From Deltaproteobacteria bacterium (lineage in GTDB: Bacteria > Desulfobacterota > Binatia > Binatales > Binataceae), in NCBI GenBank assembly GCA_027317185.1, contig DAHVFB010000007.1, positions 1,064 through 65,063 on the forward strand: 64,000 nucleotides of DNA. Direction: 5' to 3'. Below are positions 1 through 64,000 of this stretch, piece after piece. The notes beneath the pieces were generated by a model. That model did not search any database, had not been told where the DNA came from, and saw only the letters and a program-made list of their open reading frames with translations. The position numbers and the translations under genes are program-made. Numbering within the stretch: position 1 is the first letter of the stretch; the number at the start of each line of letters is the position of its first letter.

Positions 1-47
1 TTTGAGATCAACTTAGCAGAGCGGTCGGTCCACTGGCCAGCTTTCAA

Positions 48-413
48 TCATTCCAAAAGATCAGGAAAGCGGCGGAGACGAAAGGCGGCGGCGAAAGCGT
101 AAATCGCGTCCGGCATGGCAACCGACATCAGCAGCGGATCGGCGAACGCAACCCGCCAGACTTTGGTAGCGGCGGAGGCATACCAGGGGTAGCAAAAAAC
201 AACCCGTCGCTCATCTGGCAAAATTAAGGCGCTCAGGGCCTTGGCCACTGGGCACTCGGCTTCGGCTCTGTGGGTTGCGCCGCGCGGAAGCGCCGCGAGC
301 ACGGGCTCGCCAACTTCGCGTCTTACGGCATTGACCAGTTGGAGTGCGTTCGCGACAAGTTCTGACGCGCATCTTACGCGCATGGCGGACTCCGATGCAG
401 GAGTCATCGGCAT
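48..413 (-). CDS. hypothetical protein downstream of eno (start uncertain; internal Met of the 48..704 ORF chosen to avoid overlap with eno)
   Basis: Same-strand ORF continuing after the eno stop. The C-terminal part is not Arg-rich. No recognisable motif. Confidence 0.2.
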   Translation of the reverse strand: MPMTPASESAMRVRCASELVANALQLVNAVRREVGEPVLAALPRGATHRAEAECPVAKALSALILPDERRVVFCYPWYASAATKVWRVAFADPLLMSVAMPDAIYAFAAAFRLRRFPDLLE

Positions 414-502
414 GCCGCGGGGGCGACAGCGTAACAGCGGACTCCACCGCGTCCCGCGCGATGGTCGCGCGCGGGCGAAATTGCCAGTACCAGCGCAGCA
501 GC

Positions 503-1831
<1,329 letters not shown>

Positions 1832-1956
1832 CTATCAGTCGCGTGTTGATTGCCGGGTTCTATCGATGTCTGATGGTATGCGCAACCGGTGACGGATTAA
1901 ACCGAAAAGGCGCGCCCCTTCCGGTCGCAGATATTAAGAGCCCGAGGCTAGTCATT

Positions 1957-3717
1957 TCAGGTCTGCCCGCTGGCATATTTGGTGAATCGCTCCACCCTGC
2001 TTATCCCTTGCGAAAGACGCCCCCGATGGGCTCGCTGATGGCCGAGCAGGATGTTCAGGATTGCAAGCCTGCCATCTATGCGTCGCATACGATCCAGGAA
2101 AACAGACACCGTAACCGTCGACGCTGCTTCAATCACGTCGAAGCGATCAAGCCATCCGCTTACGCGCTCCTCGATTTGCGCAATCTCCGTCAGAAGGTTT
2201 TCCCGCGTGGCGCCAGAGTAGAGGCGAGACGCTCGATCGCGTTCCAACCCGGACAACACCTTGTCGCCAATCCAATCGGCGCGAAGAATCAAGAGCTCGA
2301 TAAGGGTTCGCGGCAATGGACGCGCCGCCGCGGAAGCGGCTGCCAGGTACTCGACTGCTTCGGAAACGTACAGGGGATTACCGTTAGCTCTGGAAACGAT
2401 CTCGCGCAAGGCGCCGGCCGGAAAGTTGAGGCCAGTGTAAGATGGCGACGCTTCGACAAGCTGCTTGATTTCGTTATTGGACAGCGGGGTGAGCCGAAAC
2501 CGGAACTCGACCATGGAGGAATTCATTTCCTCAGCCTGAACGAATGATGGCCGGTAAGAGAGAATTGTCAGGGACCGATCAAGACTCCCGATCATCTCCG
2601 ACATGCGGCTGCGCGATTGCCAGTCGATCCAGTGCACGTCGTCGATGACCATCAGTGTCTGGCCACCCAGTTTTCGGAGCCGGTCCAGAATTTCCGTCAC
2701 CGAGGGCATTGATGAACCGCCATCAAGGGCGCCGCTACCGAGGGGTTCAATTAGCCGGAGCCAGGATCGGCCCGCATAGTCGCCATAGGGCACGCCGCTG
2801 CAACCGAGTCGCGTCCAGCCGTCGAGAACACCCGATCGATCGCCTCCGCCCAGCCATTCACGGATGAGACGGGACTTGCCCTGCCCTGCCTCACCGATAA
2901 GACGACAGACCACGGCTGTATTGGCGGCCAGACGGAGCGCCACGTCCAACTGCTCCGCAACCTCATCTCTCCCGACCATTGGCGTCCTGTCCAGACCTAC
3001 ATGAGCGGTTCCGGAACGCTCGTCCTTCCGGCCCAGCAGCTCGAATACCGTGAATCCGCCCTCCATCCTGGAGAGGTTGAGATTCAGACCATTGAAATCG
3101 AATTGATCCACTATTCGCAGATATGCCGACTGGCCGAAGAACACCCGTCCCGGCTGAGCGAGCGACGCCAGGCGAAAAGCTTGCGCCGTGGAATTCGACT
3201 CAGCACTCAACACCACGCCCAGCGCTGTGTTGAGTGCTGAAGATTTGTCCAGCGCGGTCCCCAGCAATCCAAGCTTCCTTATAGCCAAAGCTGCCCGGGC
3301 CGCCTGTTCGGGACCGCCGCCAGCATCGGTCCAACACGCGATGGCGCCGCGCCGGCGAATGATCCGAACAATTCCACCGAATGCGGCAAATCGCGCGAGT
3401 ATTTCCTTGAAGCTGTTGCGCGCGTGGGCGGTAACGCTGGCGGTTTTCGAGCCGGATCTCAACTCGACCGCTATGATTGCGGCGCCGATCGCTTCCTGAA
3501 CATCCTCCGGCTCTCCTTCCGCCGGAACGACTCGGCAGATGCGCTCGTTGTGCTCGCAGCCATGCAACCAGGTAGCGCAGTCGTTGCAGTAATCCCAATC
3601 GGCCGGCCAATGACTGTGACACCGTGGACATTCGCGAAGGGTAACCTCGCTCGAAGAAACGACGAGGTGAGGCCATCCCGGTGTTGAGTGTTTAGGTGAG
3701 TGTTTAAAGGAAGCCAA
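1957..3717 (-). CDS. signal-transduction ATPase: N-terminal double zinc ribbon (CPRC..CNDC), adenylate/guanylate cyclase-like domain, P-loop NTPase (GEAGQGKSRL .. MVIDDVHWID), STAND-like
   Basis: Cys pairs at the N-terminus. A cyclase-homology-like segment. Walker A GxxGxGKS and Walker B hhhhDD. No C-terminal HTH seen. Confidence 0.5.
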   Translation of the reverse strand: MASFKHSPKHSTPGWPHLVVSSSEVTLRECPRCHSHWPADWDYCNDCATWLHGCEHNERICRVVPAEGEPEDVQEAIGAAIIAVELRSGSKTASVTAHARNSFKEILARFAAFGGIVRIIRRRGAIACWTDAGGGPEQAARAALAIRKLGLLGTALDKSSALNTALGVVLSAESNSTAQAFRLASLAQPGRVFFGQSAYLRIVDQFDFNGLNLNLSRMEGGFTVFELLGRKDERSGTAHVGLDRTPMVGRDEVAEQLDVALRLAANTAVVCRLIGEAGQGKSRLIREWLGGGDRSGVLDGWTRLGCSGVPYGDYAGRSWLRLIEPLGSGALDGGSSMPSVTEILDRLRKLGGQTLMVIDDVHWIDWQSRSRMSEMIGSLDRSLTILSYRPSFVQAEEMNSSMVEFRFRLTPLSNNEIKQLVEASPSYTGLNFPAGALREIVSRANGNPLYVSEAVEYLAAASAAARPLPRTLIELLILRADWIGDKVLSGLERDRASRLYSGATRENLLTEIAQIEERVSGWLDRFDVIEAASTVTVSVFLDRMRRIDGRLAILNILLGHQRAHRGRLSQGISRVERFTKYASGQT

Positions 3718-3789
3718 CGTGAAAATCCTGTGATGCCAGCCATCGCAGGAGTCATTGGCCGCTACGAAAACGGCAGGTTGTCAGAAGGC

Positions 3790-3951
3790 GGACTCCACCA
3801 CCCCAGCTACATAAGATACGCAATACAACTTCCCTAGATCAAGACGAATTGAAAAGGTCGATATTGGTTCGGCGGGCCAGCGCCGAACCACGCTGCTGTT
3901 GCTTCCTAGTAAGATTATGCTATTGTCCGCACGCTGGTGGTGGAGTTCACC
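3790..3951. repeat. 12-bp inverted repeat (GGACTCCACCACC / GGTGGTGGAGTtC) enclosing a 10-bp perfect hairpin (TGGTTCGGCG-ggccag-CGCCGAACCA), in a lower-GC divergent intergenic region
   Basis: Read directly from the sequence. Function unknown (small RNA, MITE remnant or operator). Confidence 0.3.
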
Positions 3952-4050
3952 GTAACCGCTCTTCCTGACGGAATAGCCAATAACTCCTAAGGCAATGAAT
4001 TTGTCTTGGGAGTTTTTTTTGCTGCGTTTTGTCTGCGGAGAGGATGAAAA

Positions 4051-4779
4051 ATGGACTCCAATCGACTCGCGCCGCTTTCGTTTGCTGCAAGCTCTTCAGC
4101 TCCTTACCACAACCTTAGAAAATGGACTGCGGATTGGACCCTGACCGGCCATGATCGTAGACCGCCCCATTCGCCTGGCGTATACCCCTTATGGCGCCTG
4201 ATTGCGGGTAGAAGCGGCCGTGGAAGGCCGGGCGGTCTCTTGGTAGCATGGACACTCTGGGAGCGATGCGCCAATCGGATATGGCCTTCCAGATCGATTC
4301 CAGGTGCGCCTTTTGGCCTGCTGCGATTCCGTCCGATGCGATACTGCGGTAATCCGCTGCTATTGCCCGACGGCGCCCTTATAGTTCCTGGCGATCTGGT
4401 AGGCGAGCTTCACTGCAACAATACTGCCCTCGCCACCCTCATTGAGTTCCGTGAGATAAGCCGGCTGCGTGCGTGCCGCGCCGATCTTAACAGCCTCGGG
4501 CGCTGGCTCGGGCAAAGCGGCGAGCTTCCCACGCTCAAGGCATTCTACGGCGTAACTCTCCTCTGGTGGGCCGCTGCGAGACTGGGATTCAACGTCCGAG
4601 AGCGGCAAGCACCATTACGTAATTGGTTCGACTGGATCTTTATGGGCGGGCTTCTGTTGATTTACGCAGCCGATGGAGCTACCCGAGCAAAACTCGGAAC
4701 CACTCTGAGCCGTACACCTCGCGAAGTTTGGATTTCACGTAAAGAACTCTCGCGTGGATACGCGGACAGTGTACGGTAA
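4051..4779 (+). CDS. hypothetical protein
   Basis: ORF with a strong RBS (GGAGAGGATgaaaaATG). No recognisable domain. Confidence 0.4.
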   Translation: MDSNRLAPLSFAASSSAPYHNLRKWTADWTLTGHDRRPPHSPGVYPLWRLIAGRSGRGRPGGLLVAWTLWERCANRIWPSRSIPGAPFGLLRFRPMRYCGNPLLLPDGALIVPGDLVGELHCNNTALATLIEFREISRLRACRADLNSLGRWLGQSGELPTLKAFYGVTLLWWAAARLGFNVRERQAPLRNWFDWIFMGGLLLIYAADGATRAKLGTTLSRTPREVWISRKELSRGYADSVR

Positions 4780-4868
4780 TTGCATTCGCTCCAAGTGGAA
4801 GAGGGATTACTCCGCGATCGAATGCTCCTTTACTCGAACTTTGAGATGATCGGCGAGGAGGAACAATC

Positions 4869-6044
<1,176 letters not shown>

Positions 6045-6194
6045 TCGCTGGACGTGGAGGATGGCGCTTGGGTGCGAGTCTCGCGTTGGATGGAGACCGA
6101 TGAGTCGTGAACGATGAGACAAATTCTGTGTCTCTGGGAAGTATCGTTGCATAGGTCGAACGGACTGCCGAAAATCGTGCGCATGGAACTGATT

Positions 6195-6252
6195 ACGGTG
6201 ATGAGGTTCCACCGAAACCGCTCCAGGCTTGTGTGATCTGGTGAACCCTACT
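6195..6252 (+). ncRNA. fluoride riboswitch (crcB motif), copy 1
   Basis: GGUGAUGAGGUUCCACCGAAACCGCUCC..P3(CCAG/CUGG)..UGAACCCUAC matches the crcB-motif core (GGnGAUGnnGUUCnCC .. AACCGC .. CCUAC). The loop GAGGUU can form the pseudoknot with AACCCU. It sits directly upstream of DUF190-CBS and crcB. Confidence 0.75.
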
Positions 6253-6283
6253 GCTGTTGATCATGCGTAGGGAGCTTTTTTTG
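6246..6283 (+). terminator. intrinsic terminator / expression platform of riboswitch 1
   Basis: CCCTAC-15 nt-GTAGGG stem followed by TTTTTTT. The 5' arm overlaps the CCUAC pseudoknot strand of the aptamer. Confidence 0.65.
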
Positions 6284-6409
6284 GGAGGTCTCTGCCGAAA
6301 GGTAAAGGGTCCTTTTGTGATCGTGAACATCGCCCATCTGATACGCTTTCGGAAGCGCGGTCCGCAGGGGCGCGCCAGCGCTTTCGCAATGCCAGGAGGG
6401 CAGTGATCA

Positions 6410-7690
6410 ATGTTCACCGGAAGGGCTAAACAGATCACGATCTTTATCGGCGAAACGGATCAATACCATCACCAGGCGCTGTATATGGCGATTATCGAGA
6501 TGCTCCGGCGCGAGGGCTGCAGCGGCGCGACTGCGACTCGCGGCGTGGCGGGCTTTGGGGCCTCATCGTTGATTCACACCGCGATGATTCTTCGACTGTC
6601 CTTCGATCAGCCACTCGTGATCACAGTCGTGGACCGCCCCGAGCGGATCGATCGCGTCCTCGCTCCTCTGCGGGAAATGGCTCCGAACGCCCTGATCACG
6701 GTTCAGGAAGTGGAAGTCGTCCAATCGGGTGCTCCCTTCAAAGAGGGACTGCCCGATTTGAAAGTTTCCGAAGTGATGCGTCGTGAAGTCGCCACGGTGC
6801 ATCCCGACAGCGCAATTACCCAAGTTGTCGAATTGTTGCTGGATAAGGACTTCACGGCGGTGCCGGTGATCGACGATGAGGGCAGGGTTGTCGGGATGGT
6901 GAGCGACAACGACCTGCTGACGCGCGGCGGGATGAACGTCACGATCAGTCTGAAAAAGGCGACCGATTTGGATTATGTGCGCGAGCTTCACGAGTCTCTT
7001 GAGAACGCGAACCGCAAAGTGTCGGAAGTGATGACGCGCGAGGTGGTGACGACTACTCCCGACGCCATTCTCGGACGAGCGGCCAGACTGATGGTCGAAA
7101 AACATCTCAAGCGGCTACCGGTCGTGAACAGCGATGGAAGGCTGGTGGGCATCCTGGGCCGCCTGGATGTTTTGAACACGATTGCGGCGGTCCATCTGCC
7201 GGAGTGGCATCCCGAGGCGCATGCCAACGGCGCACAGTCTACGGTGGCCGGCGTGATGACCCGCGAAGTTCCCACCGTCCACGAAACTGCGACAGTTGAA
7301 GAAATTTTCGATCTGCTCGTTTCATCGTCGCACAAGCGGGTAGTCGTGGTGGACGACAAAAGGCATGTTGTTGGAATTGTCGCCGACTCTGATTTGATTT
7401 CGAAGGTGAGCCGTGAGAGCTGGCCGGGGATAATGGAAATCCTCATCTCCAAGGTTCCAATCGGCCGAGTCAGCGCAGAAGCGCGCAAGCACATCCAGAA
7501 GTTGCGTGCCCGCTCCGCAAAGGAACTGATGACGCGCAACGTCGTCACGGTTCGCGAGAAGATGCCCGTGGCGAGCGCCTTGGCGTTGTCTGCGGAAAAG
7601 CGGGTTAAGCGGCTGCCGGTGGTGGACGCTGAAGGCGAGCTGGTAGGAATCGTCGGACGCACGGAAATGATGCGCGCACTGCTGGCCTAA
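6410..7690 (+). CDS. DUF190 (PII-like, COG1993) domain fused to four CBS domains
   Basis: N-terminal ITIFIGETDQYHHQALYMAIIEMLRREGCSGATATRGVAGFG is DUF190-like. It is followed by two CBS pairs (repeated h..VhT..P..VVDD.G.hVGIVS..DL). Confidence 0.85.
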   Translation: MFTGRAKQITIFIGETDQYHHQALYMAIIEMLRREGCSGATATRGVAGFGASSLIHTAMILRLSFDQPLVITVVDRPERIDRVLAPLREMAPNALITVQEVEVVQSGAPFKEGLPDLKVSEVMRREVATVHPDSAITQVVELLLDKDFTAVPVIDDEGRVVGMVSDNDLLTRGGMNVTISLKKATDLDYVRELHESLENANRKVSEVMTREVVTTTPDAILGRAARLMVEKHLKRLPVVNSDGRLVGILGRLDVLNTIAAVHLPEWHPEAHANGAQSTVAGVMTREVPTVHETATVEEIFDLLVSSSHKRVVVVDDKRHVVGIVADSDLISKVSRESWPGIMEILISKVPIGRVSAEARKHIQKLRARSAKELMTRNVVTVREKMPVASALALSAEKRVKRLPVVDAEGELVGIVGRTEMMRALLA

Positions 7691-7715
7691 ACCGCGACAT
7701 GGAGGAACTTGGAGA

Positions 7716-8090
7716 GTGCTGGGAGTTTTGTTTGTCGCGATTGGCGGGGCCATCGGGTCGGCGACTCGTTATCTGGTGGGCGGATGGTTTGCATCCCGGT
7801 TTGGCCCGTCGTTTCCGTACGGAACCTTCGTGATCAATGTGACAGGGAGCTTCATTATTGGACTTTTCCTCGCATTTGCTCAGGAGCGGGTTTCGCTCAG
7901 CCCTTATTGGCGACTGTTCTTTGCGGTGGGCGTTGTCGGAGGCTATACTACCTTTTCGACCTTCGAGTATGAGTCGGTTCGATTGCTTCAGGATGGGGAG
8001 ATGCTGCTGGGGTCAGTTTATCTGGTAGGGAGCGTTGCGATGGGCGCTATCGGCGCCGTGGCCGGAATCACGCTTGGCAGTTGGATTTGA
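7716..8090 (+). CDS. crcB: fluoride ion channel CrcB/Fluc
   Basis: 124 aa, 4-TM. Motifs GGAIGSATRY and GGYTTFSTF are typical of CrcB. Confidence 0.9.
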   Translation: MLGVLFVAIGGAIGSATRYLVGGWFASRFGPSFPYGTFVINVTGSFIIGLFLAFAQERVSLSPYWRLFFAVGVVGGYTTFSTFEYESVRLLQDGEMLLGSVYLVGSVAMGAIGAVAGITLGSWI

Positions 8091-8110
8091 TTTCGCCGCC
8101 CAGATTCCAA

Positions 8111-8139
8111 TTGACAGTCGGACAGCGCCTGCTACACTT
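8111..8139 (+). promoter_or_regulatory. candidate sigma70 promoter (TTGACA-16-TACACT) upstream of riboswitch 2
   Basis: Hexamers read from the sequence. Weak -10. Confidence 0.25.
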
Positions 8140-8153
8140 CTATGGACAGCGTT

Positions 8154-8210
8154 GGTGATGGGGTTCACCGCCACAACCGCCCTTTCCTGAGCAGGGCTGA
8201 TAACCCCTAC
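8154..8210 (+). ncRNA. fluoride riboswitch (crcB motif), copy 2
   Basis: GGUGAUGGGGUUCACCGCCACAACCGCCC-uuuccugagc-AGGGCUGAUAACCCCUAC is a near-consensus crcB motif. P1 is GGUG/CACC, P3 is GCCCU/AGGGC, and the pseudoknot is GGGGUU/AACCCC. Confidence 0.85.
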
Positions 8211-8241
8211 CGAGGTGTACGCCGGTAGGGGTTGATTTGTT
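8204..8241 (+). terminator. intrinsic terminator / expression platform of riboswitch 2
   Basis: Perfect 9-bp stem CCCCTACCG / CGGTAGGGG with a 10-nt loop, followed by TTGATTTGTT. The 5' arm overlaps the pseudoknot strand. Confidence 0.7.
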
Positions 8242-8340
8242 CAGGTTCCCTACTTGGTCATTCGAAATCTCTCCCGATCAGCACTTTCCACGCGCTGAAG
8301 GGGAGAGATATAACGCCGCATGGAGTGAGCGTAGCGGAGG

Positions 8341-9291
8341 ATGGCGCGTTCGGTCGGGTTCAACCTGCTTCAAGTGCTGTTCGTTGTCGCGCTGGCTCCG
8401 CTGGCGTCGGGCGTGTTGTCGCGCCTGAAGGAGATCGTTCAATCGCGGCGCGGTCCCAGCATTTTTCAGCCCTATCGCGACCTTCGAAAGCTGTTCAACA
8501 AAGACGAAGTCGTTTCGGAACACGCTTCGTGGATCTTCCGGTTTACGCCGTATGTCGTGTTTGTCGCGCCGATCTTCGTGACCACGTTGATTCCGGTGCT
8601 TACGAACTATCCGCTCTTTTTCGCCTTCATGGGCGATATGCTGGGCGGTGGGTTTGTGCTCGCGCTGGGTGGGTTTTTCGCGACGCTCGCCGCCGTGGAT
8701 ACCGCTAATCCTTACGGTGCGATGGGCGCGAGCCGGACACGGATGGTCGGCTTCCTTGCAGAACCGGTCTTCATGATCGTTTTCTTTACGGTTTCGTTCG
8801 TGGCTGGTTCTACAATCCCCTACATCGTGCAGCAGCATTGGGTGACGCCGCTCACAAACTTTTTCGCGCCATCGCACGTGCTGCTGGTGATTGCGTTTAT
8901 CATGCTCATCCTCGCCGAGGCGGGCCGCATTCCGGTGGACAATCCGGCGGGCCATTTCGAACTCGCCATGATCGACGAATCGAAAAGCCTCGAGTATTCG
9001 GGTCCCGGCATGGCGCTGATGAAATGGGGCGGTCAGATGAAGCTGCTCGTGCTGATATGTATTCTGCTCAACGTGTTGGTTACACCGTGGGGACTTGCCG
9101 GCGGCCGGAGCACCGCCGAAGTCCTGCTGGCGGCGCCGCTGGTGCTGTTCAAGGTGGGGATTTTTCTACTCGTGCTGGTGGTGATTGAATCCTCGTTCGC
9201 TAAATTGCGGCTCTTTCGGGTCAGTGAGTTTCTGGGCGCTGCTTTCGTAACCTCGGTCGTCGCAATGATCACCGGGCTATTGAGCTTTTAG
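8341..9291 (+). CDS. membrane subunit of complex-I/hydrogenase-4 type (NuoH/HycD/HyfC-like)
   Basis: 316-aa polytopic protein with NuoH/HycD-family topology and conserved charged loops. Confidence 0.8.
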   Translation: MARSVGFNLLQVLFVVALAPLASGVLSRLKEIVQSRRGPSIFQPYRDLRKLFNKDEVVSEHASWIFRFTPYVVFVAPIFVTTLIPVLTNYPLFFAFMGDMLGGGFVLALGGFFATLAAVDTANPYGAMGASRTRMVGFLAEPVFMIVFFTVSFVAGSTIPYIVQQHWVTPLTNFFAPSHVLLVIAFIMLILAEAGRIPVDNPAGHFELAMIDESKSLEYSGPGMALMKWGGQMKLLVLICILLNVLVTPWGLAGGRSTAEVLLAAPLVLFKVGIFLLVLVVIESSFAKLRLFRVSEFLGAAFVTSVVAMITGLLSF

Positions 9292-9303
9292 CCGGAGAAT
9301 CAA

Positions 9304-9984
9304 GTGGCGAACTCAAACGCACTGTTGACCTCGCTGAACGGGTTGGCCGCGGGTCTGTTCCTTATGAGTTCATTCGGGCTGGCGGCAACCCGCCAGATGC
9401 AGGGGTGCCTGCGATTCTACATTACCCAGTCGATATGCCTGGTTGTGTCCGCACTATTACTCGGACTTGGTTTGCATGCTCCGGACTTGCTGGCGGTGGC
9501 CGTGCTCGACGCGGTCGTAAAGCCTATCGTGATCCCTGTGTTGCTTCGACGCACGGTACCCGAGGCGGTTTTTCGAAGACGCGAGATCGCTCAGGTGCTG
9601 AATATTCCCAGTTCGCTTCTGATCGCGCTTGCGCTGACTCTGTTGGCGTATTTCCTGAGCGGATATCTCCCGCCCGCCACGGGGAGCCTGGCAAGCATCA
9701 ATCTCCCGGTTGGCCTTGCCGGGCTATTCATCGGCGTTTACACGCTCACGGTCCGGCGGGAGGCGGTGCCTCAACTGATTGGAATCTTTGGCATCGAGAA
9801 CGGCGCTCTTCTTTGCGGCTTCGCGATTGCGTCTGGCCTGCCGCTGGTCATCGAGATGGCCTTCCCGTTCGACATGCTGATCATCGCGCTGGTGATCGGA
9901 ATTCTGACGCGGATGACGCACGAACGCGTTGGAACGACTGAAGTCGGCGGCTTCACCAGTCTTCGGGAAGGTATCGGCAAGTGA
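9304..9984 (+). CDS. small membrane subunit (HyfE / NuoK-like)
   Basis: 226 aa, about 7 TM. Position and hydropathy match HyfE-type subunits. Confidence 0.6.
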   Translation: MANSNALLTSLNGLAAGLFLMSSFGLAATRQMQGCLRFYITQSICLVVSALLLGLGLHAPDLLAVAVLDAVVKPIVIPVLLRRTVPEAVFRRREIAQVLNIPSSLLIALALTLLAYFLSGYLPPATGSLASINLPVGLAGLFIGVYTLTVRREAVPQLIGIFGIENGALLCGFAIASGLPLVIEMAFPFDMLIIALVIGILTRMTHERVGTTEVGGFTSLREGIGK

Positions 9985-11429
9985 TCCTCTTATTTATACT
10001 CGGCCTTCTGCTAATGGCCGCGTTGATTTCAGCGCTCCCGCTCGGTCGCCGTGTTGCGCCCGCTGTAACCGTTGCTACGTGTGTCGCCGTACTGGTGCTA
10101 ACGGTCGCGGCGGCGCTGCGAGTCGTGGCGGGAGAATCGGTGGTTACAATACGGAACTGGATCGCGATTGACGGACTGAGTGCGTTGATATTGCTGCTGG
10201 TGGCGACGGTGGGGAGCACAGCGGCTCTTTTTTCCTGGGGCTACATTGCTCGGGAGAAGAGTTCCCGTCATCTGCGCCGCTATTACGCGAATTACAACCT
10301 GTTTGTCTTCGCGATGCTCTCGGTGCCGATGCTGGACGAACCGAACCTGGTGTGGACCGGAGTGGAACTGACCACGATACTTTCTGTTTATTTGGTCGCA
10401 TTTGAAAATACCGGCGAAGCCCTGGAGGCGGCGTGGAAGTATTCAGTGCTCACGATCATGGGGGGAGCGATCGCTCTGCTTGGATTCCTCGCACTATACG
10501 CTGCGACGCGGGGCCGGTATGCGGAAGGGGCTTATACCTGGCGCACACTAATCGTGCTGGCGCCCGGCGTTTCGCCGCGCGTGCTCGAGACCGCGTTCGT
10601 TCTGATTCTCGTTGGGTTCGGGGCCAAGGCGGGGTTGGTTCCGTTGCATACGTGGCTGCCCGACGCGCATAGCCAGGCGCCGAGCCCGATATGCGCCCTG
10701 CTTTCCGGTATCAAGACAACCGTCATCCTGTACGTGATATTGCGCCTCATCCCAGTATTGAACTCGTCTGGAAAGATAGATGTCGACGAGTGGGCGATGG
10801 TCGTAGGATTGTTCTCGGTGGGTATCGCCGCGTTTCTGATTATTCAGGTGACTGACTATAAACGCCTGTTCGCATTCTCCACGGTCGAGCATATGGGAAT
10901 CATCCTGACCGCGGCGGGGATTGGCGGCGCCGCGGGTCATTACGGCGCCGTATATCAAATTCTCAATCACACGCTGACCAAGTCGTTTTGTTTTTTTGCG
11001 GCCGGGGCAACATTGCTCGCGGTGGACACGCGACAAATCGCGGACGTCCGGGGGCTGATACGAACCTCACCGCCGGCGGGCGTGGCCCTCCTGTTTGGGG
11101 GAATCGCGATCGCCGGCGCTCCGCCGCTCGCGGTCTTTCTGAGCGAATTTTCGATCCTGCGCTCAGGAATCGCGAAGCAACACTACGTTGCAACCGCTTT
11201 GCTCGCTGGATTCGTTATAGTCGCTTTTTTCGGCATTCTCTATCACCTTAACCGGATGGTCTTCGGGCAGCCAGACCCGGCAATCGAAAGCGCCGCTCCG
11301 ATAAGACTGCCGGTGAGTTGCGTACTGACCCTCATTCTGGCCGCGGCACCCATCATCATACTCGGGGTCTATATGCCAGAGCCGCTCCACAAGCTCCTTC
11401 TAATGGCTGCGGACGGTCTGACGAGGTGA
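9981..11429 (+). CDS. Mrp/NuoN-type antiporter-like subunit (HyfF/NuoN-like)
   Basis: WLPDAHSQAPSPICALLSGIKTT and other proton-pumping antiporter-family motifs. 482 aa. Confidence 0.85.
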   Translation: MILLFILGLLLMAALISALPLGRRVAPAVTVATCVAVLVLTVAAALRVVAGESVVTIRNWIAIDGLSALILLLVATVGSTAALFSWGYIAREKSSRHLRRYYANYNLFVFAMLSVPMLDEPNLVWTGVELTTILSVYLVAFENTGEALEAAWKYSVLTIMGGAIALLGFLALYAATRGRYAEGAYTWRTLIVLAPGVSPRVLETAFVLILVGFGAKAGLVPLHTWLPDAHSQAPSPICALLSGIKTTVILYVILRLIPVLNSSGKIDVDEWAMVVGLFSVGIAAFLIIQVTDYKRLFAFSTVEHMGIILTAAGIGGAAGHYGAVYQILNHTLTKSFCFFAAGATLLAVDTRQIADVRGLIRTSPPAGVALLFGGIAIAGAPPLAVFLSEFSILRSGIAKQHYVATALLAGFVIVAFFGILYHLNRMVFGQPDPAIESAAPIRLPVSCVLTLILAAAPIIILGVYMPEPLHKLLLMAADGLTR

Positions 11430-11432
11430 GCG

Positions 11433-13022
11433 ATGCCAGCCGAACGGAAGCAAGTGCTCGATGAGGTTGCGGCTCGTTGGAACGGCAGAGTTCAATTGAG
11501 CCCGGAAGACGGTTCGGAATCGGCTTATCGGCTGGAGTGTGAACCTGCGGAGCTATCGGAGGTTTGCAATTGGTTGTTCTCCGATCTGCATTACAGTTTC
11601 GGCGGTCTGGTAGTCGAGCAACTAACGCGGTGGGAACTGCGGTACGTATTCTATGGCGGGCCGGGAGCGGGCTGGTTGCATGTGCTGACTCATCTAGCTC
11701 CGTCGGATTATCGGGTGCCCAGCGTCAGCAGGCTCGTGCATGCGGCTGACTGGCACGAACGCGAGGTCGAGGACCTGTTCGGGCTGGTCTTCGAGGGGCA
11801 TCCGCGCCTCGGCGATTTCGTACTTCACGACGACGCCTGGCATGAGGGCGTCGCTCCGATGCGTAAGAGCTTCGATGGGCGCCAACCGGTGACGCATCGT
11901 GCGCCCGACCAGAACTGGAAGCCGCGCCAGATCGTCGAGGAGGCGGGAGCGTTCTTGATGCCGATCGGACCCATCTATGCCACCGCAACCGGGCCGGTGC
12001 ACTTTCAGCTTGAAACCGTGGGCGAAGATGTAATCCGCGTGCAGCCGCGCCTCTTCTATGCATACCGCGGGCTGGAAAAGATCGCCGAGGGGCGCCGGGC
12101 TGAGGACGTTCTACTGATAGCGGAGCGTATCAGCGCAACATCAGCATTCGCTCATTCACTCGCGGTCTGTCAGGCCGTGGAGCGTATCTGCCACATGGAG
12201 GTGCCTCCGAGAGCGCGCGCGCTAAGAATATTCGTTGCGGAGTTCGAACGCCTTCGGCATCACGTCGCGGCGATCGAGGGAATCTGTGAATCGACCGGCC
12301 TTGCGGTTGCAGCCGCCCAGGCCTCGATTCTCGAAGAGGACCTGCTGCGACTTTCCTGTGTGCTGACGGGGCATCGTTATCTCTTCGGCCTCGGAACCTT
12401 CGGTGGCTTGACGATCAACCTTGACGATTCGGCCTGCAACCGAGCCGCAGCACAGGTGCGAGAAGTGGCCGAAAAGCTCTCGCGCCTTGAGCGGATGTTG
12501 AGCATATCCAGCAGTTTTCTAGACCGACTGGAGGAGGTCGGCCACGTTTCCGCAGGCGAGGCCGGCGACTTCGGGCTGGTCGGACCGATCGCCCGCGCCT
12601 CAGGTGTCTCGCGGGATATGAGGAAGGCCCAGCCATATTCCGGCTATGACCAGATCGAGTTTGAGGTTCCCCACGAATCGGAAGGAGACGGATACGCACG
12701 GTTGCGTATGTTCTTTCGAGAGGCGGCGCAATCAGTGCGGATCATCTCGACGGTTGGCCAAGCGGTTCCTGGGGGGCAGGTTCGCGCGCCGGAAGTCAGC
12801 TTCAGGCCGGGTGCCGCGCTGGGCTGGGTCGAAGCACCGCGCGGGGCCGCGTTGCATTGGATTCGCCTCGGCGAGGACGGCGTGGTGGATCGCTACCGAA
12901 TCATCACGCCGTCATTCGCGAACTGGCATGGCTTCAGGCTCGCGGCCGAAAACTTTGCGTTTCAGGATTTTCCGATAATCCTCGCGACGTTCGCGCTCTC
13001 AGTTCACGAGAACGATCGCTAG
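11433..13022 (+). CDS. fused NuoC-NuoD-like 'large subunit' (HycE/EchE-like) lacking NiFe-binding cysteines
   Basis: N-terminal NuoC-like 150 aa plus a NuoD/[NiFe]-large-subunit fold. The L1 motif position reads RISATSAFAH and the L2 position TPSFANWH, so both Cys pairs are replaced. Confidence 0.85.
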   Translation: MPAERKQVLDEVAARWNGRVQLSPEDGSESAYRLECEPAELSEVCNWLFSDLHYSFGGLVVEQLTRWELRYVFYGGPGAGWLHVLTHLAPSDYRVPSVSRLVHAADWHEREVEDLFGLVFEGHPRLGDFVLHDDAWHEGVAPMRKSFDGRQPVTHRAPDQNWKPRQIVEEAGAFLMPIGPIYATATGPVHFQLETVGEDVIRVQPRLFYAYRGLEKIAEGRRAEDVLLIAERISATSAFAHSLAVCQAVERICHMEVPPRARALRIFVAEFERLRHHVAAIEGICESTGLAVAAAQASILEEDLLRLSCVLTGHRYLFGLGTFGGLTINLDDSACNRAAAQVREVAEKLSRLERMLSISSSFLDRLEEVGHVSAGEAGDFGLVGPIARASGVSRDMRKAQPYSGYDQIEFEVPHESEGDGYARLRMFFREAAQSVRIISTVGQAVPGGQVRAPEVSFRPGAALGWVEAPRGAALHWIRLGEDGVVDRYRIITPSFANWHGFRLAAENFAFQDFPIILATFALSVHENDR

Positions 13023-13040
13023 TAGGTACGGCTAACCATC

Positions 13041-13811
13041 ATGAGCCAATGGGTAATCAAGGGTCTCAGAACCGGCGTTAAGAGCACCCGCTACCCGCGC
13101 GCCGAGGAAACTGCGGCTGGAATTTCGCCGGGCCTGCCGACTGCCGCGACACTCCCCTTGGAAGTGGCCCAGTCACTCGTGGCGCGTTGTCCGGCCGACG
13201 CTCTTGAACTGGCTCCGGCCGGCGTGGACGTGAACCTGCGCCGATGTATTCACTGCTTCCGCTGCGTGCGTGGCACGAACAGTCCGCTCGGATGGGAACA
13301 CAGCTACGAATGGGCCACCGCAGTTTCGGGTGGCAATGATCAAAAGCGGCAGTTCGGTCCGGCGTTCGATCGATCGGTTCACATCCTCGTGGTCGATACA
13401 GGCGACTGCGGGGCGTGCCTGAACGAGGTCCGACAGCTCAACAATCCCTACTACAACATGCATCGCCTCGGCTTCTTTCTCACTCCAACGCCACGTCATG
13501 CCGATGTGTTGCTGGTAGTCGGAGCGCTGACCGACCACATGCGAGTGCCGCTGCGCAAGGCCTACGACGCGATGCCCAGCCCGAAACGGGTCGTAGCCGT
13601 TGGGGCCTGCGCGCTATCGGGAGGAATCTTTGGCCGCAGCTTTATGTGCGCAGGCGGAGTGGCCGAGCTGCTCCCGGTCGATGTCGAGGTGCCGGGCGAT
13701 CCGCCACCGCCACTCGCGATTCTGCACGGACTGTTGGTTGCGGTTGGCCGGAAACCCCCGGCCCGTTTGCATCGCGCAGTGAGCGACTCGGTGGGGAACG
13801 CGTCGGGATGA
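13041..13811 (+). CDS. NuoB/HycG-like small subunit with N-terminal ferredoxin-like CxxCxxC segment
   Basis: C-terminal HILVVDTGDCGAC .. GACALSGG .. VPGDPPPP follows the NuoB pattern, with the 4th Cys replaced by Asp. The N-terminus has CIHCFRC. Confidence 0.8.
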   Translation: MSQWVIKGLRTGVKSTRYPRAEETAAGISPGLPTAATLPLEVAQSLVARCPADALELAPAGVDVNLRRCIHCFRCVRGTNSPLGWEHSYEWATAVSGGNDQKRQFGPAFDRSVHILVVDTGDCGACLNEVRQLNNPYYNMHRLGFFLTPTPRHADVLLVVGALTDHMRVPLRKAYDAMPSPKRVVAVGACALSGGIFGRSFMCAGGVAELLPVDVEVPGDPPPPLAILHGLLVAVGRKPPARLHRAVSDSVGNASG

Positions 13812-15958
13812 CCTCCATGGGCCTGCTACTGGTCATTATCGTGGCGCTGTGCGGCGCCGGCGTGGTTTTGCCGCTGGCCATTGAAGAACGGCGAACGCCA
13901 GCGATCGTGGGCTGGTTCGGAGCGTGCGCGGCGGGCGTCTTGCTCTGCTTCAGCGGAGCCTCACTGTTTGCGGGCGCGCCGTTTCACGCGACGCTGTGGA
14001 CCATTCCATCGCTGGCGACGCTCACGCTGTCACTCGACCGGCTCTCTGCGCTGTTTCTTTTTATTTCAGGCCTGGTCCTGCTTCCCGGTTCGATTTTCGC
14101 GGCTGGCAATCTCCATAGGTACATGGGCCGTTACAGTCTTAGGGCCTTTAGCGTTCTATATTTCGCGCTCTATGCGACGCTGGTGCTGATTCCCCTGTCG
14201 GCCGACGCGGTCTCCTTTCTGATGTTGTGGGAATCGATGTCGATCCTGATCTACCTGCTGGTGAACTACGAAGACGAAATGGAAGAACACCTGCGGGCGG
14301 GATACTTGATGCTGGCGGTTGGCGAGGCCGGCACACTCCTCATCGCGCTGGCGTTCATAGTACTCGCCAATAATGGCTCGCTTGAATTCGTCGCGATGGA
14401 GGCTGGGGGAGGTGCGCTGGGCGAATACGCGCGATGGGCTGTCTTCCTGCTCGCGTTCTTCGGCTTCGGAGTCAAGGCCGGTCTCATCCCGGTTAATTTC
14501 TGGCTCCCGCAGGCGTACGCCGCGGCGCCGGATGCTTTCGTCCCGGTGCTGGCTGGAGCAACCTTGAACCTCGGTCTTTACGGAATCGTCAGAGTGAACG
14601 GTGACCTGCTGCCGGTTGCGGCGATCGGCCCCGGCCTCGTCGCGCTCATCGTCGGCAGCGTTACCGCGCTGCTCGGCATTCTCTACGCGACGACGCAGAG
14701 CGATCTCAAGACCATGCTCGCGCACAGTTCGATCGAGAATGCCGGCATTATCACAGCGGCGCTCGGCGCGGGGTTTATCTTCGTGGCCTTGGCGCATCCG
14801 TCGCTTGCGGCGATCGCGTTTGCGGCGGCCTTCTACCACATGGTGAACCATTCGATTTACAAGGCCCTGTTGTTCTTCGCGACCGGCGCGGTTGATTCGA
14901 ATACCGGAACCCGAAACATCGACCGGCTGGGAGGCTTGATAAAGGCGATGCCTCTCACCGCGTTGTTCTTTCTGGTTGGCGCACTGTCGATCGCGGCGCT
15001 GCCGCCGTTCAACGGATTCGTTAGTGAATGGCTCACGTTGCAGGCGATGCTGCAAAGCGCGGGACTTGCTTCGACTGGCGTGAAAATCGTCTTTGCGCTT
15101 TGCGGCGCGATCCTCGCCCTGACGGCGGCGCTTGCGGTGACCTGCTTCGTTAAGGCGTTCGCGATGAGTTTCCTCGGGATGCCACGGTCTGATTCGGCGG
15201 CGCAGGCCCGGTCGGCGCGAGCCTCGGCGACTATTCCGATGGCATTCCTCGCCGTGCTCTGCTTCATCCTGGGAGTGACTCCGACCTACGTCATTCCGGT
15301 GCTCGACGGAGCTATCGCGCCGATCGCGGAGCAGGCGCGCGCCGCCGACGCCCTGGTGCCACCCTTCTTTGCTGGCAACGTCCATCACGGCGAGCTGCCC
15401 GCATCCTTCGTCGCGGATTTTCACGCGCTTGGCGCGCAAGTCGGGCAGAGCGTAATGCCGGGACGTGGACTCATTGTGATGCATCGCGGCGGCGCGGCCA
15501 ATCCGGTGGTGTTCGCGATGTCCACCACGTACATGGCCGTGGTCCTGGCGCTGATGCTGCTCGCTACCTACGTCGTGTTTCGATTGATTGTCGCGCGAAG
15601 CCGCGCCGTCGAACGGCGCGCGGTCTGGGATGGTGGAATCCGACGCTTGCTGCCGGAGATGACCTACACCGGTACCGGATTCTCGAACCCGGTGCGCGTC
15701 ATCTTCGAAGCGGTATTCAGGCCCACAACCGTGGAAGACACCCGGGAGACGGTCGGCAAGCATTTCCGGGCCGCGATTCGGCGCACGCACGGCGAAAACC
15801 ATGTGCTGGACCGCTTGGTGCTCAATCCGATCGCGGACGCCGCGCTATGGGTATCAAACGGTTTTGCCCGGATGCATCATGGCTTCCTCAATGCCTACGT
15901 TCTCTACGGGCTCATCGCGCTGATTGTGGCGCTTCTGATCGCGAGGTTCTCCTCATGA
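13808..15958 (+). CDS. Mrp/NuoL-type antiporter-like subunit (HyfB/NuoL-like)
   Basis: About 717 aa polytopic protein with FWLPQAYAAAPDAFVPV and HSSIENAGII motifs. Start taken at MTSMGLL (the ATGA overlap with the upstream gene), not the long Arg-rich N-extension in the ORF track. Confidence 0.85.
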   Translation: MTSMGLLLVIIVALCGAGVVLPLAIEERRTPAIVGWFGACAAGVLLCFSGASLFAGAPFHATLWTIPSLATLTLSLDRLSALFLFISGLVLLPGSIFAAGNLHRYMGRYSLRAFSVLYFALYATLVLIPLSADAVSFLMLWESMSILIYLLVNYEDEMEEHLRAGYLMLAVGEAGTLLIALAFIVLANNGSLEFVAMEAGGGALGEYARWAVFLLAFFGFGVKAGLIPVNFWLPQAYAAAPDAFVPVLAGATLNLGLYGIVRVNGDLLPVAAIGPGLVALIVGSVTALLGILYATTQSDLKTMLAHSSIENAGIITAALGAGFIFVALAHPSLAAIAFAAAFYHMVNHSIYKALLFFATGAVDSNTGTRNIDRLGGLIKAMPLTALFFLVGALSIAALPPFNGFVSEWLTLQAMLQSAGLASTGVKIVFALCGAILALTAALAVTCFVKAFAMSFLGMPRSDSAAQARSARASATIPMAFLAVLCFILGVTPTYVIPVLDGAIAPIAEQARAADALVPPFFAGNVHHGELPASFVADFHALGAQVGQSVMPGRGLIVMHRGGAANPVVFAMSTTYMAVVLALMLLATYVVFRLIVARSRAVERRAVWDGGIRRLLPEMTYTGTGFSNPVRVIFEAVFRPTTVEDTRETVGKHFRAAIRRTHGENHVLDRLVLNPIADAALWVSNGFARMHHGFLNAYVLYGLIALIVALLIARFSS

Positions 15959-15971
15959 AGCTTGACCGGCG

Positions 15972-16961
15972 GTGCGGCTAGACTTAGCTTATGGGTACAG
16001 GTGGTGGAGTCCACCAGGAACCGCCATCCGGCCAATGACTCCTGCAGCGGGTAGAGACCCGCGGCGGGAGGACTCCTTCCGACTCTCGGGTCTCGAGACC
16101 GCTCCGACGATTGTTGATCGGAGACCGGAAGTGCTCGAGCGCCTGACAAAGAATTTCCGAGAACTCCTCAAGCAGTTCGGTGGCGCCTCGTGCTCCCTGT
16201 GCGCCGTATTGAAACGGCGGGAGGAAGAGGAAATCGAGCGAGTGCGCGCTAGCAGTGCCTCGGCCAGAGTCTTGTGCGGCCCGCATCTCGAGATGGTGCT
16301 GTTCGCGGTTGCCAGCCCGATGACAAGGGCGGGAGTGACTCGCAGTGCGATCGAATCGGTCCTCGCCGACCGATCCGATTGCGACGCGTGCTCAAGGCTC
16401 AGCCAAATCGAGCTTAGGCTTGCACGCGCGATCCGCCGTTTGGACGGCGGGATGCGCTTCAGGAAGGCGCTCGAATCGGCGCCGCTTTTCTGCCGCAAGC
16501 ATGCGGATATCGTCGCGCAACAGGATGTCGCGGTTAACTTTGCACAGGTTCAGAGGGCGAAGCTCCTCCACTTACGCGATGCGCTCGCTCAGGCCGAGTT
16601 GCGTAACGGCGCAGAGATGGAATCGCTGATATTGACGGCGCTCACCTATCTGGCCGCTCCTCTTCAGCAAGAACCGCCGCCGGTGGAAGTCCACGATTCC
16701 TCCGATTGCACGGAGAACGAGGCGGCGGAATTCGAGCGATGGGAGGAAGCACGCCAGTTCAAGCATCTGGCCGACCTCGAGAGCGAAGCGGCAGGCCTGC
16801 GCTATCGCAACGCCGTGCTTTCTGAAGAGAACCGCAGACTCAAGCTCGCCCATGTCGCTGGCGAAGCGATCCGGCGCGACCTTGAGCACGATCGAGCACA
16901 GCTCCTCGCCGCGGCGAAGGAACAGGATGCAAAACCGCTGAAGTTTTCGAGCCGACATTAA
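15972..16961 (+). CDS. hypothetical protein with two CxxC-(26-31 aa)-CxxH modules and a C-terminal coiled coil
   Basis: CSLC..CGPH and CDAC..CRKH. First gene of the overlapping-stop operon. Start codon uncertain. Confidence 0.5.
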   Translation: MRLDLAYGYRWWSPPGTAIRPMTPAAGRDPRREDSFRLSGLETAPTIVDRRPEVLERLTKNFRELLKQFGGASCSLCAVLKRREEEEIERVRASSASARVLCGPHLEMVLFAVASPMTRAGVTRSAIESVLADRSDCDACSRLSQIELRLARAIRRLDGGMRFRKALESAPLFCRKHADIVAQQDVAVNFAQVQRAKLLHLRDALAQAELRNGAEMESLILTALTYLAAPLQQEPPPVEVHDSSDCTENEAAEFERWEEARQFKHLADLESEAAGLRYRNAVLSEENRRLKLAHVAGEAIRRDLEHDRAQLLAAAKEQDAKPLKFSSRH

Positions 16962-16979
16962 AAAGAGCCAATCACTCAT

Positions 16980-17675
16980 ATGCGAATCTGCATCATTTCA
17001 GACCTGCACGCGAACCTCGAAGCTCTTTCCGCCCTGCCACGCGACTATGATGAGTTGTGGGTATTGGGTGACCTGGTGAACTATGGTCCTGATCCGGCCG
17101 AAACGATCGACTTTGTGCGATCTCACGCGTCAACTGTCATCCGCGGAAACCACGACAACGCGGTGGGATTTGGAACGAATTGTGGGTGCTCGCCTCGATT
17201 CCGCACTATGGCCGAAGCGACGCGCCAATACACGACGTCGGTCCTGAGTGCTAGAGACAAACAGTTTCTTAGGGAGCTACCGACATGCGCCTGCCGCCAG
17301 GTCGACGGGCGGATATTCTTTCTCTGCCACGCGACTCCATCGGATCTGCTCTATGAGTACCGCGCGCCCGACTCGCCGCTGTGGGCGCGGGAAGAGGAGT
17401 CCAGTTCGGGAGCGAATGTCATCCTGGCGGGACACACACATCTGCCGTTCGCGCGCGTCTTTGGCGAACGTATCGTCGCTAATCCAGGAAGCCTTGGACA
17501 ATCGAAAGCAGGAGACCCGCGCGCCCGCTACGCCGTCTGGCAGGATGACCATATTGAGCTAAAGGCCTACGAATATCCCGTCGACAAGACGGTCGAGAAA
17601 ATCTTGGCGCTTCCGTTACCCGAGGAAGTAAAGCACGACCTCGTCTGCGTGCTTCGTACGGGGACAGCGCCGTGA
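16980..17675 (+). CDS. metallophosphoesterase (calcineurin-like, YfcE/MJ0936-type)
   Basis: DLH .. GDLVNYGP .. GNHD .. GHTH motifs. Confidence 0.85.
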   Translation: MRICIISDLHANLEALSALPRDYDELWVLGDLVNYGPDPAETIDFVRSHASTVIRGNHDNAVGFGTNCGCSPRFRTMAEATRQYTTSVLSARDKQFLRELPTCACRQVDGRIFFLCHATPSDLLYEYRAPDSPLWAREEESSSGANVILAGHTHLPFARVFGERIVANPGSLGQSKAGDPRARYAVWQDDHIELKAYEYPVDKTVEKILALPLPEEVKHDLVCVLRTGTAP

Positions 17676-18667
17676 GTACCAATAGTCATCGAAACACCGC
17701 TCCGGAGCCGGCTGCGATCACGGCTGACGCCGTAAAACTAGGCGATCTGAGACATCACCTCCGATCGCTGCACGATGGAGACGGCGCGGTGATTGAGGCA
17801 ATCGGCATCGGCGCTCCAGCGATTCCGGTCCTGCGGGAACTCCTGTTTGAGCGAGATCCCAGCGGGATTTTCGAGCCGCGGATGCGTGCCGCTCAGGCGC
17901 TGGCCGCGCTCAGAGCCACGAGCGAATTGCAGGAGTTTGTCCGCGAATGGAAATCGGCTTCGGACCCAGTCGAGCGGTTTGGAGACGAAGCGGTGCTGGG
18001 AGCCGTCGCCAGATTTTTGGGCGCCACGATGGAAGAAGACGTCTATGACATCCTGATGGCGATCGGCCGAAAGTATCCGGTGCCGGGCGTTATCGAAGCC
18101 TTAGGGCGATATGGCCGTTCGGAATCGGTTTCAATGATGCTCAGAGCCCTTGCCGATGACATCAGCCGGACCGCGGCGGAACAGGCATTAAGGATCCTCG
18201 GCGAGGCGGGAGTTCCCGCGCTCATCGAGGCCGCCATGCGGCCGGTCGCGAATTTTTGGGGCAGAGAAATTCCATCCAGTGTGCTTAGGCGGCGCAGCGC
18301 GTTAATGCTGCTGCTAGAATTTGGTGTTACGCGCGATACTTGGGACCGCATCCGCAGGTTGGTATCAGACTCAGACGACGAAATTTCGGTCCGTGCATGC
18401 GCAATTGGATTGACGGCGGGCATTCGTGCAGACCAGCGCGACTGCGCGTGGCGGATGTTGGAGTTACTGCGCGGGGTCGCGTGGCCGCTTCATCAGGAAA
18501 TCGAAAACTGCCTGATAGACAATTTCGCAATCGCTCGGGAGTTCGTCGATCAGGCTATCAAAGGACCGACGGACGACATCGCGGATGACTTCGCGCGCGC
18601 CCGATTCAAGCGATCACTCCGTCGGATCGCGGCAAGGGCGTTAACCAGACAGGAGCCCGGGAGTTGA
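17672..18667 (+). CDS. HEAT-repeat (PBS-lyase-like) protein
   Basis: Repeated approx. 30-aa helical repeats with (A/V)(A/R)xALG motifs. Overlaps its neighbours by 4 nt. Confidence 0.65.
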   Translation: MSTNSHRNTAPEPAAITADAVKLGDLRHHLRSLHDGDGAVIEAIGIGAPAIPVLRELLFERDPSGIFEPRMRAAQALAALRATSELQEFVREWKSASDPVERFGDEAVLGAVARFLGATMEEDVYDILMAIGRKYPVPGVIEALGRYGRSESVSMMLRALADDISRTAAEQALRILGEAGVPALIEAAMRPVANFWGREIPSSVLRRRSALMLLLEFGVTRDTWDRIRRLVSDSDDEISVRACAIGLTAGIRADQRDCAWRMLELLRGVAWPLHQEIENCLIDNFAIAREFVDQAIKGPTDDIADDFARARFKRSLRRIAARALTRQEPGS

Positions 18668-21165
18668 CCTCGATGCCGGAAGCAGCGCCGCAGCTCTCCA
18701 ATATCGCGGGTGACGCACTCCGCCACTATGACCATCTCAAACTCGAGATTGCGGCGATCGGGCAAGCGGCGATGCTTCAGTGCGCGAAGGATAAGGACGA
18801 GGAAGGCGAACGCGCTTTCCAGCGGTTGCTGGCGCGATTGGCGGAGGACCGCTTCAACCTTGCTGTGGTGGGTCCTTTCAGCCGGGGTAAGAGCAGCCTG
18901 ATGAACGCAATTCTCGGCTTCGATGGTTTGCCGACCGGCCTTCTTCCGCACACTTCCGTTATCACGACGGTCAGTTATGGACCACACGAACGAGTTCTGG
19001 TTCGCTGCGAGGGGTGGTCGCTTCCCCAGGAGATTCGACTGGATGGGCTCGCGGAGTACGTTACTGAACGCGGAAATCCGGGAAATCGGCGGCGGGTGAT
19101 GCAGGCGGAGATCGAACTGCCCGCTGAGATTCTCCGCCACGGCCTCCATTTCATCGATACGCCCGGTGTTGGTTCCGCGATCGTTGCAAACACCGAGACA
19201 ACGGACCGATTCCTCCCGGAGCTTGATGCGGCGATATTCGTCTCCAGTTTCGATTTTCCGCTCAGCGAGATCGATATCGAGTTTTTCCGAAAGGTTCGCG
19301 GGGCCGTCGGCGTCGTGTTCTTGGTGCTGAACAAACTTGATCTGGTCTCGGAGTCAGAGGCAGAAGAAGTAGTGAGATTCGTCCGCGAACGGCTCGACCG
19401 TGAACTGGGTATTGGGCGCTACGCGCTTTTCGCGGTTTCAGCCAAGCGCGGGTTAGAGGCGAGACTGCATGGAGACTCGAACGCTCTGTCCCAGTCGGGG
19501 TTGACCGAATTGGAAGCGGCGCTGGCGGCGTTCATGGCCGGCGATAAGACGCGCCAGTTGGCCGTGCGCGTGATGGACCGCCTCGTAACCCTGCTGCAAC
19601 GCGAGGTCACGCATGGCGGGTTCTCACTTGATCCAAAGCGGTCGCCTGGGCAGGTCTCCCAAGCCCTCGCCGGGTTCGATGAAAAGACGGCCGTCCTCAA
19701 AGCGCGGCGCGCGGAGCTCGTGAACCGCCTTGAAACGCTTGGCAATGATGCGTTGCGTGCCGTTGAGCGTCGTCTCGACTCCGCGTTCACGAACCTCAAG
19801 CAAAGCGCAGCTCATAAATTCACGCCGGACTTTCTCGCCGGTCGAATATTCTCCAGGCCGAATGCCTTCGATGCGTTCGCGCGCAATGTGCCGGCGTTTT
19901 GTGAGCGCGCTCTCACGCGCGAGTTACGAGTTTACGAGGCAGCCCTGAATGAGCATTTGGACCGGAGCGCCGGTCCGGTACGCTCGGAAATCCTTGCGCT
20001 ACCCGACGAACTCTTCGATATCGCGACGAATGGTAACGGAGGCGCTCGCGAGTTATCAGAGCTCTCCGCACAAGAGCGCGAAGCCGCACCACCATCGGTG
20101 GAAATCGCAGGGATCGCACGCGTCGAGTGGAGACCGCGGCTGCCGTGGTGGATATACCTGGCGCCACTGCGCTGGTCTTCGGCGGCGATGAAAAGAACAT
20201 TTGCCGTTGCGCTCGGCGAGTTGCTCGCGCAGTACCGATCCCGCATCGATGCGTCGATCCGCATCGACATGAACGAATATGCGGAGAAACTGGGCCGCGA
20301 GATTGAAAAAACAATCGACGGTCGAGCGGCTCGCGTCAGGAAATTACTCGCGTCGGGAGGTTTCGCACAGAATCGCAAGGTGTTCGAAGCGCTGCTGGAT
20401 CGGGCCAGAGATCTGCGTGGACAATTTGAAGATAAGGGAGACTGCCGATCGCGGTCTGAGGAGGGCGACCTCGGTGGCTCCGACGCAGTCGCTGCAAGTT
20501 CCGTGGCTTCCGTCGGCAGTGCGCATGGGTGTCCCGTCTGTCGTGCAGTCATCCGGACAGTTTTCGATTACCTGAGCAAGCTGCAATATGAATTGAGCAT
20601 CGACGCCGACGCTCAACACGAACACGCCGAAAGCGGCGGCTTCTGTTCAGTACACACGTGGATTTACTCCAGTATGACCTCGCCGGTAGCAATCTCGCGG
20701 GCCTATCCGCCACTGCTTGACTCGCTTGCCACGCGGCTGAAACGTGCCGCGCGTGATGCGGTCTCGGTCGAAGAACTGAACCGGAAAATCCGCGATCTAT
20801 CGCCTTCGCCGGAGAGCTGTAGAGTCTGCGCGGTCGCGCATCACGCGACCGATCAAGCGGTCACGGATATCGTCCGGATTCTCGACCCAGACGGACGCAG
20901 CGAGGCGCCGACCTTATGCTTGCCTCACTTGGCGATTGCACTTCAGCTCGGATCAGATTTGAAGAGCGCCCATCTGCTATCCACACAATGTGCGCGCGCT
21001 CTGCTCCGGGATGCCGATGACATGCGCCATCACGCTCTGAAGCACGACGCGATCCGGCGAGGCCTGATGACGACGGACGAGCGTGATGCGCATCAGGCCG
21101 GCCTCAGAAGATTGGCCGGCAACATGCTGCTGACATTGCCACCCCGTGGTGATGATCGGCTTTGA
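18664..21165 (+). CDS. bacterial dynamin-like GTPase with C-terminal double Cys3His module
   Basis: G1 GPFSRGKSSLMNAILG, G3 FIDTPGVGS, G4 LNKLD. C-terminal CPVC..CSVH and CRVC..CLPH. Confidence 0.8.
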   Translation: MTSMPEAAPQLSNIAGDALRHYDHLKLEIAAIGQAAMLQCAKDKDEEGERAFQRLLARLAEDRFNLAVVGPFSRGKSSLMNAILGFDGLPTGLLPHTSVITTVSYGPHERVLVRCEGWSLPQEIRLDGLAEYVTERGNPGNRRRVMQAEIELPAEILRHGLHFIDTPGVGSAIVANTETTDRFLPELDAAIFVSSFDFPLSEIDIEFFRKVRGAVGVVFLVLNKLDLVSESEAEEVVRFVRERLDRELGIGRYALFAVSAKRGLEARLHGDSNALSQSGLTELEAALAAFMAGDKTRQLAVRVMDRLVTLLQREVTHGGFSLDPKRSPGQVSQALAGFDEKTAVLKARRAELVNRLETLGNDALRAVERRLDSAFTNLKQSAAHKFTPDFLAGRIFSRPNAFDAFARNVPAFCERALTRELRVYEAALNEHLDRSAGPVRSEILALPDELFDIATNGNGGARELSELSAQEREAAPPSVEIAGIARVEWRPRLPWWIYLAPLRWSSAAMKRTFAVALGELLAQYRSRIDASIRIDMNEYAEKLGREIEKTIDGRAARVRKLLASGGFAQNRKVFEALLDRARDLRGQFEDKGDCRSRSEEGDLGGSDAVAASSVASVGSAHGCPVCRAVIRTVFDYLSKLQYELSIDADAQHEHAESGGFCSVHTWIYSSMTSPVAISRAYPPLLDSLATRLKRAARDAVSVEELNRKIRDLSPSPESCRVCAVAHHATDQAVTDIVRILDPDGRSEAPTLCLPHLAIALQLGSDLKSAHLLSTQCARALLRDADDMRHHALKHDAIRRGLMTTDERDAHQAGLRRLAGNMLLTLPPRGDDRL

Positions 21166-21215
21166 CCCGCTGCCGGTGAGGACAACCCACAAGGGATGAG
21201 CGAGGAAATTGAAGA

Positions 21216-22424
21216 ATGGATGGAAGACCGGCGCCGGCTGTTCGGAAAATCGAAACCGCCGACTCGCGTGCGACGTGGTTTAACCGCAACGTCGCGGGTA
21301 TGTGCCTGGCGAGTCTGCTCTCCGATCTGGGACATGAGATGGCAACCTCGATCCTGCCGCTGTTCCTGACCGCGATTGGAGCATCGCCTTCGGCGCTGGG
21401 GATTATTGAGGGCGCGTCGGATGGAGCCGCGACGTTCGCCAAACTGATTGGCGGCAGGATCGCAGACCGCAAGGGCTTGCGCCAAAAGGTTGCAAGTCTC
21501 GGATACCTGGTCACCGGTCTCGCGACAGGATCATTCGCGGCGGCGATGACTTGGTTTGAACTACTGATCGCGCGGACTGTGGGATGGTTTGGCAGGGGGA
21601 CACGCGGGCCGTCGCGCGACAATCTTCTGGTTGATTCGGTACCCCACGCGAAGGTCGGCGCGGCGCTGGGGCTTCACCGAACCGCCGACACTCTGGGAGC
21701 GATCTTGGGGCCGCTGACCGCGATGTTCCTTCTCCATCGAATCGGATTCCGCAACATCTTCCTGCTGAGTCTCGTGCCTGGCGTGTTCGCCGCCGCGGCG
21801 TTCTACTTCCTTGTGCGCGAACCCGATGGCGCAAACTTGGCACAAGCGCCGGAGTTTCGAGGCTGGCACGCGGCGCTGCCCTCCTCCTTCCGGACGTTTC
21901 TCGCGACGATTCTACTGTTTGGAATCGGAGACTTCGCGCACAGCATGCTGGTGCTTCGGGCTGCACAACTGCTCGGATCGACACCCAAGGCAATGAGCAT
22001 CGCGATCGGTTTATACGTCATTCACAACACGGCGCATGCGGCTTTGTCTTATCCGATAGGAGTTACAGGCGACCGCATCGAGCGTCGGCGCCTGCTCGCG
22101 GTTGCTTATGTGATCGCGGCGGTCGCCGCGGCTGGCTTCGCCATCGGACCACACAGCGTAGGTGCGCTGGTGGTGCTCTTCATTCTCGAAGGCGCCGTAA
22201 TGGCTGCTCAGGAAACGCTCGATTCGGCCGTGGCGACAGATCTTCTGCCAGCCGACTCGCGCGGCGCGGGATTCGGCGTAATGAATGCCACAAGCGGCGT
22301 CGGCGACTTCGTGTCGAGCATTGTCGTCGGATTTCTTTGGACTGGCATATCCGGCCATGCCGCATTTGCGTATAGCGCAACCTTGAGCTTGCTGGCCGCG
22401 GCATTGATGACCTGGGGGATCTGA
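21216..22424 (+). CDS. MFS transporter
   Basis: 12-TM profile with D-R-x-G-R-R/K-like loop motifs (GGRIADRKG). Confidence 0.85.
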   Translation: MDGRPAPAVRKIETADSRATWFNRNVAGMCLASLLSDLGHEMATSILPLFLTAIGASPSALGIIEGASDGAATFAKLIGGRIADRKGLRQKVASLGYLVTGLATGSFAAAMTWFELLIARTVGWFGRGTRGPSRDNLLVDSVPHAKVGAALGLHRTADTLGAILGPLTAMFLLHRIGFRNIFLLSLVPGVFAAAAFYFLVREPDGANLAQAPEFRGWHAALPSSFRTFLATILLFGIGDFAHSMLVLRAAQLLGSTPKAMSIAIGLYVIHNTAHAALSYPIGVTGDRIERRRLLAVAYVIAAVAAAGFAIGPHSVGALVVLFILEGAVMAAQETLDSAVATDLLPADSRGAGFGVMNATSGVGDFVSSIVVGFLWTGISGHAAFAYSATLSLLAAALMTWGI

Positions 22425-22442
22425 GAGAGAGGCCTGGAACTG

Positions 22443-22937
22443 GTGATAAGGAGAATGAATTCCTTTTGCTGGAACTGCTTCCAAATGATCGATAGCGACG
22501 ACACGCTGTGCCCCTATTGCGCGCGGCAGCAACACCCGGTACCGGGCGATCTTCGCGAGAAGCTGATTCGAGCGCTTAAGCATCCAATAGGAGAGACACG
22601 AAGACGGGCGTCATTCGTACTTGGAGAGAAGCGAATGAGCGAAGCCGCGACCAACCTTATCGACCTCGTCGAGCACGATCCCGACCTCTATGTGGCCGCT
22701 GAAGCAGTTACGGCGTTGGAAAAAATCGGGACTCCGGACGCGCTGTATGGAATTGAGCGTGCGGCTTCGCACGAATCATTCGTCGTCCGGGAACGTGCCG
22801 TCGAAGCGCTCGTGGCGGCCGGCGGTGAGTGGGCGGATGCAGCGAGCGAAATAGCAGAAAACGACCCCAGTCCGTCGGTCAGAGAAGCCGCGCAAAGCAA
22901 CCCTGCGAAAAAGGACCCCTTGGCTCGCCATCTGTGA
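22443..22937 (+). CDS. zinc-ribbon plus HEAT-repeat protein
   Basis: N-terminal CWNC..CPYC. HEAT-like repeats (E.RRRA.FVLG, AAEAVTALEKIG, VRERAVEAL). Confidence 0.6.
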   Translation: MIRRMNSFCWNCFQMIDSDDTLCPYCARQQHPVPGDLREKLIRALKHPIGETRRRASFVLGEKRMSEAATNLIDLVEHDPDLYVAAEAVTALEKIGTPDALYGIERAASHESFVVRERAVEALVAAGGEWADAASEIAENDPSPSVREAAQSNPAKKDPLARHL

Positions 22938-22968
22938 ACTATTCGCACACACTACGGCTGTCTATCGT

Positions 22969-23353
22969 GATGCGCGCAGTTGAGGACGCGGTAATCGAGA
23001 TAGAGCGCGCGCTCGATCCAGCGGCGCAAGCTCCCCGGCGCGTGATGACCGAGTATCAGAACGACCTCCCCGACTCGGCAAGATGTGCGATGCGGGCGAA
23101 GCTCGGGGAGATTCGTGCAGAAATCCAAGATGCGAAGGATTGCTATGATTTGTACGCCGACACTGTTTCTAATCGTCGGCGTCTCTCGACCAAGTTGTCG
23201 ATTCTCGCGATTGATTTGACCGACTGCAGACCAGCGTATATGCGCGGCTACGGGGAGGTGCCGGATGAAGAGCGTCAGCCGCTTGACGAGCGAATGTCAC
23301 GACTGGAGGCGATGGTTAATGCTCTAAACAGAATGCTTACATCGCACGAATGA
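22969..23353 (+). CDS. hypothetical helical protein
   Basis: ORF with balanced composition. No motif. Confidence 0.3.
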
Positions 23354-23718
23354 TCGGAATCGCTCACGCCCCCGGAATTGAGGCTCATCGCGTTGGCGCC
23401 CTGGACCCCGCTACGATCGACAGGATTATCGATGCATGAGACATGCACGACGTGACGGTCTTTGATTCGCCAACGCGCAACGAACGTGGACGAACCCTGC
23501 TCAAACCTTCGAGGAGCAGATTCGCGGCTCGAAAGCCGGCCCGCATATGGGCACAATGGCTGCGGCAGTCTGCCAAAGCCCTTGGGCAGAACTTGGGCAG
23601 ATTTGGCCGAAAAATGGGGCGAAAGTGAACAAAAGGCGGCAAAGCGCAGAAGCTGGAAGAGCGCGAAATCATTGGGTTTCTTTTGGTGGTTTTGGTTTTG
23701 CTTTGTCCGTGTCTTCAG

Positions 23719-23744
23719 TCCGGGTTCGATTCCCGGCCGGGGCA
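23719..23744 (+). other. tRNA 3'-end fragment (T-arm CCGGG-TTCGATT-CCCGG plus 3' acceptor strand CCGGGGC and discriminator A) without the 5' half
   Basis: Canonical T-loop GGTTCGATTCC with a 5-bp stem. No complementary 5' acceptor, D arm or anticodon arm upstream. Confidence 0.4.
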
Positions 23745-24013
23745 CTCATAGCGCAGAAAATTCTTGAATTACTCGGCCGGTTTCATCGGCCGACGTTCTT
23801 GGAGAAAAATTCTTGGCAACGCTGGGCTTGAGGCTTGCCGCTGAACAATTCCAGCTGTCTACCAATCCGGCGGGATTAATACACCATCGAAGAAAGCTAC
23901 GATATGTCAGCGCCGGAGATCTTCCGGACCAAATGTAGCTGCGTTATAAATCAATCATAGCTGGAAGAAACGGCCGGACCTATTAAGATTCTTTATGTAA
24001 TGGGAGGACTGGT

Positions 24014-24409
24014 TTGAAGCGGACATTGTTAGTCGTTCTGTTGGCGTGTCTGTGCGTCCTATCAGGATGTTTCCAATGGACTGAAGATTCGCAGGGCAAT
24101 CTGCAGTCAGCCGGTCTGCCGGGACTTCCGATTTGGCAATCAAAAGCACCTCCCGCGCCAATGAATCCGACCGATCTTGGCTTTACACCCGAAGAGGCCT
24201 CGAAGCTCGGTGGCGAGGTACTGGTGATGCCGACCGCAAACTCGAAAGGCTTACGCTACAGGTACTACCAGATTGGTCAGAATCATTGTGAAGATGATCT
24301 CAAGAAGATGCTGGCCGATCGCGCCCAGCAGAATATGACTGATCCGGCGCCCTACTGCACGGATAATCCTACGCGACCGACAATGACGGGAAATGCACTC
24401 GTGTTCTGA
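24014..24409 (+). CDS. lipoprotein (signal peptide plus LSGC lipobox), hypothetical
   Basis: MKRTLLVVLLACLCVLSGC. GC clearly lower than in the flanks. Confidence 0.6.
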   Translation: MKRTLLVVLLACLCVLSGCFQWTEDSQGNLQSAGLPGLPIWQSKAPPAPMNPTDLGFTPEEASKLGGEVLVMPTANSKGLRYRYYQIGQNHCEDDLKKMLADRAQQNMTDPAPYCTDNPTRPTMTGNALVF

Positions 24410-24490
24410 ATGCGGATTGCGTTAGGAGTCACGTCCAGAACTGACCTTCGCGATCTACCGCCTCAGACTGGCGCACCAGGTCACTAGGAA

Positions 24491-24868
24491 ATGTTCAAGC
24501 GCGCGCAACCGGCACGTCTCCTGGCGGTCAATCAGCCGCCGATGGGACCACGGCTCATGATTCTGGGGCGGAGTGACGTGGTGGTCGGCAACGGTAGCGC
24601 AAGCGCATTGCAAATCGCGGACTCGAGCCTGGCGCATAGTCACGCGGTCATCAGCCGCCGGCGCGGACGTTATGTAGTTTCCAACACTAAATCGGCCGGC
24701 GGCACGTTCGTCAACGACAAGCGGGTGCGCCGCAGCCGAACACTTAAGCATCGTGACTCGATTCGGTTCCGCCATTCGCAGCGGCGACTCTCTTGGTGCC
24801 GCCACGCATGGCGAGGACCCAGCCAAACCCGGATACACCAGCGGCGGTTCGTCGGTCGCCGAGAATAG
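24491..24868 (+). CDS. FHA-domain protein (probably frame-disrupted, see 24753..25136)
   Basis: FHA core GRS.D..V....VS..HA.I......Y.V.D..S.NGTFVN. The tail after about 24770 is Arg-rich and looks wrong-frame. Confidence 0.55.
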   Translation: MFKRAQPARLLAVNQPPMGPRLMILGRSDVVVGNGSASALQIADSSLAHSHAVISRRRGRYVVSNTKSAGGTFVNDKRVRRSRTLKHRDSIRFRHSQRRLSWCRHAWRGPSQTRIHQRRFVGRRE

Positions 24869-25136
24869 CCAGTTCGCCTGGGGATGCGGATCGCTGGACC
24901 TGGAGGCGCAAATAAATCAATGGATCGCCGGTCCCTTTCACGAGCATTGCGCGTTCGATTCGCATAGCTATCTCAACCCGGACCGCGATGCACAGGAATA
25001 TGGTCGCTGGACGCTGCGCAGCTCAGGTGCAGTGGTGCTTATACCACGCGAGCCGCTGATTCGAGGTGCGCAGTATTCGGTCTCGATTACCGTGCAAGGA
25101 CATACCTACGCATGGACATTCAGGATTGCCGGTTGA
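24753..25136 (+). CDS. ORF in the +1 frame that plausibly encodes the true C-terminal domain of the FHA protein
   Basis: Balanced composition. Overlaps the FHA ORF by about 115 nt in another frame. Confidence 0.35.
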   Translation: MTRFGSAIRSGDSLGAATHGEDPAKPGYTSGGSSVAENSQFAWGCGSLDLEAQINQWIAGPFHEHCAFDSHSYLNPDRDAQEYGRWTLRSSGAVVLIPREPLIRGAQYSVSITVQGHTYAWTFRIAG

Positions 25137-25161
25137 TCGGGCAGGCCCAACGCGCGAACTG

Positions 25162-25386
25162 CTAGCGTCTTTGGTAAAGTCCGCCGCCGATGAGGATAAC
25201 GCCTAAGATTAGTACGCCAGCGCCCAATGCTGGAGGAACCATGTGCGTCGATTTCTCGGTGCTCTGGACTTTAACGGCGCCGAGATTTACCACGTCCCTG
25301 GTATGCGAGGTTGAAAACTCCGGAATCACGAGTCCTAAAATCCCTAACAGCGCGAACAGCGCACCCAGCCATACGATTGATTTCAT
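25162..25386 (-). CDS. small 2-TM membrane protein
   Basis: MKSIVWLGALFALLGILGLV .. GAGVLILGVILIGGGLY. Last gene of the minus-strand cluster. Confidence 0.45.
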   Translation of the reverse strand: MKSIVWLGALFALLGILGLVIPEFSTSHTRDVVNLGAVKVQSTEKSTHMVPPALGAGVLILGVILIGGGLYQRR

Positions 25387-25579
25387 GAGTTTTACCTCTC
25401 GTTCCGGCCTCGGCCGCAAAAGTAATAGCAATTGATTCTACCATCAAGACCGCGAGCGCGATCCAACGACGAAGCGCGAAAAAAAATGGCAACCTCCCGC
25501 TCTTGGGCGGGCTCCGGCGGCGGATCATGCGGGCCGACACTTTGTCGGGTTTTATGCCGACCCGATCGTCTCGAGCGGC

Positions 25580-26272
25580 CTACGGTGAGGCGGTCTTGCG
25601 GATGTCCGAGGCCACGACCTCCGGAGCGATCGACATCCCGTGGTACTGACGCACCATCTGGCCGTTGCTGCCAATCAGGTAGAGCGCGAAGACGTGGGTC
25701 AGTTCGTCCTGCTCGTCTTCGTGCGGAACATTGTAGACGGCGAGCACCCGGTCGACCTGGTCGGGCGGGCCGGTCAGAAACAGCCAGCCGTTGGCGTCGA
25801 CACCCTCTTTCTTCGCATAGGCGAGCAGTTGCGGCGGCCGATCTTCGGCCGGGTCGGTGGTGATCGAGACCATCGTCACCCGCGCAGCGGCATCGCTGCC
25901 GAGATTGTCCGCGACCTGCCGCATCTTGGCGGTCAGCATCTCGCAGACGCCGCGGCACGAGGTGTGGATAAAGCTGACCAGGACGATCTTGCCCTTGAGT
26001 GACGCGAGCGATACCGGATGGCCGTTCTGATCGATCAGCTTCGCCGCCGGCAGCCAATCCCTGGGTTCGCTTGCCCCAGGCGCAGACGGCGTGACCGCCT
26101 CCGCACCGGCCCGCGCCGGCGGCCCGCCGATCGCGATTGCGATTAGCGCTCCCGCGCATACTCGGGCGATCAGTCCCCGCCAGTGACGGCGCCTCGCGAC
26201 GCTGCGTGGTGCTGCGCCCTGGAATGCGATCGGCTGGGTCAATGCTGCGCGTGGCATGACTAATCCTCTCAC
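25580..26272 (-). CDS. SCO1/SenC family copper chaperone (thioredoxin fold, CxxxC)
   Basis: SFIHTSCRGVCEMLT plus a downstream His. N-terminal membrane anchor. Confidence 0.85.
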   Translation of the reverse strand: MRGLVMPRAALTQPIAFQGAAPRSVARRRHWRGLIARVCAGALIAIAIGGPPARAGAEAVTPSAPGASEPRDWLPAAKLIDQNGHPVSLASLKGKIVLVSFIHTSCRGVCEMLTAKMRQVADNLGSDAAARVTMVSITTDPAEDRPPQLLAYAKKEGVDANGWLFLTGPPDQVDRVLAVYNVPHEDEQDELTHVFALYLIGSNGQMVRQYHGMSIAPEVVASDIRKTASP

Positions 26273-26348
26273 AATTCCGGGGTTCCGACTAACGACGCCC
26301 GTTTCCGCCGATTACCATCGGCGCGATGCTCTGTGCGGGCCACGCCTG

Positions 26349-27917
26349 TTAAAGATTTTTCTTTGCGCATTCGCCGGCAATATAGTCGGCCTGCCGAATC
26401 GCCAGCGTCACGATCGTCAGCGTCGGATTTTCCCCCGCGCTGGTGGTGAATTGGCTGCCATCGGAAATGAACAGGTTCTTCAGATCGTGGGTCTGTCCCC
26501 ACTTGTTGCAGACGCCATCGCGCGGACTTTCGCTCATCCGGCAGGTGCCGAGATTGTGCGTCGACGGATAGGGCGGCGTCTCGATCGTGCGGATCGCGCC
26601 GACCGCGTCGTAGACCGCAGCGCCGCGCTTATAGCCATACGCGCGCATCGCCAGGTCGTTGGGATGATCGTCGTAATGCACGTTCGGAATCGGCAAGCCG
26701 AACTGATCTTTTTCCGTCGGATTGAGCGTGACCGCGTTGCTCTCCTGCGGCATATCCTCGCCGACGATCCACATCCCGGCCATGTTGTTATGCTGATCGA
26801 GCATCCCGGCGTAATCGCGGCCCCACGCGCCGGGATTCAGGAACGCGGCGGTGAACGGCAGCCCCAGCGAGATCGTCTCCATCTCGAAACCGCCGGCGAA
26901 GCCCCGGCTCGTGTCGAGCCCCGATTCGTCCTGAATAATTCCCGCCATCACGGTGCCGCGATACATATGCACGGGCTTTTTGAAAATCGCGAAGACCGAT
27001 CCGGTGGTATGCCGCATGTAGTTCTTGCCAACCTGGCCCGACGAATTGGCCAGCCCCGACGAGTAGGTCGAGGTTGCCGAGTTGAGCAGCAGCCGCGGAC
27101 TTTCGATCGAGTTGCACGCGACGCATACGATTCGCGCCTTCTGCACGTTGTGCTGGCCGTTCGCGTCGGCGTAGAGCACGCCCGTCGCCTTGCCGTTTTT
27201 GTCGGCGAGAATCTGCAGCGCCTGCGATTGCGGCCGCAAGTCGAGCTTGCCGGTCGCTTCGGCCTTGGGAATCTCAGTGTAGAGCGTTGACCATTTCGCG
27301 CCCGACTTGCATCCCTGGAAGCAAAACCCCAACTGCCAGCACGACGATCGATCGTCGCGCGGCCGGCTGTTGATCGCCATCCGCCCGGTATGCACGGTCT
27401 TGTAACCGACCCGCGTCGCCCCGTTGTACATCACCTTGAAGTTATTATTGCCGGGCAGACCGGGAATATCGTTGGTCCGCGTCACCCCCATCTTGTCTTC
27501 GGCCTTGGCATAGTACGGCGCGAGATCCGCAAGCCCGATCGGCCAGTCGAGCAGGTTGGCGCCGGTGATATTCGAGTAGTTAGTCTTCGCCTTGAACTCA
27601 TGCTCTTGCAGGCGCAACGAGGCGCCCGCCCAATGCACCGTGGTGCCGCCGACCGTTTTGCAAATCCACGCCGGCAGGTTCGGAAAATCCTTTGCCACGC
27701 GCCAACTGCCCGAGGTCGTGCGCTTGTCGAGCCACGCCAACTGGTTGAACGCGAACCATTCGTCGTTGTGAAAAGTGGCCGAGGATTGGCGCTGGCCGGC
27801 TTCGAGCAATACTACTTTCAAGCCCTTTTGCGTAAGCTCGTTGGCGAGCGTACCGCCGCCGGCGCCAGAACCGATAATCACCACTACTGAGTCATCGCCT
27901 GAATCAAAGCGCGCCAC
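26349..27917 (-). CDS. GMC-family FAD-dependent oxidoreductase (large subunit of a membrane-associated dehydrogenase)
   Basis: N-terminal VVIIGSGAGGGTLANEL. C-terminal GMC signature (GENPTLTIVTLA). Confidence 0.9.
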   Translation of the reverse strand: MARFDSGDDSVVVIIGSGAGGGTLANELTQKGLKVVLLEAGQRQSSATFHNDEWFAFNQLAWLDKRTTSGSWRVAKDFPNLPAWICKTVGGTTVHWAGASLRLQEHEFKAKTNYSNITGANLLDWPIGLADLAPYYAKAEDKMGVTRTNDIPGLPGNNNFKVMYNGATRVGYKTVHTGRMAINSRPRDDRSSCWQLGFCFQGCKSGAKWSTLYTEIPKAEATGKLDLRPQSQALQILADKNGKATGVLYADANGQHNVQKARIVCVACNSIESPRLLLNSATSTYSSGLANSSGQVGKNYMRHTTGSVFAIFKKPVHMYRGTVMAGIIQDESGLDTSRGFAGGFEMETISLGLPFTAAFLNPGAWGRDYAGMLDQHNNMAGMWIVGEDMPQESNAVTLNPTEKDQFGLPIPNVHYDDHPNDLAMRAYGYKRGAAVYDAVGAIRTIETPPYPSTHNLGTCRMSESPRDGVCNKWGQTHDLKNLFISDGSQFTTSAGENPTLTIVTLAIRQADYIAGECAKKNL

Positions 27918-27933
27918 TACACAGACCTCCGCG

Positions 27934-28473
27934 TCACGAAGCTTTGGGACTGGCCGAGGCCGGCGGATCCGGCAGCCATTTCAGATCGTTGAAGCCATGA
28001 TGGAGGTAGCCGCCAAACGGATATGACGCTCCTGGATAGCCAAAGCGTTTCCACACGGCGGGATTATTGTAGAGCGATACCAGCTCGATACCGCGGACCT
28101 TCTGAAAGAACGGCGTCGTCTCGATCCGCTTTAGCCCGGCCACCTGCTCGGCGCTCGAGCGCGCGGCGAATTTCTTGGCGCCGCCGGCGTCAAGCTGCGC
28201 GATCCCGTCATGCATCATTTGCGCACTGGCCGGCGTGGCCTGGGCCTCCTGATCGAGATCGTGCACCACCTTGATGTAGTAGCTATCGGCAAGGCGATCG
28301 TGCGGAAAAATCTCCCGCACCATCTTGAGCAGCGTCTCGCCCTCATGCTCGCTGAAGGCCTTCAGTTCGGCAGTCCACGAAGCCGCGAAACTGACCGCCG
28401 CGGCCCCCGATGTGGCAATCGCCACGCCAGCTACCGCGATTGCCCCCTTCTGCAAGAATTCGCGTCGCTTCAT
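27934..28473 (-). CDS. Tat-signal small subunit (gluconate 2-dehydrogenase subunit-3 family)
   Basis: MKRREFLQKGAIAVAGVA twin-arginine signal. Size and position match subunit 3 of three-component GMC dehydrogenases. Confidence 0.7.
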   Translation of the reverse strand: MKRREFLQKGAIAVAGVAIATSGAAAVSFAASWTAELKAFSEHEGETLLKMVREIFPHDRLADSYYIKVVHDLDQEAQATPASAQMMHDGIAQLDAGGAKKFAARSSAEQVAGLKRIETTPFFQKVRGIELVSLYNNPAVWKRFGYPGASYPFGGYLHHGFNDLKWLPDPPASASPKAS

Positions 28474-28611
28474 CTCCGCTGCGTCCTTCCCTGCGCCACA
28501 TCCTTGCCCTGCGCAGGCGCTTCATCGGCCCCGCGGGCCAATGCCCTCATCGTTACGAAATGCCAGTTCGCCGCGAACTGCCTATCGCCGCAAAATGCCG
28601 GCCACCATGCA

Positions 28612-29064
28612 TTACTTACCCAGCTTGCGCACGCGCTCGACCAGCGCGGCGACTACCGCCGGTTCATTTTCGAGGTCCGGATTCGAGGCCATCTCGGCAC
28701 TCAAGCCCACCGCCTTGCCACCCTGGACGATCGCCTGAGCGATGCGCGCGTCGGTCACCGAACGCTGCCATTTGCGGCTGTGGAAATTGACTGGCCGCGG
28801 GTTCAGATTGGCCGCCGCCGGACCGTTGCCGCGACCCTGGTCGCCATGGCACGTGGCGCATCGCGAGGTAAAGATCTCCGCCGCCTGCGCGCGCGCATCC
28901 GCGGTGACCGCGGCCGGCGGCGCGCTATCATGATTATCCGTCGAGGCCGCCTGCGCGAGCATTTGATAGGAATTCGCCGCCCGACTGACTAACGGCGCAG
29001 CGCCCGCCGCGGTCATCGCCATGACTGCGGCGACGAAGCCATAACCGAACCTACGCGCTTTCAT
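28612..29064 (-). CDS. c-type cytochrome (class I, CATCH haem site)
   Basis: Signal peptide plus CATCHGDQGRG. Confidence 0.85.
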   Translation of the reverse strand: MKARRFGYGFVAAVMAMTAAGAAPLVSRAANSYQMLAQAASTDNHDSAPPAAVTADARAQAAEIFTSRCATCHGDQGRGNGPAAANLNPRPVNFHSRKWQRSVTDARIAQAIVQGGKAVGLSAEMASNPDLENEPAVVAALVERVRKLGK

Positions 29065-29093
29065 CCGCTACGCGCGCCCTGCCGTCCGCCCGA

Positions 29094-30134
29094 TCAAGGT
29101 ATCAGTACCGCGCGCCCTTTGATCTGGCCGTTCTTAAGATCCTGCAGGGCGGTATTAGCTTCGCTGAGACGGTATTCTCTGGTCGTCAGATTGACTAATC
29201 CGCGATCCGCCAGCGCCATCAGTTCGACCAGGTCTGAGTAGGTACCGACCAGGTTGCCGACGATCGTCTTCTCAGTGACGATCATCTCCATCGTCGCGAT
29301 CTCAACTTTGCCGCCGTAGCCGACGATATAGTAGTAACCGGCGTTGCAGGTCATCTTGAGCCCGTTGGCCACCGCGGCCCCTTCGCCGACAAAATCGATC
29401 ACCGCCTGCGCGCCCGCGCCGCCGGTCAGTGCGAGCACCGCATCGACCTCGTTGCCGTCGGCGCGGACCGTATGCGTCGCGCCGCACTCACGCGCGAGCT
29501 TCAGCGCGGCTTCCGATCGGTCAACCACGATCACATCGGCGGCACACAGCGCCTTGAGCACCTGTATACCTATATGTCCGAGTCCGCCCGCGCCGATCGC
29601 GACCGCACAGTCGCCCGGCAGCAGATGCGCCGCGGCCTTCTTCACCGCATGGTACGCCGTTAGGCCGGCGTCGGCGTAAGGCGCGACGTCCTTGGGTGCG
29701 AGTGTGCGCGGCAGCTTGATCAGTGCGCGCTCGGCGGTCTTGAGCAACTCGGCGTATCCGCCGTTCGAATCGATTCCCGGAAATGCGCCGCCCGCATGCA
29801 TATCGTTGCCGCGCCGCGCCGCCAGCGTCTCGCCATGGCTCAACAGCGGATGACAGATCACCGGGTCGCCGACCTTCACGCCCGTGACGCCCGCGCCGAC
29901 GGCCTCGATCCAGCCGGCGTTTTCGTGGCCCATGATGTACGGCAGTTGGACCGGCACGCGATCGCGCCACAGCCCCTCGATCACGTGGAGGTCGGTGCGG
30001 CATACGCCGGCGCCGCCGACCCGCACGATCACGTCGAACAGGCTCTCGATCTTCGGTTCGGGCACGTCCTTGTAGACCACGAACTCGGGCCGTTCGAGCT
30101 TCAGATCGTACTGGTTTAGAACTGCTGCCTTCAT
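29094..30134 (-). CDS. zinc-dependent alcohol dehydrogenase (MDR family)
   Basis: GVCRTDLH, GHENAGWIEAVG, GAGGLGHIGIQ. Confidence 0.9.
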   Translation of the reverse strand: MKAAVLNQYDLKLERPEFVVYKDVPEPKIESLFDVIVRVGGAGVCRTDLHVIEGLWRDRVPVQLPYIMGHENAGWIEAVGAGVTGVKVGDPVICHPLLSHGETLAARRGNDMHAGGAFPGIDSNGGYAELLKTAERALIKLPRTLAPKDVAPYADAGLTAYHAVKKAAAHLLPGDCAVAIGAGGLGHIGIQVLKALCAADVIVVDRSEAALKLARECGATHTVRADGNEVDAVLALTGGAGAQAVIDFVGEGAAVANGLKMTCNAGYYYIVGYGGKVEIATMEMIVTEKTIVGNLVGTYSDLVELMALADRGLVNLTTREYRLSEANTALQDLKNGQIKGRAVLIP

Positions 30135-30339
30135 TTAATTATAACCGCGGCTTCGCAGACTCGCCCGCACCCCATGCCCGCTTCGCCCGATGCGAACTTC
30201 ACTCGCCTACGCGCCATGACCAACCGCGGCTTTGACTGGGATGCGGACGAGTCCGCGAAGTCGCGCTTTAGGTCTCGCCACACCCCATGCCTGACCGCGG
30301 TGCACCTGCGTTTCGCTCAATAGCCACTCCGCGCTCGCT

Positions 30340-31632
30340 CTACGGCAGGTACTGCGGCTGAAATTCGGTCGGGATCAGCACCGATTTGACGGTCACCAGA
30401 TCGTATTTTCTCCGCTCGCCCTGAAAATGCACGAGCCCCGCGATTAGCTGCTGCGGATCGTGCAACGGAATCAGCCGCTCGTCGTTGAATACGTCGCCGC
30501 TCATCGTGAGCTTCACCGCGCGGGTCTCGCCCGGCGCGATCGGTGTATTGGGCTCGACGTCGAGTTTGCCGGTATAGTCGGCCGGTCCCGCCTGCGCGAT
30601 CGCCGCCGCGTCGCCATTGACGAACGTCGTCATCGCCATCGAGTATTCGGTCAGCGTCAGCGGCATATCGCTGATATTCTTGATCTGGGTATTAAGGATC
30701 AGCGTGCTGGTCTTCTCGTCATAGGTTGCGCCGGTGCCGCGCACCGTCGCCAGATTCACGCCAGGCGCAGCCGAGACCGGCTCAAAGCGATCGGTCTGCT
30801 GCGGCAGCCGCACTGGAAATTTTGCCGCCATGTAGACCCAGCCACCGACCATCATCGCGACGGTGATACCCGCCAGCACGCTCATCCAGAAATGATCGCG
30901 CGGTGTGATCAATCCAATATCCGGCGCGTCGTCGTTGATCGGCAGTTGAATCGTCACCGCCAGGCGGGTCACCGTGCGCTTGGGCACCGTCCAGTAGAGC
31001 ATCCAGATGACGCCGATGATGAATCCGGCGAGCGACCACCACCAGACGAACGCACCGCCGTAATGCTCGAGGTTAACTTTCTGCCCATCGAGCAGCGACA
31101 CGTCGAAGCGAAATGGCGTCGCACTGGGCTCGACCGTGACCCATTCGCCCGGGCCGATCAGCGTGCCGGTGCCCTGGATCGCAATCCCGGGATGGACGTG
31201 CCAGCGGCCCGGATTACGTCCGCGCATCACCATATTGAAATTGTAGACGCCGCCCTTTTCCACGAAGATCGATCCCATGTCGGGTTCGCCATTGACCGTG
31301 CGATCGGCCAGCACAAATACCGGGCCGGGCACCACCGGCGTGATATACGCCGTGGCCGGCGGATCGAGCGTGTAGGGCCAGGTCTCGAGGATCTTGAGGC
31401 TCCCGGTGATCGTGACCGGATCGCCAACCTTGATCACGGTCGGCGAGATATGGACATTGAAGAACGCGACCGTCAGGTCCTTGAGAAACGGCTCGTCGGC
31501 CGCTTCGCCATGGGCCCAGGCGCCGCGTGCGCCGCACAGGATAATCAGAACGGCCGCCGTCAGACCGGCCGCAAATCGCAATCGCATCTGCGCACTCCTC
31601 ACCGGGCGGCGGCCCATAACGGGCCGCGCCAC
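30340..31632 (-). CDS. pmoB: copper membrane monooxygenase subunit B (PmoB/AmoB/HmoB family)
   Basis: Signal peptide then HGE.. (the N-terminal His ligand), RNPGRWHVH (HxH), GTGTLIGPGEWVTVEP, DGQKVNLEHY, two TM helices, and a C-terminal cupredoxin-like domain ending LIPTEF. Collinear with Methylococcus PmoB. Confidence 0.9.
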   Translation of the reverse strand: MARPVMGRRPVRSAQMRLRFAAGLTAAVLIILCGARGAWAHGEAADEPFLKDLTVAFFNVHISPTVIKVGDPVTITGSLKILETWPYTLDPPATAYITPVVPGPVFVLADRTVNGEPDMGSIFVEKGGVYNFNMVMRGRNPGRWHVHPGIAIQGTGTLIGPGEWVTVEPSATPFRFDVSLLDGQKVNLEHYGGAFVWWWSLAGFIIGVIWMLYWTVPKRTVTRLAVTIQLPINDDAPDIGLITPRDHFWMSVLAGITVAMMVGGWVYMAAKFPVRLPQQTDRFEPVSAAPGVNLATVRGTGATYDEKTSTLILNTQIKNISDMPLTLTEYSMAMTTFVNGDAAAIAQAGPADYTGKLDVEPNTPIAPGETRAVKLTMSGDVFNDERLIPLHDPQQLIAGLVHFQGERRKYDLVTVKSVLIPTEFQPQYLP

Positions 31633-31651
31633 TGCGCAATCGGGCGGATTC

Positions 31652-31918
31652 TTATCTACTAATCGCCCGTCGTTTCAGGTTTTGTGACTTCGAGACCGGC
31701 GGCTCGCGCCGCGTCGGCCACAGAATCATGATCCAGTAACAGATGATTCCGAGCCCCACCGACAGGCCTACCGGCGGTCCCAGCTCCCCCGGACCCGCCA
31801 TCCCGCCGTGAGCGCTCGCCGACGGAGCGAATAGGCCGATCCACGAGATCGCGAGCGCCATTCGCCGCGCCCATCGGTAATTATGCGTTCTTCGTGTCAT
31901 CGCCTGCCAGATACTCAA
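31652..31918 (-). CDS. small predicted membrane protein encoded between pmoA and pmoB (about 60-88 aa, 2 hydrophobic helices)
   Basis: Same-strand ORF filling the unusually long pmoA-pmoB spacer (MALAISWIGLFAPSASA .. VGLSVGLGIICYWIMILW). The ends are Arg-rich, so coding status is uncertain. Confidence 0.35.
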   Translation of the reverse strand: MSIWQAMTRRTHNYRWARRMALAISWIGLFAPSASAHGGMAGPGELGPPVGLSVGLGIICYWIMILWPTRREPPVSKSQNLKRRAISR

Positions 31919-31939
31919 TTGACGCCAGTTACTGAATAC

Positions 31940-32737
31940 TCAGATCGTCTTGATAAAACGCCCGATCGGCCACACCGCGAGATAGCGGCCGATGAATTGT
32001 CCGATCCAATAGCCTATCACCGCCATGGTCCCGCCAAATACCAGTGAGACGTACTGAGTCTCACCCAAAAAGCTCCGCAATGCGCCACGCTCGATATGCC
32101 GCATGTACTCGGGCGTCTGCGAACGGATATAGCCGATGCCCTGCACGTCCGACACCGTCATCACGTGATGCATGAACACGGCGGGCTGCAGAAACGGAGC
32201 GAGCGGTATGTAATTGAACGCCCAGACCATAAAGGCCCACGTCGCCCCTCCGATCAGCGATGTGAGCACAAAACTTCGCGTCTTCATCAATAGCCAGTCC
32301 AGGATGATCGCAGCCGGCACGGTCGAAATCGGCCAGACGAAATTCAGCGGATAGGTCTCGGCCACGTGCCATTGAAAATAGCGCCCGATCCACGAGGCCA
32401 GGAACAGGCACACGCAGGTATAGGTCGCGCCGGTCGGAAAGCGCCACGCCACCCATTGAATCCATTGCAGCGCCGACGGAATGATAATCGTTGCGAAGGC
32501 CGTGATCACCGGCCACCACTGCGCGTCTTTCCAATCGGTCCAGAAATCCCAGTCGCCGGCGAACAGCAGCTTGGTGATATCCGCCGCCCCCGCCACGATA
32601 AATATCGCCGTGACCCAGAAGACCACGTCCCAGGTCCGATCGATATACTTGTATTTCGCGTTCAGCAGGTCGCGCAGTTCGAGCCGCCGCTGGCGTTCAG
32701 CCGCGGACATCGTTAGCGCAGAAGGTGTCGACGCCAT
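31940..32737 (-). CDS. pmoA: copper membrane monooxygenase subunit A (PmoA/AmoA/HmoA family)
   Basis: GDWDFWTDWKDAQWWPVI, TPEYMRHIERGALRSF. Likely start at MSAAERQ (about 32710). Confidence 0.9.
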   Translation of the reverse strand: MASTPSALTMSAAERQRRLELRDLLNAKYKYIDRTWDVVFWVTAIFIVAGAADITKLLFAGDWDFWTDWKDAQWWPVITAFATIIIPSALQWIQWVAWRFPTGATYTCVCLFLASWIGRYFQWHVAETYPLNFVWPISTVPAAIILDWLLMKTRSFVLTSLIGGATWAFMVWAFNYIPLAPFLQPAVFMHHVMTVSDVQGIGYIRSQTPEYMRHIERGALRSFLGETQYVSLVFGGTMAVIGYWIGQFIGRYLAVWPIGRFIKTI

Positions 32738-32793
32738 CTATTCTCCCCCAAGCTCCCCAAGCTATTGCGCGCCGGTCCCTCCCGGCGCATTAC

Positions 32794-33600
32794 TCAACCA
32801 GCGGCCGCACTATGGATTGGCGCTTCCTCGCTGGCCTGCGCCGACTTCTCGATCTGATAGAGCCGCAGGATACTCTCGCCCCAGACCGCGAACATGCCGC
32901 TCGCCAGCCATCCGTAGGCCACAAACGGCCAATGGAACGGCACCGAGAAAAATTCTTCCGATAGCCACAGGCTGTGGCCCCATTCGTTGAACGCGACCTG
33001 CATGAACTCGAGCACCGCCGCCGAGATCAGCAGGAAAAACGACCACGGAAAGCCCTTGTCGGGACTGTACAGCGCGGGTATCCGGTAGCGTCCGTAGATA
33101 TACGCGCCCAGCGCGAGCACCACCGAGAGCGGAAAGAAAAAGTAGAACATCGGGATATGCGTCGGCGTCAGCGCCGTATCGCGCACCATCGTCTGATGCC
33201 ACGCGCCGTCCCAGTTCGGCCAGAAACTCGCCTCGATGTAGAGCGACAGGCTGGTCGCGCCGATAATCCCCCACAGCACCGCGATCCGCCGCACCTCTTC
33301 GCGCGGCGCCGCCTGCGGATTTTCGAGCGCACGGCCGGTCCGGATCAGCCATCCGTACCACAGCCCGCAGAAGATCCCGTTGGTCAACAGTTCCGCCCAG
33401 AACAGCGCCCGGTAATGCGTCGTGAAGGCATGCGTCGCCGAATTCAGGCCAATCGTGAAGGCGTATTTGTAGTCGAAGAGCCAGAGAAACAGGTTCGCCG
33501 CCAGCAGCGCCGCACAGCCGACAAACAGCGTCTTCCAGCCTCCGAGCCAATCCGTCGGGCCGCGGCCGCCCGCTTCATCCAGTCCCCGTGTCGAGTCCAT
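32794..33600 (-). CDS. pmoC: copper membrane monooxygenase subunit C (PmoC/AmoC/HmoC family)
   Basis: GAWHQTMVRDTALTPTHI .. NEWGHSLWLSEEFFSVPFHWPFVAYGWLA. Collinear with PmoC, including the conserved Asp/His metal-site region. Confidence 0.9.
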   Translation of the reverse strand: MDSTRGLDEAGGRGPTDWLGGWKTLFVGCAALLAANLFLWLFDYKYAFTIGLNSATHAFTTHYRALFWAELLTNGIFCGLWYGWLIRTGRALENPQAAPREEVRRIAVLWGIIGATSLSLYIEASFWPNWDGAWHQTMVRDTALTPTHIPMFYFFFPLSVVLALGAYIYGRYRIPALYSPDKGFPWSFFLLISAAVLEFMQVAFNEWGHSLWLSEEFFSVPFHWPFVAYGWLASGMFAVWGESILRLYQIEKSAQASEEAPIHSAAAG

Positions 33601-33624
33601 CCAGATCTTCCCCTGTGACCAGAG

Positions 33625-33672
33625 ATTGACTTATCAATCAAGGGCTTACACCGCATTGACGCGCGGCGTCAA
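33625..33672. promoter_or_regulatory. two palindromes upstream of pmoC (GATTGA-ctta-TCAATC and TTGACGC-gcg-GCGTCAA)
   Basis: Read from the sequence, in the 120-bp pmoC leader region. Candidate operator sites. Confidence 0.3.
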
Positions 33673-33723
33673 CCATTGCGATTGCCCTCGTCCGGCGCGA
33701 TCGTCCCAATCGGCGCTGCGCGT

Positions 33724-34227
33724 TCAGGCCGGCGGACGCGGGCGGCTCGCGATCTCTTTCGATTCCGCCACCTTGAGCTTGCGCGCGGCCGCCGCCCGCC
33801 GCCGCGCGTAGACCGCCGGGTCGGCCAATGGCGAATGGTCATGCCCATGCGGATGCGGTTGATTCTTGGCCGCGGGCACGCCGAGTTGCGCTGAGCGCTC
33901 GGCGCGCGCCGCCACCGTATCGTCGTATTCCGCACCGCGGCCATGCTTATAGGCCGCAAAACGCGACGCCGACTTGTCGTCCATCCAGCACAGCCGCGCG
34001 CCCGGCGGCACCTTGAGGCTGGTCACTTCCGGCCGCGACGGATCGCTCCGTCCCACAGCCGGTGGCGGACTTCCACCGCCCATCATGAAGCTCACCGCCG
34101 AGATTATCCGCCGCGCCGGCCGCGCGCATCGCGGACATGGCCGCGCGCGCATCCGCGCCGCACTAAGCGGCACCAGCACCTCGAAAGTTACTCCGCAGGG
34201 CTCACAGCGGCATTCATACAACGGCAT
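33724..34227 (-). CDS. FmdB-family zinc-ribbon putative regulatory protein with Pro/Ala-rich C-terminal extension
   Basis: MPLYECRCEPCGVTFEV .. RPCPRCA. Confidence 0.55.
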   Translation of the reverse strand: MPLYECRCEPCGVTFEVLVPLSAARMRARPCPRCARPARRIISAVSFMMGGGSPPPAVGRSDPSRPEVTSLKVPPGARLCWMDDKSASRFAAYKHGRGAEYDDTVAARAERSAQLGVPAAKNQPHPHGHDHSPLADPAVYARRRAAAARKLKVAESKEIASRPRPPA

Positions 34228-34310
34228 CGCAATCTCTTTACGCGCTCGCGGCGCGGCGCAGGCCATTCGATCGACGCGCGCCGCGCCGCCCCATCGAATC
34301 GATTCGAACC

Positions 34311-35087
34311 CTATTCAACCAGATGCGGATGTTCCTTCCAGTCGTCGGGGTCGTGCGTGATCCAGACCGTTGCGCCATGCATATCGCGAATCGCCTTCAC
34401 CCGCCGGATCGATTTCACCGACTGAATCGGGTCGGTGTCGATCCCCATCGTCGCCTCCTGAGTAATCGCGGCGCGCAGATGCACGGTGTCGCCGGTCAGC
34501 AGGAACTTGCGATTGGACAGGTTGACCAGTAGCGAGCATTCGCCGGGCGTATGGCCGGGGGTGTAGAGAAATTTGAGCGCGCCGTCGCCGAACAGGTCGA
34601 GGTCCTGGTCAAACTCAAGCCAGTTGTACGCGCGGGTCGGCAGAAAATCGTTCAGGATAAACGCCCAGCGCCGATCCGGGTCCGGCCAGTAGGCGTATTG
34701 CAGTTCGTTGGCGCCGACGATAAACGTGGCCTTCGGGAAATACGTCAGGCCGCCCGAATGATCCAGATGCGAATGTGACAGGATGACGTATTTCACGTCG
34801 GACGCCTTATAGCCGACGCCCGCGATCTGCTTGTCGAGCGTGTCCGACTTGCTCCATTTGATCGGCAGCGCCTGCGCCACTTCGCCCCAGTAGCCCGCCG
34901 CGTCGTCGATAATCTTGGGGTTACATCCGCTGTCGAACAGCACCAGCCCCTTGGGATGTTCGATCAGGAACGAGGGGCACGGCAACTGCAACAGGCTCGC
35001 GTCGCCGCCATGCATCAGGAGCGACGCCGGCGCGGTCAGTTCCGCGCCCGGCAGGGCCCACATCTTCTTCGCTTTGCCGTCAGCCAT
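34311..35087 (-). CDS. MBL-fold metallo-hydrolase (N-acyl-homoserine-lactonase-like)
   Basis: HSHLDHSGG (HxHxDH) and downstream His/Asp ligands. Confidence 0.8.
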   Translation of the reverse strand: MADGKAKKMWALPGAELTAPASLLMHGGDASLLQLPCPSFLIEHPKGLVLFDSGCNPKIIDDAAGYWGEVAQALPIKWSKSDTLDKQIAGVGYKASDVKYVILSHSHLDHSGGLTYFPKATFIVGANELQYAYWPDPDRRWAFILNDFLPTRAYNWLEFDQDLDLFGDGALKFLYTPGHTPGECSLLVNLSNRKFLLTGDTVHLRAAITQEATMGIDTDPIQSVKSIRRVKAIRDMHGATVWITHDPDDWKEHPHLVE

Positions 35088-35193
35088 TGGTCCACTCCAA
35101 TCGATATTTCGTTAAGTACAATTGCCGCAATTGCCACGCACGGCGCATCGTCCGCCAGATTGCCGCCAAGCTAGATCGGGCCGTCCGACACTG

Positions 35194-36753
35194 TCAAGCA
35201 AAGGCCGCCGCGACGATCCCGCGCGCCTCGAGATACGCCGCGATCGTCGCCGCCCGCGCCTGCGCATCGGCCAGCGCCACGTAACCGTCCGGCCGCACCA
35301 GGTAGAGCGCGTTTTGCCGCAGTCCGGCCCGGCCCATCGCCGCGCGCCATCGAAATTGATGCAACGGCAGCTTGCGCTCGTCGCACACCGCGCGGATCTC
35401 GGGCGCCGCCTCACCATAGACATGGACTTGCCACGCGATCGCCGCCAGCGGCGTGAAGTTATCGCCCGCGACGCCCTCGCGCTCCGCCTCCACCCACGGC
35501 AAGCGGTCGCCGCCGTATACGGCTCCCGCATTCCCCTCACTCAGGAGGCTGGTGCGATAGCTCACGGCGGTCTGCGAGATCGTGCGAAACATGAAGCGGC
35601 GCACCGCCGCTACCCTGAATAGCCACGGAATCACCCGCGGCACGATCTGAAGCCGCACGCGCCGCGCGATCGCGCCACGGTTGGTAACCGCGCTGAACGC
35701 CCGATCGGTGGTCGCGACCAGCCGCCGCGCAAAGGCGCTTCGCTCCGGCTCGTAGCTGTCCAGGATCGCCGCGCCCGCCCGTCCCTGGATCACCGCCGCG
35801 AGTTTCCACGACAGGTTCACCGCGTCGCCGATCCCGGTGTTCATCCCCTGTCCGCCCACCGGACTATGGATATGCGCGGCGTCACCCAGGATGAATGCGC
35901 GCCCCTTGCGGAAATAATCCGCCACCCGATGATGCACGCGGTAGGTCGAAAACCAGTTCACCCGCTCGACCTCGATCTTCATCTCCGCGATCACGCGATT
36001 GCTCACGTCCGCCCATCCGAGCCCCTCGCGCCGATCCTCGGCCGATTCCTGCAGCGTGCCGATCAGCCGCGCATGCCCGTCGGCCTTGAGCGGAAAAGCC
36101 GCGAGAAAATCGCTCGCGTCGAGCCCGACATGCAGCTCGCCGTTGATCGCGGGTCCACGCGCCGCCACGTCGGCGACGTAGTAAAGATGTGCATACGAGC
36201 CGCCCGGAAAGCCGATCCTGAGTCCCTCGCGGACCGTCGAATGGGCCCCGTCGCATCCCGCGAGGTACGCCGCCGTGCAAGTCTCGAGCGCGCCATGAGG
36301 CCCCTTGAGCCGCGCCACCACGCCGGCCGCCATCTCCTCGAATTCCATCAGCTCCGTGCACCGCTCGACCGTGACGCCGGCCGCGCCGAGGCGCTCGACC
36401 AACAGCCGCTCGTGCTCGTCCTGGGGAAAGATAATCGGATACGAAAACGGGCTCATGCCCGCGCCCAGTTCGCCGATAATCGCCCGCGCCGTATGCGCGC
36501 CGGCGACCCAGAAGTTGACCGCCGCGACCTTCCGTCCGCGCGCGACCACCTCGTCGGCAATTCCGATCTGATTGTAAAACTCGAGCGTGCGCGCCTGCAC
36601 CACGAGCGCCCGCGAGGTCGTCCCCGGCTCGGCCGTCTTATCGACGATCCTCACGCGCACGCCAATCCGCGTGAGCCACATCGCCATCACCAGCCCGGTC
36701 GGCCCCGCGCCGACGATCAATACGTCCACGGCGTCCGTCCCGCTCATCGTCAA
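35194..36753 (-). CDS. FAD-dependent aromatic-ring (phenol-type) hydroxylase / monooxygenase
   Basis: VLIVGAGPTGL, DG.HS.VR and GDAAH motifs. 519 aa with a C-terminal thioredoxin-like tail typical of the PheA/TfdB class. Confidence 0.85.
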   Translation of the reverse strand: MTMSGTDAVDVLIVGAGPTGLVMAMWLTRIGVRVRIVDKTAEPGTTSRALVVQARTLEFYNQIGIADEVVARGRKVAAVNFWVAGAHTARAIIGELGAGMSPFSYPIIFPQDEHERLLVERLGAAGVTVERCTELMEFEEMAAGVVARLKGPHGALETCTAAYLAGCDGAHSTVREGLRIGFPGGSYAHLYYVADVAARGPAINGELHVGLDASDFLAAFPLKADGHARLIGTLQESAEDRREGLGWADVSNRVIAEMKIEVERVNWFSTYRVHHRVADYFRKGRAFILGDAAHIHSPVGGQGMNTGIGDAVNLSWKLAAVIQGRAGAAILDSYEPERSAFARRLVATTDRAFSAVTNRGAIARRVRLQIVPRVIPWLFRVAAVRRFMFRTISQTAVSYRTSLLSEGNAGAVYGGDRLPWVEAEREGVAGDNFTPLAAIAWQVHVYGEAAPEIRAVCDERKLPLHQFRWRAAMGRAGLRQNALYLVRPDGYVALADAQARAATIAAYLEARGIVAAAFA

Positions 36754-36818
36754 TCCATTCCTTGGGCGAGACTATGCGCGGGCCGCGGCACATCGCGATC
36801 GCCCGCGGCGCGCGCCGC

Positions 36819-37703
36819 TCACCCGGTATGCGCCAGGACGAACTGGCCCATCTTGTCGATCGCCTGCTGTCCCTCCGGCAGGATCTTCGCGAACACGTGC
36901 CATACGTGCATCATGTCCTGCCACACTTCCAGCTCGACCTTGACCCCGGCGGCCTTGGCCCGTTCCGCGACCCGCGTGGAATCGTCGAGCAGGATCTCCG
37001 CCTCGCCCACCTGGATCAGCATCGGCGGCATCCCGCGATAGTCGCCATGCAGCGGCGAGGCCAGCGGATTGCGCGGGTCCTGGTCACCGACGTAAACCTT
37101 GGCCATCGGCTTGAGGCTCGCCTGATCGACCATCGGATCGCGCGCCGCCTTGGTCGTCACCGAATCACCCGTCGCCTCCATGTCGGTCCACGGCGAGATC
37201 GTCGCCGTCGCGGCCGGCAGCGCGACGCCCTGATCGCGCAGCGCCAGGATCGTCGCGAGGGTCAATCCTCCGCCCGCCGAATCGCCAGAGATCACGATCT
37301 TGCCCGGCTTGTAGCCCTGCGCGAGCAGCCACTTGTAGACCGCTGTGGCGTCGTCGACCGCCGCCGGAAACGGATCCTCGGGCGCCAGCCGGTAATCAAT
37401 CGCGAGCGCCTTGGCCTGCGCCGCGCGTGCGATCCGCGCGACCATCGCGCGATGCGTATTGACCGAACCCATCACGTAGCCGCCGCCATGCAGATACAGG
37501 ATCACCCGATCGTCGGCGGCGCCCGGCGGCACGATCCATTCGCCCTTGACGCCCGCTGCCGCGACCGGCGTGCAGGTCACGTCCTTGGCCACGCGCTCGG
37601 CGAACTTCTCCATTCCGCCGCGCATCTGGCCGAAGCTGGCGTTGGGGTTGCGTGGTTGCGCCTTGAGGATTTCCAGAACCTTGCCAAGTTGTTCACTCGC
37701 CAT
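36819..37703 (-). CDS. alpha/beta-hydrolase esterase/lipase (HSL family)
   Basis: HGGGY oxyanion motif. GDSAGG nucleophile elbow. Confidence 0.85.
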   Translation of the reverse strand: MASEQLGKVLEILKAQPRNPNASFGQMRGGMEKFAERVAKDVTCTPVAAAGVKGEWIVPPGAADDRVILYLHGGGYVMGSVNTHRAMVARIARAAQAKALAIDYRLAPEDPFPAAVDDATAVYKWLLAQGYKPGKIVISGDSAGGGLTLATILALRDQGVALPAATATISPWTDMEATGDSVTTKAARDPMVDQASLKPMAKVYVGDQDPRNPLASPLHGDYRGMPPMLIQVGEAEILLDDSTRVAERAKAAGVKVELEVWQDMMHVWHVFAKILPEGQQAIDKMGQFVLAHTG

Positions 37704-37839
37704 TCGCGCGCTCCTCCGAAACTGTTTCGCGGATGCTAAGGGTTCAGCCGCTGCGCCCCGTCAGGTCGCGCGCGGCCACGAGTTACTTGCGCTAGCACAG
37801 TCCCGCCCGCCCCGTACAGGATAGCCCCCGCCGCGCTTC

Positions 37840-38811
37840 ATGCTATTCACGATCGCGACCGCTCGCCGCGGTCACGGAGTTCGTCTATTGAATCACCCCG
37901 CTCGTCTGACGCTCGCCGCGCTCGCCTTCGCCGCCCTCTTCTGCCGCGCAACTCCGGCCTGGGCGTGGGGTAATCAGGGCCACGAGATTGTCGCGATCAT
38001 CGCCGCCGATAACCTTACCCCTGCGGCCCAATCCCACGTCGCCCAAATCCTCGGCACGAGCGACACCCCCGAAGCGATCGCGCGCGCGATGGCCGAGGCG
38101 TCGACCCGACCCGATACCGAATTTCGCGACGAAGATCGCGCGACGGCGCCCTGGCACTTCATCGATATCTGCCTGCGGGACGGGCCCGCCGACATCGCCG
38201 CGCGATGCCGCGGCGGAGCCTGCGTCACCGCCAAAATCGACGATTACGTAGAGCGCCTGCGCGACGGGCGCTACGACAACTGGGGTCGGTCGGGCGATCT
38301 GGCCTTCGTCATCCATCTGGTCGGCGACGTTCATCAGCCGCTGCACGCCACCAACGACGCCGACGAAGGCGGCAATTGCATCGCCGTGGATCGCCCCGCC
38401 CGCGCGCGTAATCTGCACGCCCTGTGGGACAATACCCTCGTCTACCGGCTTGAGGGCGATCTTGAGGCGCGCGGCGCCGCGGCCACCGCCCACGACCTCG
38501 AACGAACTTACGCCGCCGAGCGGGCCACCGACGTATGGCGCGCGAACAGCGCCGACGACATCGCCTGGGAATCGCATCAGATTGCCCGCACGGAGATCTA
38601 TGGCGCGCTGCACCTGCCGATCAAGCCGTGCCCCTCGGCGGTCCACGGATGCTCGAATGCCCCGGGGGTGACGCTCGACCTCGACGATTCCTACCTCGAT
38701 CACGCCAGCGTCATCGCGGGCCATCAGCTTGCGAAAGCGGGCTTTCGCCTGGCCAGCCTCTTAAACGGTATTTGGAGCGGTCCGGCCCGCGCCACCGATC
38801 TCACGCGATGA
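37840..38811 (+). CDS. S1/P1 family nuclease (secreted)
   Basis: WGNQGHEIVA, WHFID, HLVGDVHQPLH, HALWD. Confidence 0.8.
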   Translation: MLFTIATARRGHGVRLLNHPARLTLAALAFAALFCRATPAWAWGNQGHEIVAIIAADNLTPAAQSHVAQILGTSDTPEAIARAMAEASTRPDTEFRDEDRATAPWHFIDICLRDGPADIAARCRGGACVTAKIDDYVERLRDGRYDNWGRSGDLAFVIHLVGDVHQPLHATNDADEGGNCIAVDRPARARNLHALWDNTLVYRLEGDLEARGAAATAHDLERTYAAERATDVWRANSADDIAWESHQIARTEIYGALHLPIKPCPSAVHGCSNAPGVTLDLDDSYLDHASVIAGHQLAKAGFRLASLLNGIWSGPARATDLTR

Positions 38812-38972
38812 CGCGCGGCAGGAATCAGTAGAATGCGTCGGTTGACGAGCGGGGGGAAGAGGCCAATCCAGGAGACCGCCGCGAGGGCGAGCATCAATCC
38901 ATCCGCACAGCCGAGCGCCGGGCCGCGTTCAGCTCCGCCAGGCCTCGGACGTTAACCGGTCGCAGCCGCCGA

Positions 38973-40187
38973 TCAGTTGCTGCGGACCATCTTCCTGACG
39001 AACTTGCCACCGCACGCCTCGATCCCTTCCGCGATGGTCGAGCCCCTGGTCGCCGTCAGATGCGGCGCACCACCCCAGCAGTTGCCCTGCGAGAGGATAT
39101 GGCCGTCGAGCGTGAGACTGTTCAACGCGATCGAGTTGTCGGTCAGTGTGATGATCGATCTCGGGCCGCCGACCAATTGGAAGGTCGGGCTGTTGCCCAG
39201 CATGAAGAAGGTCGAGGCCGTGATGAACAGCGACCCGGTGCTCTGGTAGTCGATAATCGGCGCGTTGGCCGGCGAGAACTTGTAGTCGACATTGGTCAGG
39301 CTGACGTTGACGCCGTCGGTCCCCGTGCGCAGCAGGGTCGCCTGGTCGCCTTCCGCCGACACGTTCACGATTTCGATCGAATGCTGGTAAAAGCCCCAGG
39401 TGCCGTTCGACACGTTCTCGAAATCAAAAGCGACGTCGGTCAGGTCGTCGAAGTGCGTGCCCGACATCTTGATCGAACCGCCTTGCATGTAGACTCCGAT
39501 CGGGCCGTAGCCGACGATCCCGCCCTGGATCGTCAGGCCGAGCGGATTGACGCCGCTGATCGAGTAGCCGGCGTGGGTGAAATTGTTGATATCGACATTC
39601 TCGATGAAGCCCAGGTCGTTGTTCCAGTCCGCATTGGCCGGATTATAGTACTTGATGCCGTCGACGATGCTGGCGGCGCTCAGCGATCCGACTTCGACAT
39701 CCTTGATCGTCAGGTGGGTCGCTTCGCCGCCGGCCGCCGAGTCCGACTCGATTCCGGCCGAAGGTGGCGCGCCGCTCAGCCCAAAGACCGAGAGGTTCTC
39801 GATCGTGCAGTGCATCGCGTCGGTGAACAGCACCACCGGCTTGCCGGCCATCCCGGAGGTCGGCTGCAGGTCGGTGGCAAATACGCCGTCGCCCAGAATC
39901 CGCAGGCCCATTACCTTGGTGATCGTGAGACTCGCGCTGATCCCGTAATTCCCGGCGGGAAGGTAGATCGTGTCGCCATTGCCGCCAGCGCTGTTGATCG
40001 CCGCCTGAATCGCCGCCGTGGCGTCGCTGCCGTCGCCCTTGGCACCGAAGTCCGCGACGTTGATAAAGGCCGCCGCGGTTCCCGCATAGCCGGCCAGCAG
40101 GAGTATCGCTCCGGCCGCGGCAGGCGCCCATCGGTTGAGCCTGAAGTTCGGAGCGCTGGCGATGCGGTTAATGTTGCGTTTGAGCAT
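38973..40187 (-). CDS. secreted right-handed beta-helix protein (pectate-lyase superfamily / PF12708-like)
   Basis: Signal peptide. FGAKGDGSDATAAIQAAINSAGGNGDTIYLPAGNY. Confidence 0.7.
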   Translation of the reverse strand: MLKRNINRIASAPNFRLNRWAPAAAGAILLLAGYAGTAAAFINVADFGAKGDGSDATAAIQAAINSAGGNGDTIYLPAGNYGISASLTITKVMGLRILGDGVFATDLQPTSGMAGKPVVLFTDAMHCTIENLSVFGLSGAPPSAGIESDSAAGGEATHLTIKDVEVGSLSAASIVDGIKYYNPANADWNNDLGFIENVDINNFTHAGYSISGVNPLGLTIQGGIVGYGPIGVYMQGGSIKMSGTHFDDLTDVAFDFENVSNGTWGFYQHSIEIVNVSAEGDQATLLRTGTDGVNVSLTNVDYKFSPANAPIIDYQSTGSLFITASTFFMLGNSPTFQLVGGPRSIITLTDNSIALNSLTLDGHILSQGNCWGGAPHLTATRGSTIAEGIEACGGKFVRKMVRSN

Positions 40188-40612
40188 GCCATGAGTAAGT
40201 GCAACTGCGGGGCCAGCAATCGCCGGCTACCGTATCCCACTATCAACTGACTAATCAGACGATAGCGAATCGCCAGGTCCAATCTGGAACAGCCCGCGAG
40301 GCCGCTGCGGGTTGAATTGGCGCAATCGTTACGAACGAATTCCCACTTCCGGGACGCGCGGCGCATTTCCATCTTCATCCGAACACTACAGCGCGTATAT
40401 GACGTGTCAGACTAATCAAAGCCCCGTCAGGACGAAGCATTTCACTTCTCGACCTTCAATCGCTCACCGCGCCAACTGATTCCGATTCCCAATTTGCCAC
40501 GAACCATCGGCCGTGCGTGTGCTATTGGTTAATATGATCGATCAGTTGACCGGGCGCGCGCCCTGAACTAACTATCGATCAAAGCGCACGCTATGAATAA
40601 CTACCAGATCCG

Positions 40613-42199
40613 GTGAACGAATCAGCGACAGTGCTCCGTGATCACGCGGCCCTTGCGGCCGACGACGCCGCCCGCCCAATCGACGCGGCGCGCATGCGTT
40701 CGTGGTACGAGATCGTCACGCGTCCACCCGCCGGATCGTTCACTCTCGCCCGGCGCGTGGCCTTCATTCTCGCTTTCGCATTGCTGATCGCCGCGCTCAA
40801 TCTCTTCGGCTCGTCCAATCCGACCGTGCGCGAGCGACTGCTCGCGTCGGCAATTATCGCGCTCTCCGCCGTGCCCGCGTGGCTCTGGATGGACGGGCGG
40901 GATCCGGGGCTGCCGCTGATGCCGTTCTTCGGACTGATCTTCACGACCTACTATGCCGCGCCGCTCTTCATAGTCCGGGATTACGGCACGATGTGGGTCG
41001 CCGCGCCGATCTCGCATCTCTATGTCGCGCGCGCGCTCGAACTGATTCTGCTCGGGCTGGCCTGCGTGATGGCGGGCTATTACGGACCGCAGCGCCTGCT
41101 CCTGCAAGAGGTGCTGCCGCGAGTCACGATGCGTTGGCGGCGCGTCGGCAACATCAAGTTCGACGGCATATTGTTCAGTATCGCCGGCTTGGCCGTCTAT
41201 CTGATCGACCGGACGGTCGAGATTCCCGCAAGCGTCGCCCAGCTTGCGACCTTCGCCTCCGATCTCTGCCTCATCGGCATGTGCATCCTGCTGGTGCTGC
41301 AACTGATCGGCCGGCTGGATCGCGCGACCGGACTGTTCCTGTGGCTCGTCCTGGTGCCGCTGCGCTTCTGGTTCGGACTCGGTTCGGGCCTGACCTCGCA
41401 AGGCCTGATCGTCGCCGTCACGCTGATCTTCACTTATGCCGCGATCCGCCGACGCATCCCATGGCTCATCCTGATGATCGGCGGCGCGGCGTTCTTCATC
41501 CTGCGGCCGGCCGAGGGCGCCTTTCGCCTGATGACCTGGAGCGGCGGCATCATGCAGCAGGCGTCGCAGCTCGATCAGACCCGGATGCTCGCCCAACTGG
41601 TCGGCCAAACCGCGACCGGACTCGTCGCGGGTGAGGACGGATCGACCGACGAGCTGGTCCAGATTTCGCTGCGCCGCCTCGAGACCGATACGCTGACCTT
41701 CGCCGACGTGCTGCACGATACGCCCGGGATCGTGCCCTACTGGTACGGCGCGAGTTACTATCCGCTGCTGTACAAGCCGATTCCGCGCTTTATCTGGCCC
41801 GACAAGCCCGCGGAGATCACCGGCCAGACCTTCGGCCATCGCTACGGCCTGCTCGATCAGAATAATTCAAGTACTTCTTTCAATTTATCCCAGCTTATCG
41901 AGGGCTATAGCAACTTCGGCGTGCCCGGCCTGATCATCTCGATGTTCCTGTTCGGGATGCTCTATCGCGCGACCCAGATACTGTTCGTGCATCCGGGAAT
42001 GGGCCTTGGCGCAGTCGTCGGCGCGGTCTACACCTGCGTCAACCTACTGCAGATCGAATCGGCGACCTCACTGGTGCTCGGCGGCACGCTGTGGGGATTG
42101 ATCTACCTAGTGCTGCTCAATTTGCTGATCCAGTCGGCCGAACTCGCTTCCCCTCCGTCCGCGACCGCGATTGGCACGGCACGCGCCACATCGCCATAG
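40613..42199 (+). CDS. polytopic membrane protein, putative polysaccharide/O-antigen polymerase (Wzy-like)
   Basis: 10+ TM segments with a large periplasmic loop. No catalytic motif confirmed. Confidence 0.4.
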   Translation: MNESATVLRDHAALAADDAARPIDAARMRSWYEIVTRPPAGSFTLARRVAFILAFALLIAALNLFGSSNPTVRERLLASAIIALSAVPAWLWMDGRDPGLPLMPFFGLIFTTYYAAPLFIVRDYGTMWVAAPISHLYVARALELILLGLACVMAGYYGPQRLLLQEVLPRVTMRWRRVGNIKFDGILFSIAGLAVYLIDRTVEIPASVAQLATFASDLCLIGMCILLVLQLIGRLDRATGLFLWLVLVPLRFWFGLGSGLTSQGLIVAVTLIFTYAAIRRRIPWLILMIGGAAFFILRPAEGAFRLMTWSGGIMQQASQLDQTRMLAQLVGQTATGLVAGEDGSTDELVQISLRRLETDTLTFADVLHDTPGIVPYWYGASYYPLLYKPIPRFIWPDKPAEITGQTFGHRYGLLDQNNSSTSFNLSQLIEGYSNFGVPGLIISMFLFGMLYRATQILFVHPGMGLGAVVGAVYTCVNLLQIESATSLVLGGTLWGLIYLVLLNLLIQSAELASPPSATAIGTARATSP

Positions 42200-42217
42200 C
42201 GAGATCCGGACCAGGCG

Positions 42218-42972
42218 CTATTTCACCATTCGGCCGAAAATATCGGCGCGGATCCCCGCCAGCATATCGAAGCGATTGACCACGCGCTCGTAGCCGACGC
42301 CGGCCAAAAAAGCGATCGGATTGAAGACCAGGTAGCTTGGCTCGGCCTCGCACATCCGCAGTTCGACCGACGCGAAATCCGCCGCGCGCGCGATTTGGCC
42401 CAGCGCCGCGCGCGAGTTCATCCGATGGTACGTCGGGTAGGGTTCATGGTTCGCCGTGTCCAGTCCGCGCACCCGGTTGGCGAAGCGCGTGTGAAACCAA
42501 TGCGGCGTGGCGCGCGCGACGATCGATACATAGTGCATACGGTTGGGCGTGCGGAAAAAAAATGATCCGCCGGGCCGCAGCACGCGGCGCACCTCGCCGG
42601 CGAATTGCAGCGGATGCTCGATATGTTCGAGCACGAAATCGCTCAGCACCAGGTCGAACTCGCCGGCCCCGTAGGGCATCGGCGCGCCGGCCTTGAACAC
42701 GCGCGCGTCGTCGAGTTCGCGGTTTTCAAGCACGGCCGGGTCGACGTCGGCGCCGGCCACGCGCGCGACCGCGCCCTTGAAGATGCGCAGGGGCTGATTG
42801 GTCGCAGGCCCCGCGCCCAGGTTGAGCATCACGGTCGCCGGCGTGACGAACTCGCGCACCCATCCGTAGAACGCCGCCGTACCGTTGCGCGCGCCGCCGG
42901 GATAGTAGCGATCGATGAGTTTTTTCCTGCCGGGGTGCGCGATGGCCTCTCCGGTTCGCGGACGGCGCCGCG
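42218..42972 (-). CDS. class I SAM-dependent methyltransferase (start uncertain)
   Basis: VMLNLGAGP (motif I), DVDPAVLEN, FDLVLSDFVLEHI, VLRPGGSFFF. The track ORF extends into the MarR gene with an Arg-rich N-terminus that is probably not coding. Confidence 0.55.
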
Positions 42973-43566
42973 CTACTCGGCCTCGCCCGCCTTCATGCTG
43001 CGAAACAGCCGCAGCAGGACCGCGTGAAACTGCGGCTCCTGTTCGCCAATCGGCCCAAAGCATTGTTCGTAGGCGCGTTCGACGATCGGAATACATTGCA
43101 GGATGATCGCGCGTCCCTCGTCGGTCAGGGTGAGCAGTTTTCTGCGCGTATCGTGCGGATCGGGAGTGCGCGCGATCGCGCGGCGCTTCTCGAGCGCGCG
43201 CACCACCTTCGAGATCAGCATCGGGTCCATCGCGCAGAACTCCGCCAGCCGCACCTGCGACGGCGGCTGGCCGATACGCGTCAGCCACAGCGTCGATCCG
43301 AGCGCGATAAATTGCAGATGAGTAATGCCGTGCGGGACGAACTCGCTGTTCAGCCGGCGCATCCAGCCGTGCGCGGTCTGCCACAGCAGATAGCCGAGGC
43401 TGTCCTCGGGCTGCTTGAAGCGCGAGACCGAGTCCCAGTCGAACTGCTCAGCCGCACCGACTGCGGCGGAGCTCGCCGCGGGCGCCTTGACGGCCGCGGG
43501 CGCTAGCTCCCGACCGTCGTCGCGCGCCTCGCTATCCTTCAATTTTTCCACCCCGGAGAGATCCAA
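42973..43566 (-). CDS. MarR-family transcriptional regulator
   Basis: Winged-HTH pattern (LTHLQFIALGSTLWLTRIGQPPSQVRLAEFCAMDPMLISKVVRALEKRRAIAR). Confidence 0.85.
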   Translation of the reverse strand: MDLSGVEKLKDSEARDDGRELAPAAVKAPAASSAAVGAAEQFDWDSVSRFKQPEDSLGYLLWQTAHGWMRRLNSEFVPHGITHLQFIALGSTLWLTRIGQPPSQVRLAEFCAMDPMLISKVVRALEKRRAIARTPDPHDTRRKLLTLTDEGRAIILQCIPIVERAYEQCFGPIGEQEPQFHAVLLRLFRSMKAGEAE

Positions 43567-43775
43567 CCAGATTTGGCGAATGGATCATAGTTGGATCGGC
43601 AGTTGAAACAAACGTCGCGCGAGCTTGTTCGGCGGCGCTATGATAAATTAGACGGGCACGATTCGCGCTCGAAATTCGACTGGGATTGTAGCGTACTTTC
43701 GACTGGTTACCGCAGGAGCGTCAGCCGCGTGAATAGACCGTGAACGCGCGAAGCACGCGAGGGACAAGGAGCAAG

Positions 43776-45758
43776 ATGGAATCGAACGGTGAACATGCGG
43801 TGGCGCTCTCCGCGCCGGTATGGTTTCCCAGCGCGGATTACGTGACCGGCAGCCAGCTTGCCCGGCTCGCCGCCGCGATGGGTATCGCCGCCGACCCCGC
43901 CCATCCCGAAGCCGCGTACGCCGAGCTTTACCGCCGCAGTATCACCGACAGCGATACTTTCTGGCGCAAGACGCTCGACCTGCTCGGCATCGAATGGTTC
44001 GCGCCGTTCACCGCGGTCGTCGACACCTCGGCCGGCGTGCAATGGCCGCGATGGTTCCCGGGCGGCCGCCTCAACCTGACGCACAACGCGCTCCATCGCC
44101 ATGCGCGGGGCGCGGACGCTGCCGAGCCAGCAATTATTTGGGAGGGCGAAGACGGCGCGACTGCCACGCTGAGCTACGCGGAGCTGGCGCGCGAGGTCGG
44201 CCGCGCGGCCAATGCCTTGCGCAAGCTCGGCGTCGGTATCGGCGATCGGGTGGGACTGTTTCTGCCGATGATCCCCGAGACCGCAATCGCGACCCTGGCG
44301 ATCGCGCAGATCGGCGCAATCTTCATCCCGATCTTCTCGGGTTACGGCGCCGAGGCCGCCGCCGTCCGCCTGAGCGACGCCGGCGCGAAGGTTCTGATCA
44401 CCGCCGACGGCTTCTGGCGCCGCGGGCACCCGGTCGCGCTGGCCGACTTCGCCCGCCACGCCGCCGAACTCGCCGGATGCGTCCGGCATATCGTCGCGGT
44501 GCGCCGCATGGATCGGTCGGCGCCCGTCGCCGGCGCGCTCCATTGGGACGAAATCGTCGCCGCCGAAGCCACCGACGCCCCGGTCGAGTCGATGGCCAGT
44601 ATGGACCCGTTCATGATCATCTACACCTCGGGCACCACCGGCCGGGCCAAGGGCACCGTGCATTACCACGCCGGCTTCCCGCTCAAGGGTGCGCAAGACA
44701 TGGCGCATCTGTTCGACGTGCGCGCGGGCGAGCGCGTCTTCTGGTTCAGCGACATGGGCTGGATGATGGGTCCGTGGCTGATTATCGGCGCGCTGACGCT
44801 CGGCGCGACCGCCTTCCTCTATGAAGGTGCGCCCGACTTTCCCGCCCCCGATCGGCTGTGGAGCATGATCGCGCGCCATCGCATTACTCATCTCGGCATC
44901 TCGCCGACGCTGGTGCGCGCGCTGATTCCGTCGGGCGCCGCGCATGCCGATCGGCACGATCTGTCGTCGCTGCGCATCCTCGGATCGACCGGCGAGGTCT
45001 GGAATCCCGAGGCCTGGACCTGGCTGTTCGATCAGGTTGGGCATCGCCGCCGCCCGATCATCAATTATTCGGGCGGCACCGAAATCGCGGGCGGCCTGCT
45101 CGGATGCGTTACGATGCGCCCGATCAGCCCGTGCGGCTTCAACACCGCCGTGCCGGGAATCCACGTCGCCGCACTGGACGACGAAGGGCGCGAAGTGGTC
45201 AACGTGGTCGGCGAACTGGCCGCGCTCAACGTCTGGCCGGGGATGACCAACGGCTTCTGGAACGACCCCGATCGCTATCTCGAAACCTACTGGAGCCGCT
45301 TCACCGACACCTGGGTGCATGGCGATTGGGCGCTGACCGACGCCGCCGGCAACTGGATGCTGCTCGGGCGCTCCGACGATACGCTCAAGATTGCTGGCAA
45401 ACGGCTGGGCCCGGCCGAAGTCGAGTCGGCGGCGACCGCGATTACCGCGCTTAAGGAGGCGGCGGCGATCGGCGTGCCCCATCCGACCAAGGGCGAAGTG
45501 CCGGTGGTCTTCGCCGTGCTCAAGCCAGGAGCGCAGGCCACGGCGCAACTCGCCGGGCGCGTCGCCGACAAGGTCGCCGAGGTGCTGGGCAAGCCGCTGC
45601 GGCCGCAGGCGGTCTACTTCGTGCCCGATCTGCCGCGCACGCGCAACGGCAAGATCATGCGCCGGGTACTGCGCGCGATTCATCTGGGCAAGCCGCCGGG
45701 CGACCTCGCCGCGCTCGAGAATCCGGCCGCGCTCGAGCATATCCCGCGCTTGCCCTAG
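43776..45758 (+). CDS. AMP-forming acyl-CoA synthetase (acetyl/propionyl/acetoacetyl-CoA synthetase family)
   Basis: YTSGTTGRAKG, GWMMGPW, YSGGTEI, GRSDDTLKIAGKRLGPAEVE. RBS AAGGAG before ATG 43776. Confidence 0.85.
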   Translation: MESNGEHAVALSAPVWFPSADYVTGSQLARLAAAMGIAADPAHPEAAYAELYRRSITDSDTFWRKTLDLLGIEWFAPFTAVVDTSAGVQWPRWFPGGRLNLTHNALHRHARGADAAEPAIIWEGEDGATATLSYAELAREVGRAANALRKLGVGIGDRVGLFLPMIPETAIATLAIAQIGAIFIPIFSGYGAEAAAVRLSDAGAKVLITADGFWRRGHPVALADFARHAAELAGCVRHIVAVRRMDRSAPVAGALHWDEIVAAEATDAPVESMASMDPFMIIYTSGTTGRAKGTVHYHAGFPLKGAQDMAHLFDVRAGERVFWFSDMGWMMGPWLIIGALTLGATAFLYEGAPDFPAPDRLWSMIARHRITHLGISPTLVRALIPSGAAHADRHDLSSLRILGSTGEVWNPEAWTWLFDQVGHRRRPIINYSGGTEIAGGLLGCVTMRPISPCGFNTAVPGIHVAALDDEGREVVNVVGELAALNVWPGMTNGFWNDPDRYLETYWSRFTDTWVHGDWALTDAAGNWMLLGRSDDTLKIAGKRLGPAEVESAATAITALKEAAAIGVPHPTKGEVPVVFAVLKPGAQATAQLAGRVADKVAEVLGKPLRPQAVYFVPDLPRTRNGKIMRRVLRAIHLGKPPGDLAALENPAALEHIPRLP

Positions 45759-45870
45759 GGAACCTCTGCACAAGTTAGGTTGTCATTCTGAGCGCAGCGA
45801 AGAATCCCGGATCCGGGACCCATGCGCTTCGCTCAGGGTGACACCAGAGCCTGGTGCAGAGGTTCCCTAG
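45754..45870. repeat. palindromic MITE/REP-like repeat, copy 1
   Basis: AACCTCTGCACAAG..GTCATTCTGAGCGCAGCGAAGAATCCCGGATCCGGG..CGCTTCGCTCAGGGTGAC..GTGCAGAGGTT. The element is itself an extended imperfect hairpin. Confidence 0.7.
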
Positions 45871-45922
45871 CGGGCGCCGCGTCGATAACATCGACGCGGC
45901 ATCTGCGATAGAATCGCTCGCG

Positions 45923-46705
45923 ATGACTTCGTATCGACGCCGCCCGCATCCGGAAAACGATCGCCCTGCCCGCCCACGCCATGTTGCCGCAAGGCCCAGC
46001 CGCCTGGCTCGCTATGCGATCGCGCTAGCCACGGCCGCGTGGCTGGTTGCCGCGACGCCGCACGGGGTGGCCTATGCCGATCCGCCAAGCGCCATCGCGG
46101 GCGCGCCCGGCGAGGCGATTAACGATCCGATGCGCCTCGTGCAGGGCGGGGTCGGCGAAGTGATCGCGGTGTTCAACGATAAACAGATGGCGCTGCGCGA
46201 TCGGCGCGAAAAGCTGCGCACGCTGGCCGGGAAGTATTTCGATTTCGAGTCGATGGCGCGCTCAGTGATGGGCTACCATTGGCGCGAGTTGACGGCCGCC
46301 CAACGCGCGCAATTCGTGCCGCTGTTCGCCAGCTTTATCCAGGATGCCTACCTGAGCAAACTGCAGGACTACACAGTGCAAAAGGTCCAGCAGGAATTGC
46401 TTACGGTCAAGGTGCAATTCACCCATGAAACCTTCGAGGACGCCGACTACGCGCAGGTCTTCAGCAATATCAACGTGACCGAGCAGAAGGACGCTATCCC
46501 GGTCAATTACCTGATGCACCTGAGCCATGGCGAATGGAAAATCTACGACGTGACGGTCGACGCGATCAGCGTGATCGCGAACTACCGCAACCAGTTCAAC
46601 CGCGTAATGAACACCGGCGGCTTCGACAAGCTGGTCGCCGATCTGAATCTCAAGCTGGCCGGCCTCCAGAACGATCTCGAAAACCCGCCGGCCCGGCACG
46701 AATAG
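45923..46705 (+). CDS. MlaC/Ttg2D-family periplasmic lipid-binding protein
   Basis: Signal peptide. Toluene-tolerance Ttg2D-like core (FDFESMARSVMGYHWRELTAAQRAQFVPLFASFI). Confidence 0.7.
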   Translation: MTSYRRRPHPENDRPARPRHVAARPSRLARYAIALATAAWLVAATPHGVAYADPPSAIAGAPGEAINDPMRLVQGGVGEVIAVFNDKQMALRDRREKLRTLAGKYFDFESMARSVMGYHWRELTAAQRAQFVPLFASFIQDAYLSKLQDYTVQKVQQELLTVKVQFTHETFEDADYAQVFSNINVTEQKDAIPVNYLMHLSHGEWKIYDVTVDAISVIANYRNQFNRVMNTGGFDKLVADLNLKLAGLQNDLENPPARHE

Positions 46706-46745
46706 CCATCGCCGACGATGCGCCGCGGCGATCGCGGCCGTCGGT

Positions 46746-47108
46746 CTACGCGCCGATTAGTTTGCGCAGGATGTCGAGTCGGAGCGCCAGCTTCTCGCCA
46801 AGCCACAGCGCATGGATCGCGTGATCGGCATAGGCGTCGCCGGATTCGGGATGAATCAGGATCGTCAGCCCGTCGCGATTGAGCATCAACCACGGCACGA
46901 TCATCGCGAATTCCGTCGCCGCGAACGCCACCTGGTACATGGCTTGCGGATGCGGGCCGACCGGCTGATCGCGCCAGCGCCCCATCGCCACCGCAAAGCG
47001 CCCTTCGATCAGCTCGCGCAGGCGCGCCGCATGCGGACGCGATTCGTCGTCGTAGTAGATATGGGCGTGGTAGCCCGTGATCAGAGCGGTATCAGCCGGC
47101 TCGGCCAT
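46746..47108 (-). CDS. DOPA 4,5-dioxygenase-family (YgiD-like) protein
   Basis: YHAHIYYDDE .. PH .. YQVAF .. ILIHPESGD .. HALWLG. Confidence 0.6.
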   Translation of the reverse strand: MAEPADTALITGYHAHIYYDDESRPHAARLRELIEGRFAVAMGRWRDQPVGPHPQAMYQVAFAATEFAMIVPWLMLNRDGLTILIHPESGDAYADHAIHALWLGEKLALRLDILRKLIGA

Positions 47109-47250
47109 CGCTAGTCACCCGCAGCGTGTGGATATTGTTCACCATAAGCGTATTGACTCTATTTGTGGATATGCGAATCTCTCCGCGGATGTTCGCGGTC
47201 GCGGCTTGCGATCGCGGGCGCATGTTTGCTCCGCGCATTCGCCGTCAAGG

Positions 47251-47361
47251 CAACCTCTGCACAAGGCTCTGCTGTCACCCTGAGCGAAGCGAATGGGTCT
47301 CGGATCCGGGATTCTTCGCTGCGCTCAGAATGACAACCTGACTTGTGCAGAGGTTCCCTAG
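47251..47361. repeat. palindromic MITE/REP-like repeat, copy 2 (internal core inverted relative to copy 1)
   Basis: Same terminal arms as copy 1. The core is the reverse complement of copy 1's core. Confidence 0.7.
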
Positions 47362-48875
47362 CGGGCGCGACGCCAGTCGAAGTTGCGCTCGAAGGCGTCG
47401 CCAATCCGCAGCAGCGCAAGCTCGTCGAAATGCCGTCCGGTAAGCATCAGGCCCACCGGCAGACCACCCGCCAGCGCGCACGGCACGCTCAGTGACGGAT
47501 GGCCGGTCATGTCGAATGGGGCGGTATTGCCGAGCATGTTCCATCCATGAGCGACGATTTCGCCGGGGCGCAGGTTGGGCTGGTAGCGATGCGCGCGCAT
47601 CGGCGTGGTCGGCATCGCAATCGCGTCGCATCCGCCGAGCACGGAATCGTAGGCGGCGCGCAGCGTCCCGCGCAGATTTTGCGCCTTGGCATAAAGCCGG
47701 CCGTGGTAGCGGCGATTCAGGTAGCTGCCGACCAGCGCGACCAGCTTGACGGTCGGTGGCAGGTCGTCGCCCTGCGCCTGGCAGAAGCGCCCGAAGGCCG
47801 AGGCGAAGCCGGCGTCGTATTCGCCCTGGTAGTGATAGCCGATGCCGTTGCCATAGATTAGCGCCGCCGCACCCTCCGCCATCAGGGCCCACGCGATACC
47901 GTCGGCCTGGCGATGCATCGGAATCGAGACCTCCTCGACCTGCGCACCCATTTTGCCGAGCGCCGCGATCGCGCCCTGCACGGCGCTGTCAACCTCGGGC
48001 TCCGAGACCGGCCAGCCAAAACCCTCGCGGACCACGCCGATGCACATGCCCTTCAAGTCCTTGCCGAGCGCCGCGGTGTAGCGTTCAACCTTGATCTCGC
48101 CCTGGCGCGGATCGCCGGGATGCTTACCCGCGATCACTTCGAGCAGCAGCGCGACGTCGGCCACCGTCCGGCCCATCGGTCCGGCATGGTCGAAGGTCGG
48201 ATCGATCCCGACGCATCCGGTGTACGGCACCAGGCTGTGGGTGGGTTTGAGACCGACCACGCCGCACCACGACGAGGGGATGCGGATCGAGCCGCCCTGG
48301 TCGCCGCCGACGGTGAGGTCGAAGTCGTCATAGGCGAGCGCCGCAGCCGAACCGCCTGACGATCCGCCGGCTAAGTGGTCGCGATTGAGCGGGTTGCGCG
48401 TCGGTCCGAAGGCGCTCGTATCGCCCGCGCCGGAGAAGGCGAAGTTATCCAAGTTGAGCTTGGCGACGATCTCGCCGCCGGCGTCCAGGATGCGGGTTAC
48501 CAGGGTCGCGTCGTGCTCCGGCACGTAACCTTCCATCACCAGCGAGCCGCAGGTCATCGGGATTCCCGCTACGCTGATATTGTCCTTGATGCCGATACGC
48601 TTGCCGGCCAGCGCTCCGCCGCGCGCGCCCTTGACCGAGCAGCGCCGGATGATCGCGTTGAGCGGATCGTCCTTGGGATGCGGACGCGAACCGGGATCGC
48701 GATCGGTATATTTCAGCGGACGCGACGGCACGGGCATCTGATCGAGTCCGTCGAGCACGGCGAACATCGCCGGTGTCAGCGCCTGAAAATCGGTCAGCTC
48801 ATCAGCACTCAGGTGAAAGTGATTGGCCGCCGCCAACTCATTCAGTTCTGCCGCCGTCGGAATTCGCAGTGCCAT
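47358..48875 (-). CDS. amidase-signature (AS) family amidase
   Basis: GKRIGIKDNI, the GGSSGGSAAALA Gly/Ser-rich AS motif, and the Ser-cisSer-Lys triad context. Confidence 0.9.
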   Translation of the reverse strand: MALRIPTAAELNELAAANHFHLSADELTDFQALTPAMFAVLDGLDQMPVPSRPLKYTDRDPGSRPHPKDDPLNAIIRRCSVKGARGGALAGKRIGIKDNISVAGIPMTCGSLVMEGYVPEHDATLVTRILDAGGEIVAKLNLDNFAFSGAGDTSAFGPTRNPLNRDHLAGGSSGGSAAALAYDDFDLTVGGDQGGSIRIPSSWCGVVGLKPTHSLVPYTGCVGIDPTFDHAGPMGRTVADVALLLEVIAGKHPGDPRQGEIKVERYTAALGKDLKGMCIGVVREGFGWPVSEPEVDSAVQGAIAALGKMGAQVEEVSIPMHRQADGIAWALMAEGAAALIYGNGIGYHYQGEYDAGFASAFGRFCQAQGDDLPPTVKLVALVGSYLNRRYHGRLYAKAQNLRGTLRAAYDSVLGGCDAIAMPTTPMRAHRYQPNLRPGEIVAHGWNMLGNTAPFDMTGHPSLSVPCALAGGLPVGLMLTGRHFDELALLRIGDAFERNFDWRRAR

Positions 48876-49485
48876 GGATGGATCCTCCGTGAGCGTCGCG
48901 CGCAATTAGGGAACGCCGCGCCCGCCGCATTCTAAATCGACCGCCTGGAGGGTCGTCGTGTCAAGTGGTGACCGCGCGCGCATCGGTCGCATCGCCGCGC
49001 AGGCCGGGGTTAGGATCGTCTCGCACCGGAGCGCCGATCGTCTCTGAATGACACGCTGAGTAAGGCCGCGCCAAAGACGAAATCGCGACTGAAATGCCAG
49101 CTATTGAATAATTAAAGTCGATTGAATGTATTAGAGAAAAACATATCCTACATTGTCTGCAACAGCGTGTTGCTCCGCTGCATCAATGTTGCAGCAACTC
49201 CAATAACCATTGTAAATCACCAGCGCGAAATCCCGCACAGGAAGGATCGATACAGGGCCGTTGAGGTCTCTCAAGACAGGCAATTCATGTGGCGTATCAA
49301 CATGTTACGTGATGTCCACGTGAGTTATTGCGATGCGCTAAGCCGGGCCGCGACTGGGTGGCCCGGAGGCGCTAGTAGGTGCGGGCAGCGGGGATGGTGC
49401 GGCCGACTGTAACTTCCGGCATCGAGCTTGCTTGCAGGTTTCTCGGAAGCCACAGAAATGCGGCGCCGCAAGACCAAGGTGCAGC

Positions 49486-52197
49486 ATGGCATCTGAGCCA
49501 ATGATTCGGAATATCGAAGCGGAAGAGAGCGAACGACGCCACAGTGGCTTCTTCGCCTCTGGAATCACCCGCTACAGCGACGCGATCGAGGACGCGAACG
49601 AGGATCAGATACTGCGCTTCAGCCGCTTCGGGATGGCGGCGATTCTGGTGTTCGAACTGACTCATCTGTGTCTCGGCCTCTATTTTGCCCCCAATCTCAC
49701 GCATCTCGTGGCGCCTATTTTAGGTGCCGACCTCGGCGTGACCGCCTTGATGCTCGGGCTGACATGGAGCGAAGTCTATCGGCACCGCTGGCGCACGATG
49801 GCGTTCGGTCTATGTACGGGGTTGGTGCTCAGCGCGACCGCAATCAGCATTATCTCGCACGACGGAATCGCGATTTTCATTTCGCTTTTGCTGCTGATGT
49901 TCGGCTCTTCGGCGGTGGTGCCGTGGGGACCGCGCTGCCAAATGGTGTTCTCGGGACTGTGTCTCAGCGCGATGGGCGCCAACGCGGCGGTAGTGCACTT
50001 CGCCGATGGCTACGCGCCTTTCCGCTGGCTGGCAATATTGACCGCGGTGGGTTTCTCGCAGTTTACCGCGGTGATGGGCGAGAACTATCGCCGCAGGCTG
50101 GCGGCGCGCCTCAGCGCGATGCGCGAGAGCGAGCAGCAGATCTGGCAGATCTTCGAAGCCAACCCCGACCCGGTCTCGATCGCGCGCTTTCCCGACGGAC
50201 AATTCCTCAACGTCAACAGCCAGTTTCTTAAAATCGGCTTTACCCGTGACGAAGTCCTGCACTCGACCGATCGCGCGCTGGGCATGTGGGCGAACCCCGG
50301 CGAGTGCGAGGAATACTACCGCCAGATCAAGCAATACGGCTACGTGCGCAATCTCGAAGCGACTTTCGTCAATCGCAAGGGACAGGCCCGTTCGTGCCTG
50401 GTCTCGGGCGCGCTGATGCAGTTCAGCCACGGCCCCTGCGTGCTCGCGGTGACGCGCGACATCAACCGTATCAAGGAAGCCGAACGGGTGCTGGTGACGG
50501 CACGCGAGACGGCCGAACAGGCCTCACGGGCGAAGTCGGATTTCCTCTCGAGCATGTCGCATGAGATTCGCACGCCAATGAACGCGATCCTGGGGATGGC
50601 CGAATTGCTCAACGATTCCGAGCTCAGCAACGAGCAGCACAAGTACCTGAGCATCATGATGAACAACGGCAACGCGCTGCTCGACCTGATCAACGATATC
50701 CTCGACTTCGCCAAGGTCGAGAGCGGCAGGCTGAACCTCGAGACGGCCAATTTCGACGTCGCCGATCTGGCCGAGCGGGTGGCCGAAACGCTTTCGATCC
50801 GCGCCCACCAGCAGGGCCTCGAACTGGCCGTGCGGGTGGCGCCCGAAGTCCCGACCGCGATCATCGGGGATCCGCTGCGGCTGCGGCAGGTGCTGATCAA
50901 CCTGATCGGCAACGCGCTTAAATTCACTGAGCATGGCGAGATCGTGCTGACGATCGATCGCGCGGCCGGCGATGCGGCGCCCGGCGCGCTCGAGTTCAGC
51001 GTCTCCGACACCGGCATCGGGATCTCGCCCGAGGAGCGGGAAAAAATCTTTGCGAGTTACGCGCAGGCCGACAGCTCGACCGCGCGCAAATATGGCGGCA
51101 CAGGGCTCGGACTCGCGATCGTCAAGCAGTTGGTCGAGTTGATGGGCGGACGGATCTGGGTCGACAGCGAAGTCGGCCGGGGCAGCACCTTCCATTTCAC
51201 CGCGACGTTTGGGGTGCAGGCGGGTGCGAGCGAACGCAGTATCGACCGGGTAGCTGATCTGGCCGGGGCGCGCGTGCTGGTGGTCGATGACACCGCCGTC
51301 AATCGGCAGGCGCTCGGCGAAATTCTCACCCAACAGGGCGCGGAAGTAACCGCGACCGACCATGGCGAAGACGCCCTCGAGCGCCTGCGCCAGATGAACA
51401 GCAGGGGCACGCCCTTCGATCTCGTACTGCTCGATTGCCGGATGGCGGCAACCGACGGCGTCGAGCTGGCGCGGCGGGTCAGCGAACAGGCGCACGGCGC
51501 CGGGATGGTCATACCGATGCTCACTTCGGACGATCTCAACATAAAACTCCCGCTGCTGCGCAAGATGGGATTCATGCATCACGTGATCAAGCCGGTGCGG
51601 CGCGCGGAACTCCTCGCGCTGATCCGCACGATGATCGGGCAGCGCGCCGCAACTGCCCAGCCCGCGATGGCAGCAGCGATCGCGACGACCGTGGCGTCCG
51701 CTCCGGAGACGACGCCGGAGGCGGACGCCGGCACGCCCGCGCCGCTGACGCTGGATCGGCCGCTCAAAATTCTGATCGCCGACGACTCGCCGGACAATCG
51801 TCTGCTGATCGAAGCCTTCCTCAAGAAGAGTGCCTGTCAGCTCGACCATGCGGAGAACGGCGAGATCGCGGTCGAGAAATTCGTCGCCGGCCGCTACGAC
51901 GTGGTCCTGATGGATATCCAGATGCCGGTGATGGACGGCTATACCGCCGCGCGGCTGATTCGCGAATGGGAAAAGAAGAATAATTGCGGCCACACGCCAA
52001 TCATCGCACTGACCGCATCGGTGCTCGACGAGGCGGTGCATAAGAGTTTCGACGCCGGCTGCGACACGCACGTGAGCAAGCCGGTGCGGCGGCCGACGCT
52101 GATCGCGGCGATTCACAGCCTGACCAGCCACGAGGCAAAGCGCACCAAGCTCGACGGTGCGCAGCGCTTCGACGAGAGCTACGCCGACCCGCGATAG
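49486..52197 (+). CDS. hybrid sensor histidine kinase: N-terminal multi-TM sensor, PAS, HisKA, HATPase_c, two REC domains
   Basis: [14 protein letters not shown]-box. N/G-box motifs. Two D-containing receiver domains ([28 protein letters not shown]). Confidence 0.9.
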
Positions 52198-52565
52198 CTC
52201 TGCCTTGGCCCCCGTCGGCGGCCAGGCCGCGCGCGGGCGCCTCGCGAGGCCACACGATTTCTTCAGCGGGCACTTAAGCGCGCGACGAATGTCGAAGGTT
52301 CGCGGCGGCAAAGTGAATCGGTCCGGGTCACATGTCCGGATATCGTTTGCCTCAATGGCTATAACCGCACGAAACGGTCTCGCGATGCGTCATTGTGCGA
52401 CGCGGATCGTGTTCGCAGTCGGCCATATTCTTGCCGCACGCCAAATTCTTCAATTCCCTGCTTAGTATTTCGGGCGACCTCAGCGATGGCGCGAGCCTTG
52501 CGTCAGTGATCGCGGGAGTGAGTCGGATCAATTTTGTCGTTTGATCTGACTAGGACACGCATTAC

Positions 52566-55244
52566 ATGGATATTGATCATTCTCTCGAGGCAGAACTCCG
52601 CGGCACTAGCGATAGCGAATATACCGATCACGTTCTGGTGAAGGGCGAGAACGGCATCCAGCGCTCGGCCTTTCGCATGCAACCGCCGACCGCTGCTCGC
52701 GCGCCGGAGGCCGCCGGCAAGTTAGCCGCGGCATCCGCGCAACTCACGCCACCGCGCGATGACGTCAGTCACCTAGCGGCGGATCGCACCGAGGATCGAG
52801 CGCTATCGCGCCCCCTCCGCCGGGACGGCGTCGATCGGCTGAGCGCGCGGGCGCTGCAGGGCGAGCGCATCGTCGTGCTGGTGAATGAGGCGGCGGCACT
52901 GGCGGCGCGGGGACTCGGCGCCGACCTTGCCGCGGTGACCGAAGTGGTCGAAGAGACGAATCAACTACGCTGTATCGCGAACTGGGGCTTGAACAGCGAA
53001 TGGGACGTGGGCTTAACGGTCGAAGCTGACGGCAAGTCGCAGACCGAATTCGCGCTGTCCGTCGATCAACCGGTGGTCTGCAATGACCTGTCGGCGGAGA
53101 CCCGTTTCACGCCGCATCCGCGGTTGCTGGCGTACGGAATATGCAGCGGTATCGCGGCGCCGCTCAGGCTGCGCGGCCGGCCGCTCGGGGTAATCAGCGC
53201 CTACAGCCTCAAGCCGCACAGCTACTCGCGCGCCGATGCGAGCTTCATGCAGGCGATCGCCGATATTATTGCCGGGGCGATGGAGCGTGAACGGTCCGGC
53301 CGCGCGCTCGCGCGCAAAGATGACTACCTGCGCGCGGTGCTGGAAAACTCGACCGACGCAATCGTGATGCTCGATTACGCCGGGACCGTGCGCTTCATCA
53401 ACGGTGCCAGCATGACGCTGGTCGGCTTGACGCCTGACCAGATGGCCGGACGGCCGGGCGCCGACTTCGTCCATCCGGACGATCTCGCGAACCGCGACCG
53501 CATGATGAACGAAGCCATCGCGCATCCCGGAAAGGTCGTCAGCGGCAAGCTGCGGCTGCGGAGCAACTCTGGCGAAGGGCTTGAATGCGAAATCGTGATG
53601 CGCGCGCTGCCCGACTGCGGAAATGACCCGGGAATCCTGGTGAACGTGCGCGATATCTCGGAGCGCATGCGCGCGGCCCGCATGCAGGCACTGCTCGCCT
53701 CGATCGTCGCCAGCACCGACGATTCGATCGTGAGTATGGAGCCGGACTGCACGCTGACGAGCTGGAACGCGGGGGCGGAACGCATGTACGGCTACCGTGC
53801 CGATGAAGTGATCGGCCGGCGGCCCGACTTCATGTGGATGCCGGAGGATGCCAGTTTGATCGAGGCCTGCGTACAGAAATTAGCCGCGGGCAGCGGCACC
53901 GAACGATATGAGATCCAGCGCCACCGGCGCGACGGCAGGGTAATCAATGTAGCCGTGACGCTCTCACCGATTCGCGATGAGCGGGGTGTACTGACCGGCG
54001 TCGCGGGCATCGGCCGCGACGTGACCGAGAGCAAGCGGGCGGCGGCGGAACTCGAGCGGGCGCGCGACGCGGCGCTCGAAGCGTCGCGGCTCAAGTCGGC
54101 CTTTCTGGCCAACATGAGCCATGAGGTGCGCACGCCGATCAACGTGATCCTGGGCTACAACGATCTCATCGCGGACCATCTGGCGAGCCTCGGCGACGAC
54201 AGCCAGGCCGAACATGTCGACGCCGTCGGCCGCGCCTCCCGGCGTCTGATGCGCACCATCAACACCATCCTTGACTATTCCAAAATGGAATCGGGGACCT
54301 TTGAATTCAGACCGCGGACGGTGCGGCTGGGACCGCTGATCAATCGGCAGGTCGAGGAGGTGCGGGCGCGGGCGCGGGAAAAGAATCTCAGTCTGACGGT
54401 TGAAATCGAAGCCGAGGATGCGGCGACGCACGGCGACGAGTACAGCGTCGGCCAGGCGATTGCGCATCTGCTCGACAACGCGATCAAGTTCACCACGGGC
54501 GGCGGCGTGCGCGTGCGGCTGTATCGCGGCGACCGCGGTCTGCCGTGTATCGCGGTGAGCGACACCGGCATCGGGATCGACGAGCGCTTTCAGGCCCATC
54601 TGTTCGAGCCCTTCAGGCAGGAAGAGGCTGGCATGACCCGCAGCTTCGAGGGCGCGGGACTGGGCCTGGCGCTGACCCGCAGCTACCTGGAACTCAACCA
54701 GGCGCGGATCAGCTTCGAGAGCCATAAGGGTAGCGGGACCACCTTCACGATCGGCTTCGCGTCGAGCGCCAGCGCGGCGGGTCCAGCGCCGCTTGCGCCG
54801 GCGGCCGATGCGGCCCGCATCGCGACCCGGGCCGGCGCGGAGCGTCCGGTGATCATGGTGGTCGAGGACGATCCCGACAACCTGCTCTACATGGACCTGC
54901 TGCTCAAGAATCAGTTCGACGTGCTGCTCGCCTCAAATGGAAGCGAGGTGCATCGGATCGTCGCGACGCGGCGCGAACCGATCGACCTGGTCCTGATGGA
55001 TCTGTCGCTGCGCGGCGCGGACGATGGCCTGAGACTCACCCGGATGCTGCGCGGCACGCGGCGCTTCAACCGCACGCCGGTGGTCGCGGTCACCGGCCAT
55101 GCCTCGCCGGAGGATCGCGAACTCGCGCGGGCCGCCGGATGCGACGGGTTCGTGACCAAACCGATCGAGCGCGCGCTGCTCTTCGAGACCATCGAACGGC
55201 TGTTGAGCCGATCGCGGCGGGCCGGCGCTTTTGCCGTGCGATGA
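52566..55244 (+). CDS. hybrid sensor histidine kinase: GAF, multiple PAS, HisKA, HATPase_c, REC
   Basis: SHEVRTPINVILG H-box. PAS repeats. C-terminal receiver (DLVLMDLSLRGADDG). Confidence 0.9.
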   Translation: MDIDHSLEAELRGTSDSEYTDHVLVKGENGIQRSAFRMQPPTAARAPEAAGKLAAASAQLTPPRDDVSHLAADRTEDRALSRPLRRDGVDRLSARALQGERIVVLVNEAAALAARGLGADLAAVTEVVEETNQLRCIANWGLNSEWDVGLTVEADGKSQTEFALSVDQPVVCNDLSAETRFTPHPRLLAYGICSGIAAPLRLRGRPLGVISAYSLKPHSYSRADASFMQAIADIIAGAMERERSGRALARKDDYLRAVLENSTDAIVMLDYAGTVRFINGASMTLVGLTPDQMAGRPGADFVHPDDLANRDRMMNEAIAHPGKVVSGKLRLRSNSGEGLECEIVMRALPDCGNDPGILVNVRDISERMRAARMQALLASIVASTDDSIVSMEPDCTLTSWNAGAERMYGYRADEVIGRRPDFMWMPEDASLIEACVQKLAAGSGTERYEIQRHRRDGRVINVAVTLSPIRDERGVLTGVAGIGRDVTESKRAAAELERARDAALEASRLKSAFLANMSHEVRTPINVILGYNDLIADHLASLGDDSQAEHVDAVGRASRRLMRTINTILDYSKMESGTFEFRPRTVRLGPLINRQVEEVRARAREKNLSLTVEIEAEDAATHGDEYSVGQAIAHLLDNAIKFTTGGGVRVRLYRGDRGLPCIAVSDTGIGIDERFQAHLFEPFRQEEAGMTRSFEGAGLGLALTRSYLELNQARISFESHKGSGTTFTIGFASSASAAGPAPLAPAADAARIATRAGAERPVIMVVEDDPDNLLYMDLLLKNQFDVLLASNGSEVHRIVATRREPIDLVLMDLSLRGADDGLRLTRMLRGTRRFNRTPVVAVTGHASPEDRELARAAGCDGFVTKPIERALLFETIERLLSRSRRAGAFAVR

Positions 55245-55274
55245 TTTCGGCTATCACACAAGGCGGAGACCGCC

Positions 55275-55907
55275 ATGGACGCCGCTGCCGAATCCGTCAA
55301 ATTCTACTACGACTTCAAGAGTCCTTTCAGCTACCTGGCGCTGGCGCCGACGCTCGCTCTCGAGCGGTCGCATCGGATCGCCCTGCGCTTCCTCCCGCGC
55401 GACTTTGAACCGCGCGCGGCCTATGGCGGCGAGGTCGCGGATCGCCAGCCGATCCATTGGTTCAAGGTGCGCTATCTCTACGCCGACGCGCGGCGCTTCG
55501 CTAACGATCGCGGCCTGATAATCCGCGGACCGCAAAAGCTCTTTGATTCGCGCCTGGCCCTGGTAAGCGGCCTCTACGCGGCGCGCGAGGGCCGCTTTGC
55601 ACCGTATGCAACGCGGGTCTTCGAGCACTTTTTCAAACGCGAACTCGATCTCGAGGACCCGGCGGCGCTATCGCGCGTGCTGCTCGAGAGCGGACTCGAC
55701 GCCGACGCCTTCGCCCGCTACGCCGAGTCCGCGGGTCCCGCCGACCTCGCGCACGCCTGCGACGAAGCGGCGGCCGACGGGGTCTTTGGCGTGCCAACGC
55801 TGATCGTCGCGGGCGAACCCTTCTGGGGCAATGATCGGGTGGCGTGGGTAATCAAGAAACTCGACGCGATGGGTCTCGGGCGCGACGGCGCGCCGGCCGC
55901 GCGTTGA
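55275..55907 (+). CDS. 2-hydroxychromene-2-carboxylate isomerase / DsbA-like thioredoxin-fold protein
   Basis: FYYDFKSPFSYLA N-terminus is characteristic of the HCCA-isomerase family. Confidence 0.7.
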   Translation: MDAAAESVKFYYDFKSPFSYLALAPTLALERSHRIALRFLPRDFEPRAAYGGEVADRQPIHWFKVRYLYADARRFANDRGLIIRGPQKLFDSRLALVSGLYAAREGRFAPYATRVFEHFFKRELDLEDPAALSRVLLESGLDADAFARYAESAGPADLAHACDEAAADGVFGVPTLIVAGEPFWGNDRVAWVIKKLDAMGLGRDGAPAAR

Positions 55908-55928
55908 TCAACCGAGGGGAGAATCGCG

Positions 55929-56336
55929 ATGCGTCAGGTGCCGGTGGGAACGAAGGGAACACATGAGTTCGTGGTCGCGCACGCCGACCTGGCGGGGACC
56001 CGCGAGCCCTCGCTGCCGCCGGTGCTGGCGACGGCGTTCATGAGTCTGGCGATGGAAATCGCGGCGATGGATGCGATCAAGGATTATCTCGAGCCGGGCG
56101 ACATGACGGTCGGCGCGATGGTCAACGTGAGCCATCTGGCGGCGACGCCCGAAGGCTGGAAGGTCCGCGCCGAGGCCGAAGTCACTGGCGGCGATACGCG
56201 GCGCGTTGAGTTCATCGTGCGCGCCTTCGACGAGCGCGAAGAGATCGGCACCGGCACGCATACGCGGGCGGTGGTCAAGCGCGCGAAATTCGACGAGCGG
56301 TTTGCCGCCAAGGTCACATCGAAGGCCAAGTCCTAG
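55929..56336 (+). CDS. hotdog-fold thioesterase of the FlK (fluoroacetyl-CoA thioesterase) family
   Basis: Collinear with FlK: GTHEFVV, VLATAFMSLAMEIA (Thr/Glu), YLEPGDMTVGAMVNVSHLAATPEG (His), EIGTGTHTRAVV. The FlK lid Phe position reads Leu. Confidence 0.65.
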   Translation: MRQVPVGTKGTHEFVVAHADLAGTREPSLPPVLATAFMSLAMEIAAMDAIKDYLEPGDMTVGAMVNVSHLAATPEGWKVRAEAEVTGGDTRRVEFIVRAFDEREEIGTGTHTRAVVKRAKFDERFAAKVTSKAKS

Positions 56337-56377
56337 GCGTAGACGGGCGAGGCGCTAATGCGGCGGGTGCGCCGCGC

Positions 56378-57283
56378 ATGCGGAGCGAGACCATGACTAC
56401 TGAAATATATTCGGACAGGGAAGTATACGTCGGGCGCGACTACGGCGGATTTGCCGCAGAGATCACCCCCGACGCGATCGAGAACTATATCGCGGCGACC
56501 GGCGACGACCATCCGTGGTACCGCACGCCCGCGCCGCTCGGATTTCCGATCGCGCCGGCCCTCGTGCTCCATTCGGCGGTCTTCCGCACTCAGGCATGGT
56601 ACCTGCCCAACGTCTTCGGCAATCTGCACGCGCGCCAGGAATGGGAAGGCTTCGCGCCGATTGCGGCCGGCGAGACGCTGCACACGCGATCGGTGATCAT
56701 CGATCGCTACGTCAAGCGCGATCGCGAGTACGTGGTCAACGAGGTGCTGATCGCCGGCGCCGACGGGCGTATCGTGCAGCGCAGCCGCACCCATCAGAGC
56801 TTCCTGATCGCGGCCCACGGCGCGCCCGCCGGCGGCGGCTTCGCGGTCGATCGCGATCGCGAGAAATCCGCCGCGCGGCGCTTCGCCGTGGGCGAGCGCG
56901 GCGGCGAGCCGATCGACGGTCCAATGCGCACGATCTCCCAGGCGATGTGCATGGCGTTCTCGGGGCCCGCGCGCAACTACCATACCGACGCCGAGGCCGC
57001 GCGCCAGTTCGGCTTCCCGGACATCGTGGTGCAGGGCATGTGGTCGGTATGCCTGGTCGGCGAGATGATGACGCGGCGCTTCGGCCTGGGCTTTATCGCG
57101 GGCGGCAAGTTCGATCTGCGGCTGGTCAACGTGCTGTGGGCCGAGGAATCGTCGGGCGCGCGCGGCAGGATTATCGCGCGGCGGCCGGAGGGCAATCGCA
57201 CGCGGGCGGAGGTCGAAGTATGGTGCGAAAAAGCCGCCGGCACCAAGACCATCGTCGGGACGGCGAGTGCAATCGAATTGTAG
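56378..57283 (+). CDS. MaoC-like double-hotdog dehydratase/hydratase
   Basis: N-terminal hotdog plus C-terminal MaoC-like domain (FGFPDIVVQGMW). Confidence 0.7.
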   Translation: MRSETMTTEIYSDREVYVGRDYGGFAAEITPDAIENYIAATGDDHPWYRTPAPLGFPIAPALVLHSAVFRTQAWYLPNVFGNLHARQEWEGFAPIAAGETLHTRSVIIDRYVKRDREYVVNEVLIAGADGRIVQRSRTHQSFLIAAHGAPAGGGFAVDRDREKSAARRFAVGERGGEPIDGPMRTISQAMCMAFSGPARNYHTDAEAARQFGFPDIVVQGMWSVCLVGEMMTRRFGLGFIAGGKFDLRLVNVLWAEESSGARGRIIARRPEGNRTRAEVEVWCEKAAGTKTIVGTASAIEL

Positions 57284-57343
57284 GTTTTTGATACTAAATG
57301 AGTCGCAGCGATCGGCGGCGCGCCGGCTATCCCGCGCGGCCGG

Positions 57344-58669
57344 TTACGCGGCGGCGGCCGTGGTGAGCGCTTCGATCTCGGCGACCGTCTTGGGCACCGC
57401 CGCGGTCATCACTTCGCAGCCGGCGGGCGTGACCAGCACGTCATCCTCGATCCGGATACCGATGCCGCGAAACTCCTCCGGCGCGGTCTCGTCGTTGGGC
57501 GCAATATACAGCCCCGGCTCGACCGTCAGGACCATGCCGGGCTCGAGCGTGCGCGACTCGCCGCCGACGCGATAAAGCCCGACGTCGTGCACGTCCATGC
57601 CCAGCCAATGGCTGGTGCGATGCATGTAAAATCTGCGCCACGCGCCACTTTTCAGCGCGTCTTCGGCCGGAACCTTGAGCAATCCGACGCGGCACATACC
57701 CTCCACCAGTATCCGCACGGCGGTCTCGTGCGGATCGTCGAACTTGATGCCGGGGCGGATCGATTCGATCGCCTGCAACTGCGCGTCGAGGACAATCTGG
57801 TAGAGGTCGCGCTGCAGCGGCGCGAAAGCCGCGCCGACCGGAAAGGTGCGGGTGACGTCGGAGGCGTAGAAGTCGTACTCGCAGCCGGCGTCGATCAACA
57901 GCAATTCACCGGCCTGCATCCGGCGATCGTTGTTGATGTAATGCAGGGTCGCCGCGTTGGGGCCCGACGCGATGATCGACGGATAGCTCGGCCCGGCCGC
58001 GCCGCGCGAGCGAAAGGTGTAGTCGACGAGCGCCTCGACCTCCCACTCCATCATGCCGCCGCGCGCCCGGGCCATCGCCTGCCGATGGGCCTCGGCCGAA
58101 ATCGCGATCGCCGCACGCATCGCCGCCAGCTCCTCCGGACGCTTGTGCAAGCGCGCCTCGTGGATCAGCTCGCGCGGATCGAGCAGCGTATGCGGCCCGG
58201 TGCCCAGCCGCGGACGCATCGACTGCGCGTAGCGCATCAGTTCGAGCACGCGCGCGTTCATCCGCTCGTTGACCGAGAGCGGATAGTAGACGCGGTCGAC
58301 CTTGTCGAGATGGCGGCGCAGCACGGCGTCGAGCTCCTCGATGGCGAAGGCCTGATTGGCGCCGTAGCCGGCGACCGCGCCCTCGAGTCCGGCGCGCCGG
58401 CCGGTCCAGGTCTCGCGCTCGCGATCGCGCGGACGCACCATCAGGATGAATTCGTGCGGCTCGCCGGGTGCCAGGATCGCCACCGCTTCAGGCTCGGCAA
58501 AGCCGGTCAGGTAGTGGAAATCATTGTCCTGGCGATAGACGAATTCGACGTCGCCGGAGCGCATCGCGACCGGCGCGCTCGGCATAATCGCGAGTGCTCC
58601 GGGCCCGATCGCGTCCATGAAGCGGCGGCGCCGCTCGGCGAAGACTTCGAGGTTCGAGATGACGCTCAC
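57344..58669 (-). CDS. pepP: Xaa-Pro aminopeptidase (M24B)
   Basis: AMP_N domain plus pita-bread metal ligands (D..D..H..E..E context HWLGMDVHD). Confidence 0.9.
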   Translation of the reverse strand: MSVISNLEVFAERRRRFMDAIGPGALAIMPSAPVAMRSGDVEFVYRQDNDFHYLTGFAEPEAVAILAPGEPHEFILMVRPRDRERETWTGRRAGLEGAVAGYGANQAFAIEELDAVLRRHLDKVDRVYYPLSVNERMNARVLELMRYAQSMRPRLGTGPHTLLDPRELIHEARLHKRPEELAAMRAAIAISAEAHRQAMARARGGMMEWEVEALVDYTFRSRGAAGPSYPSIIASGPNAATLHYINNDRRMQAGELLLIDAGCEYDFYASDVTRTFPVGAAFAPLQRDLYQIVLDAQLQAIESIRPGIKFDDPHETAVRILVEGMCRVGLLKVPAEDALKSGAWRRFYMHRTSHWLGMDVHDVGLYRVGGESRTLEPGMVLTVEPGLYIAPNDETAPEEFRGIGIRIEDDVLVTPAGCEVMTAAVPKTVAEIEALTTAAAA

Positions 58670-58728
58670 GCTTTACCGCATCCGTCGGCTGAAAATTCGC
58701 GCGCGCCAGAGCCGCGCCCGCAGCCCTA

Positions 58729-59571
58729 TTATGGGCATCCGGCGCCGCCCACCGCCACTTCGCCGGCATAGACTTTCGCGCTGCGCCTGGCCCGGCATTC
58801 GTCGGGGTTGATGCTCTCGGAAGTGAGCACGTACAGCGTGCGCCGGCCCGCGCCGCCCATCGCGCACGCGATCGGCATCGAGTCGAACTTGATTCGCTCG
58901 GCGACCGCGCCGCCGTCGCGCACGCGCAGCAGCTCGTGGGTGAATGGCGAGGCGACCCAGATGGCGCCCTCCGCATCCAGCGCGATGCCGTCGGGGACGG
59001 CCTCGCCGAGTTCGGCCCATACGCGCCGATTGGACAGCGAACCGTCGTCGGCGATCGCAAACGCGGTCAGCCGATGGCCCATCGACTCGCCGACCACGAG
59101 CGTCTTGCCGTCGGGCGTGATCACGGTGCCGTTGGGAAAATCGAGATCGCCGGCGACCACGCGCGCCGATCCGTCGGGATTCACCAGGACCAGCTCGGCG
59201 GGCTTTTTCGGCGCGTTGGTCAGCAGGTCGTAGCCGAAATTGCCGACGTACGCGCGCCCCCTGGGGTCGGTCACCATGTCGTTGCAGTGGAACGACGCGA
59301 GCTTGCTGATATCGGCGTGAGTCTTGAGGCCGTCGGGATCGAGGCGCAGCAGCTTGCGATCGGTCATCGAGACGATCAGCAGACGCCCGTCGGGCAGCCA
59401 TCCCAGCCCCGAGGGCCACGCGGCGACCTCCGCAACGACCGTCTTGCGCCCGGCACTATCGACGCTCAACACCTGATGGGCGTGCATGTCGGAGAGATAG
59501 AGCTTGCCGTCATGCCAGCGCGGCCCTTCGCCGAACGCCAGACCTTCAACAAAAACTTTGAATTGCGTCAT
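58729..59571 (-). CDS. SMP-30/gluconolactonase/LRE-family protein
   Basis: Six-bladed propeller repeats. EGPRWHDGKLYLSD. Confidence 0.85.
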   Translation of the reverse strand: MTQFKVFVEGLAFGEGPRWHDGKLYLSDMHAHQVLSVDSAGRKTVVAEVAAWPSGLGWLPDGRLLIVSMTDRKLLRLDPDGLKTHADISKLASFHCNDMVTDPRGRAYVGNFGYDLLTNAPKKPAELVLVNPDGSARVVAGDLDFPNGTVITPDGKTLVVGESMGHRLTAFAIADDGSLSNRRVWAELGEAVPDGIALDAEGAIWVASPFTHELLRVRDGGAVAERIKFDSMPIACAMGGAGRRTLYVLTSESINPDECRARRSAKVYAGEVAVGGAGCP

Positions 59572-59646
59572 GTTCCTGAACTCCGGCTATACTTAAAGCG
59601 ATACATCAGATTTAATCGAGCACGCGCGATGGCGCCGCCCGTAGCC

Positions 59647-60894
59647 CTAATCCAGCGCGCCCTGCGCGCGCAGCTTCGCGATCTCCTCGGCGCCGTAGCC
59701 GAGCACCTGGCCGAGCACCTCGTCGGTATGCTGCCCGATGCACGGTGCGGCGGCGCGCACCGCGGTCGCCGTGCGGCTCATCTTCCACGGTATCCCACAA
59801 TGCTGCAGCGTGCCGACCTCGGGATGCTCCTTGTAGACGAAGTATTCGCGCGCCTTGAGCTGCGGATCTTCCTCGGAGAGAAATTTGTTGTCGGCGACCA
59901 CCGCCGCGGCGACGCCTGCCGCCTGCAGAATTGCCGCCGCCTCGACCGCCGTGCGCCCGGCCGTCCATCCCGCGACGATCACATCGAGATCGCTCTCGTG
60001 GGCTTTGCGCGCGGCCAACGTCGCGTAGCACGGATCGCCGCCGAGCTCGGGACGGCCGATCGCGCCCGCCATGCGCTTGAACTCGGCGTCGTCGGCCGCC
60101 GCGATCGCGACGAACTGATCGACCGTCAGGCCCATCACCTGCCCGGGCCGATCGCGGCATCGGTAGATACCGTGCGGCGCCATCCAGGGATCCTCGTTGC
60201 CGATCCGTTCGGGCTCGCGCCCGTTCATGGTGTACTCGAGCAGGCCCTCGGCGAGCACGCCCATCGCGCATTCCCACTGGCTCATGTCGATGTACTGGCC
60301 CTGGCCGGTCTTGCCGCGATGATAGAGTGCGGCCAGGATCGCGAACGCACCGTGCACTCCGCCGTTGGGATCGGCGTAGCTGAAGCCCGCATGCATCGGC
60401 GGCCATCCACGATAGCCGGTCAGCGCCGAAAGTCCCGACAGCGGCACCTGCGCCGGGCCGTAGGCGATATAGTCGGCGTAGGGACCGGTGTCGCCGTAGC
60501 CAGTGAGCGAAATCATGATGACGTCGGATTTGATTTTGCGCACGTCGTCGTAGCCGAAGCCCATCCGATCCATCACGCCGTGGGCGAAATTATTGATGAC
60601 TACGTCGCTCCGCGCGATCAGCTTGCGCGCGACCTCATGCGCGGCCGGATCCTTGAAGTTCAGCGTGATCGAGCGCTTGCCCTGGCTGTATTGATTGAAA
60701 TAGCCCGAGCGGTTGAGGCCGCCGGGCTTCATGCCGGGCCACGGCGGCAGCATCCGCGTGACGCATGGGCGGGTCTTGGTCTCGATACGGATGACGTCGG
60801 CGCCGAGATGGGCGAGCTGGAGCGTGCAATACGGGCCCGCCCAGACCCACGTGAAGTCGGCGACCCGGATGCCGTCGAGCGGTGGCCTGGCCAT
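59647..60894 (-). CDS. family III CoA-transferase (CaiB/BaiF)
   Basis: GIRVADFTWVWAGPYCT N-terminus and the conserved Asp region. Confidence 0.9.
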   Translation of the reverse strand: MARPPLDGIRVADFTWVWAGPYCTLQLAHLGADVIRIETKTRPCVTRMLPPWPGMKPGGLNRSGYFNQYSQGKRSITLNFKDPAAHEVARKLIARSDVVINNFAHGVMDRMGFGYDDVRKIKSDVIMISLTGYGDTGPYADYIAYGPAQVPLSGLSALTGYRGWPPMHAGFSYADPNGGVHGAFAILAALYHRGKTGQGQYIDMSQWECAMGVLAEGLLEYTMNGREPERIGNEDPWMAPHGIYRCRDRPGQVMGLTVDQFVAIAAADDAEFKRMAGAIGRPELGGDPCYATLAARKAHESDLDVIVAGWTAGRTAVEAAAILQAAGVAAAVVADNKFLSEEDPQLKAREYFVYKEHPEVGTLQHCGIPWKMSRTATAVRAAAPCIGQHTDEVLGQVLGYGAEEIAKLRAQGALD

Positions 60895-62102
60895 CAGATG
60901 ACCCCCGCGCGCGTGAGCTCGGCGAGGCGCGCGGCGTCGAGCCCCAGGCGTCCGCCGAAGATCTCCGCGTTATGCTGGCCGAGGGTTGGCGCGGGCCGCC
61001 GGATGGCCCACGGCGTCGCGCCGAACTTGAGCGGCGCGCCCGGATACAGATGCGTGCCGGCGGCCGGCTGGGCAATTTCGACGAAGAAGCCGCGCGCTTT
61101 GAGATGCGGCGAATCGAGCAGGTCGCCCATGGTCGAGACCGGCGCGAAGGGAATCCGCCGGCTCTGCGCCTTTTGGTAGAGATCCATTACGGTTTGTTGG
61201 CTCACCCACTCTTCGAGAAATATCTTGAGCGCTTCCCAGTTCTCGCCGCGTTGCAGCCGATCGCGGAAAAGTTCCTCGCCCGCCCATGCGGGATTGCCCA
61301 TCAGGCCGACGAACGCCTTCCACTGATGCTCCTCGACGCAGCAGACGTAAATCCAGCCGTCCTTGCACTCCATCGCTTCGAGCGGCTGAATCGGTTTCTT
61401 GCCGAGCCGGTTCGCGATCACCTTCATGTACGGCCAGTACTCGAAGGTCAATTCGAGCTGCGAGGCGATCGCCTCCTGGCACGAGACGTCGACGTGCTGG
61501 CCCTCGCCGTCACGCACCTGCGCGAGAATCGCGCCCATCGTGGCGACCGCGCCATGCACGCCGCCCTGGAAGCCCGACTGATTGCCGAAGGTCTTGAGCG
61601 GCGGCAGTTCCGGATGATCGAGGCCGGCGCCGTTGAGCACGCACACCCCGCCCGCCGACCAGACGGTGAGCTCTTCCGCGCGCAGGTCGCGCCACGGTCC
61701 GGTCAATCCATAGGGCGTGATCGAAGTCATCACGAGGCGCGGATTGATCTGATGCAGGCGATCGAAATTCAGCCCGACGCGATCCATCTCGGGCGGCGCG
61801 ACGTTATGCACCAGCACGTCGGCGTCGGCCACCAGCCGCTCGAGCAGCGCGAAACCCTCGGGCCGCGCGATATCGAGCGTGACGCCGAGCTTGTTGGTAT
61901 TGAGGTAGAGGTAGAGCCCGCTCTTTTCGCGATGCGCCGCGCCGCCGGGAAACGGTCCCCGATCGCGCGCGCGATCACCCGCGCCGGGCCGCTCGATCTT
62001 GATCACCTCGGCGCCCATATCGGCCATCAGCTTGGCCGCGTACGGAGCCGACGCCAGCTCGCCGATTTCGACGATCTTGAGGTTCGCCAATGCTTGCGCC
62101 AT
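60894..62102 (-). CDS. family III CoA-transferase (CaiB/BaiF), second paralogue
   Basis: LKIVEIGELASAPYAAKLMADMGAEVIKIE. Start overlaps the downstream gene's stop. Confidence 0.9.
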   Translation of the reverse strand: MAQALANLKIVEIGELASAPYAAKLMADMGAEVIKIERPGAGDRARDRGPFPGGAAHREKSGLYLYLNTNKLGVTLDIARPEGFALLERLVADADVLVHNVAPPEMDRVGLNFDRLHQINPRLVMTSITPYGLTGPWRDLRAEELTVWSAGGVCVLNGAGLDHPELPPLKTFGNQSGFQGGVHGAVATMGAILAQVRDGEGQHVDVSCQEAIASQLELTFEYWPYMKVIANRLGKKPIQPLEAMECKDGWIYVCCVEEHQWKAFVGLMGNPAWAGEELFRDRLQRGENWEALKIFLEEWVSQQTVMDLYQKAQSRRIPFAPVSTMGDLLDSPHLKARGFFVEIAQPAAGTHLYPGAPLKFGATPWAIRRPAPTLGQHNAEIFGGRLGLDAARLAELTRAGVI

Positions 62103-62129
62103 CGATGCTCCGCCGCGTGGCCGCCGGGC

Positions 62130-62399
62130 CTACGGGACGACCTTGCGAAATGGTTTGACGTCGACCCGCTCAAAGACGCCCTGAGTCAGGTATGGGTCGC
62201 TATGGGCGAAGGCGAGCGCCGCGGCTTCGTCAGGAAAGTCGGCGATCATCAGGCTGCCGGTTCCATCGGTAAAGGGACCGCCGATGATCATCTGGCCGCG
62301 ATCGACCAGCGGTTGCAAGTTCTCGAGATGCGCGGGACGCACCGACGGGCGCAGCGCGGCGCCGTTGGGTCCGTCATGGCCGATAATTACGAAGAGCAT
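62130..62399 (-). CDS. YciI-family protein
   Basis: 89 aa. MLFVIIGHD .. H consistent with the YciI-like fold. Confidence 0.7.
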   Translation of the reverse strand: MLFVIIGHDGPNGAALRPSVRPAHLENLQPLVDRGQMIIGGPFTDGTGSLMIADFPDEAAALAFAHSDPYLTQGVFERVDVKPFRKVVP

Positions 62400-62480
62400 C
62401 GCGGCGACCGTCCCCTGAGCGGAATCGAGTTGAACCTAGCATGCACGCCGCGCGCCGCTCCAGCGGACCGCGTGGTCCGA

Positions 62481-63268
62481 TCACTTCGCGGAGATTGCGC
62501 CGTAGCCGGTCCAGTAGATCAGAAAATAGGTCGCGGCGAGGCCGATGAGCAGCGCGTAGGCGATCCGATCGCGCGGGCGGATCGGAAAATCGATATAGCT
62601 GGTCGGCATCGCGCTCATCCCGAAGCCGCGCGCCTCGAGCGCCATCGCCATGTTGTTGGCCTTGCGCAACGCGCCCATAAAGACCGGCACGACCACCGGC
62701 ACGTAGCGCTTGACGCGCTCGAGCGGGCCGCCGCGATTGAAATCGTAGCCGCGCAAACTTTGCGCCTGCACGACCGTCAGCGCCGAATCGATAAACAGGG
62801 GTGCCAGCCGAAACGCCAGCGTGATCGCGAAGCCGACGCGGTAGGGCACGCCGATCCGTGCGAGGCCGGCGGTGAACTCTTCGACCTTGGTGGTCGACAG
62901 AAACAGCACCGAGGTCGCCAGCAGTTCGGCCAGCTTGATCCCGCGGCCCAGGCCAAAGGTGAGCGAGGCGCGGCTCAGATGGATAATCGGCGTGTCGATC
63001 AGCGCCGGCCCCTTGCGATAGAAAACCATCCAGGCGAGGGTCGTAAAGAAAATCAAGAGGATGAACAGCCAGCGCAACCGGTAGAAATTCGGCCACGAGC
63101 CGGTGAGCTGCGCGAGCACGATCATCAGCAGGCCGAGCGGCAGTAATGCGAGCGGATGGTCGACCCAGTAGACCGACCAGAACATCACGAACAGCGCGAA
63201 CACCTTGACCGTCGGGTTGAGCCGATGCACCACGCTGCCGTGGTCGATGTAGAGATAGATCGGCATCA
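62481..63268 (-). CDS. ecfT: ECF transporter transmembrane component (EcfT/CbiQ family)
   Basis: About 262 aa, 5-TM. Conserved ARG..RGY region. Start at MPIYLYI (ATGA overlap with the upstream ATPase). Confidence 0.75.
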
Positions 63269-64000
63269 GGTGCGCCCCTCGATCCACGATGCGAGTTCGG
63301 CCGGTCCGAGCGCGACGACGCCGAAGCGCCGGCCGAGCGCAGTCGCCTCGGGCGCGCGGAACGACGAGCCGGCGAGCAGGTCGTCGCGCGCCAGAAAGGC
63401 CCGCACGGCACCGTCGAAGGTCACGCGCCCATGGCGCATCAGGACGACGCGCCGCGCATATTCCGCGACCAGCCACGGCGTATGCGTGATCATCACGATC
63501 GCGATGCCGGCGCGATTGAGATCGCCAACCAGCGCCATCATCCGCCGCTGCTCGCGATAGTCGAGGCCGGTGGTCGGCTCGTCGAGAATCAGCACGCGCG
63601 GCCGGAGCGCCAGCACGCTCGCGACCGCGAGTCGTTGCCGCTCGCCCTTGCTGAGCAGGAAGGGATCGCGCCCGCGCATCGCGCCCAGATTCACCGCCGC
63701 CAGCACCTCTTCGACCCGCCGCGCCGTCGCCGCCGCGTCGAGCCCGAGGTTGCGCGGTCCGAAGGCGATTTCATCCTCGACCGTGCCGGCAAAAATTTGA
63801 TGGTCGGGATTCTGGAAGACGTAGCCGACCTCGCGCGCGGACGCGCCCGGCGCGAGTTCCGCGCGATCGCGTCCGCCAATCAGCACGCGCCCGGCGATCG
63901 GCTGGAGCAGTCCCACCAGATGTTTCGCGAGGGTGGTCTTGCCGGAACCGTTCTGGCCGATAATCGCGAGGAATTCGCCCGGCGCGATCGTCAAATCCAC
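63266..64000 (-). CDS. ECF/ABC transporter ATP-binding protein (EcfA/CbiO-like), 5' end beyond the window
   Basis: Walker A GQNGSGKTT, signature LSKGERQRLAVA, Walker B ILILDEPT. Truncated at the window edge. Confidence 0.85.
   Translation of the reverse strand: MDLTIAPGEFLAIIGQNGSGKTTLAKHLVGLLQPIAGRVLIGGRDRAELAPGASAREVGYVFQNPDHQIFAGTVEDEIAFGPRNLGLDAAATARRVEEVLAAVNLGAMRGRDPFLLSKGERQRLAVASVLALRPRVLILDEPTTGLDYREQRRMMALVGDLNRAGIAIVMITHTPWLVAEYARRVVLMRHGRVTFDGAVRAFLARDDLLAGSSFRAPEATALGRRFGVVALGPAELASWIEGRT

Follow-up and report, generated by a model that had tools for sequence, protein, structure and literature searches.

Upstream of crcB in a 64,000-nt stretch of Deltaproteobacteria bacterium DNA (the window) lies an element that resembles the fluoride riboswitch of Rfam family RF01734, the crcB motif. 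The question is whether this element, at 6197–6282 on the plus strand, still controls the genes that follow it. The first of these, at 6410–7690 (+), encodes a 426-residue fusion of a PII-like DUF190 domain with four CBS domains (Pfam PF02641, 8.2e-33; PF00571 ×4) and has orthologs of 63–97% identity in more than 100 Binataceae loci. The second, crcB, at 7716–8090 (+), encodes a 124-residue Fluc fluoride channel (PF02537; TIGR00494, 101.5 bits versus a cut-off of 80.45). Pfam and TIGR00494 thus confirm the two genes that the initial annotation had placed here, and the element has the location upstream of fluoride-toxicity genes that is typical of the family. A tblastn search of the whole window with this crcB returned no second copy.

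Orthology of the element to canonical riboswitches

Resemblance to the family model was weak. RF01734 scored the element at 22.2 bits, where the gathering score is 34, and the element was missing from the gathering-threshold scan; a search of 4.7 kb gave an E-value of 0.0062, and one of the whole window 0.085. The initial annotation, which had assigned 6195–6252 to the crcB motif (our boundaries differ from its own by 1–2 nt), had named the lack of a covariance-model match as grounds for giving up that assignment. Taken alone, the score is barely better than chance.

We therefore compared the element with 113 related Candidatus Binataceae loci, of which 55 orthologs were used for invariant sites and a 23-sequence alignment for pair counts. 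RF01734 scored 22 genome orthologs at 39.7–57.6 bits, mostly 49–58, so that the window element falls 12 bits under the gathering score and 18–35 bits under its orthologs. Canonical aptamers occupy the syntenic position in 55 loci. The closest relative, L058 (Ga0080006_1135882), carries a consensus aptamer to which the window aptamer is identical at 48 of 58 positions (83%), and a clade-specific nhmmer model detected the window element with an E-value of 3.3e-10, the lowest score among the 56 orthologous copies. It is this shared slot, the identity to L058 and the nhmmer match, rather than the Rfam score, that establish homology. By this comparison of sequences, the window element is shown to be a true ortholog of the canonical fluoride riboswitch, and in its descent the earlier assignment stands. 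A chance resemblance to the crcB motif, evolutionarily unrelated to riboswitches, would agree with the whole-window E-value of only 0.085; synteny, the identity to L058 and the clade model refute it, and we give it practically no weight.

Changes at invariant positions of the aptamer

The degenerate aptamer spans 6197–6251 (+). As read from the sequence, it comprises a P1 helix (GGTG, 6197–6200, with CACC, 6210–6213) closing the loop ATGAGGTTC (6201–6209), an AACC J-region, a P3 helix (GCTC, 6220–6223, with GATC, 6235–6238) and the 3′ tail TGGTGAACCCTAC (6239–6251). The pseudoknot strands are 6203–6208 and 6243–6248. All four P1 pairs are formed, around a loop of the type AUGG(N)GUU(C). The pocket nucleotides A6 (A6201), U7 (U6202), G8 (G6203), U41 (U6242) and G42 (G6243) are kept, as are the A6-U38 pair (U6239), U48 and CCUAC.

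The ortholog alignment has four columns in which 55/55 orthologs carry one base and the window another: G>A at 6204, G>T at 6237, A>G at 6241 and C>A at 6245. None of these lineage-specific substitutions is compensated in the canonical register. In that register the six-pair pseudoknot loses two pairs, A9-C46 and G11-A44, each of which is G-C in 22/22 orthologs. In P3, where GCUC faces GAUC, cmscan marks a central C-U mismatch ('v') at a pair that is C-G in 22/22 aligned orthologs; this leaves one of the four P3 pairs broken and the helix short of the four or more pairs of RF01734. Across the 23-sequence alignment, no sequence but that of the window has a broken cell in the pseudoknot or P3; among 61 other distinct aptamers, 55 have no pseudoknot mismatch at all. 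The initial annotation had called the deviations in P3 and the pseudoknot slight, a description that does not fit positions of such invariance.

The change at 6241 affects A40, the 'linchpin' nucleotide, an adenine conserved throughout 55/55 orthologs and all 61 other distinct aptamers. The window copy thus lacks the A40-U48 reverse-Hoogsteen pair of RF01734. The fluoride-locked state cannot do without this pair (PMC8752731), and an essential role is also described in PMC11077080, according to which the U41A mutant is ligand-blind and switching is decided by the composition of the pseudoknot. We infer that the window copy has lost fluoride sensing, on the strength of conservation and of mutants at other positions (U48A, U41A) rather than of A40G itself.

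The same substitutions allow a different fold. Read from the sequence, a pseudoknot shifted by 1 nt can form five pairs between GGUUC (6205–6209) and GAACC (6243–6247), and might extend to G8-U48. Among the four substitutions, G9>A and C44>A each disfavor the canonical register and favor the shifted one, and A40>G creates a P3 helix of CCAG (6223–6226) with CUGG (6238–6241). A coordinated re-registration of this kind would yield an aptamer for fluoride or another anion that works without the A40-U48 linchpin, and hence a new structural variant of the fluoride riboswitch; an aptamer so remodelled might sense fluoride differently or bind another ligand altogether. We consider both proposals very improbable. 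The variant-specific pattern GGTGATGRGGTTC...CTGGTGAMCCCTAC had 0 matches in metagenome contigs. Since none of the 55 orthologs, including relatives at 94–97% identity, has any of the four changes, there is no sign of selection maintaining the variant. The single-sequence fold of 6188–6300 was no better than that of shuffled sequences (z = −0.9), and a 1-nt shift of register would probably disturb the backbone geometry of the fluoride pocket.

Loss of the promoter and fate of the expression platform

In 22/22 aligned orthologs, P1 is preceded at ∼45 nt by a (C/G)TTGACT promoter sequence, which the window lacks. The corresponding location holds a weak candidate, TTGCAT-17-GAAAAT (6147–6175, +), read from the sequence; the promoter scan called no promoter for the element, this site included. 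'CGGACTGCCG' was considered as a remnant −35 of TTGACTGCCG and ruled out, for blastn of the eno-P1 intergenic regions of L058 and L038 against window positions 6045–6196 found no homology.

The surrounding synteny indicates how the promoter was lost. In 19 loci (L058, L038 and 17 others; 74–97% identity), eno, on the minus strand, is directly upstream of the riboswitch. In the window, eno (503–1828, −) is 4.4 kb from the element, and homology with L058 and L038 ends at ∼1756. Between them, at 1757–6190, is a lineage-specific block of ∼4.4 kb that contains an AAA_16 gene (1957–3717, −), an aptamer on the minus strand (3811–3739), a plus-strand fluoride aptamer (3927–3996) belonging to a YkoP-metK unit, the YkoP-domain gene itself (4051–4779) and metK (4869–6044), which directly precedes the element. 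The alignments thus show a rearrangement in which the eno/riboswitch intergenic region, TTGACT promoter included, was swapped for the block ending in metK.

The aptamer has also diverged quickly. The DUF190-CBS and CrcB proteins of L058 and the window are 97% and 99% identical, respectively, against 17.9% divergence at 4-fold sites. Compared with L058, the aptamer has accumulated seven substitutions and two indels in 56 nt (12.5%), all on the window branch, for which 4-fold-site divergence is a comparable 8–13%. By contrast, L058, L038, L039, L003 and L026 have identical aptamers despite up to 35–39% divergence at 4-fold sites. The window aptamer thus appears to have diverged at the neutral (4-fold-site) rate, but seven substitutions are a small number from which drift is statistically inseparable from other fast evolution. 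The tract downstream, 6286–6409 (124 nt), is 93% identical to L058; set against the 17.9% divergence at 4-fold sites, this indicates that the leader is still constrained. This conserved 5′ UTR (6320–6409, +) carries the Shine-Dalgarno sequence AGGAGGG at 6394–6400. By these comparisons, leader and both genes remain under constraint. Elsewhere in the family the aptamer has been lost altogether: it is absent from 11/35 genome loci, and in L037 (95% identity) the promoter, aptamer and half of the terminator are deleted and the operon is retained.

The expression platform described in the initial annotation is present in the sequence. The terminator relic T1 (6246–6282, +) pairs CCCTAC (6246–6251) with GTAGGG (6267–6272), followed by a 3-nt spacer, AGC, and a T7 tract (6276–6282). 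As in RF01734, the CCCUAC strand is common to the pseudoknot region and the terminator. Relatives have a shorter T tract (TTTTCTTTT, as opposed to T7 here). The hairpin, at −11.6 kcal/mol, is 9 kcal/mol weaker than that of L058 (−20.7), relatives being typically at −17 to −21. The terminator scan did not call T1, whose 15-nt loop is above the limit of the scan; the missing call is thus no argument against the hairpin. The minimum-free-energy fold contains a different long hairpin, irregular in form, which pairs GCUCC (6220–6224) with GGAGC (6271–6275) and adjoins the U7 tract. A second, T2-like hairpin at 6287–6319 (+), GGTCTCTG-CC-GAAA-GG-TA-AAGGGTCC followed by TTTTGTG, is weakened relative to L058 by a G>T change in its stem and a T>G change in its U-tract. 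Most orthologs keep it, with compensatory stems such as GGGCUCUG/CAGGGUCC, GGACUCUG/CAGAGUCC and GGGCUCUG/CGGAGCCC. The evidence for this hairpin is the per-sequence folds; RNAalifold returned only six pairs with a weak energy, from a poor MAFFT register.

The reading that best accommodates these data, to which we assign a probability of about 0.7, is that the element at 6197–6282 is an orphaned, fluoride-blind relic of a canonical riboswitch. Its counterparts in Candidatus Binataceae are transcriptional, terminator-type ON fluoride riboswitches, normally placed between a divergent eno and DUF190-CBS-crcB. The rearrangement took away the riboswitch's own TTGACT promoter; the orphaned aptamer would then have diverged by neutral drift. 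Of its changes, G9>A and C44>A each cost a pseudoknot pair, G>U breaks a P3 pair and A40>G removes the A40-U48 linchpin. Several observations run against decay: P1, the pocket nucleotides, A6-U38, U48 and CCUAC are intact, the T7 tract has lengthened, the shifted pseudoknot register is available and the upstream spacing of the promoter-like TTGCAT-17-GAAAAT is suitable.

That the element instead still works, as the initial annotation supposed in describing it as driving the operon, is unlikely. Fluoride would then stabilize the pseudoknot and keep CCCUAC from GUAGGG, switching on DUF190-CBS and crcB, and the deviations would have to be tolerated. The orthologous position, the retained overall architecture, the intact P1, pocket nucleotides, U48 and T7 tract, the intact and constrained genes and the weak promoter-like site at 6147–6175 all fit such a switch, and the pseudoknot sequence is naturally variable among fluoride riboswitches (PMC11077080). 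The deficit in covariance score argues against it, as do four of four changes at sites otherwise invariant and the G at A40, found in none of the 61 other aptamers, where the linchpin pair is essential (PMC8752731). A working switch is also at odds with the loss of the conserved promoter, a neutral-rate divergence that sister lineages do not share, and the weakening of a terminator whose stem now ends 3 nt from its T tract.

Within the decay explanation, a sub-variant is that the relic has been co-opted as a constitutive intrinsic terminator of YkoP-metK, so that changes inactivating the aptamer were favored. The terminator scan found no other terminator-like site between the metK stop (6044) and 6246, the T tract has improved, the minimum-free-energy fold ends its long hairpin right at the U7 tract, and the frequency of substitution at invariant sites (4/20) is no lower than at variable ones (3–5/35). 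Yet the second hairpin and T1, in its canonical stem, have both lost strength rather than gained it, the alternative hairpin is irregular, and counts this small cannot establish positive selection. We regard co-option as a tentative proposal, with the odds against it.

If the element is a relic, transcription must reach the operon in another way, as genes still under purifying selection must be expressed. The leader contains TGATACGCT (6339–6347, +), an extended −10-like motif (TGnTAnnCT) and candidate internal promoter, P2. The motif lies 59–85 nt (mostly 66–75) upstream of the ATG in 44 of 74 distinct orthologous upstream regions, is found in 19 of 33 upstream regions that have no aptamer, and is identical in the window and L058. 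Judged from this conservation, TGATACGCT is a probable internal promoter able to express the operon independently of the riboswitch. The most likely source of operon expression would be this motif, read-through from YkoP-metK, or both. Read-through could not feed the operon if T1 and T2 terminated efficiently; the weakened hairpin with its T7 tract and the second hairpin may act as leaky terminators, at most, of upstream transcription. In this genome, then, the DUF190-CBS-crcB operon is probably not gated by the relic, and the window copy should not be counted in annotation as a functional fluoride riboswitch.

The wider fluoride locus and comparison with known systems

The initial annotation also described two fluoride riboswitches within 2 kb, in a fluoride-response locus with eno and metK. 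The second aptamer is a canonical neighbor at 8145–8216 (+; RF01734, 47.3 bits), with a promoter, TTGACA-16-TACACT, called by the promoter scan at 8111–8138; according to Pfam, it precedes a group-4 NiFe-hydrogenase/formate-hydrogenlyase-like operon. The count of two falls short, as five fluoride-type aptamers lie within 12.3 kb. The wider idea is borne out: the element belongs to a fluoride-response locus in which eno, metK and more riboswitches are also found. The aptamer-linked sets are AAA_16, YkoP-metK, crcB, the hydrogenase-like complex and a phosphoesterase/dynamin/MFS set; eno lies behind AAA_16, downstream of the minus-strand aptamer. Except for metK/YkoP and the dynamin set, these gene classes are already known associates. 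The locus shows how large the fluoride regulon of uncultured Binatota may be.

Variant riboswitch classes with altered ligand specificity, such as the ykkC subtypes, are conserved across many genomes and associated with a different gene set. The window element is like them in having few substitutions at otherwise invariant binding or tertiary-contact sites within a recognizable parent fold, but it is a singleton in an unchanged gene context. The fluoride riboswitches that have been studied include those of Bacillus cereus crcB and Thermotoga petrophila (4ENC). With the RF01734 motif the window element has in common the P1/P3/pseudoknot layout, the AUG...AACCGC...UG.UGA...CCUAC signature, the pocket nucleotides, a CCUAC strand used by both terminator and pseudoknot, and a place upstream of crcB. 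It differs in its score (22.2 versus 34 bits), in the G at A40, in mismatches at 2/6 pseudoknot and 1/4 P3 pairs, in the 3-nt spacer between terminator stem and U tract, and in having no recognizable ortholog-type promoter.

The Binataceae orthologs (such as L058, L003, L026 and L038) share with the window the slot, the leader, the second hairpin, the TGnTAnnCT motif and the genes. Unlike the window, they have the TTGACT promoter, a terminator of 7+4 bp (−17 to −21 kcal/mol) and eno directly upstream; the four substitutions are absent from all of them. On the decay reading, the locus offers a small, clean natural example of riboswitch death, in which a local rearrangement removed the promoter and neutral drift followed, with constraint persisting on the genes and the proximal leader. 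Both ends of the process are represented in sister genomes, the riboswitch being intact in L058 and L038 and completely deleted in L037, and a natural A40>G linchpin mutant with pseudoknot mismatches provides material for checking published mechanistic models. The type of element is itself ordinary and well known; here it seems to have been caught while decaying.

Anatomy of the element and fluoride-type aptamers in the window

The element lies directly downstream of metK (4869-6044). As read from the sequence, its P1 helix comprises GGUG (6197-6200) and CACC (6210-6213) around the loop AUGAGGUUC, and its P3 helix comprises GCUC (6220-6223), preceded by AACC, and GAUC (6235-6238). The 3′ tail of the aptamer, UGGUGAACCCUAC (6239-6251), ends in CCCUAC (6246-6251), which can pair with GUAGGG (6267-6272) to form the terminator hairpin T1; AGC and a T7 tract (6276-6282) follow. 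Pfam identified the downstream genes as encoding a DUF190 protein with four CBS domains (6410-7690; 426 aa) and CrcB (7716-8090; 124 aa), the latter also scoring above the TIGR00494 cut-off. The anatomy described in the initial annotation was present, with coordinates agreeing to 1-2 nt; eno (503-1828, minus strand) lies 4.4 kb from the element. The fusion of DUF190 (PII-like) to four CBS domains is conserved in >100 Candidatus Binataceae loci, across which crcB is nearly always the next gene. In NCBIfam, no characterised family covered the full-length protein, which had sub-cut-off CBS-domain matches only. The fusion is a possible regulatory partner of the Fluc channel.

At the RF01734 gathering score of 34 bits, cmsearch of the whole window returned two Fluoride matches, at 8145-8216 (47.3 bits) and 15991-16051 (42.0 bits), and none at 6195, where a second fluoride riboswitch had been proposed. 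With permissive thresholds, the element scored 22.2 bits (E = 0.0062 for 4.7 kb searched and 0.085 for the whole window), and further sub-threshold aptamers occurred at 3927-3996 (+; 32.0 bits) and 3811-3739 (−; 30.2 bits). Five fluoride-type aptamers, not the two originally claimed, thus lie within 12.3 kb, and the element at 6197-6251 is by far the weakest scorer.

The minus-strand aptamer (3739-3811) precedes an AAA_16/zinc-ribbon-like gene and then eno, and that at 3927-3996 (+) precedes a YkoP-domain gene and then metK. The aptamer at 8145-8216 (+) precedes a group-4 NiFe-hydrogenase/formate-hydrogenlyase-like operon; that at 15991-16051 (+) precedes an operon encoding an unknown protein, a metallophosphoesterase, a HEAT-repeat protein, a dynamin-like GTPase and an MFS transporter. 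The metK/YkoP and dynamin sets are unusual members of the fluoride regulon. In three aptamers (3927-3996, 3739-3811 and 15991-16051), G replaces A6 and C replaces U38 (GGUG-G-UGG ... GC-C-AAUGA); A6/U38 is kept in those at 6197-6251 and 8145-8216. The A6-U38 tertiary pair seems to covary here. Covariation of this kind is not scored by the Rfam model and may be why the aptamers at 3927-3996 and 3739-3811 fell below threshold.

Loss of conserved features from the aptamer and terminator

Using the DUF190-CBS protein as query, we collected related loci, 78 from metagenomes and 35 from species genomes; nearly all of the latter carry the label Candidatus Binataceae or 'delta proteobacterium' MAG. 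Among the genome loci, 22 of 35 had an above-gathering Fluoride match directly 5′ of the DUF190-CBS gene (39.7-57.6 bits, mostly 49-58). A clade-specific nhmmer model recovered 55 orthologous aptamers at 41-66 bits and ranked the window copy lowest, at 39.2 bits. The latter deviates at four columns that are invariant in 55/55 orthologs: 6204 (G>A), 6237 (G>U), 6241 (A>G) and 6245 (C>A). Two of the changes, at G9 and C44 of the known structure, hit separate pseudoknot pairs; the other two hit A40 and the 3′ nucleotide of the second pair in P3. In a 23-sequence alignment, 98% of pair cells were paired and broken pseudoknot and P3 cells occurred in the window only; pair counting found no compensation of the four changes in the canonical register. 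The retrieved loci contain 61 other distinct aptamers, of whatever kind: all 61 have A at the A40 column, and 55 have a mismatch-free pseudoknot.

The A40-U48 reverse-Hoogsteen pair is a highly conserved 'linchpin', and U48A loses the fluoride-locked docked state (PMC8752731). Substitution of the neighbour of A40, U41A, is ligand-unresponsive, and GC-to-AU changes in the pseudoknot can suffice to abolish switching (PMC11077080). The element does descend from a fluoride riboswitch but lacks four defining features of the family; that it still functions as a fluoride switch is unlikely. Its having re-registered into a novel aptamer is much less likely again: a variant-specific pattern search of metagenome contigs found the variant in no second genome, and there was no sign of selection keeping it. 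We consider the element an orphaned, probably fluoride-blind relic (probability about 0.7).

The closest relative, L058 (Ga0080006_1135882), shares 97% amino acid identity with the window in DUF190-CBS, 99% in CrcB and 96% in HyfC, and its aptamer is the clade consensus. Between the two, 17.9% (42/235) of 4-fold degenerate sites in the DUF190-CBS gene differ, with 8-13% private to the window branch. Over 56 nt of aptamer there are 7 substitutions (12.5%) and 2 indels, every one of which falls on the window branch. The T1 region is about 70% identical; the stretch between T7 and the ATG (6286-6409; 124 nt) is 93% identical. The aptamers of L058 and four other relatives (L038, L039, L003 and L026) are identical even though divergence at 4-fold sites reaches 35-39%. 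The window lineage therefore appears to have lost constraint specifically on the aptamer and terminator, and to have kept it on the proximal leader and genes. The T1 hairpin has a predicted stability of −11.6 kcal/mol in the window versus −20.7 in L058 (typically −17 to −21 in relatives), and its stem no longer adjoins the T tract, which an irregular alternative hairpin, GCUCC...GGAGC, does.

Rearrangement of the locus and expression of the operon

In L058, a TTGACT promoter accompanies the aptamer, and eno lies directly upstream on the opposite strand. This adjacency was seen in 19 loci at 74-97% identity and is therefore taken as ancestral. The sequence (C/G)TTGACT occurs ∼45 nt upstream of P1 in 22/22 aligned orthologs; no equivalent was found upstream of the window P1, where the only promoter-like site at a plausible distance is a weak TTGCAT-17-GAAAAT (6147-6175). 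According to blastn against L058 and L038, homology covers eno and ends at ∼1756, within the first dozen eno codons, and their intergenic region did not match window 6045-6196. The ancestral intergenic region, and with it the riboswitch promoter, has therefore been replaced by a ∼4.4 kb block containing the AAA_16 gene, two aptamers, the YkoP-domain gene and metK. The first ∼11 eno codons and upstream region (1757-1828, 1829-1956) are non-homologous to L058/L038, the remaining eno being 95% identical in nucleotides. As a result of the rearrangement, eno has a new N-terminus and now lies downstream of the AAA_16 gene and minus-strand aptamer; the region between AAA_16 and eno contains a weak hairpin and a TTGCGC-17-TAGAAC site.

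A second terminator-like hairpin directly follows T1 (window 6287-6312, or 6287-6319 with the subsequent TTTTGTG; e.g. L058:2375-2410). Conserved in orthologous leaders, it has an 8-bp stem with compensatory variants, a CC-GNRA-GG tip, a 5′ A tract and, in most orthologs, a 3′ U tract. Relative to L058, one change in the stem and one in the U tract weaken the window copy. The T1 3′ strand and U tract (AGGGGCUUUUC) are complementary to the 5′ strand of the second hairpin (GAAAGGGCUCU), hence the idea that one aptamer might gate two terminators by relay.

Of 74 distinct upstream regions, 44 have a TGnTAnnCT motif that lies 5′ of the ATG by 59-85 nt (mostly 66-75); among the 33 regions that lack an aptamer, 19 have it. 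By our estimate, chance alone would give ∼4%, for five fixed bases and ∼50 nt of sequence. It is intact in the window (TGATACGCT, 6339-6347). The motif resembles an extended −10 promoter, and the predicted promoter of the 8145 riboswitch, TTGACA-16-TACACT with a preceding TG, shares the TG and TAnnCT −10 form. The motif is probably a conserved internal promoter within the leader, which would allow operon expression independent of the riboswitch. Such a promoter would explain the L037 deletions, the complete absence of the aptamer from 11/35 genome loci, and the riboswitch control of only about 15% of Flucs reported in a review (PMC11139923). In L037 (95% identity), the promoter, aptamer and 5′ half of T1 are deleted (L037:560-640) and the second hairpin, motif, leader and genes are kept. 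Read-through from the YkoP-metK unit, itself equipped with an aptamer and a strong terminator (3982-4014), could be an alternative or additional source of transcription; a terminator scan found no terminator-like site between the metK stop and T1.

Relation to other lineages and known riboswitches

Besides the L037 deletions, comparison of the leaders indicates independent remodelling of this riboswitch in further lineages. The L046-L053 group (e.g. L047:2285-2400) has G8>C, a weak terminator, a second hairpin without a U tract, and no TGnTAnnCT motif. Two loop nucleotides are missing from L004:327-391. In L052:1310-1380, a Shine-Dalgarno sequence immediately adjoins the aptamer, an arrangement that suggests a translational platform.

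The general theme is already known for the fluoride riboswitch class (PMC11139923), as are fluoride aptamers upstream of crcB, enolase-linked genes and a formate-hydrogenlyase-like complex; to these the locus adds a clean comparative series of intact, decayed and deleted forms, a naturally occurring A40G variant, and incidental findings on orthologous leaders.

Follow-up and report, generated by a model that had tools for sequence, protein, structure and literature searches.

A fluoride riboswitch precedes the operon of a NiFe-less Ehr-type complex that may serve as an ion pump in fluoride stress

The window analysed here is a stretch of 64,000 nucleotides from contig DAHVFB010000007.1 of a deltaproteobacterium assigned to the Binataceae. 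It contains an operon of six genes (8341-15958), confirmed by Pfam, and a fluoride riboswitch aptamer is located in the operon's leader (Table 1). The genes are found in the order H, HyfE-like, antiporter-like 1, NuoCD-like, NuoB-like and antiporter-like 2 (H-E-N1-CD-B-L2). Four-nucleotide overlaps are present at 9981-9984 and at 13808-13811, where an ATGA joins the EhrL2 start to the EhrB stop, and the other junctions are gaps of 3-18 nucleotides. An earlier note on this DNA had described a hydrogenase-4-like set of six genes, which the Pfam matches support. The subunit types that it listed are also correct, but the two antiporter-like genes, which it placed side by side, are in fact the third and sixth genes of the operon.

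Table 1. Features of the operon, its leader and the flanking regions
Feature	Positions	Strand	Evidence
Sub-threshold fluoride aptamer before AAA_16 protein (1957-3717, minus strand) and enolase (503-1828, minus strand)	3739..3811	-	30.2 bits
Sub-threshold fluoride aptamer before YkoP-domain gene (4051-4779) and metK (4869-6044)	3927..3996	+	32.0 bits vs 34
Weak fluoride-aptamer-like element before DUF190-CBS and crcB	6188..6257	+	22.2 bits, E 0.035
DUF190 protein, four CBS domains, co-transcribed with crcB	6410..7690	+	Pfam
crcB (Fluc fluoride channel), directly upstream of operon leader	7716..8090	+	Pfam CRCB 9.5e-30
Promoter-like site, TTGACA-16 nt-TACACT, TG before -10	8111..8138	+	conserved in related leaders
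Fluoride riboswitch aptamer (RF01734), leader of Ehr-type operon	8145..8216	+	47.3 bits (gathering score 34), E 5.3e-10; family-wide covariation
Intrinsic-terminator-type expression platform, stem and U-rich tail	8201..8241	+	fold, conservation
EhrH, NuoH/HycD/HyfC-like membrane subunit, 316 aa	8341..9291	+	Pfam NADHdh 4e-32
EhrE, HyfE-like small membrane subunit, 226 aa	9304..9984	+	weak Pfam Oxidored_q2 match
EhrN1, antiporter-like (HyfF/MbhH/NuoM-like), 482 aa	9981..11429	+	E129, K216, K334 conserved
EhrCD, fused NuoC-NuoD/HycE-like 'large subunit', 529 aa	11433..13022	+	Pfam; PDB
EhrB, NuoB/HycG-like 'small subunit', 256 aa	13041..13811	+	Pfam; HycG is best solved relative
EhrL2, HyfB/HycC-like antiporter-like subunit, 716 aa	13808..15958	+	PDB, NCBIfam; E142, K223, K352 conserved
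Second fluoride aptamer, leader of next unit	15991..16051	+	RF01734, 42.0 bits

The earlier note placed a near-consensus crcB-motif aptamer at 8154-8210, about 130 nucleotides upstream of the operon, and proposed a check against RF01734. This aptamer is real, as the proposed search, run with Rfam on the whole window, yields a match that encloses these positions and scores above threshold. The distance from its end at 8216 to the start codon at 8341 is 125 nucleotides. The pseudoknot is formed by GGGG and CCCC, which is a compensatory variant of the consensus GGAG and CUCC. Among 143 aptamers taken from the window and related loci, 93.5% of cells are paired compared with 80.9% in shuffles, and none of 500 shuffles matches the observed value. 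P1 is paired in 99.3% and the pseudoknot helix in 99.2%, wherein four of the five pseudoknot pairs exhibit compensatory changes, and double changes occur in 12 of the 13 aptamer pairs. P1, P3 and the pseudoknot of these fluoride aptamers are maintained through compensatory changes.

The terminator-type expression platform that had been proposed for this leader is also borne out. Positions 8201-8212 pair with 8223-8234 in a 12-bp hairpin, after which comes TTGATTTGTT, and the 3′ pseudoknot strand of the aptamer (CCCCUACCG) doubles as the 5′ arm of this hairpin. This terminator is common to 12 related leaders, the TTGAC and TGnTAnACT elements of the promoter-like site are kept in 11-12 of them, and the fold of the whole leader gives z = -3.2. 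An interruption in the terminator's U-tract (UUGAUUUGUU) counts against the ON-switch explanation. Since the platform competes with the aptamer for its 3′ strand, it appears to be of the ON-switch type. Transcription would start in the region of the promoter near 8111-8138. Without fluoride, the aptamer strand CCCCUACCG would pair with CGGUAGGGG to form the terminator, and transcription would end near 8240. When fluoride is bound, CCCCUACCG would be kept within the aptamer pseudoknot and RNA polymerase would enter the operon. Terminator-type ON platforms are described as typical of fluoride riboswitches in earlier reports (PMC2864571; PMC11139923).

A second aptamer is located 33 nucleotides past the operon stop codon. 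The unit behind it encodes a CxxC protein, a metallophosphoesterase, a HEAT protein, a dynamin-like GTPase and an MFS protein, and the aptamer is syntenic in seven related loci (L001, L004, L005, L007, L008, L010 and L012). The weak element before the DUF190-CBS gene may be a degenerate aptamer, and its position is syntenic with an element that scores 54 bits (L001:4776-4845). Together with crcB, the aptamers make up a fluoride island that has about five switches, three of them sub-threshold. The second aptamer, the three sub-threshold aptamers and the upstream crcB were absent from the earlier note.

Several features of the six proteins indicate what kind of complex is encoded. The best PDB match of EhrCD is HycE (7z0s_E, 1.8e-64) and that of EhrL2 is HycC (7z0s_C, 3.6e-55). 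Of the solved structures, those of HycE, HycG and HycC from the E. coli Hyc/Hyf system (7Z0S) are closest to the large subunit, the small subunit and EhrL2, respectively. The HyfB/HyfE/HyfF-like membrane arm is likewise shared. These matches, and the name 'formate hydrogenlyase subunit 5' that homologues carry in JGI, speak for a genuine formate hydrogenlyase or [NiFe]-hydrogenase of the Hyc/Hyf kind, as public annotations and the fluoride literature say. However, other residues stand in place of all four NiFe cysteines, both in the window and almost throughout the family. HycE C241 and C244 align to EhrCD S234 and S237, which lie within the motif RISATSAFAH, and the C-terminal DPCxxC aligns to S523 and E526, which lie within LSVHENDR. 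Across 81 sequences, the former ligand positions are occupied by A/S, T/S, S (80 of 81) and E (81 of 81). In addition, the last residue of EhrCD, R529, coincides with the arginine at which HycE is cleaved, and no C-terminal extension is left for a maturation protease. The best NCBIfam matches all fall below their equivalog cut-offs (HyfB 506 against 667, HyfF 324 against 610 and HyfE 60 against 136 bits). The last of these concerns EhrE, whose C-terminal half is NuoK-like and which matches the hydrogenase 4 membrane subunit model at 3e-16, under the curated cut-off.

Genes for HycB, HycF, FdhF/FdhH and hyp maturation proteins were not found in the operon or within about 10 kb of it. The fdhF gene is unlinked in E. 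coli, and so the nearby absence of electron-input and maturation genes is not decisive. Unlike E. coli Hyc/Hyf, the operon lacks the NiFe site, the C-terminal processing peptide, HycB, HycF and FdhH, while a half-ferredoxin motif is fused to its small subunit, whose fourth cluster ligand is not cysteine. We assign the hydrogenase reading next to no probability, and formate hydrogenlyase identity is refuted at the sequence level by the replaced NiFe cysteines and the missing C-terminal extension.

The loss of the NiFe site indicates that the module is of the Ehr type, as the earlier note had proposed. Ehr stands for energy-converting hydrogenase-related, with the genes ehrABCDLS (Marreiros et al. 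2013, as described in PMC6349859 and PMC10284858), and these complexes are presented there as widespread kin of complex I and energy-converting hydrogenases whose function is unknown. The same six subunit types are present in both cases (NuoL-like, NuoH-like, small membrane, NuoM/N-like, NuoD-like without CxxC and NuoB-like), and the operon combines NuoB, NuoC/D, NuoH and NuoL/M/N homologues with a large subunit that lacks the NiFe cysteines. The module had been called cysteine-less, a description that fits the large subunit's four NiFe ligands alone and not the module, because the small subunit has seven conserved Fe-S cysteines.

Each of these (EhrB C50, C69, C72, C75, C123, C126 and C190) is conserved in at least 76 of 79 sequences. 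EhrB retains three of the four proximal-cluster cysteines and an N-terminal four-cysteine ferredoxin-type motif (CP...CxxCxxC), for which database support is weak (E about 0.1-0.2). The fourth proximal ligand, at position 220, differs among members (Asn 43, Gln 11, Cys 11, His 5; the window has Asp), and the cluster type is thus uncertain. The seven cysteines point to electron transfer, and this would not be expected of a bare antiporter. The overall plan is that of Pyrococcus Mbh/Mbs (6CFW, 6U8Y) and complex I, in which an Fe-S module of the NuoB/NuoD type sits on NuoH-like and Mrp-type subunits, and the TM5 Glu, TM7 Lys and TM12 Lys of those complexes are conserved in both antiporter-like subunits here. 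There are far fewer subunits in the present complex, and there is no NADH or ferredoxin input module. Complex I has 11-14 core subunits, including NuoA, I, J and E/F/G, compared with six genes in the operon, and its N2 cluster has four cysteines with a tandem CC, whereas EhrB has CxxC and lacks the fourth cysteine in most members. The ligands for H+ or polysulfide chemistry are also missing, as are the complex-I quinone ligands in EhrCD, where Nqo4 His38 aligns to Thr and Tyr87 to Ala/Gly.

One possibility is a redox-silent, Mrp-like secondary antiporter of cations and protons, in which the NuoCD/NuoB cap is a mere structural or regulatory remnant. Fluoride induction would then serve pH and Na+ homoeostasis, as with the simple Na+/H+ antiporters behind other fluoride riboswitches. 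MrpA/MrpD and MbhH are similar to both antiporter-like subunits, no catalytic site can be recognised, with NiFe and quinone ligands both missing, and the six-gene operon contains no electron-input subunit. Na+/H+ antiporters are also common among fluoride-riboswitch genes, and are the second commonest associated class according to a review (PMC11139923). However, the near-invariance of the seven Fe-S cysteines across phyla and the many invariant charged residues of the NuoCD-like subunit are hard to square with a dead cap. True Mrp antiporters (MrpA-G) lack such a NuoB/NuoD module, whereas the NuoCD-like and NuoB-like subunits are integral in all 80 related loci. We consider this possibility unlikely. 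As for the conserved channel residues, they are equally compatible with a secondary antiporter and with a pump.

These 80 loci come from more than ten phyla, and the gene order H-E-N1-CD-B-L2 is invariant among them, with EhrH identity of 68-92% across phyla. There is a fluoride aptamer upstream of the operon in every one of the 72 loci in which the 5′ end of the operon is covered. It is located within 600 nucleotides in 61 loci, is separated from the operon by one same-strand gene (crcB, enolase, dynamin-like or cytidylate-kinase-like) in 10, and in one locus is a divergent copy detected only with filters off. Four deeper subclades (37-43% identity) have the same gene order behind a fluoride aptamer. 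The pairing of aptamer and operon is real and universal for this gene family, which strongly backs the earlier claim of an operon under a fluoride riboswitch. The arrangement is no peculiarity of the window. It is the rule for the whole subfamily and has been reported before under the name formate hydrogen lyase. The neighbourhoods also include crcB in 27 and enolase in 30 of the 80 loci.

The subfamily differs from its sister Ehr clade in several ways. The sister clade has the order L2-H-E-N1-CD-B (23 full loci), the motifs 'SGDxSFAH' and 'NLSYSGNDL' in place of 'A(T/S)SAFAH' and 'LSVAExDR', and an identity of only 24-49% to the present proteins. In ehrABCDLS, too, the NuoL-like gene is first, whereas the window and the 80 loci place the NuoL/HyfB-like gene last. 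Unlike the present subfamily, the sister cysteine-less clade has no fluoride aptamer in 696 kb searched with our own model, and none in 139 kb searched with Rfam itself. Placed by motif and identity, the fluoride-linked genes appear to form a separate Cys-less clade that is 29-37% identical to the 'SGD/NLSYSGNDL' clade.

Perhaps the complex itself handles fluoride, which would be the bolder version of a role in fluoride defence. It might sense F-, HF or metal fluoride, or expel one of these as a primary pump, by way of the former NiFe pocket (Ser/Thr, Glu526, His241 and Arg232) or of a three-cysteine cluster with its open iron. The exceptionless coupling to the aptamer, compared with a sister clade that has none, is compatible with this, as are the 'LSVAExDR' signature with its invariant Glu at the old active site and the non-cysteine fourth ligand in most members. 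However, the idea is pure inference. The proteins contain none of the known fluoride-binding motifs, genes for dedicated exporters (crcB) already lie nearby, and the variability of position 220 speaks against a precise ligand site. We regard it as very unlikely.

'Formate hydrogen lyase' genes were linked to the crcB motif in 2010 (Weinberg et al., PMC2864571) and again by Baker et al. 2012, as cited in PMC11139923, and thus the literature link drawn in the earlier note holds. Those genes share their riboswitch class with the present operon and almost certainly belong to the same family. The name is nevertheless wrong for an operon that lacks NiFe ligands, formate dehydrogenase and HycB/HycF. 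The 2024 review (PMC11139923) ranks these genes among the most commonly riboswitch-controlled ones and still reads them as formate oxidation or metabolism. Neither the limits of the subfamily nor its universal coupling is given in the accessible parts of PMC2864571, nor for Baker et al. in those of PMC11139923. It appears to have gone unrecognised so far that these genes make up an Ehr subfamily of their own, which is not a hydrogenase and which the riboswitch defines.

The reading we favour is that a fluoride ON-riboswitch controls the operon of a compact NiFe-less Ehr complex that acts as a fluoride-induced, Fe-S-dependent and redox-driven pump for H+ (or Na+), and we give it a probability of roughly 0.6. 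What the analysis establishes is the aptamer, its platform, the operon, the status of the cofactor motifs and the clade-wide association. Electron transfer, ion pumping and the physiological role are what we infer from the sequences. An ion-pumping role in fluoride stress is plausible because the channel Glu and Lys residues are conserved. HF that diffuses inward acidifies the cytoplasm, and the adjoining Fluc channel passes F- out only at the cost of membrane potential, such that the cycle of HF entry and F- exit acts as an uncoupler. Enolase is one of several phosphoryl-transfer enzymes that fluoride also inhibits. With a further pump that does not rely on ATP, the cell would regain its pH gradient and membrane potential.

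The same machinery might also run in the opposite direction, spending proton-motive force to make a low-potential reductant, such as reduced ferredoxin, under fluoride stress. Enzymes of the Ech and Rnf types are reversible, and the Fe-S motifs are conserved. However, no ferredoxin-dependent enzyme is recurrent in the neighbourhoods of the 80 loci, and draining the proton-motive force would oppose export by Fluc and CLC-F, which depends on that force (PMC11139923). We rate reverse operation as slightly less credible still than direct fluoride handling. With regard to the subfamily as a whole, a dedicated and horizontally spread energy-coupling complex for fluoride defence is a tentative proposal, to which we give somewhat less than even odds.

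Two observations are joined by this analysis, as the orphan Ehr complexes and the fluoride-linked 'formate hydrogen lyase' meet in one distinct Ehr subfamily whose members cannot be hydrogenases and, wherever examined, sit behind a fluoride aptamer. An orphan respiratory-type complex thereby gains a specific inducer, NaF, and a specific phenotype to assay, namely fluoride tolerance together with the pH gradient and the membrane potential under acidic conditions. If the subfamily is indeed such a dedicated defence complex, obligate control by a fluoride riboswitch would provide the first physiological role for any Ehr complex, and the 'formate hydrogen lyase' of the fluoride field would be an ion pump that offsets the uncoupling brought about by HF/F- cycling. 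This suggests that energising the membrane is a core fluoride defence beside export.

Two matches to the Rfam fluoride riboswitch family (RF01734) in the whole window exceed the curated threshold of 34 bits. The stronger, which scores 47.3 bits, is in the leader of a six-gene operon for an Ehr-type (energy-converting hydrogenase-related) complex. It bears out the aptamer that the earlier note had placed here, and the riboswitch-operon finding of that note is real and was correctly read in outline. A promoter-like site precedes the aptamer and a 12-bp terminator hairpin, in which nucleotides 8201-8212 pair with 8223-8234, is followed by UUGAUUUGUU. Folding of the leader indicates that this hairpin uses the aptamer's conserved 3' strand as its 5' arm, and thus the two structures are mutually exclusive. 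This architecture is that of a predicted ON riboswitch of classic design with a terminator platform. In all twelve related leaders that were aligned, both promoter elements (-35 and extended -10) are kept, and so are the aptamer, the stem of the terminator and its U-rich tail. The aptamer ends 125 nt before the first start codon.

The sequence TTCCCTAC at 8246-8253, located some 12-20 nt past the terminator, does not vary among the 12 Binataceae-type leaders that were aligned. It is a repeat of the 3' pseudoknot strand of the aptamer and could pair with the 3' arm of the terminator (GGTAGGG). Past the terminator and ahead of the start codon, a strong hairpin, AUCUCUCCC...GGGGAGAGAU, occupies 8267-8310; relatives keep its sequence poorly, and a stem may persist.

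Features of the Ehr-type operon, its leader and the surrounding fluoride island (window positions)
Feature	Position	Strand	Evidence
Aptamer-like element before AAA_16 protein and enolase genes	3739-3811	-	relaxed Rfam, 30.2 bits
Aptamer-like element before YkoP-domain gene and metK	3927-3996	+	relaxed Rfam, 32.0 bits
Aptamer-like element before DUF190-CBS gene and crcB	6188-6257	+	relaxed Rfam, 22.2 bits; syntenic with 54-bit aptamer of related locus L001
DUF190-CBS gene, upstream, next to crcB	6410-7690	+	Pfam
crcB, directly upstream of operon	7716-8090	+	Pfam
Promoter-like site TTGACA-16-TACACT	8111-8138	+	sequence motif
Fluoride aptamer (RF01734), Ehr operon leader	8145-8216	+	Rfam, 47.3 bits, E 5.3e-10
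Terminator hairpin	8201-8234	+	leader folding
EhrH	8341-9291	+	NuoH/HycD-like
EhrE	9304-9984	+	HyfE-like
EhrN1	9981-11429	+	HyfF/MbhH/NuoM-like
EhrCD	11433-13022	+	NuoC-NuoD fusion, most similar to HycE of E. coli (7z0s_E, 1.8e-64)
EhrB	13041-13811	+	NuoB/HycG-like
EhrL2	13808-15958	+	HyfB/HycC-like (7z0s_C, 3.6e-55)
Second fluoride aptamer (RF01734), 33 nt past operon	15991-16051	+	Rfam, 42.0 bits
Dynamin-like GTPase gene behind second aptamer	18664-21165		in the 15991-22937 unit

The six genes, identified by Pfam, NCBIfam and PDB sequence searches, are joined by 4-nt overlaps or gaps of 3-18 nt, and none of their products reaches an NCBIfam equivalog cut-off. All six subunit types named in the earlier note are right, but the two antiporter-like genes are not adjacent and the second (EhrL2) comes last. 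The same note called the module cysteine-less, which holds for the NiFe cysteines of the large subunit and fails for EhrB, where conserved Fe-S cysteines are kept (C50, C69, C72, C75, C123, C126 and C190).

In the large subunit EhrCD, the N-terminal CGIC of HycE is replaced by SATS, and the C-terminal DPCYSCTDR aligns with ALSVHENDR, at whose Arg the protein terminates. Across 81 family members the four NiFe positions are A or S, T or S, S (80 of 81) and E (81 of 81). Judging from these alignments, the NiFe site is gone. A true hydrogenase is hence scarcely credible, being refuted by sequence, and direct fluoride handling at the remodelled former NiFe pocket is quite improbable. The quinone ligands of complex I are likewise absent from the aligned EhrCD, with Ala or Gly in place of Tyr87 and Thr in place of His38.

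Three of the four proximal-cluster ligands are present in EhrB (C123, C126 and C190), each kept in at least 76 of 79 sequences; the fourth position is Asp in the window and Asn, Gln, Cys or His in relatives. An N-terminal CP...CxxCxxC motif (C50, C69, C72, C75) is retained as well, with the same lower bound of 76 in 79 sequences. The N-terminal 112 residues have only weak PDB matches, to NuoG N4-type and FixX-type CxxCxxC motifs (E 0.09-0.5), and their putative Fe-S assignment is based on motif and conservation. Relatives that still have the NiFe site carry a fuller Fer4 ferredoxin domain fused to the small subunit, or a separate Fer4 protein before it (related loci L170:3279-3989 and L171:4133-4950). 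This suggests that the half-ferredoxin motif of EhrB may be a remnant of a HycF-like subunit. Both antiporter-like subunits, EhrN1 and EhrL2, carry the TM5 Glu, TM7 Lys and TM12 Lys. A redox-silent Mrp-like antiporter is a reading that we consider unlikely.

Homologues of EhrCD reach 93% identity; JGI calls them 'formate hydrogenlyase subunit 5', while at NCBI the name is NuoC, from Candidatus Binataceae. Scanning a single genome for each species gave 496 relatives, and the loci of the best 80 (56-80% identity) were analysed. These are found in Binataceae, Verrucomicrobiota, Planctomycetota, Nitrospira, NC10, Acidobacteriota, Beta- and Gammaproteobacteria, Actinomycetes, Dadabacteria and Desulfobacterota. 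Carriers in culture include Nitrospira japonica and Desulfobacterota strain M19 (loci L018 and L048). The order H-E-N1-CD-B-L2 is invariant in these 80 loci, and EhrH identity across phyla is 68-92%.

The 16 fluoride aptamers that Rfam detected in a sample of seven loci served to train our own covariance model, with the structure supplied by hand since the MAFFT alignment misplaced P3. The model finds 160 aptamers in the window and the 80 loci, and covariation is strong, including that of the pseudoknot. When only the 72 loci that include the operon 5' end are counted, an aptamer is located within 600 nt of EhrH in 61. In 10 it stands before one intervening same-strand gene (crcB, enolase, dynamin-like GTPase or cytidylate-kinase-like), and one (L010) has a divergent copy detected only with filters off. 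Four deeper subclades with the same gene order (37-43% identity) also carry the aptamer, where the neighbours are MutS-like, chorismate mutase, Usp, H+-pyrophosphatase and enolase genes. Throughout the clade the operon is thus evidently coupled, at the sequence level, to fluoride aptamers and also to neighbouring crcB and enolase genes.

A dynamin-like GTPase gene lies between the aptamer and the operon, or has its own aptamer, in four loci of Actinomycetes-type and other origin (L027:4808-6819, L044:4929-6835, L077:4902-6796 and L164:1691-3620). Dynamin-like proteins of bacteria are therefore a repeated part of the fluoride regulon beside this complex, a link not found in the literature searched. 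In a deeper subclade, the operon is divergent to two MutS_V-domain genes with their own minus-strand fluoride aptamer (L161:351-3436, L163:1183-2709), which agrees with the earlier listing of 'mutS' among genes associated with this motif (crcB).

When representatives at 50% identity are compared, the groups closest to the window's subfamily are true NiFe hydrogenases and another Cys-less clade, a sister Ehr clade whose signatures are SGDxSFAH and NLSYSGNDL. This clade has the same six subunits at 24-49% identity. However, its order L2-H-E-N1-CD-B is the published ehrABCDLS pattern, whereas that of the window is H-E-N1-CD-B-L2. No fluoride aptamer was found by our model in 80 of its metagenome loci (696 kb), or by Rfam in nine full loci (139 kb). 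Because the aptamer is absent there, the riboswitch is, as far as these loci indicate, a property of the window's subfamily and not of Ehr complexes at large.

Three further aptamer-like elements precede genes upstream of the operon, all under the 34-bit Rfam threshold and one, at 22.2 bits, well below it. Our model also gives a marginal match at 391-460 on the minus strand. Together, the two strong and three weaker candidate aptamers would form an island with about five switches. The second strong aptamer leads a unit (15991-22937) encoding a CxxC-rich protein (16131-16961) with no family match, a metallophosphoesterase, a HEAT-repeat protein, the dynamin-like GTPase, an MFS transporter and another HEAT protein. 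At least seven Binataceae-type loci share this unit in synteny. Just before its aptamer, at 15962-15990, is a weak promoter-like sequence, TTGACC-17-TAGCTT.

GC3 is 0.62-0.73 for genes up to about 25 kb and 0.76-0.87 in the remaining window; GC is 0.57-0.61 in the island (1-25000) versus 0.62-0.68 in 25000-64000. Such a contrast would fit horizontal acquisition. Neither a tRNA nor an integrase was observed at the island borders, and tblastn against plasmids gave only distant matches (<35% identity) that are true hydrogenases or NuoCD, with no sign that plasmids carry the operon.

The operon thus encodes a predicted six-subunit Hyf-like complex that has no NiFe site but in which Fe-S motifs and proton-channel residues are conserved. 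We propose that a soluble donor would give electrons to the two putative EhrB clusters, expected to be a 4-Cys [4Fe-4S] and a 3-Cys cluster, and onward to an acceptor, and that their passage would drive H+ or Na+ export. The complex running in reverse is very improbable. Entry of HF would acidify the cytoplasm. According to a 2024 review, fluoride export by Fluc or CLC-F consumes proton-motive force, and fluoride inhibits enolase and hence ATP supply (PMC11139923). An ATP-independent pump would offset the acidification, the drain on proton-motive force and the ATP shortfall.

The pairing of riboswitch and genes is already known. The same review counts formate hydrogen lyase as one of the enzymes most often associated with the riboswitch and reads it as formate oxidation (PMC11139923), and the Ehr papers give the function as unknown and do not mention fluoride (PMC10284858; PMC6349859). 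Full-text searches for fluoride or fluoride riboswitch with hydrogenase, hydrogenlyase or complex I returned no reinterpretation of these genes and nothing joining them to Ehr; the 2012 gene list was seen second-hand. A Cupriavidus paper, an apparent match for a fluoride-hydrogenase link, proved irrelevant. What the analysis adds is that the pairing marks, by our comparisons, a separate Ehr subfamily for which the label 'formate hydrogen lyase' is evidently wrong. An orphan relative of complex I thereby gains a testable inducer and phenotype.

Follow-up and report, generated by a model that had tools for sequence, protein, structure and literature searches.

A hydrogenase-like Ehr complex without [NiFe] ligands behind a fluoride riboswitch: a candidate ion translocator in fluoride stress

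Described relatives of the complex

Ehr (Ech-hydrogenase-related or energy-converting hydrogenase-related) complexes resemble group 4 hydrogenases but lack the [NiFe] ligands, and papers as late as 2025 still give their function as unknown. They are described from Geobacter sulfurreducens (ehrABCDLS; Coppi 2005), by Marreiros et al. 2013, and from Methylacidiphilum and the Nitrospirales, about half of whose genomes are reported to encode Ehr. The Geobacter Ehr proteins are reported to be more abundant with formate, a sign that some Ehr subgroups may have other roles.

The nearest known systems also include: (i) the Escherichia coli Hyc/Hyf hydrogenases of group 4a, (ii) complex I (NuoB, C, D, H, L and N), and (iii) the hydrogenase-derived MBS of Pyrococcus furiosus (PDB 6U8Y), which has lost [NiFe] chemistry and uses a three-cysteine proximal [4Fe-4S] cluster as its catalyst. 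MBS is without equivalents of Nqo4 His38/Tyr87 and MbhL Glu21.

In the fluoride literature, the genes most commonly associated with fluoride riboswitches include 'formate hydrogen lyase' and Na+/H+ antiporters, the latter being the second most common class of the regulon, and pH and membrane-potential homeostasis are central to fluoride resistance. The same literature takes the riboswitch-linked genes as true formate hydrogenlyase (FHL) and as a sign of a shift to fermentative metabolism. The searchable literature yielded no paper that connects Ehr, or hydrogenase-like complexes in general, with fluoride, although absence there is not proof.

Operon anatomy and ligand sites

The window analyzed here, a 64,000-nt stretch of a Binataceae contig (DAHVFB010000007.1), carries a six-gene operon on the + strand (8341-15958) that encodes NuoH-, HyfE- and HyfF/NuoN-like, large, small and HyfB/HycC/NuoL-like subunits, in that order (Table 1). 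The HyfB-like start codon overlaps the stop codon of the small-subunit gene (ATGA). Assignment to Ehr, as already made in the preliminary description, is supported by the sequences: hydrogenase-like large and small subunits that lack ligand cysteines are combined with an Ehr-type set of NuoH-, HyfE- and NuoL/N-like membrane subunits, and an electron-input module, whether for NADH or formate, is missing. The likeness to Geobacter Ehr is one of described features. A locus of Nitrospira japonica, from an order with explicitly described Ehr, has the same gene order and is 61-62% identical (locus L010). The order found here (H-E-N-L-S-A) is a rotation of the Geobacter naming (A-B-C-D-L-S). Of the membrane subunits, the NuoH-like protein is the best conserved of the complex (68-93% identity across phyla by tblastn), the HyfE-like protein has a weak NuoK-type match (PF00420), and the HyfB/HycC-like protein retains the TM5 Glu, TM7 Lys, TM11 Lys and TM12 Glu motifs in alignment with HycC. 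With complex I the operon shares fold families, architecture and a fused NuoCD as in E. coli; by contrast, NuoA, NuoJ and NuoE-G are absent, as is any NuoI-like gene (Pfam).

Table 1. Features of the Ehr operon and its flanks (positions in the window).
Feature	Position	Strand	Basis
Sigma-70-like promoter: TTGACA, 16-nt spacer, TACACT, TG extension (candidate)	8111..8138	+	Consensus scan
Fluoride riboswitch aptamer (crcB motif), between crcB and first Ehr gene	8145..8216	+	Rfam RF01734
Intrinsic terminator, stem 8202-8212/8223-8233, tail GAUUUGUUC	8202..8242	+	Sequence, RNA fold
NuoH/HycD-like membrane subunit, 316 aa	8341..9291	+	Pfam PF00146 4e-32; HycD 7z0s_D 1.6e-41
HyfE-like small membrane subunit, 226 aa	9304..9984	+	NCBIfam hydrogenase-4 membrane subunit 3e-16, sub-cut-off
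HyfF/NuoN-like antiporter-like subunit, 482 aa	9981..11429	+	Pfam PF00361 2e-47
Fused NuoC-NuoD/HycE-like large subunit, 529 aa	11433..13022	+	Pfam, PDB alignments, family conservation
L1-equivalent RISATSAFAH	12126..12155	+	Alignment to HycE and E. coli NuoCD; family conservation
L2-equivalent ALSVHENDR (residues 521-529), then stop codon	12993..13019	+	Matches HycE DPCYSCTDR; register inferred
NuoB/HycG-like small subunit, 256 aa, with N-terminal ferredoxin-like extension	13041..13811	+	Pfam, PDB, AF2
C50-P51, then 19 residues on C69xxC72xxC75	13188..13265	+	Conservation; ferredoxin spacing
Proximal (N2-equivalent) cluster site: C123, C126, C190 kept, fourth position Asp220	13407..13700	+	
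HyfB/HycC/NuoL-like antiporter-like subunit, 716 aa	13808..15958	+	Pfam PF00361; PDB HycC 3.6e-55
Second fluoride riboswitch, immediately 3' of the operon	15991..16051	+	Rfam RF01734, 42.0 bits

The large subunit lacks the [NiFe] cysteines, the quinone-ligating His/Tyr of NuoD and any C-terminal extension. It matches E. coli HycE in the PDB (phmmer, 7z0s_E, E=1.8e-64), and the pairing of 'aeRISATSAFAHs' with HycE 'sdRVCGICGFAHs' puts Ser at both L1 cysteine positions (residues 234 and 237), in agreement with the preliminary description. That description had also read TPSFANWH as L2; the segment (residues 492-499, nt 12906-12929) is the wrong block, as it pairs with HycE 'AATYANWP' and group-1 hydrogenase 'VVPST.WN' and forms a separate conserved block about 30 residues ahead of L2. 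At the L2-equivalent C-terminus, Ser523 and Glu526 occupy the cysteine positions, in a register set by ungapped extension beyond HycE chain residue 539, where the phmmer alignment stops, along the HycE sequence and numbering. The final Arg of the subunit presumably corresponds to the HycI cleavage site of HycE. Thus, the original statement that all four [NiFe] cysteines are gone holds for L1 and the C-terminal L2 alike, while the evidence offered for L2 was misplaced. Relative to complex I, GPIYATATGPVHF pairs with E. coli NuoCD GPNHPSAHGAFRI and R-I-S-A pairs with R-I-E-Y; the positions of NuoD His38 and Tyr87 (T. thermophilus Nqo4 numbering, as in the MBS literature) are Thr and Ala, the quinone Tyr position being Ala235.

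These replacements are widely conserved. The 120 closest large subunits are 59-93% identical, with an L1 region of ER[IF][SA][GA]T[ST]AFAH and a C-terminus of LSVxENDR. The L1 cysteine positions vary as S/A/C/N and S/T, and one L1 cysteine is kept in a minority (12/121); otherwise none of the four [NiFe] positions is cysteine in this set, where S523 is found in 120/121 and E526 in 119/121. A frameshift or sequencing error behind the missing motifs was rejected, as the ORFs are full length and independent assemblies show identical lengths and motifs; judged by these sequences, the missing motifs are family traits and not errors.

A genuine FHL or group-4 [NiFe] hydrogenase, as implied by automatic names such as 'formate hydrogenlyase subunit 5' and 'Ni,Fe-hydrogenase III', can be given almost no credence. 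JGI names the homologs in this way, and the top solved-structure matches are indeed HycE, HycG, HycD and HycC of E. coli FHL, with which the operon shares a Hyf-like membrane subunit set; however, the loss of the four [NiFe] cysteines and the conservation of their replacements refute it at the sequence level, and the position of the hydrogenase proton-relay Glu is Gly. The operon also differs from Hyc/Hyf in that FdhF, HycB and HycF are not encoded with it, the HycI-type C-terminal extension is missing and the fourth proximal cysteine is replaced. All six subunits score under the NCBIfam equivalog cut-offs, e.g., 506 bits against 667 for the HyfB-like subunit (hydrogenase 4 subunit B), 324 against 610 for the HyfF/NuoN-like subunit (hydrogenase 4 subunit F) and 59.8 against 136, and the complex is found in obligate aerobes. 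Hydrogenase activity, dismissed from the outset, is effectively excluded by the loss of cysteine at all four ligand positions.

The small subunit is related to HycG (2.3e-29 in the PDB; Pfam PF01058 1e-22, with a weak PF22117 match), and its AF2 model (pLDDT 74) has HycG and MbhJ as top structural matches, Foldseek also recovering the NDUFS7 fold. JGI labels its homologs 'FixX/YjdI-like'. The CxxC is of the hydrogenase type (DCGAC), as in Hyc/Hyf, and not the tandem Cys-Cys of complex I NuoB. The initial reading of the proximal site is borne out: C123xxC126 and G-A-C190-ALSGG are present, and 'VPGDPPPP' pairs with HycG 'IPGCPPTP' and MbhJ 'VPGCPPRP', such that the CPP cysteine is replaced by Asp220, whose codon (GAT, 13698-13700) is two base changes away from TGY. 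The fourth-cysteine position is N/H/Q/D in 115/120 small subunits and Cys in 0/120. Cys203 (FMCAGG; 13647-13649), conserved in 118/121, could in principle serve as a replacement fourth ligand and is found in nearly all relatives without the fourth cysteine, a covariation check that is not decisive. Since Cys203 is also present in HycG and in 13 relatives with all four canonical cysteines, it is not a specific compensation. In principle it remains a candidate for the shifted cysteine that was raised beforehand as a refutation.

Ahead of the proximal site, the CxxCxxC segment noted earlier corresponds to C69, C72 and C75 and is preceded by a conserved C50-P51; C50, C69 and C75 are invariant and C72 occurs in 114/121 small subunits. 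The spacing is that of the ligands of precisely one of the two clusters in a clostridial 2x[4Fe-4S] ferredoxin, and one additional N-terminal [4Fe-4S] cluster is predicted. In the main clade C50, C69, C75, C123, C126 and C190 are invariant, which suggests a real redox function. The unusual Fe-S complement first described is thus real but is a clade-wide trait, not one peculiar to this locus.

Fluoride riboswitches and related loci

The riboswitch ahead of the operon scores 47.3 bits against RF01734 (gathering score 34, E=5e-10) and 56.7 bits with our own model (R1), and ends 125 nt before the start codon of the NuoH-like gene on the same strand. Just upstream is a promoter-like site with 10/12 consensus matches, a pattern match only. 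The 5' arm of the terminator is the 3' strand of the aptamer and a U-rich tail follows the stem, in a region of stable RNA fold (8190-8345: -65.9 kcal/mol, z = -3.2). This sharing of a strand argues for a fluoride-ON transcriptional switch, by analogy to the known mechanism of the riboswitch class, and the operon is predicted to be induced by fluoride. Assignment of the element to the 3' end of crcB was rejected: it lies downstream of the end of the crcB reading frame, comes with a promoter-like site and a terminator of its own, and elsewhere precedes the NuoH-like gene where crcB is not adjacent. The canonical RF01734 aptamer with overlapping terminator, and neighbors such as crcB, enolase, MutS-like genes and a phosphoesterase, are shared with the described fluoride regulon (crcB motif; Weinberg 2010, Baker 2012). 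The preliminary description overlooked this riboswitch, which is the most informative feature of the operon.

In 80 loci from more than 10 phyla the six genes stand in strictly the same order, the carriers including Binatia, Nitrospirota, Acidobacteriota, Verrucomicrobiota, Planctomycetota, Actinomycetota, Proteobacteria, Bacillota and others. Of 66 related loci, 56 have a fluoride riboswitch on the same strand no more than 600 nt upstream of the NuoH-like gene and 6 more have one within about 2.4 kb upstream; the other 4 have no riboswitch at all. Rfam at its gathering threshold confirms the riboswitch in all nine loci (9/9) outside the R1 training set. The recurrent neighbors are genes of the fluoride regulon (crcB, CBS-DUF190, enolase, MutS-like pairs and phosphoesterase); ORFs of the 80 loci, clustered de novo, gave noisy groups that included spurious antisense frames from the high-GC DNA, and this clustering was used only for recurrent real families. 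The hosts include anaerobes and aerobes (Nitrospira, Methylovirgula, Terriglobia), some of the latter obligate, a range that speaks against fermentative hydrogen production as the role of the complex. In this family at least, the 'formate hydrogen lyase' of the riboswitch gene lists appears to be a non-hydrogenase Ehr complex.

Across relatives the proximal cluster site has four cysteines, three or none. One relative (L081) has the full set of four together with the riboswitch. In a sister clade ('DED'; L084 and L085) the proximal cysteines are all replaced, by Asp/Glu/Asp/Ser, while the same operon and the N-terminal cluster are kept; thus, the proximal cluster is dispensable in close relatives. 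The L084 and L085 loci have sub-threshold riboswitch-like elements with an inserted hairpin (Rfam 21.6 bits; R1 16.5 and 12.0 bits), which are suggestive and were not counted as evidence; L082, L083 and L086 are too short.

This series bears on how the complex might be driven. A redox-driven pump similar to MBS, in which reduced ferredoxin would pass electrons through the N-terminal [4Fe-4S] cluster and the three-cysteine proximal cluster to an acceptor and so drive proton pumping, is possible though doubtful. The acceptor, reduced in the former [NiFe] pocket, could be a quinone whose site is altered, or else a sulfur compound or some other small molecule. The precedent is MBS itself, in which a three-cysteine cluster is catalytic, likewise without the quinone His/Tyr and the hydrogenase Glu; consistent with it, three canonical proximal cysteines are on offer here and are invariant, as are the N-terminal ligands other than C72, the nearly always polar residue at the fourth position could act as an iron ligand or hydrogen-bond partner, and the four-cysteine relative is also linked to a riboswitch. 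However, the missing ligand differs. All four cysteines are present in MBS, where C25, the first of the CxxC, is too distant to bind, whereas here it is the CPP cysteine that is substituted. MBS also keeps two of the four large-subunit cysteines and has both MbsN, which is NuoI-like, and a complete Mrp module; none of these is found here, where only two antiporter-like subunits are encoded, and the sequence similarity is weak (6u8y_J 8e-14, 6u8y_L 1e-23). Further against a redox drive, no conserved electron-input partner, donor or acceptor gene was found in the 80 loci, which likewise have no NuoI/MbsN-like two-cluster subunit, and the DED clade dispenses with every proximal cysteine.

The variable proximal site and the lack of a conserved electron partner would instead fit a secondary Mrp-like cation/proton antiporter that runs on existing gradients, its peripheral arm being a vestigial cap or redox-sensing regulator. 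The antiporter-like subunits match MrpA/MrpD structures, and Na+/H+ antiporters rank second among the classes of the fluoride regulon. Such an antiporter is nonetheless unlikely: equivalents of MrpB, MrpE, MrpF and MrpG are absent, and strong purifying selection acts on the peripheral subunits (large subunit 53-93% identity; Fe-S cysteines invariant), which would make for a costly cap. Given the DED clade, a redox-driven version and a non-redox one cannot both apply throughout.

A possible role in fluoride defense

The Ehr family behind the fluoride riboswitch is probably part of the cell's defense against fluoride. Its most likely contribution is a fluoride-induced translocation of protons or cations that would act together with CrcB in support of pH and membrane-potential homeostasis, as argued from the riboswitch linkage, the fluoride-regulon neighbors, the conserved membrane arm and the fluoride literature. 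HF that enters the cell would dissociate and leave an acid cytoplasm loaded with fluoride ion. Fluoride would then turn on transcription of the operon through the RF01734 riboswitch, whose aptamer competes with the terminator, and CrcB, the fluoride channel encoded next door, would let fluoride out down the membrane potential. The membrane arm of Ehr, with its intact Lys/Glu relays, may expel the matching protons or cations and sustain the membrane potential. The catalytic pocket is predicted to be emptied, with neither a [NiFe] site nor a quinone-binding His or Tyr. The peripheral arm would hold up to two Fe-S clusters, a four-cysteine half-ferredoxin and the three-cysteine proximal cluster, and may either feed in electrons from a ferredoxin-like donor or form a structural or regulatory cap. 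Points against this role are the invariant Fe-S ligands of the main clade, with the redox function that they suggest, the cysteine loss in the DED clade, the formate response of Geobacter Ehr and the four loci that lack a riboswitch. Ion pumping, the partnership with CrcB and the energy source of the complex are what we infer from this arrangement, and the proposal as a whole, a fluoride-switched Ehr complex that acts as an ion translocator under fluoride stress, is given a probability of about 0.55.

Direct handling of fluoride, by which Ehr complexes would form a new class of fluoride-resistance machine, is unlikely, although its elements can be named. The former [NiFe]/quinone cavity, lined by the near-invariant Ser523 and Glu526 and by Ser/Thr, would bind fluoride ion or HF beside a proximal Fe-S cluster in which one iron is open or only loosely bound, and complex I-type conformational coupling would drive energy-dependent export of fluoride with or without protons. 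A parallel would be the DAB and CupA modules, in which antiporter-like subunits are repurposed for CO2 hydration.

The evidence indicates that Ehr and the riboswitch-linked 'formate hydrogen lyase' are one object, at least in this family, and that this object is not a hydrogenase; an annotation that misleads both the Ehr and the fluoride fields is thereby corrected. The preliminary placement among Ehr complexes stands, but its 'unknown substrate' gives way to a concrete physiological context in riboswitch control, and the open question of Ehr function becomes a direct one of whether the complex serves fluoride or acid tolerance. The natural series of four, three and no proximal cysteines would also open complex I-type coupling without a redox substrate to study.

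The second riboswitch (Table 1) heads the next unit, whose genes code for an uncharacterized CxxC protein, a metallophosphoesterase, a protein with HEAT repeats, a dynamin-like GTPase that carries a DUF6062 region, and an MFS transporter (Pfam).

The Ehr operon and its riboswitch setting

The Ech-hydrogenase-related (Ehr) operon of the window comprises six tightly packed genes on the + strand, in which the stop and start codons of neighboring genes overlap or abut (e.g., GTGA at 9981 and ATGA at 13808). The nearest solved structures are subunits of the Escherichia coli formate hydrogenlyase (FHL) (HycE, HycG, HycD and HycC), none of the six proteins reaches the NCBIfam equivalog cut-offs for hydrogenase-4, FHL or Nuo subunits, and the closest homologs carry the annotation Candidatus Binataceae. 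Ehr is the name given to group 4-like complexes devoid of the [NiFe] ligands, with the function stated as unknown in papers of 2020-2025. The preliminary description had placed the module among these complexes, and the cysteine losses of the large subunit, the homology and the operon make-up support this placement; the complex is a member of a known, functionally unassigned family.

Features of the Ehr operon and of the fluoride riboswitches in the window
Feature	Position	Strand	Match	Closest solved structure or location
Sub-threshold RF01734 match	3739-3811	-	30.2 bits	5' leader of AAA_16 ATPase (1957-3717) and enolase (503-1828)
Sub-threshold RF01734 match	3927-3996	+	32.0 bits	5' leader of YkoP-domain protein (4051-4779) and MetK (4869-6044)
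Sub-threshold RF01734 match	6188-6257	+	22.2 bits	5' leader of CBS-DUF190 (6410-7690) and crcB
crcB	7716-8090	+	Pfam CRCB	
RF01734 riboswitch	8145-8216	+	47.3 bits	between crcB and first Ehr gene
NuoH/HycD-like	8341-9291	+	PF00146	HycD, 1.6e-41
HyfE-like	9304-9984	+		
HyfF/NuoN-like antiporter-like subunit	9981-11429	+	PF00361	
Fused NuoC-NuoD/HycE-like large subunit, 529 aa	11433-13022	+	PF00329, PF00346, PF00374	HycE, 1.8e-64
NuoB/HycG-like small subunit, 256 aa	13041-13811	+	PF01058	HycG, 2.3e-29
HyfB/HycC/NuoL-like antiporter-like subunit	13808-15958	+	PF00361	HycC, 3.6e-55
RF01734 riboswitch	15991-16051	+	42.0 bits	directly after last Ehr gene

Only two Rfam matches reach the gathering threshold in the 64-kb window, both to the fluoride riboswitch (RF01734, gathering score 34). 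The first is preceded by a promoter-like pattern (TTGACA-16-TACACT), and pairing of its aptamer's 3' strand, AACCCCUACCG (8202-8212), with 8223-8233 would give an alternative hairpin, behind which lies GAUUUGUUC. An overlapping-terminator, fluoride-ON layout is the standard design described for this riboswitch class, and the putative hairpin (8202-8233) and its tail match it. The second heads a unit encoding an unknown protein, a metallophosphoesterase, a HEAT protein, a dynamin-like GTPase, an MFS transporter and a second HEAT protein. Together with the three sub-threshold leaders (3739, 3927 and 6188), these elements mark the first ~22 kb of the window (390-22937) as a predicted fluoride-response island of at least five riboswitch-headed units. 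A further weak match (390-461, - strand), downstream of the enolase gene, scores 24.5 bits with R1, our own covariance model of the fluoride riboswitch, has no Rfam match at E<=1 and is probably not significant.

Ligands of the large and small subunits

The large subunit was described as missing all four cysteines of the two [NiFe] motifs, L1 and L2. Residue-level alignment bears this out for L1, where RISATSAFAH falls on HycE RVCGICGFAH and both cysteines are replaced by serine. The L2 cysteines are likewise absent, but not at the location first proposed: 'TPSFANWH' aligns with HycE AATYANWP and group 1 'VVPST.WN', and belongs to a conserved block that precedes L2. Ungapped extension beyond the alignment end (chain residue 539) would instead bring the C-terminal ALSVHENDR onto HycE DPCYSCTDR. 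This register uses the HycE sequence, its cleavage after Arg537 and an assumed +12 numbering offset of the 581-residue PDB chain. In this register, Ser523 and Glu526 would occupy the cysteine positions, and the large subunit would end exactly at the Arg of the would-be HycI processing site. All four cysteines are therefore absent, as first described, although the evidence for L2 is a different one.

The 120 closest large subunits (59-93% identity) share an ER[IF][SA][GA]T[ST]AFAH motif and end in LSVxENDR. The first L1 cysteine position is Ser in 74, Ala in 28, Cys in 12 and Asn in 7 sequences, the second is Ser in 73 and Thr in 48, and Ser523 and Glu526 are kept in 120/121 and 119/121. A frameshift or sequencing error behind the missing motifs is excluded, as the losses are family traits across these homologs. 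The residues of the complex I quinone site are also replaced: the His38 position is Thr (GPIYATATGPVHF aligned with E. coli NuoCD GPNHPSAHGAFRI) and the Tyr87 position is Ala (R-I-S-A versus R-I-E-Y of E. coli NuoCD). With the cysteines and the His38/Tyr87 equivalents lost, the pocket no longer qualifies as a [NiFe] site or as a canonical quinone site. At the position of the hydrogenase proton-relay Glu (HycE 'sdEPgHF'), the window protein has Gly, and the family has Glu, Gly or Ala (64, 34 and 23 sequences, respectively).

The small subunit is stated to carry Asp in place of the CPP cysteine, and alignment of 'VPGDPPPP' with HycG 'IPGCPPTP' and MbhJ 'VPGCPPRP' confirms the exchange (codon GAT, 13698-13700), with the other proximal cysteines (C123xxC126 and C190) still in place. 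No homolog among 120 has Cys at this fourth position, which is nearly always polar (Asn 96, His 10, Gln 8, Asp 2, Ser 1 and Ala 1; two of the 120 were missed by the pattern or are otherwise variant). In Pyrococcus furiosus MBS, a proximal cluster held by three cysteines is the catalyst. Cys203, conserved in 118/121, could act as a substitute ligand, but this residue is also found in HycG and, in a sample of the family clustered at 50%, in 13 relatives with all four canonical cysteines. The AF2 model of the small subunit has a pLDDT of 74.

The N-terminal CxxCxxC of the preliminary description is present as C69xxC72xxC75, 19 residues after C50-P51. In clostridial 2x[4Fe-4S] ferredoxins, one cluster is bound by the 'CP' of motif 1 and the CxxCxxC of motif 2. 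The N-terminal set thus corresponds to the ligands of one ferredoxin cluster, with those of the other missing, and is predicted to bind a single extra [4Fe-4S] cluster, which would give the complex up to two Fe-S clusters. Since no NuoI/HycF-like subunit is encoded in the operon, this domain may replace such a subunit. Overall, the cysteine losses, the Asp and the N-terminal motif of the preliminary description hold, and only its L2 location fails.

Riboswitch association across phyla and proposed role

A genome scan identified 80 loci with large subunits 52-79% identical and a common order of NuoH-like, HyfE-like, NuoN-like, large subunit, small subunit and NuoL-like genes. The hosts are Binatia, Verrucomicrobiota, Planctomycetota, Nitrospirota, NC10, Actinomycetota, Acidobacteriota, Alpha- and Gammaproteobacteria, Desulfobacterota, Bacillota and Bacteroidota. 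With R1 (built on 36 riboswitches; 149 matches in 1.47 Mb), a same-strand riboswitch lies 30-382 nt ahead of the NuoH-like gene in 56 of the 66 loci with enough upstream sequence, and within about 2.4 kb, followed by an intervening gene, in 6 more; by our calculation, about 3% is expected by chance, even at the enriched local match density. Because R1 was trained on these loci, nine untrained loci were re-checked with Rfam's own model at its gathering threshold, and all nine have the riboswitch upstream of the operon. The cross-phylum link is strong, and the operon is a conserved, fluoride-riboswitch-headed unit for a complex I-like machine with an emptied catalytic pocket. 'Formate hydrogen lyase' is listed among the commonest regulated genes in the crcB-motif papers, the fluoride-riboswitch papers and a 2024 review; for this family at least, the link relabels this 'FHL' of the fluoride regulon and offers Ehr a testable function. 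No paper joining Ehr with fluoride was found in the searchable literature, with Baker 2012, Marreiros 2013 and Coppi 2005 outside its reach.

The membrane arm is under the strongest selection (NuoH-like subunit, 68-93% identity across phyla), and the HycC-like subunit has intact antiporter-like motifs (TM5 Glu 'lwESMS', TM7 Lys 'gvKAG', TM11 'NHSiyKALLF' and TM12 'GFvSEW'). We propose that HF entry would acidify the cell and that Ehr would move H+ or Na+ to counter this acidification, upholding the membrane potential by which fluoride is driven out through CrcB. This proposal fits the importance of pH and membrane-potential homeostasis in the fluoride regulon, which includes Na+/H+ antiporters, and the occurrence of Ehr in aerobes and anaerobes, many from soil MAG collections. 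Ion movement driven by electron transfer, as in an MBS-like redox pump, would suit the invariance of the Fe-S ligands (C50, C69, C75, C123, C126 and C190 invariant; C72 in 114/121), yet we regard it as unlikely. An Mrp-like antiporter driven by existing ion gradients, which we rate as slightly less probable again, would suit the lack of a conserved redox partner (among the neighbors of the 80 loci, neither ferredoxin nor formate dehydrogenase nor a NuoEFG-type partner is recurrent) and a proximal site that runs from four to three to no cysteines among relatives. Of these relatives, L081 has a four-Cys proximal site and a Cys-less large subunit, while the 'DED' clade (L084 and L085) has every proximal Cys replaced (Asp/Glu/Asp/Ser) and keeps the six-gene order and N-terminal Cys set.

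Distant relatives and neighboring genes

The small subunit of L081 is 45% identical, and its large-subunit gene (L081:860-2304, Logan assembly) contains stop codons and frameshifts, which reflect an error in the assembly or the decay of this copy; it is flanked by two strong fluoride riboswitches (44 and 47.5 bits) along with genes of the AAA_16, MFS and dynamin types. Upstream of the operons of the 'DED' clade, riboswitch-like elements (L084:3538-3604 and L085:473-557), sub-threshold in the Rfam model and R1, combine a P1 stem-loop (GAUGAGGYU), an inserted hairpin and AACCGCC...GCUGAUGGCYUCU, and could be a fluoride aptamer variant carrying an additional stem.

Recurrent neighbors of the 80 loci are crcB, CBS-DUF190, enolase, tandem MutS-like, metallophosphoesterase, MFS transporter and dynamin-like GTPase genes. 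The dynamin-family GTPase of the window (18664-21165, + strand, 833 aa) has a C-terminal region rich in Cys (CxxC...C..H pairs; weak match to DUF6062), and its relatives are found close to the Ehr operon at some 28-30 of the 80 loci, in several phyla. Similar CxxC / C..H pairs occur in an ORF at ~16089-16961 that has no Pfam match. Tandem MutS-like ATPases (~510 aa, motif ITGANQGGKST), absent from the 64-kb window, adjoin Ehr operons in 21 loci (including L005, L015, L026, L029, L032, L034, L037, L038, L049, L061, L062, L070, L071 and L075; e.g., L061:2760-4301). These pairs are often behind a fluoride riboswitch of their own, in agreement with the earlier link between the crcB motif and 'mutS'.

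Follow-up and report, generated by a model that had tools for sequence, protein, structure and literature searches.

What does a dynamin-like GTPase (g4, here called DynC) do in a bacterial operon together with a Cys3His protein (g1), a metallophosphoesterase (g2) and a HEAT-repeat protein (g3), and which signal switches this operon on? In the window (the whole stretch of 64,000 nucleotides that was analysed), these proteins are encoded by four tightly packed ORFs of the same direction at 15972–21165 (Table 1), which a preliminary description had taken to be a four-gene operon chained by 4-nt ATGA overlaps. The packing and the common direction of the four genes were confirmed, but no junction carries an ATGA overlap: g1 and g2 are separated by an 18-nt gap (g1 stop at 16961, g2 ATG at 16980), g2 and g3 overlap by GTGA (17672–17675), and g3 and g4 overlap, by TTGA, only if TTG 18664 is the start codon of g4, so that ATGA chaining was an inaccurate basis for proposing co-expression. 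In a dynamin homologue with 93% identity (P0001) and in others, translation starts at the equivalent of ATG 18673, which has a Shine-Dalgarno sequence (GGGAG) 8 nt upstream with a 5-nt spacer. The start of g1 was also moved: the first 159 nt of the gene as drawn before (15972–16130) are noncoding and contain a fluoride riboswitch aptamer, and because the homologues are about 275 aa long and align from residue 54 of the earlier translation, GTG 16131 (GGAG 7 nt upstream) was assigned as start codon.

At its other end, the transcription unit probably extends beyond 21165 and includes the genes of an MFS transporter, of a small protein with a Zn-ribbon and HEAT repeats, and of sp26, which is likewise small and conserved. 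The MFS gene starts 50 nt 3′ of the dynamin gene with no terminator predicted between them, and the two probably share a transcript; among the related loci described below, an MFS gene adjoins the dynamin gene in 30, and in the closest relatives it touches the dynamin stop codon or overlaps with it. No Pfam match was found for sp26, which is homologous to the N-terminal ~140 residues of a 688-aa dynamin paralogue from other loci (phmmer E 2e-5 against residues 11–145 of Dyn688 of L002) and whose cluster lies 3′ of the dynamin gene in 13 loci.

Table 1. Features of the dynamin operon and its surroundings (positions in the window).
Feature	Position	Strand	Basis
Second fluoride riboswitch, leader of the Ehr/Hyf-like membrane complex (8341–15958)	8145–8216	+	Rfam
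Fluoride riboswitch aptamer (crcB motif, RF01734), operon leader	15991–16051	+	Rfam cmscan
GC-rich hairpin, candidate expression platform	16039–16070	+	Minimum-free-energy fold of 15985–16145
g1, 276-aa helical protein, two Cys3His sites and C-terminal coiled coil of ~75 residues	16131–16961	+	
g2, binuclear metallophosphoesterase, Metallophos_2/YfcE-like superfamily	16980–17675	+	Pfam PF12850
g3, 331-aa HEAT-repeat solenoid	17672–18667	+	Pfam HEAT_2
g4 (DynC), 830-aa BDLP/IniA/mitofusin-class dynamin-like GTPase	18673–21165	+	Pfam Dynamin_N
MFS transporter	21216–22424	+	Pfam MFS_1, 143 bits
Small protein, N-terminal Zn-ribbon (CxxC...CxxC) and HEAT_2 repeats	22443–22937	+	Pfam HEAT_2, E 5.5e-22
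sp26, small conserved protein	22970–23353	+	Start ATG 22970 inferred from ORF translation

The operon is very probably under the control of a fluoride riboswitch and a member of the fluoride regulon. The aptamer is part of the 5′ leader, shares the strand of the operon genes and has its 3′ end 80 nt before the start of g1; it matched the full Rfam model (positions 1–64) with 42.0 bits (gathering score 34, E 2.9e-08) and a model built in this analysis (R1) with 60.8 bits. In the minimum-free-energy fold the leader also forms a hairpin; its 5′ arm, CUCCUGC, overlaps with the aptamer's 3′ pseudoknot strand, and this candidate expression platform may be a terminator or sequestering stem in competition with the fold of the ligand-bound state. 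Since no canonical U-tract was present 3′ of the hairpin and a terminator scan found no match, this platform is a prediction from the fold, and the switching mechanism a putative one.

Both this aptamer, hidden in the former gene 1, and the island around the operon had been missed before. This fluoride-response island occupies the first ~23 kb of the window and contains five riboswitch matches, CrcB, enolase, a hydrogenase-like complex, AAA_16, DUF190/CBS and MetK. The second riboswitch (47.3 bits against a gathering score of 34, model positions 1–64, Rfam) precedes the hydrogenase-like complex, additional matches were obtained with R1 at 3739–3811 (−), 3927–3996 (+) and 6188–6257 (+, weak), and none was found across 24–64 kb of the window. 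Exporters, enolase and formate-hydrogen-lyase-like genes are known classes of fluoride riboswitch genes (PMC11139923; PMC2864571). An assignment of the upstream complex as a group 4 [NiFe]-hydrogenase was rejected in favour of an Ehr-like complex, as neither of the two NiFe-binding CxxC motifs survives in its large subunit (R-I-S-A-T-S-A-F-A-H stands at the N-terminal site, and the C-terminal end, ...ALSVHENDR, is free of cysteine).

The module was found to be conserved outside this genome, as the proposed gene-neighbourhood check had asked, and HEAT and metallophosphoesterase genes recur with this dynamin subfamily in several phyla. For this, 82 dynamin loci from at least six phyla were surveyed and 1.4 Mb were scanned for riboswitches, yielding 215 matches, many of the R1 matches being confirmed with Rfam's own model at gathering score. 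At least one match was present in 72 of the 82 loci; in 67 a riboswitch was located upstream of the dynamin gene on the same strand with no labelled gene of the opposite strand between them, and in 25 it was directly upstream. Nine relatives (L005, L006, L008, L009, L010, L011, L014, L020 and L052) carry a riboswitch at the equivalent place before the g1 orthologue. The P1 and P2 stems of the riboswitches covary, with 94.8% of cells paired versus 81.6% in shuffles (147 distinct hits from these loci) and changes on both sides in seven of eight pairs (slid controls, 30–79%); the 147 sequences had been aligned by fitting them to the model, a procedure biased towards the structure. Because eight loci with ample upstream sequence showed no riboswitch before the dynamin gene (L024, L044 and L046 had none anywhere), the link between riboswitch and dynamin is strong but not obligatory. 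Cultured carriers of the dynamin operon include Paraburkholderia caffeinitolerans LMG 28688 and Mesorhizobium composti. In cultured Paraburkholderia the unit runs riboswitch, CLC, MFS, dynamin and has as neighbour a crcB gene with a riboswitch in front, and on a Lichenicola plasmid the dynamin gene adjoins a riboswitch-led crcB. Among searchable papers, none was found to connect dynamins with fluoride riboswitches; these GTPases may have been listed earlier among "other" riboswitch-associated genes.

The order Cys-protein, metallophosphoesterase, HEAT, dynamin recurs in nine related loci, with dynamin identity as low as about 42%, and the genes are tightly coupled in many loci. Among the 82 loci, the recurrent co-transcribed partners were HEAT proteins (38 loci), MutS-domain-V pairs (33), enolase (30), MFS transporters (30), metallophosphoesterases (24), lipid methyltransferases (12) and additional dynamins; further neighbours were AAA_16 (14) and pyrophosphatase (PPase, 12), and three dynamin types were distinguished. 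The methyltransferase is of the CMAS type (gene orders F>CMAS>DYNC and F>MPE>CMAS>HEAT>DYNC, with F for the fluoride riboswitch and MPE for the metallophosphoesterase), extra dynamin paralogues stand behind riboswitches of their own, and distant relatives show Dyn688-HEAT-DynC triplets.

The assignment of g4 to the dynamin family held (Dynamin_N PF00350, 75.5 bits, cut-off 27), as did the statement that its GTPase motifs are intact: G1 (GxxxxGKS; G70, G75, K76), G3 (D165-T-P-G168) and G4 (N223-K-x-D226) were invariant in an alignment of 17 sequences. After the GTPase domain come a helical neck and trunk with a Trp-rich loop, then a disordered linker and finally a helical domain at the C-terminus; the AF2 model (pLDDT 75.5) has long helices at 295–590. 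Foldseek matched it best to IniA 6j72 (3e-17) and BDLP (5.5e-17) over 600–700 columns, and a profile search of the PDB retrieved BDLP 2j68 (5.4e-32), Cj-DLP1/2 5owv (3.5e-29) and IniA 6j72 (1.5e-22), with the match reaching query residue ~470–516. Between the trunk helices lies a conserved Trp-rich loop (about residues 485–505, with W..PWW..L.P.RW at about 489–505), a candidate membrane paddle that we infer to sit at the tip of the trunk. DynC is likely to be a true membrane-active dynamin-like protein (DLP), and the bacterial family of dynamin-like membrane GTPases that it represents is widespread and undescribed. What had been overlooked is that its own C-terminus carries a double Cys3His domain (C623, C626, C661, H664 and C719, C722, C752, H755, numbered from TTG 18664), all eight residues of which are invariant; the metal is probably Zn, and the domain family comprises 921 clusters.

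This domain links DynC to g1, whose previously noted Cys3His character is borne out by two CxxC...CxxH motifs (C21, C24, C49, H52 and C84, C87, C121, H124) that are invariant in 18 homologues. A profile comparison (hhalign) of g1 with the dynamin C-terminal domain gave a probability of 91.7% (E 7.9e-7), which by sequence makes g1 a stand-alone paralogue of this domain with an added coiled coil; one domain is therefore found both fused and separate. Sixteen of the 18 family members matched DUF6062 (PF19538) at E<=0.1 (best 1.4e-6), yet both g1 (13.9 bits) and the dynamin domain (17.6 bits) stayed below the gathering threshold of 27 bits, so that g1 is a distant relative of DUF6062 and not a member by the Pfam rule. 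The AF2 model of g1 is all-helical (pLDDT 85) and had no Foldseek match in the PDB (best E 0.31). Of all the partners, the Cys3His gene is the least conserved; it is missing from the 68%-identical locus L001/L007.

In line with the first annotation, g2 is a calcineurin-like metallophosphoesterase (Metallophos_2, 75.7 bits, cut-off 27) in which the catalytic motifs DxH, GD, GNHD and GH are all present; it scored 48.4 against the NCBIfam YfcE subfamily (TIGR00040), below the cut-off of 56.25, and among solved structures the uncharacterised 3rqz comes closest to it (E 8.8e-25). The HEAT assignment of g3 was likewise upheld (HEAT_2, 33.7 bits against 27.7); by sequence g3 had no match in the PDB, and its homologues, which adjoin the dynamin gene, are the most widely conserved partner. 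Encoded side by side and translationally coupled to each other in a membrane-remodelling context, the Metallophos_2-fold g2 and the HEAT-like alpha-solenoid g3 may resemble the Vps29-Vps35 pair of the retromer. Vps29 has lost its catalytic motifs, in contrast to g2.

The riboswitch before the operon places this dynamin family and its partners in the fluoride-stress response, and on balance we consider it somewhat probable that the locus is a fluoride-inducible operon encoding a module for membrane maintenance or remodelling; the specific role of the module in maintaining or remodelling membranes under fluoride stress, taken by itself, is put forward tentatively, at a little under an even chance. 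The earlier suggestion of membrane remodelling, repair or defence survives in its first two parts as the best guess at function, now tied to fluoride/HF stress. From the known workings of the riboswitch class, the hairpin would form at low fluoride and limit expression, and a rise of cytoplasmic fluoride would fold the aptamer around F−/Mg2+ and allow the operon genes to be expressed. With the Trp-rich loop at the tip of its trunk, DynC would then assemble on the cytoplasmic membrane and use GTP to tether, seal or reshape a membrane stressed by HF influx, acidification and the envelope defects that follow inhibition of enolase and phosphoryl transfer, by analogy with the stress-induced IniA and DynA. 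The HEAT protein may serve as dynamin adaptor or scaffold, g1 may dock on or compete with the C-terminal domain of DynC and so tune its assembly, and g2 could provide a fluoride-relevant phosphoryl-hydrolase activity.

The composition of the neighbourhoods also fits a different explanation, in which DynC has no fluoride-specific membrane task and is one more fluoride-sensitive, Mg/metal-dependent phosphoryl-transfer enzyme, like enolase, pyrophosphatase, the MutS-V ATPases, AAA_16 and the metallophosphoesterase, of which extra, tolerant or metal-fluoride/GDP-soaking copies would be made under fluoride stress. Metal fluorides are transition-state mimics in GTPases, and the GTPase motifs of DynC are all intact. 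The regulon, given the frequencies listed above, is rich in Mg-dependent phosphoryl-transfer enzymes and NTPases and fits a logic of replacement or over-production equally well, enolase and PPase being accepted cases of making more of an inhibited enzyme (PMC11139923). We nevertheless regard this explanation as rather unlikely, since dynamin-like proteins are not known as essential housekeeping enzymes requiring a back-up, and it accounts neither for the dedicated partners (HEAT, the Cys3His paralogue, sp26) and the C-terminal metal domain nor for the lipid methyltransferase, whose co-transcription is a pointer to the membrane. At the opposite extreme, and quite improbable, is a dedicated fluoride-stress membrane machine in which riboswitch-controlled dynamin paralogues, the HEAT solenoid with a Vps29-like phosphoesterase in a retromer-like pairing, Cys3His adaptors and the lipid methyltransferase actively restrict the entry of HF, or package fluoride out of the cell, by rebuilding or shedding membrane, perhaps with the G-domain dimer locked by GDP-metal-fluoride; such a lock, if real, would make the dynamin a direct protein-level fluoride effector besides being a riboswitch target.

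In 16–17 loci from several phyla, genes for hydrogenase-like subunits are found no more than 8 kb from the dynamin gene (groups with a nearby complex include Binatia, Paraburkholderia, Hyphomicrobiales, Actinomycetota and Acidobacteriota), and in L007 the metallophosphoesterase, HEAT and dynamin genes follow the complex without a riboswitch of their own, as would be expected if a GTPase with Cys/His metal sites and its partners inserted, matured or organised the upstream Ehr/Hyf-like ion-pumping complex. About 65 of the 82 loci, however, have the dynamin without a nearby complex, a riboswitch belongs to the dynamin unit itself both in the window and in nine relatives, DynC resembles HydF and other maturation GTPases only in a generic way, and NiFe maturation is not needed by a large subunit that has lost both metal-binding motifs; an assembly factor is thus very improbable. 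DynA and LeoABC-type dynamins have been linked to phage resistance, and PADLOC gave weak matches to LeoA (55.5 bits) and LeoBC (33.1 bits), with the C-terminal domain matching the candidate PDC-S70 (E 0.0018). These PADLOC matches reflect the shared GTPase fold, and membership in Eleos/LeoABC was rejected as no LeoBC-type second component is present. The flanks of the locus are free of defence genes, integrases and phage genes, a PHROGs search of the dynamin, HEAT and Cys proteins found nothing, and as the operon is riboswitch-led within a multi-riboswitch fluoride island, with the dynamin under such control in 67 of the 82 loci, a role in anti-phage defence is hardly credible.

The operon falls into no characterised family and no PADLOC defence system, and its partner set differs, as had been proposed, from those of DynA, LeoABC and BDLP pairs. 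LeoABC/Eleos shares the dynamin-family GTPase fold and has other partners, and the window lacks a defence-island context and has fluoride-riboswitch control instead. The fluoride riboswitch super-regulon comprises crcB/Fluc, CLC-F, enolase, pyrophosphatase, Na+/H+ antiporters, formate-hydrogen-lyase-like complexes and MutS-related proteins (PMC11139923; PMC2864571; PMC7266159). The operon has in common with it the RNA element RF01734 in the 5′ leader as well as companion genes in the window and related loci, whereas the gene classes named in the reviews consulted include neither dynamin-like GTPases and the HEAT partner nor this metallophosphoesterase and the DUF6062-like Cys3His proteins. IniA of the mycobacterial iniBAC operon and DynA of Bacillus subtilis have the BDLP/mitofusin-class architecture of DynC, operon expression under chemical stress and a presumed role in membrane fission, fusion or repair; here, the inducer would be fluoride acting through an RNA switch, DynC has the additional C-terminal double Cys3His helical domain, and its partners are the HEAT, metallophosphoesterase and Cys3His/coiled-coil proteins and not IniB/IniC. 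Unlike DynA and paired DLPs, the window operon has a single DLP that is neither fused nor in tandem. The closest solved sequence relatives of DynC are Nostoc BDLP and Campylobacter DLP1/DLP2; the described pairs have neither the C-terminal metal domain nor riboswitch control. Many related loci resemble the DLP1/DLP2 pair in combining DynC with the 688-aa DLP, with the HEAT gene between them, whereas the window has in place of a second DLP only sp26, which matches the N-terminal region of this paralogue.

Profile searches placed a calcineurin-like metallophosphoesterase (MPE), a HEAT-repeat protein and a dynamin-family GTPase as the second, third and fourth of four long, very tightly packed forward-strand ORFs at 15972-21165, in agreement with the preliminary description, while gene 1 had no above-threshold Pfam match. 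The genes had also been described as chained by 4-nt ATGA overlaps; none of the junctions is ATGA, although the tight packing is real: an 18-nt gap separates genes 1 and 2, genes 2 and 3 share a GTGA overlap, and genes 3 and 4 overlap by TTGA only if translation of gene 4 starts at TTG 18664. Close homologues of the dynamin start at the equivalent of ATG 18673, which is preceded by a good Shine-Dalgarno sequence and would leave a 5-nt spacer after gene 3. Since the homologues of gene 1 (n = 55) are about 275 aa long and align only from residue 54 of the ORF first proposed, the start of this gene was corrected to GTG 16131, and the 5' part of the former ORF is an RNA switch.

When the window was scanned with Rfam, two fluoride riboswitch aptamers (RF01734) exceeded the curated gathering score (34 bits). 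One of them falls within the 172 nt that separate the preceding gene, which ends at 15958, from the corrected start of gene 1, inside the region previously translated as gene 1. In the minimum-free-energy fold, the 5' arm of a GC-rich hairpin (16039-16070) is the 3' pseudoknot strand of this aptamer, a competing-structure arrangement that is usual for the class. As no U-tract follows the hairpin and a simple terminator scan of the leader found none, the mechanism of switching can only be inferred: binding of fluoride would relieve the competing hairpin and turn the operon on. Promoter and terminator scans of the leader and of the region 3' of the dynamin gene were uninformative.

Features of the fluoride island and the dynamin operon (window positions; R1, covariance model described in the text; Dyn688, a 688-aa second dynamin type found in other loci)
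Feature	Position	Strand	Match	Remarks
Riboswitch	3739-3811	-	R1, 40.9 bits	leads AAA_16 (1957-3717, -) and enolase (503-1828, -)
Riboswitch	3927-3996	+	R1, 36.6 bits	leads YkoP-domain protein and SAM synthetase
Weak riboswitch match	6188-6257	+	R1, 24.2 bits	leads DUF190/CBS protein and CrcB homologue (~7671-8087)
Fluoride riboswitch	8145-8216	+	Rfam, 47.3 bits	leads seven-gene Ehr/Hyf-like membrane complex (8341-15958)
Fluoride riboswitch	15991-16051	+	Rfam, 42.0 bits	leads genes 1-4, MFS transporter, Zn-ribbon/HEAT protein and sp26
Gene 2, MPE	16980-17675	+	Metallophos_2, 75.7 bits	calcineurin-like
Gene 3, HEAT-repeat protein	17672-18667	+	HEAT_2, 33.7 bits
Gene 4, dynamin	ends 21165	+	Dynamin_N, 75.5 bits	GTPase domain
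Small Zn-ribbon/HEAT protein	22443-22937	+	HEAT_2, E 5.5e-22	N-terminal CxxC...CxxC zinc ribbon
sp26, small protein	22970-23353 (ORF from 22829)	+		homologue of N-terminal ~140 residues of Dyn688

A profile of 17 dynamin homologues, in which the G1, G3 and G4 residues are invariant, matched the solved structures of Nostoc BDLP (2j68, E 5.4e-32), Campylobacter DLP1/2 (5owv) and IniA (6j72). In the AlphaFold model (pLDDT 75.5), the GTPase domain is followed by long neck and trunk helices, with a Trp-rich, non-helical stretch separating the trunk helices, and then by a disordered linker (residues 591-620) and a separate C-terminal helical domain; Foldseek returned IniA (3e-17) and BDLP (5.5e-17) on top and mitofusins next. 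The C-terminal domain carries eight invariant residues forming two Cys3His sites (C623, C626, C661, H664 and C719, C722, C752, H755), which are predicted probably to bind Zn, while an Fe-S cluster may be an alternative. It matched Pfam DUF6062 weakly (17.6 bits), and an exhaustive search, which replaced a word-indexed search with the isolated domain that had returned 2 proteins, found it in 921 clusters at 50% identity, falling into three length classes: ~810-885 aa and ~530-620 aa, both dynamins, and ~200-370 aa, comprising stand-alone copies or fragments. Gene 1 contains the same two Cys3His units, with two CxxC...CxxH motifs and invariant C21, C24, C49, H52 and C84, C87, C121, H124, and after them a conserved helix of ~75 residues at the C-terminal end. 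Sixteen of 18 members of its family matched DUF6062 at E<=0.1, and profile-profile comparison with the dynamin domain gave a probability of 91.7% (E 7.9e-7); this homology identifies gene 1 as a stand-alone version of the dynamin C-terminal domain. Its fold had no significant match in the PDB. The idea that gene 1 is a remnant of Dyn688 was rejected because BLASTP showed no similarity between the two. The small protein sp26, found 3' of the dynamin in 13 loci and without a Pfam match, is the second example here of an accessory domain that may be part of a dynamin or have a gene of its own. The small Zn-ribbon/HEAT protein sits between the MFS transporter and sp26 and is a second HEAT protein, probably on the same transcript.

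The dynamin subfamily (DynC) is large, with 948 matches among 8000 candidates scored. One genome per GTDB species was scanned, which yielded 259 confirmed relatives; 80 loci were kept, spanning Binatia-type MAGs (closest to the window), Acidobacteriota, Chloroflexota, Actinomycetota and Alpha- and Betaproteobacteria, the last two with the cultured members Paraburkholderia, Mesorhizobium composti, Rhodopila globiformis and Ancylobacter. ORFs were called in all loci and searched with the window proteins, and neighbours were clustered. The exact order Cys3His protein, MPE, HEAT protein, dynamin was found in nine Binatia-type loci, down to ~42% dynamin identity. The neighbours that recurred across phyla were the HEAT protein (38 loci), pairs of MutS-domain-V proteins (33), enolase (30), the MFS transporter (30), MPE (24), hydrogenase-like subunits (16-17), the AAA_16 ATPase (14), sp26, a CMAS-type lipid methyltransferase (12) and inorganic pyrophosphatase (12). 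Two more dynamin types, Dyn688 and a ~600-aa type, recurred near DynC, and the arrangement Dyn688-HEAT-DynC was frequent in Acidobacteriota.

The surroundings of the dynamin proved to be the fluoride regulon. Gap annotation placed the genes for a CLC transporter and for CrcB adjacent to the dynamin in a Paraburkholderia locus, which prompted a riboswitch scan of the loci. In an initial test of seven loci, Rfam detected fluoride riboswitches in six, and in L011 and L020 immediately 5' of the gene 1 orthologue. A covariance model (R1) built from 12 Rfam-confirmed aptamers was then searched against the window and 81 loci (1.4 Mb) and gave 215 matches at E<=0.01, with at least one match in 72 of the 82 loci and none between 24 and 64 kb of the window; 25 matches in nine further loci were confirmed by Rfam at the gathering score. 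The two stems covary, with double changes in 7 of 8 pairs and 94.8% of stem cells paired vs 81.6% in shuffles. A riboswitch on the same strand 5' of the dynamin, without an intervening labelled gene on the opposite strand, was present in 67/82 loci, and seven of the 15 exceptions have less than 2.3 kb of upstream sequence. The commonest units were riboswitch-DynC (25 loci), riboswitch-Cys3His-MPE-HEAT-DynC (8 loci plus 2, including the window, mis-sorted by ORF over-extension), riboswitch-CMAS-DynC (6), riboswitch-enolase-DynC (4), riboswitch-MPE-enolase-DynC (3) and riboswitch-Dyn688-HEAT-DynC (2). The Cys3His gene is absent from a close relative (L001/L007, MAG contig_33362, 68% identity), in which the riboswitch before it is also missing; the gene and its riboswitch thus appear to have been gained or lost together. 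In this MAG, MPE-HEAT-dynamin follows the Ehr-like complex after 93 nt, and the sole upstream riboswitch precedes the complex.

The response to fluoride toxicity is seen mainly as export (Fluc, CLC-F) combined with extra copies of inhibited enzymes. The dynamin would act on the cytoplasmic membrane, with the conserved W..PWW..L.P.RW loop as candidate paddle, and, in analogy to the stress-induced IniA and DynA, would maintain or reshape that membrane during stress by HF and fluoride; the HEAT protein would scaffold it and the gene 1 protein would modulate it via the shared domain. A membrane role fits the cyclopropane-synthase-type lipid methyltransferase, whose co-transcription with the dynamin is inferred in at least 10 loci. 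The main rival to this membrane role is that the dynamin is over-produced or replaced, like enolase and pyrophosphatase, and no more than that, because phosphoryl-transfer enzymes are inhibited by metal fluorides.

Two further explanations are much less likely than a membrane role. As an assembly factor, the dynamin would serve the adjacent Ehr-like complex; however, the 'large subunit' lacks both NiFe-binding CxxC motifs (R-I-S-A-T-S-A-F-A-H; C-terminus ...ALSVHENDR) and the small subunit has PGDPP in place of the usual PGCPP (window 11433-13022 and 13041-13811). Because of the lost motifs, the complex is, as judged from its residues, an Ehr-like ion-translocating relative and no working hydrogenase or formate hydrogen lyase, which weakens a role in hydrogenase maturation, as does the occurrence of the dynamin without the complex in many loci. 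Assignment to an anti-phage defence system, one of the options in the preliminary description, was rejected, as PADLOC gave no more than weak, generic matches and three of the four proteins had no match in PHROGs.

The fluoride riboswitch and the BDLP-class dynamin are of known kinds. In the searchable literature, no description was found of this dynamin subfamily with a C-terminal double Cys3His domain, of its HEAT, MPE and Cys3His partners, or of the systematic location of its genes 3' of fluoride riboswitches; no paper combined riboswitch, fluoride and dynamin (in a search that did not extend to the discovery report of 2012 or its supplementary data), none mentioned DUF6062, and nothing relevant linked dynamin and HEAT with metallophosphoesterase or with MutS and enolase. 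Gene classes known behind fluoride riboswitches are fluoride exporters, enolase, pyrophosphatase, antiporters, formate-hydrogen-lyase-like and mutS-like genes (PMC11139923; PMC2864571; PMC7266159). GTPases, SAM synthetase and YkoP are not among the classes named in the reviews consulted. In at least six phyla, the subfamily lies behind fluoride riboswitches together with its conserved partners, which suggests that fluoride and acid-soil tolerance has a component at the membrane, unstudied so far. To our knowledge, several classes of riboswitch-associated genes, MutS-related proteins among them, are still unexplained, and the physiological triggers of bacterial dynamins are mostly unknown. The practical interest is high because bacterial dynamins would gain a defined, easily applied inducer, fluoride, that can be tested in cultured organisms (Paraburkholderia, Mesorhizobium composti, Rhodopila globiformis, Ancylobacter and Lichenicola); there is also a bearing on engineered fluoride tolerance for organofluorine degradation.

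HF uptake is worst at low pH. The named carriers come mostly from acidic soil, peat or lichen (Acidobacteriaceae, Acidiferrales, Sulfotelmatobacter, Rhodopila, Trebonia, Ktedonobacteraceae, Binataceae), which fits HF stress but may also reflect a bias of the MAG collections sampled. The MutS-domain-V pairs, the second commonest neighbour of the dynamin and often part of its riboswitch-led unit, are tandem proteins of ~520-600 aa each containing MutS domain V only (e.g. L002, 14321-17466); the association of mutS-like genes with fluoride riboswitches is long known and unexplained (PMC2864571). The Mesorhizobium composti locus (NZ_SSNY01000003.1, 1-21620) showed the per-locus maximum of ten riboswitches in 21.6 kb, by R1 and Rfam gathering score alike, and together with the Paraburkholderia and Ancylobacter loci (eight matches each) forms unusually dense multi-riboswitch fluoride islands. 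On a 150-kb plasmid of Lichenicola cladoniae (NZ_CP053712.1, 8045-11111), a 541-aa gene annotated as 'dynamin family protein' is divergent from a riboswitch-led crcB and universal stress protein gene and lies among IS630, IS6 and IS1380 transposases, which suggests that the dynamin/fluoride module moves horizontally.
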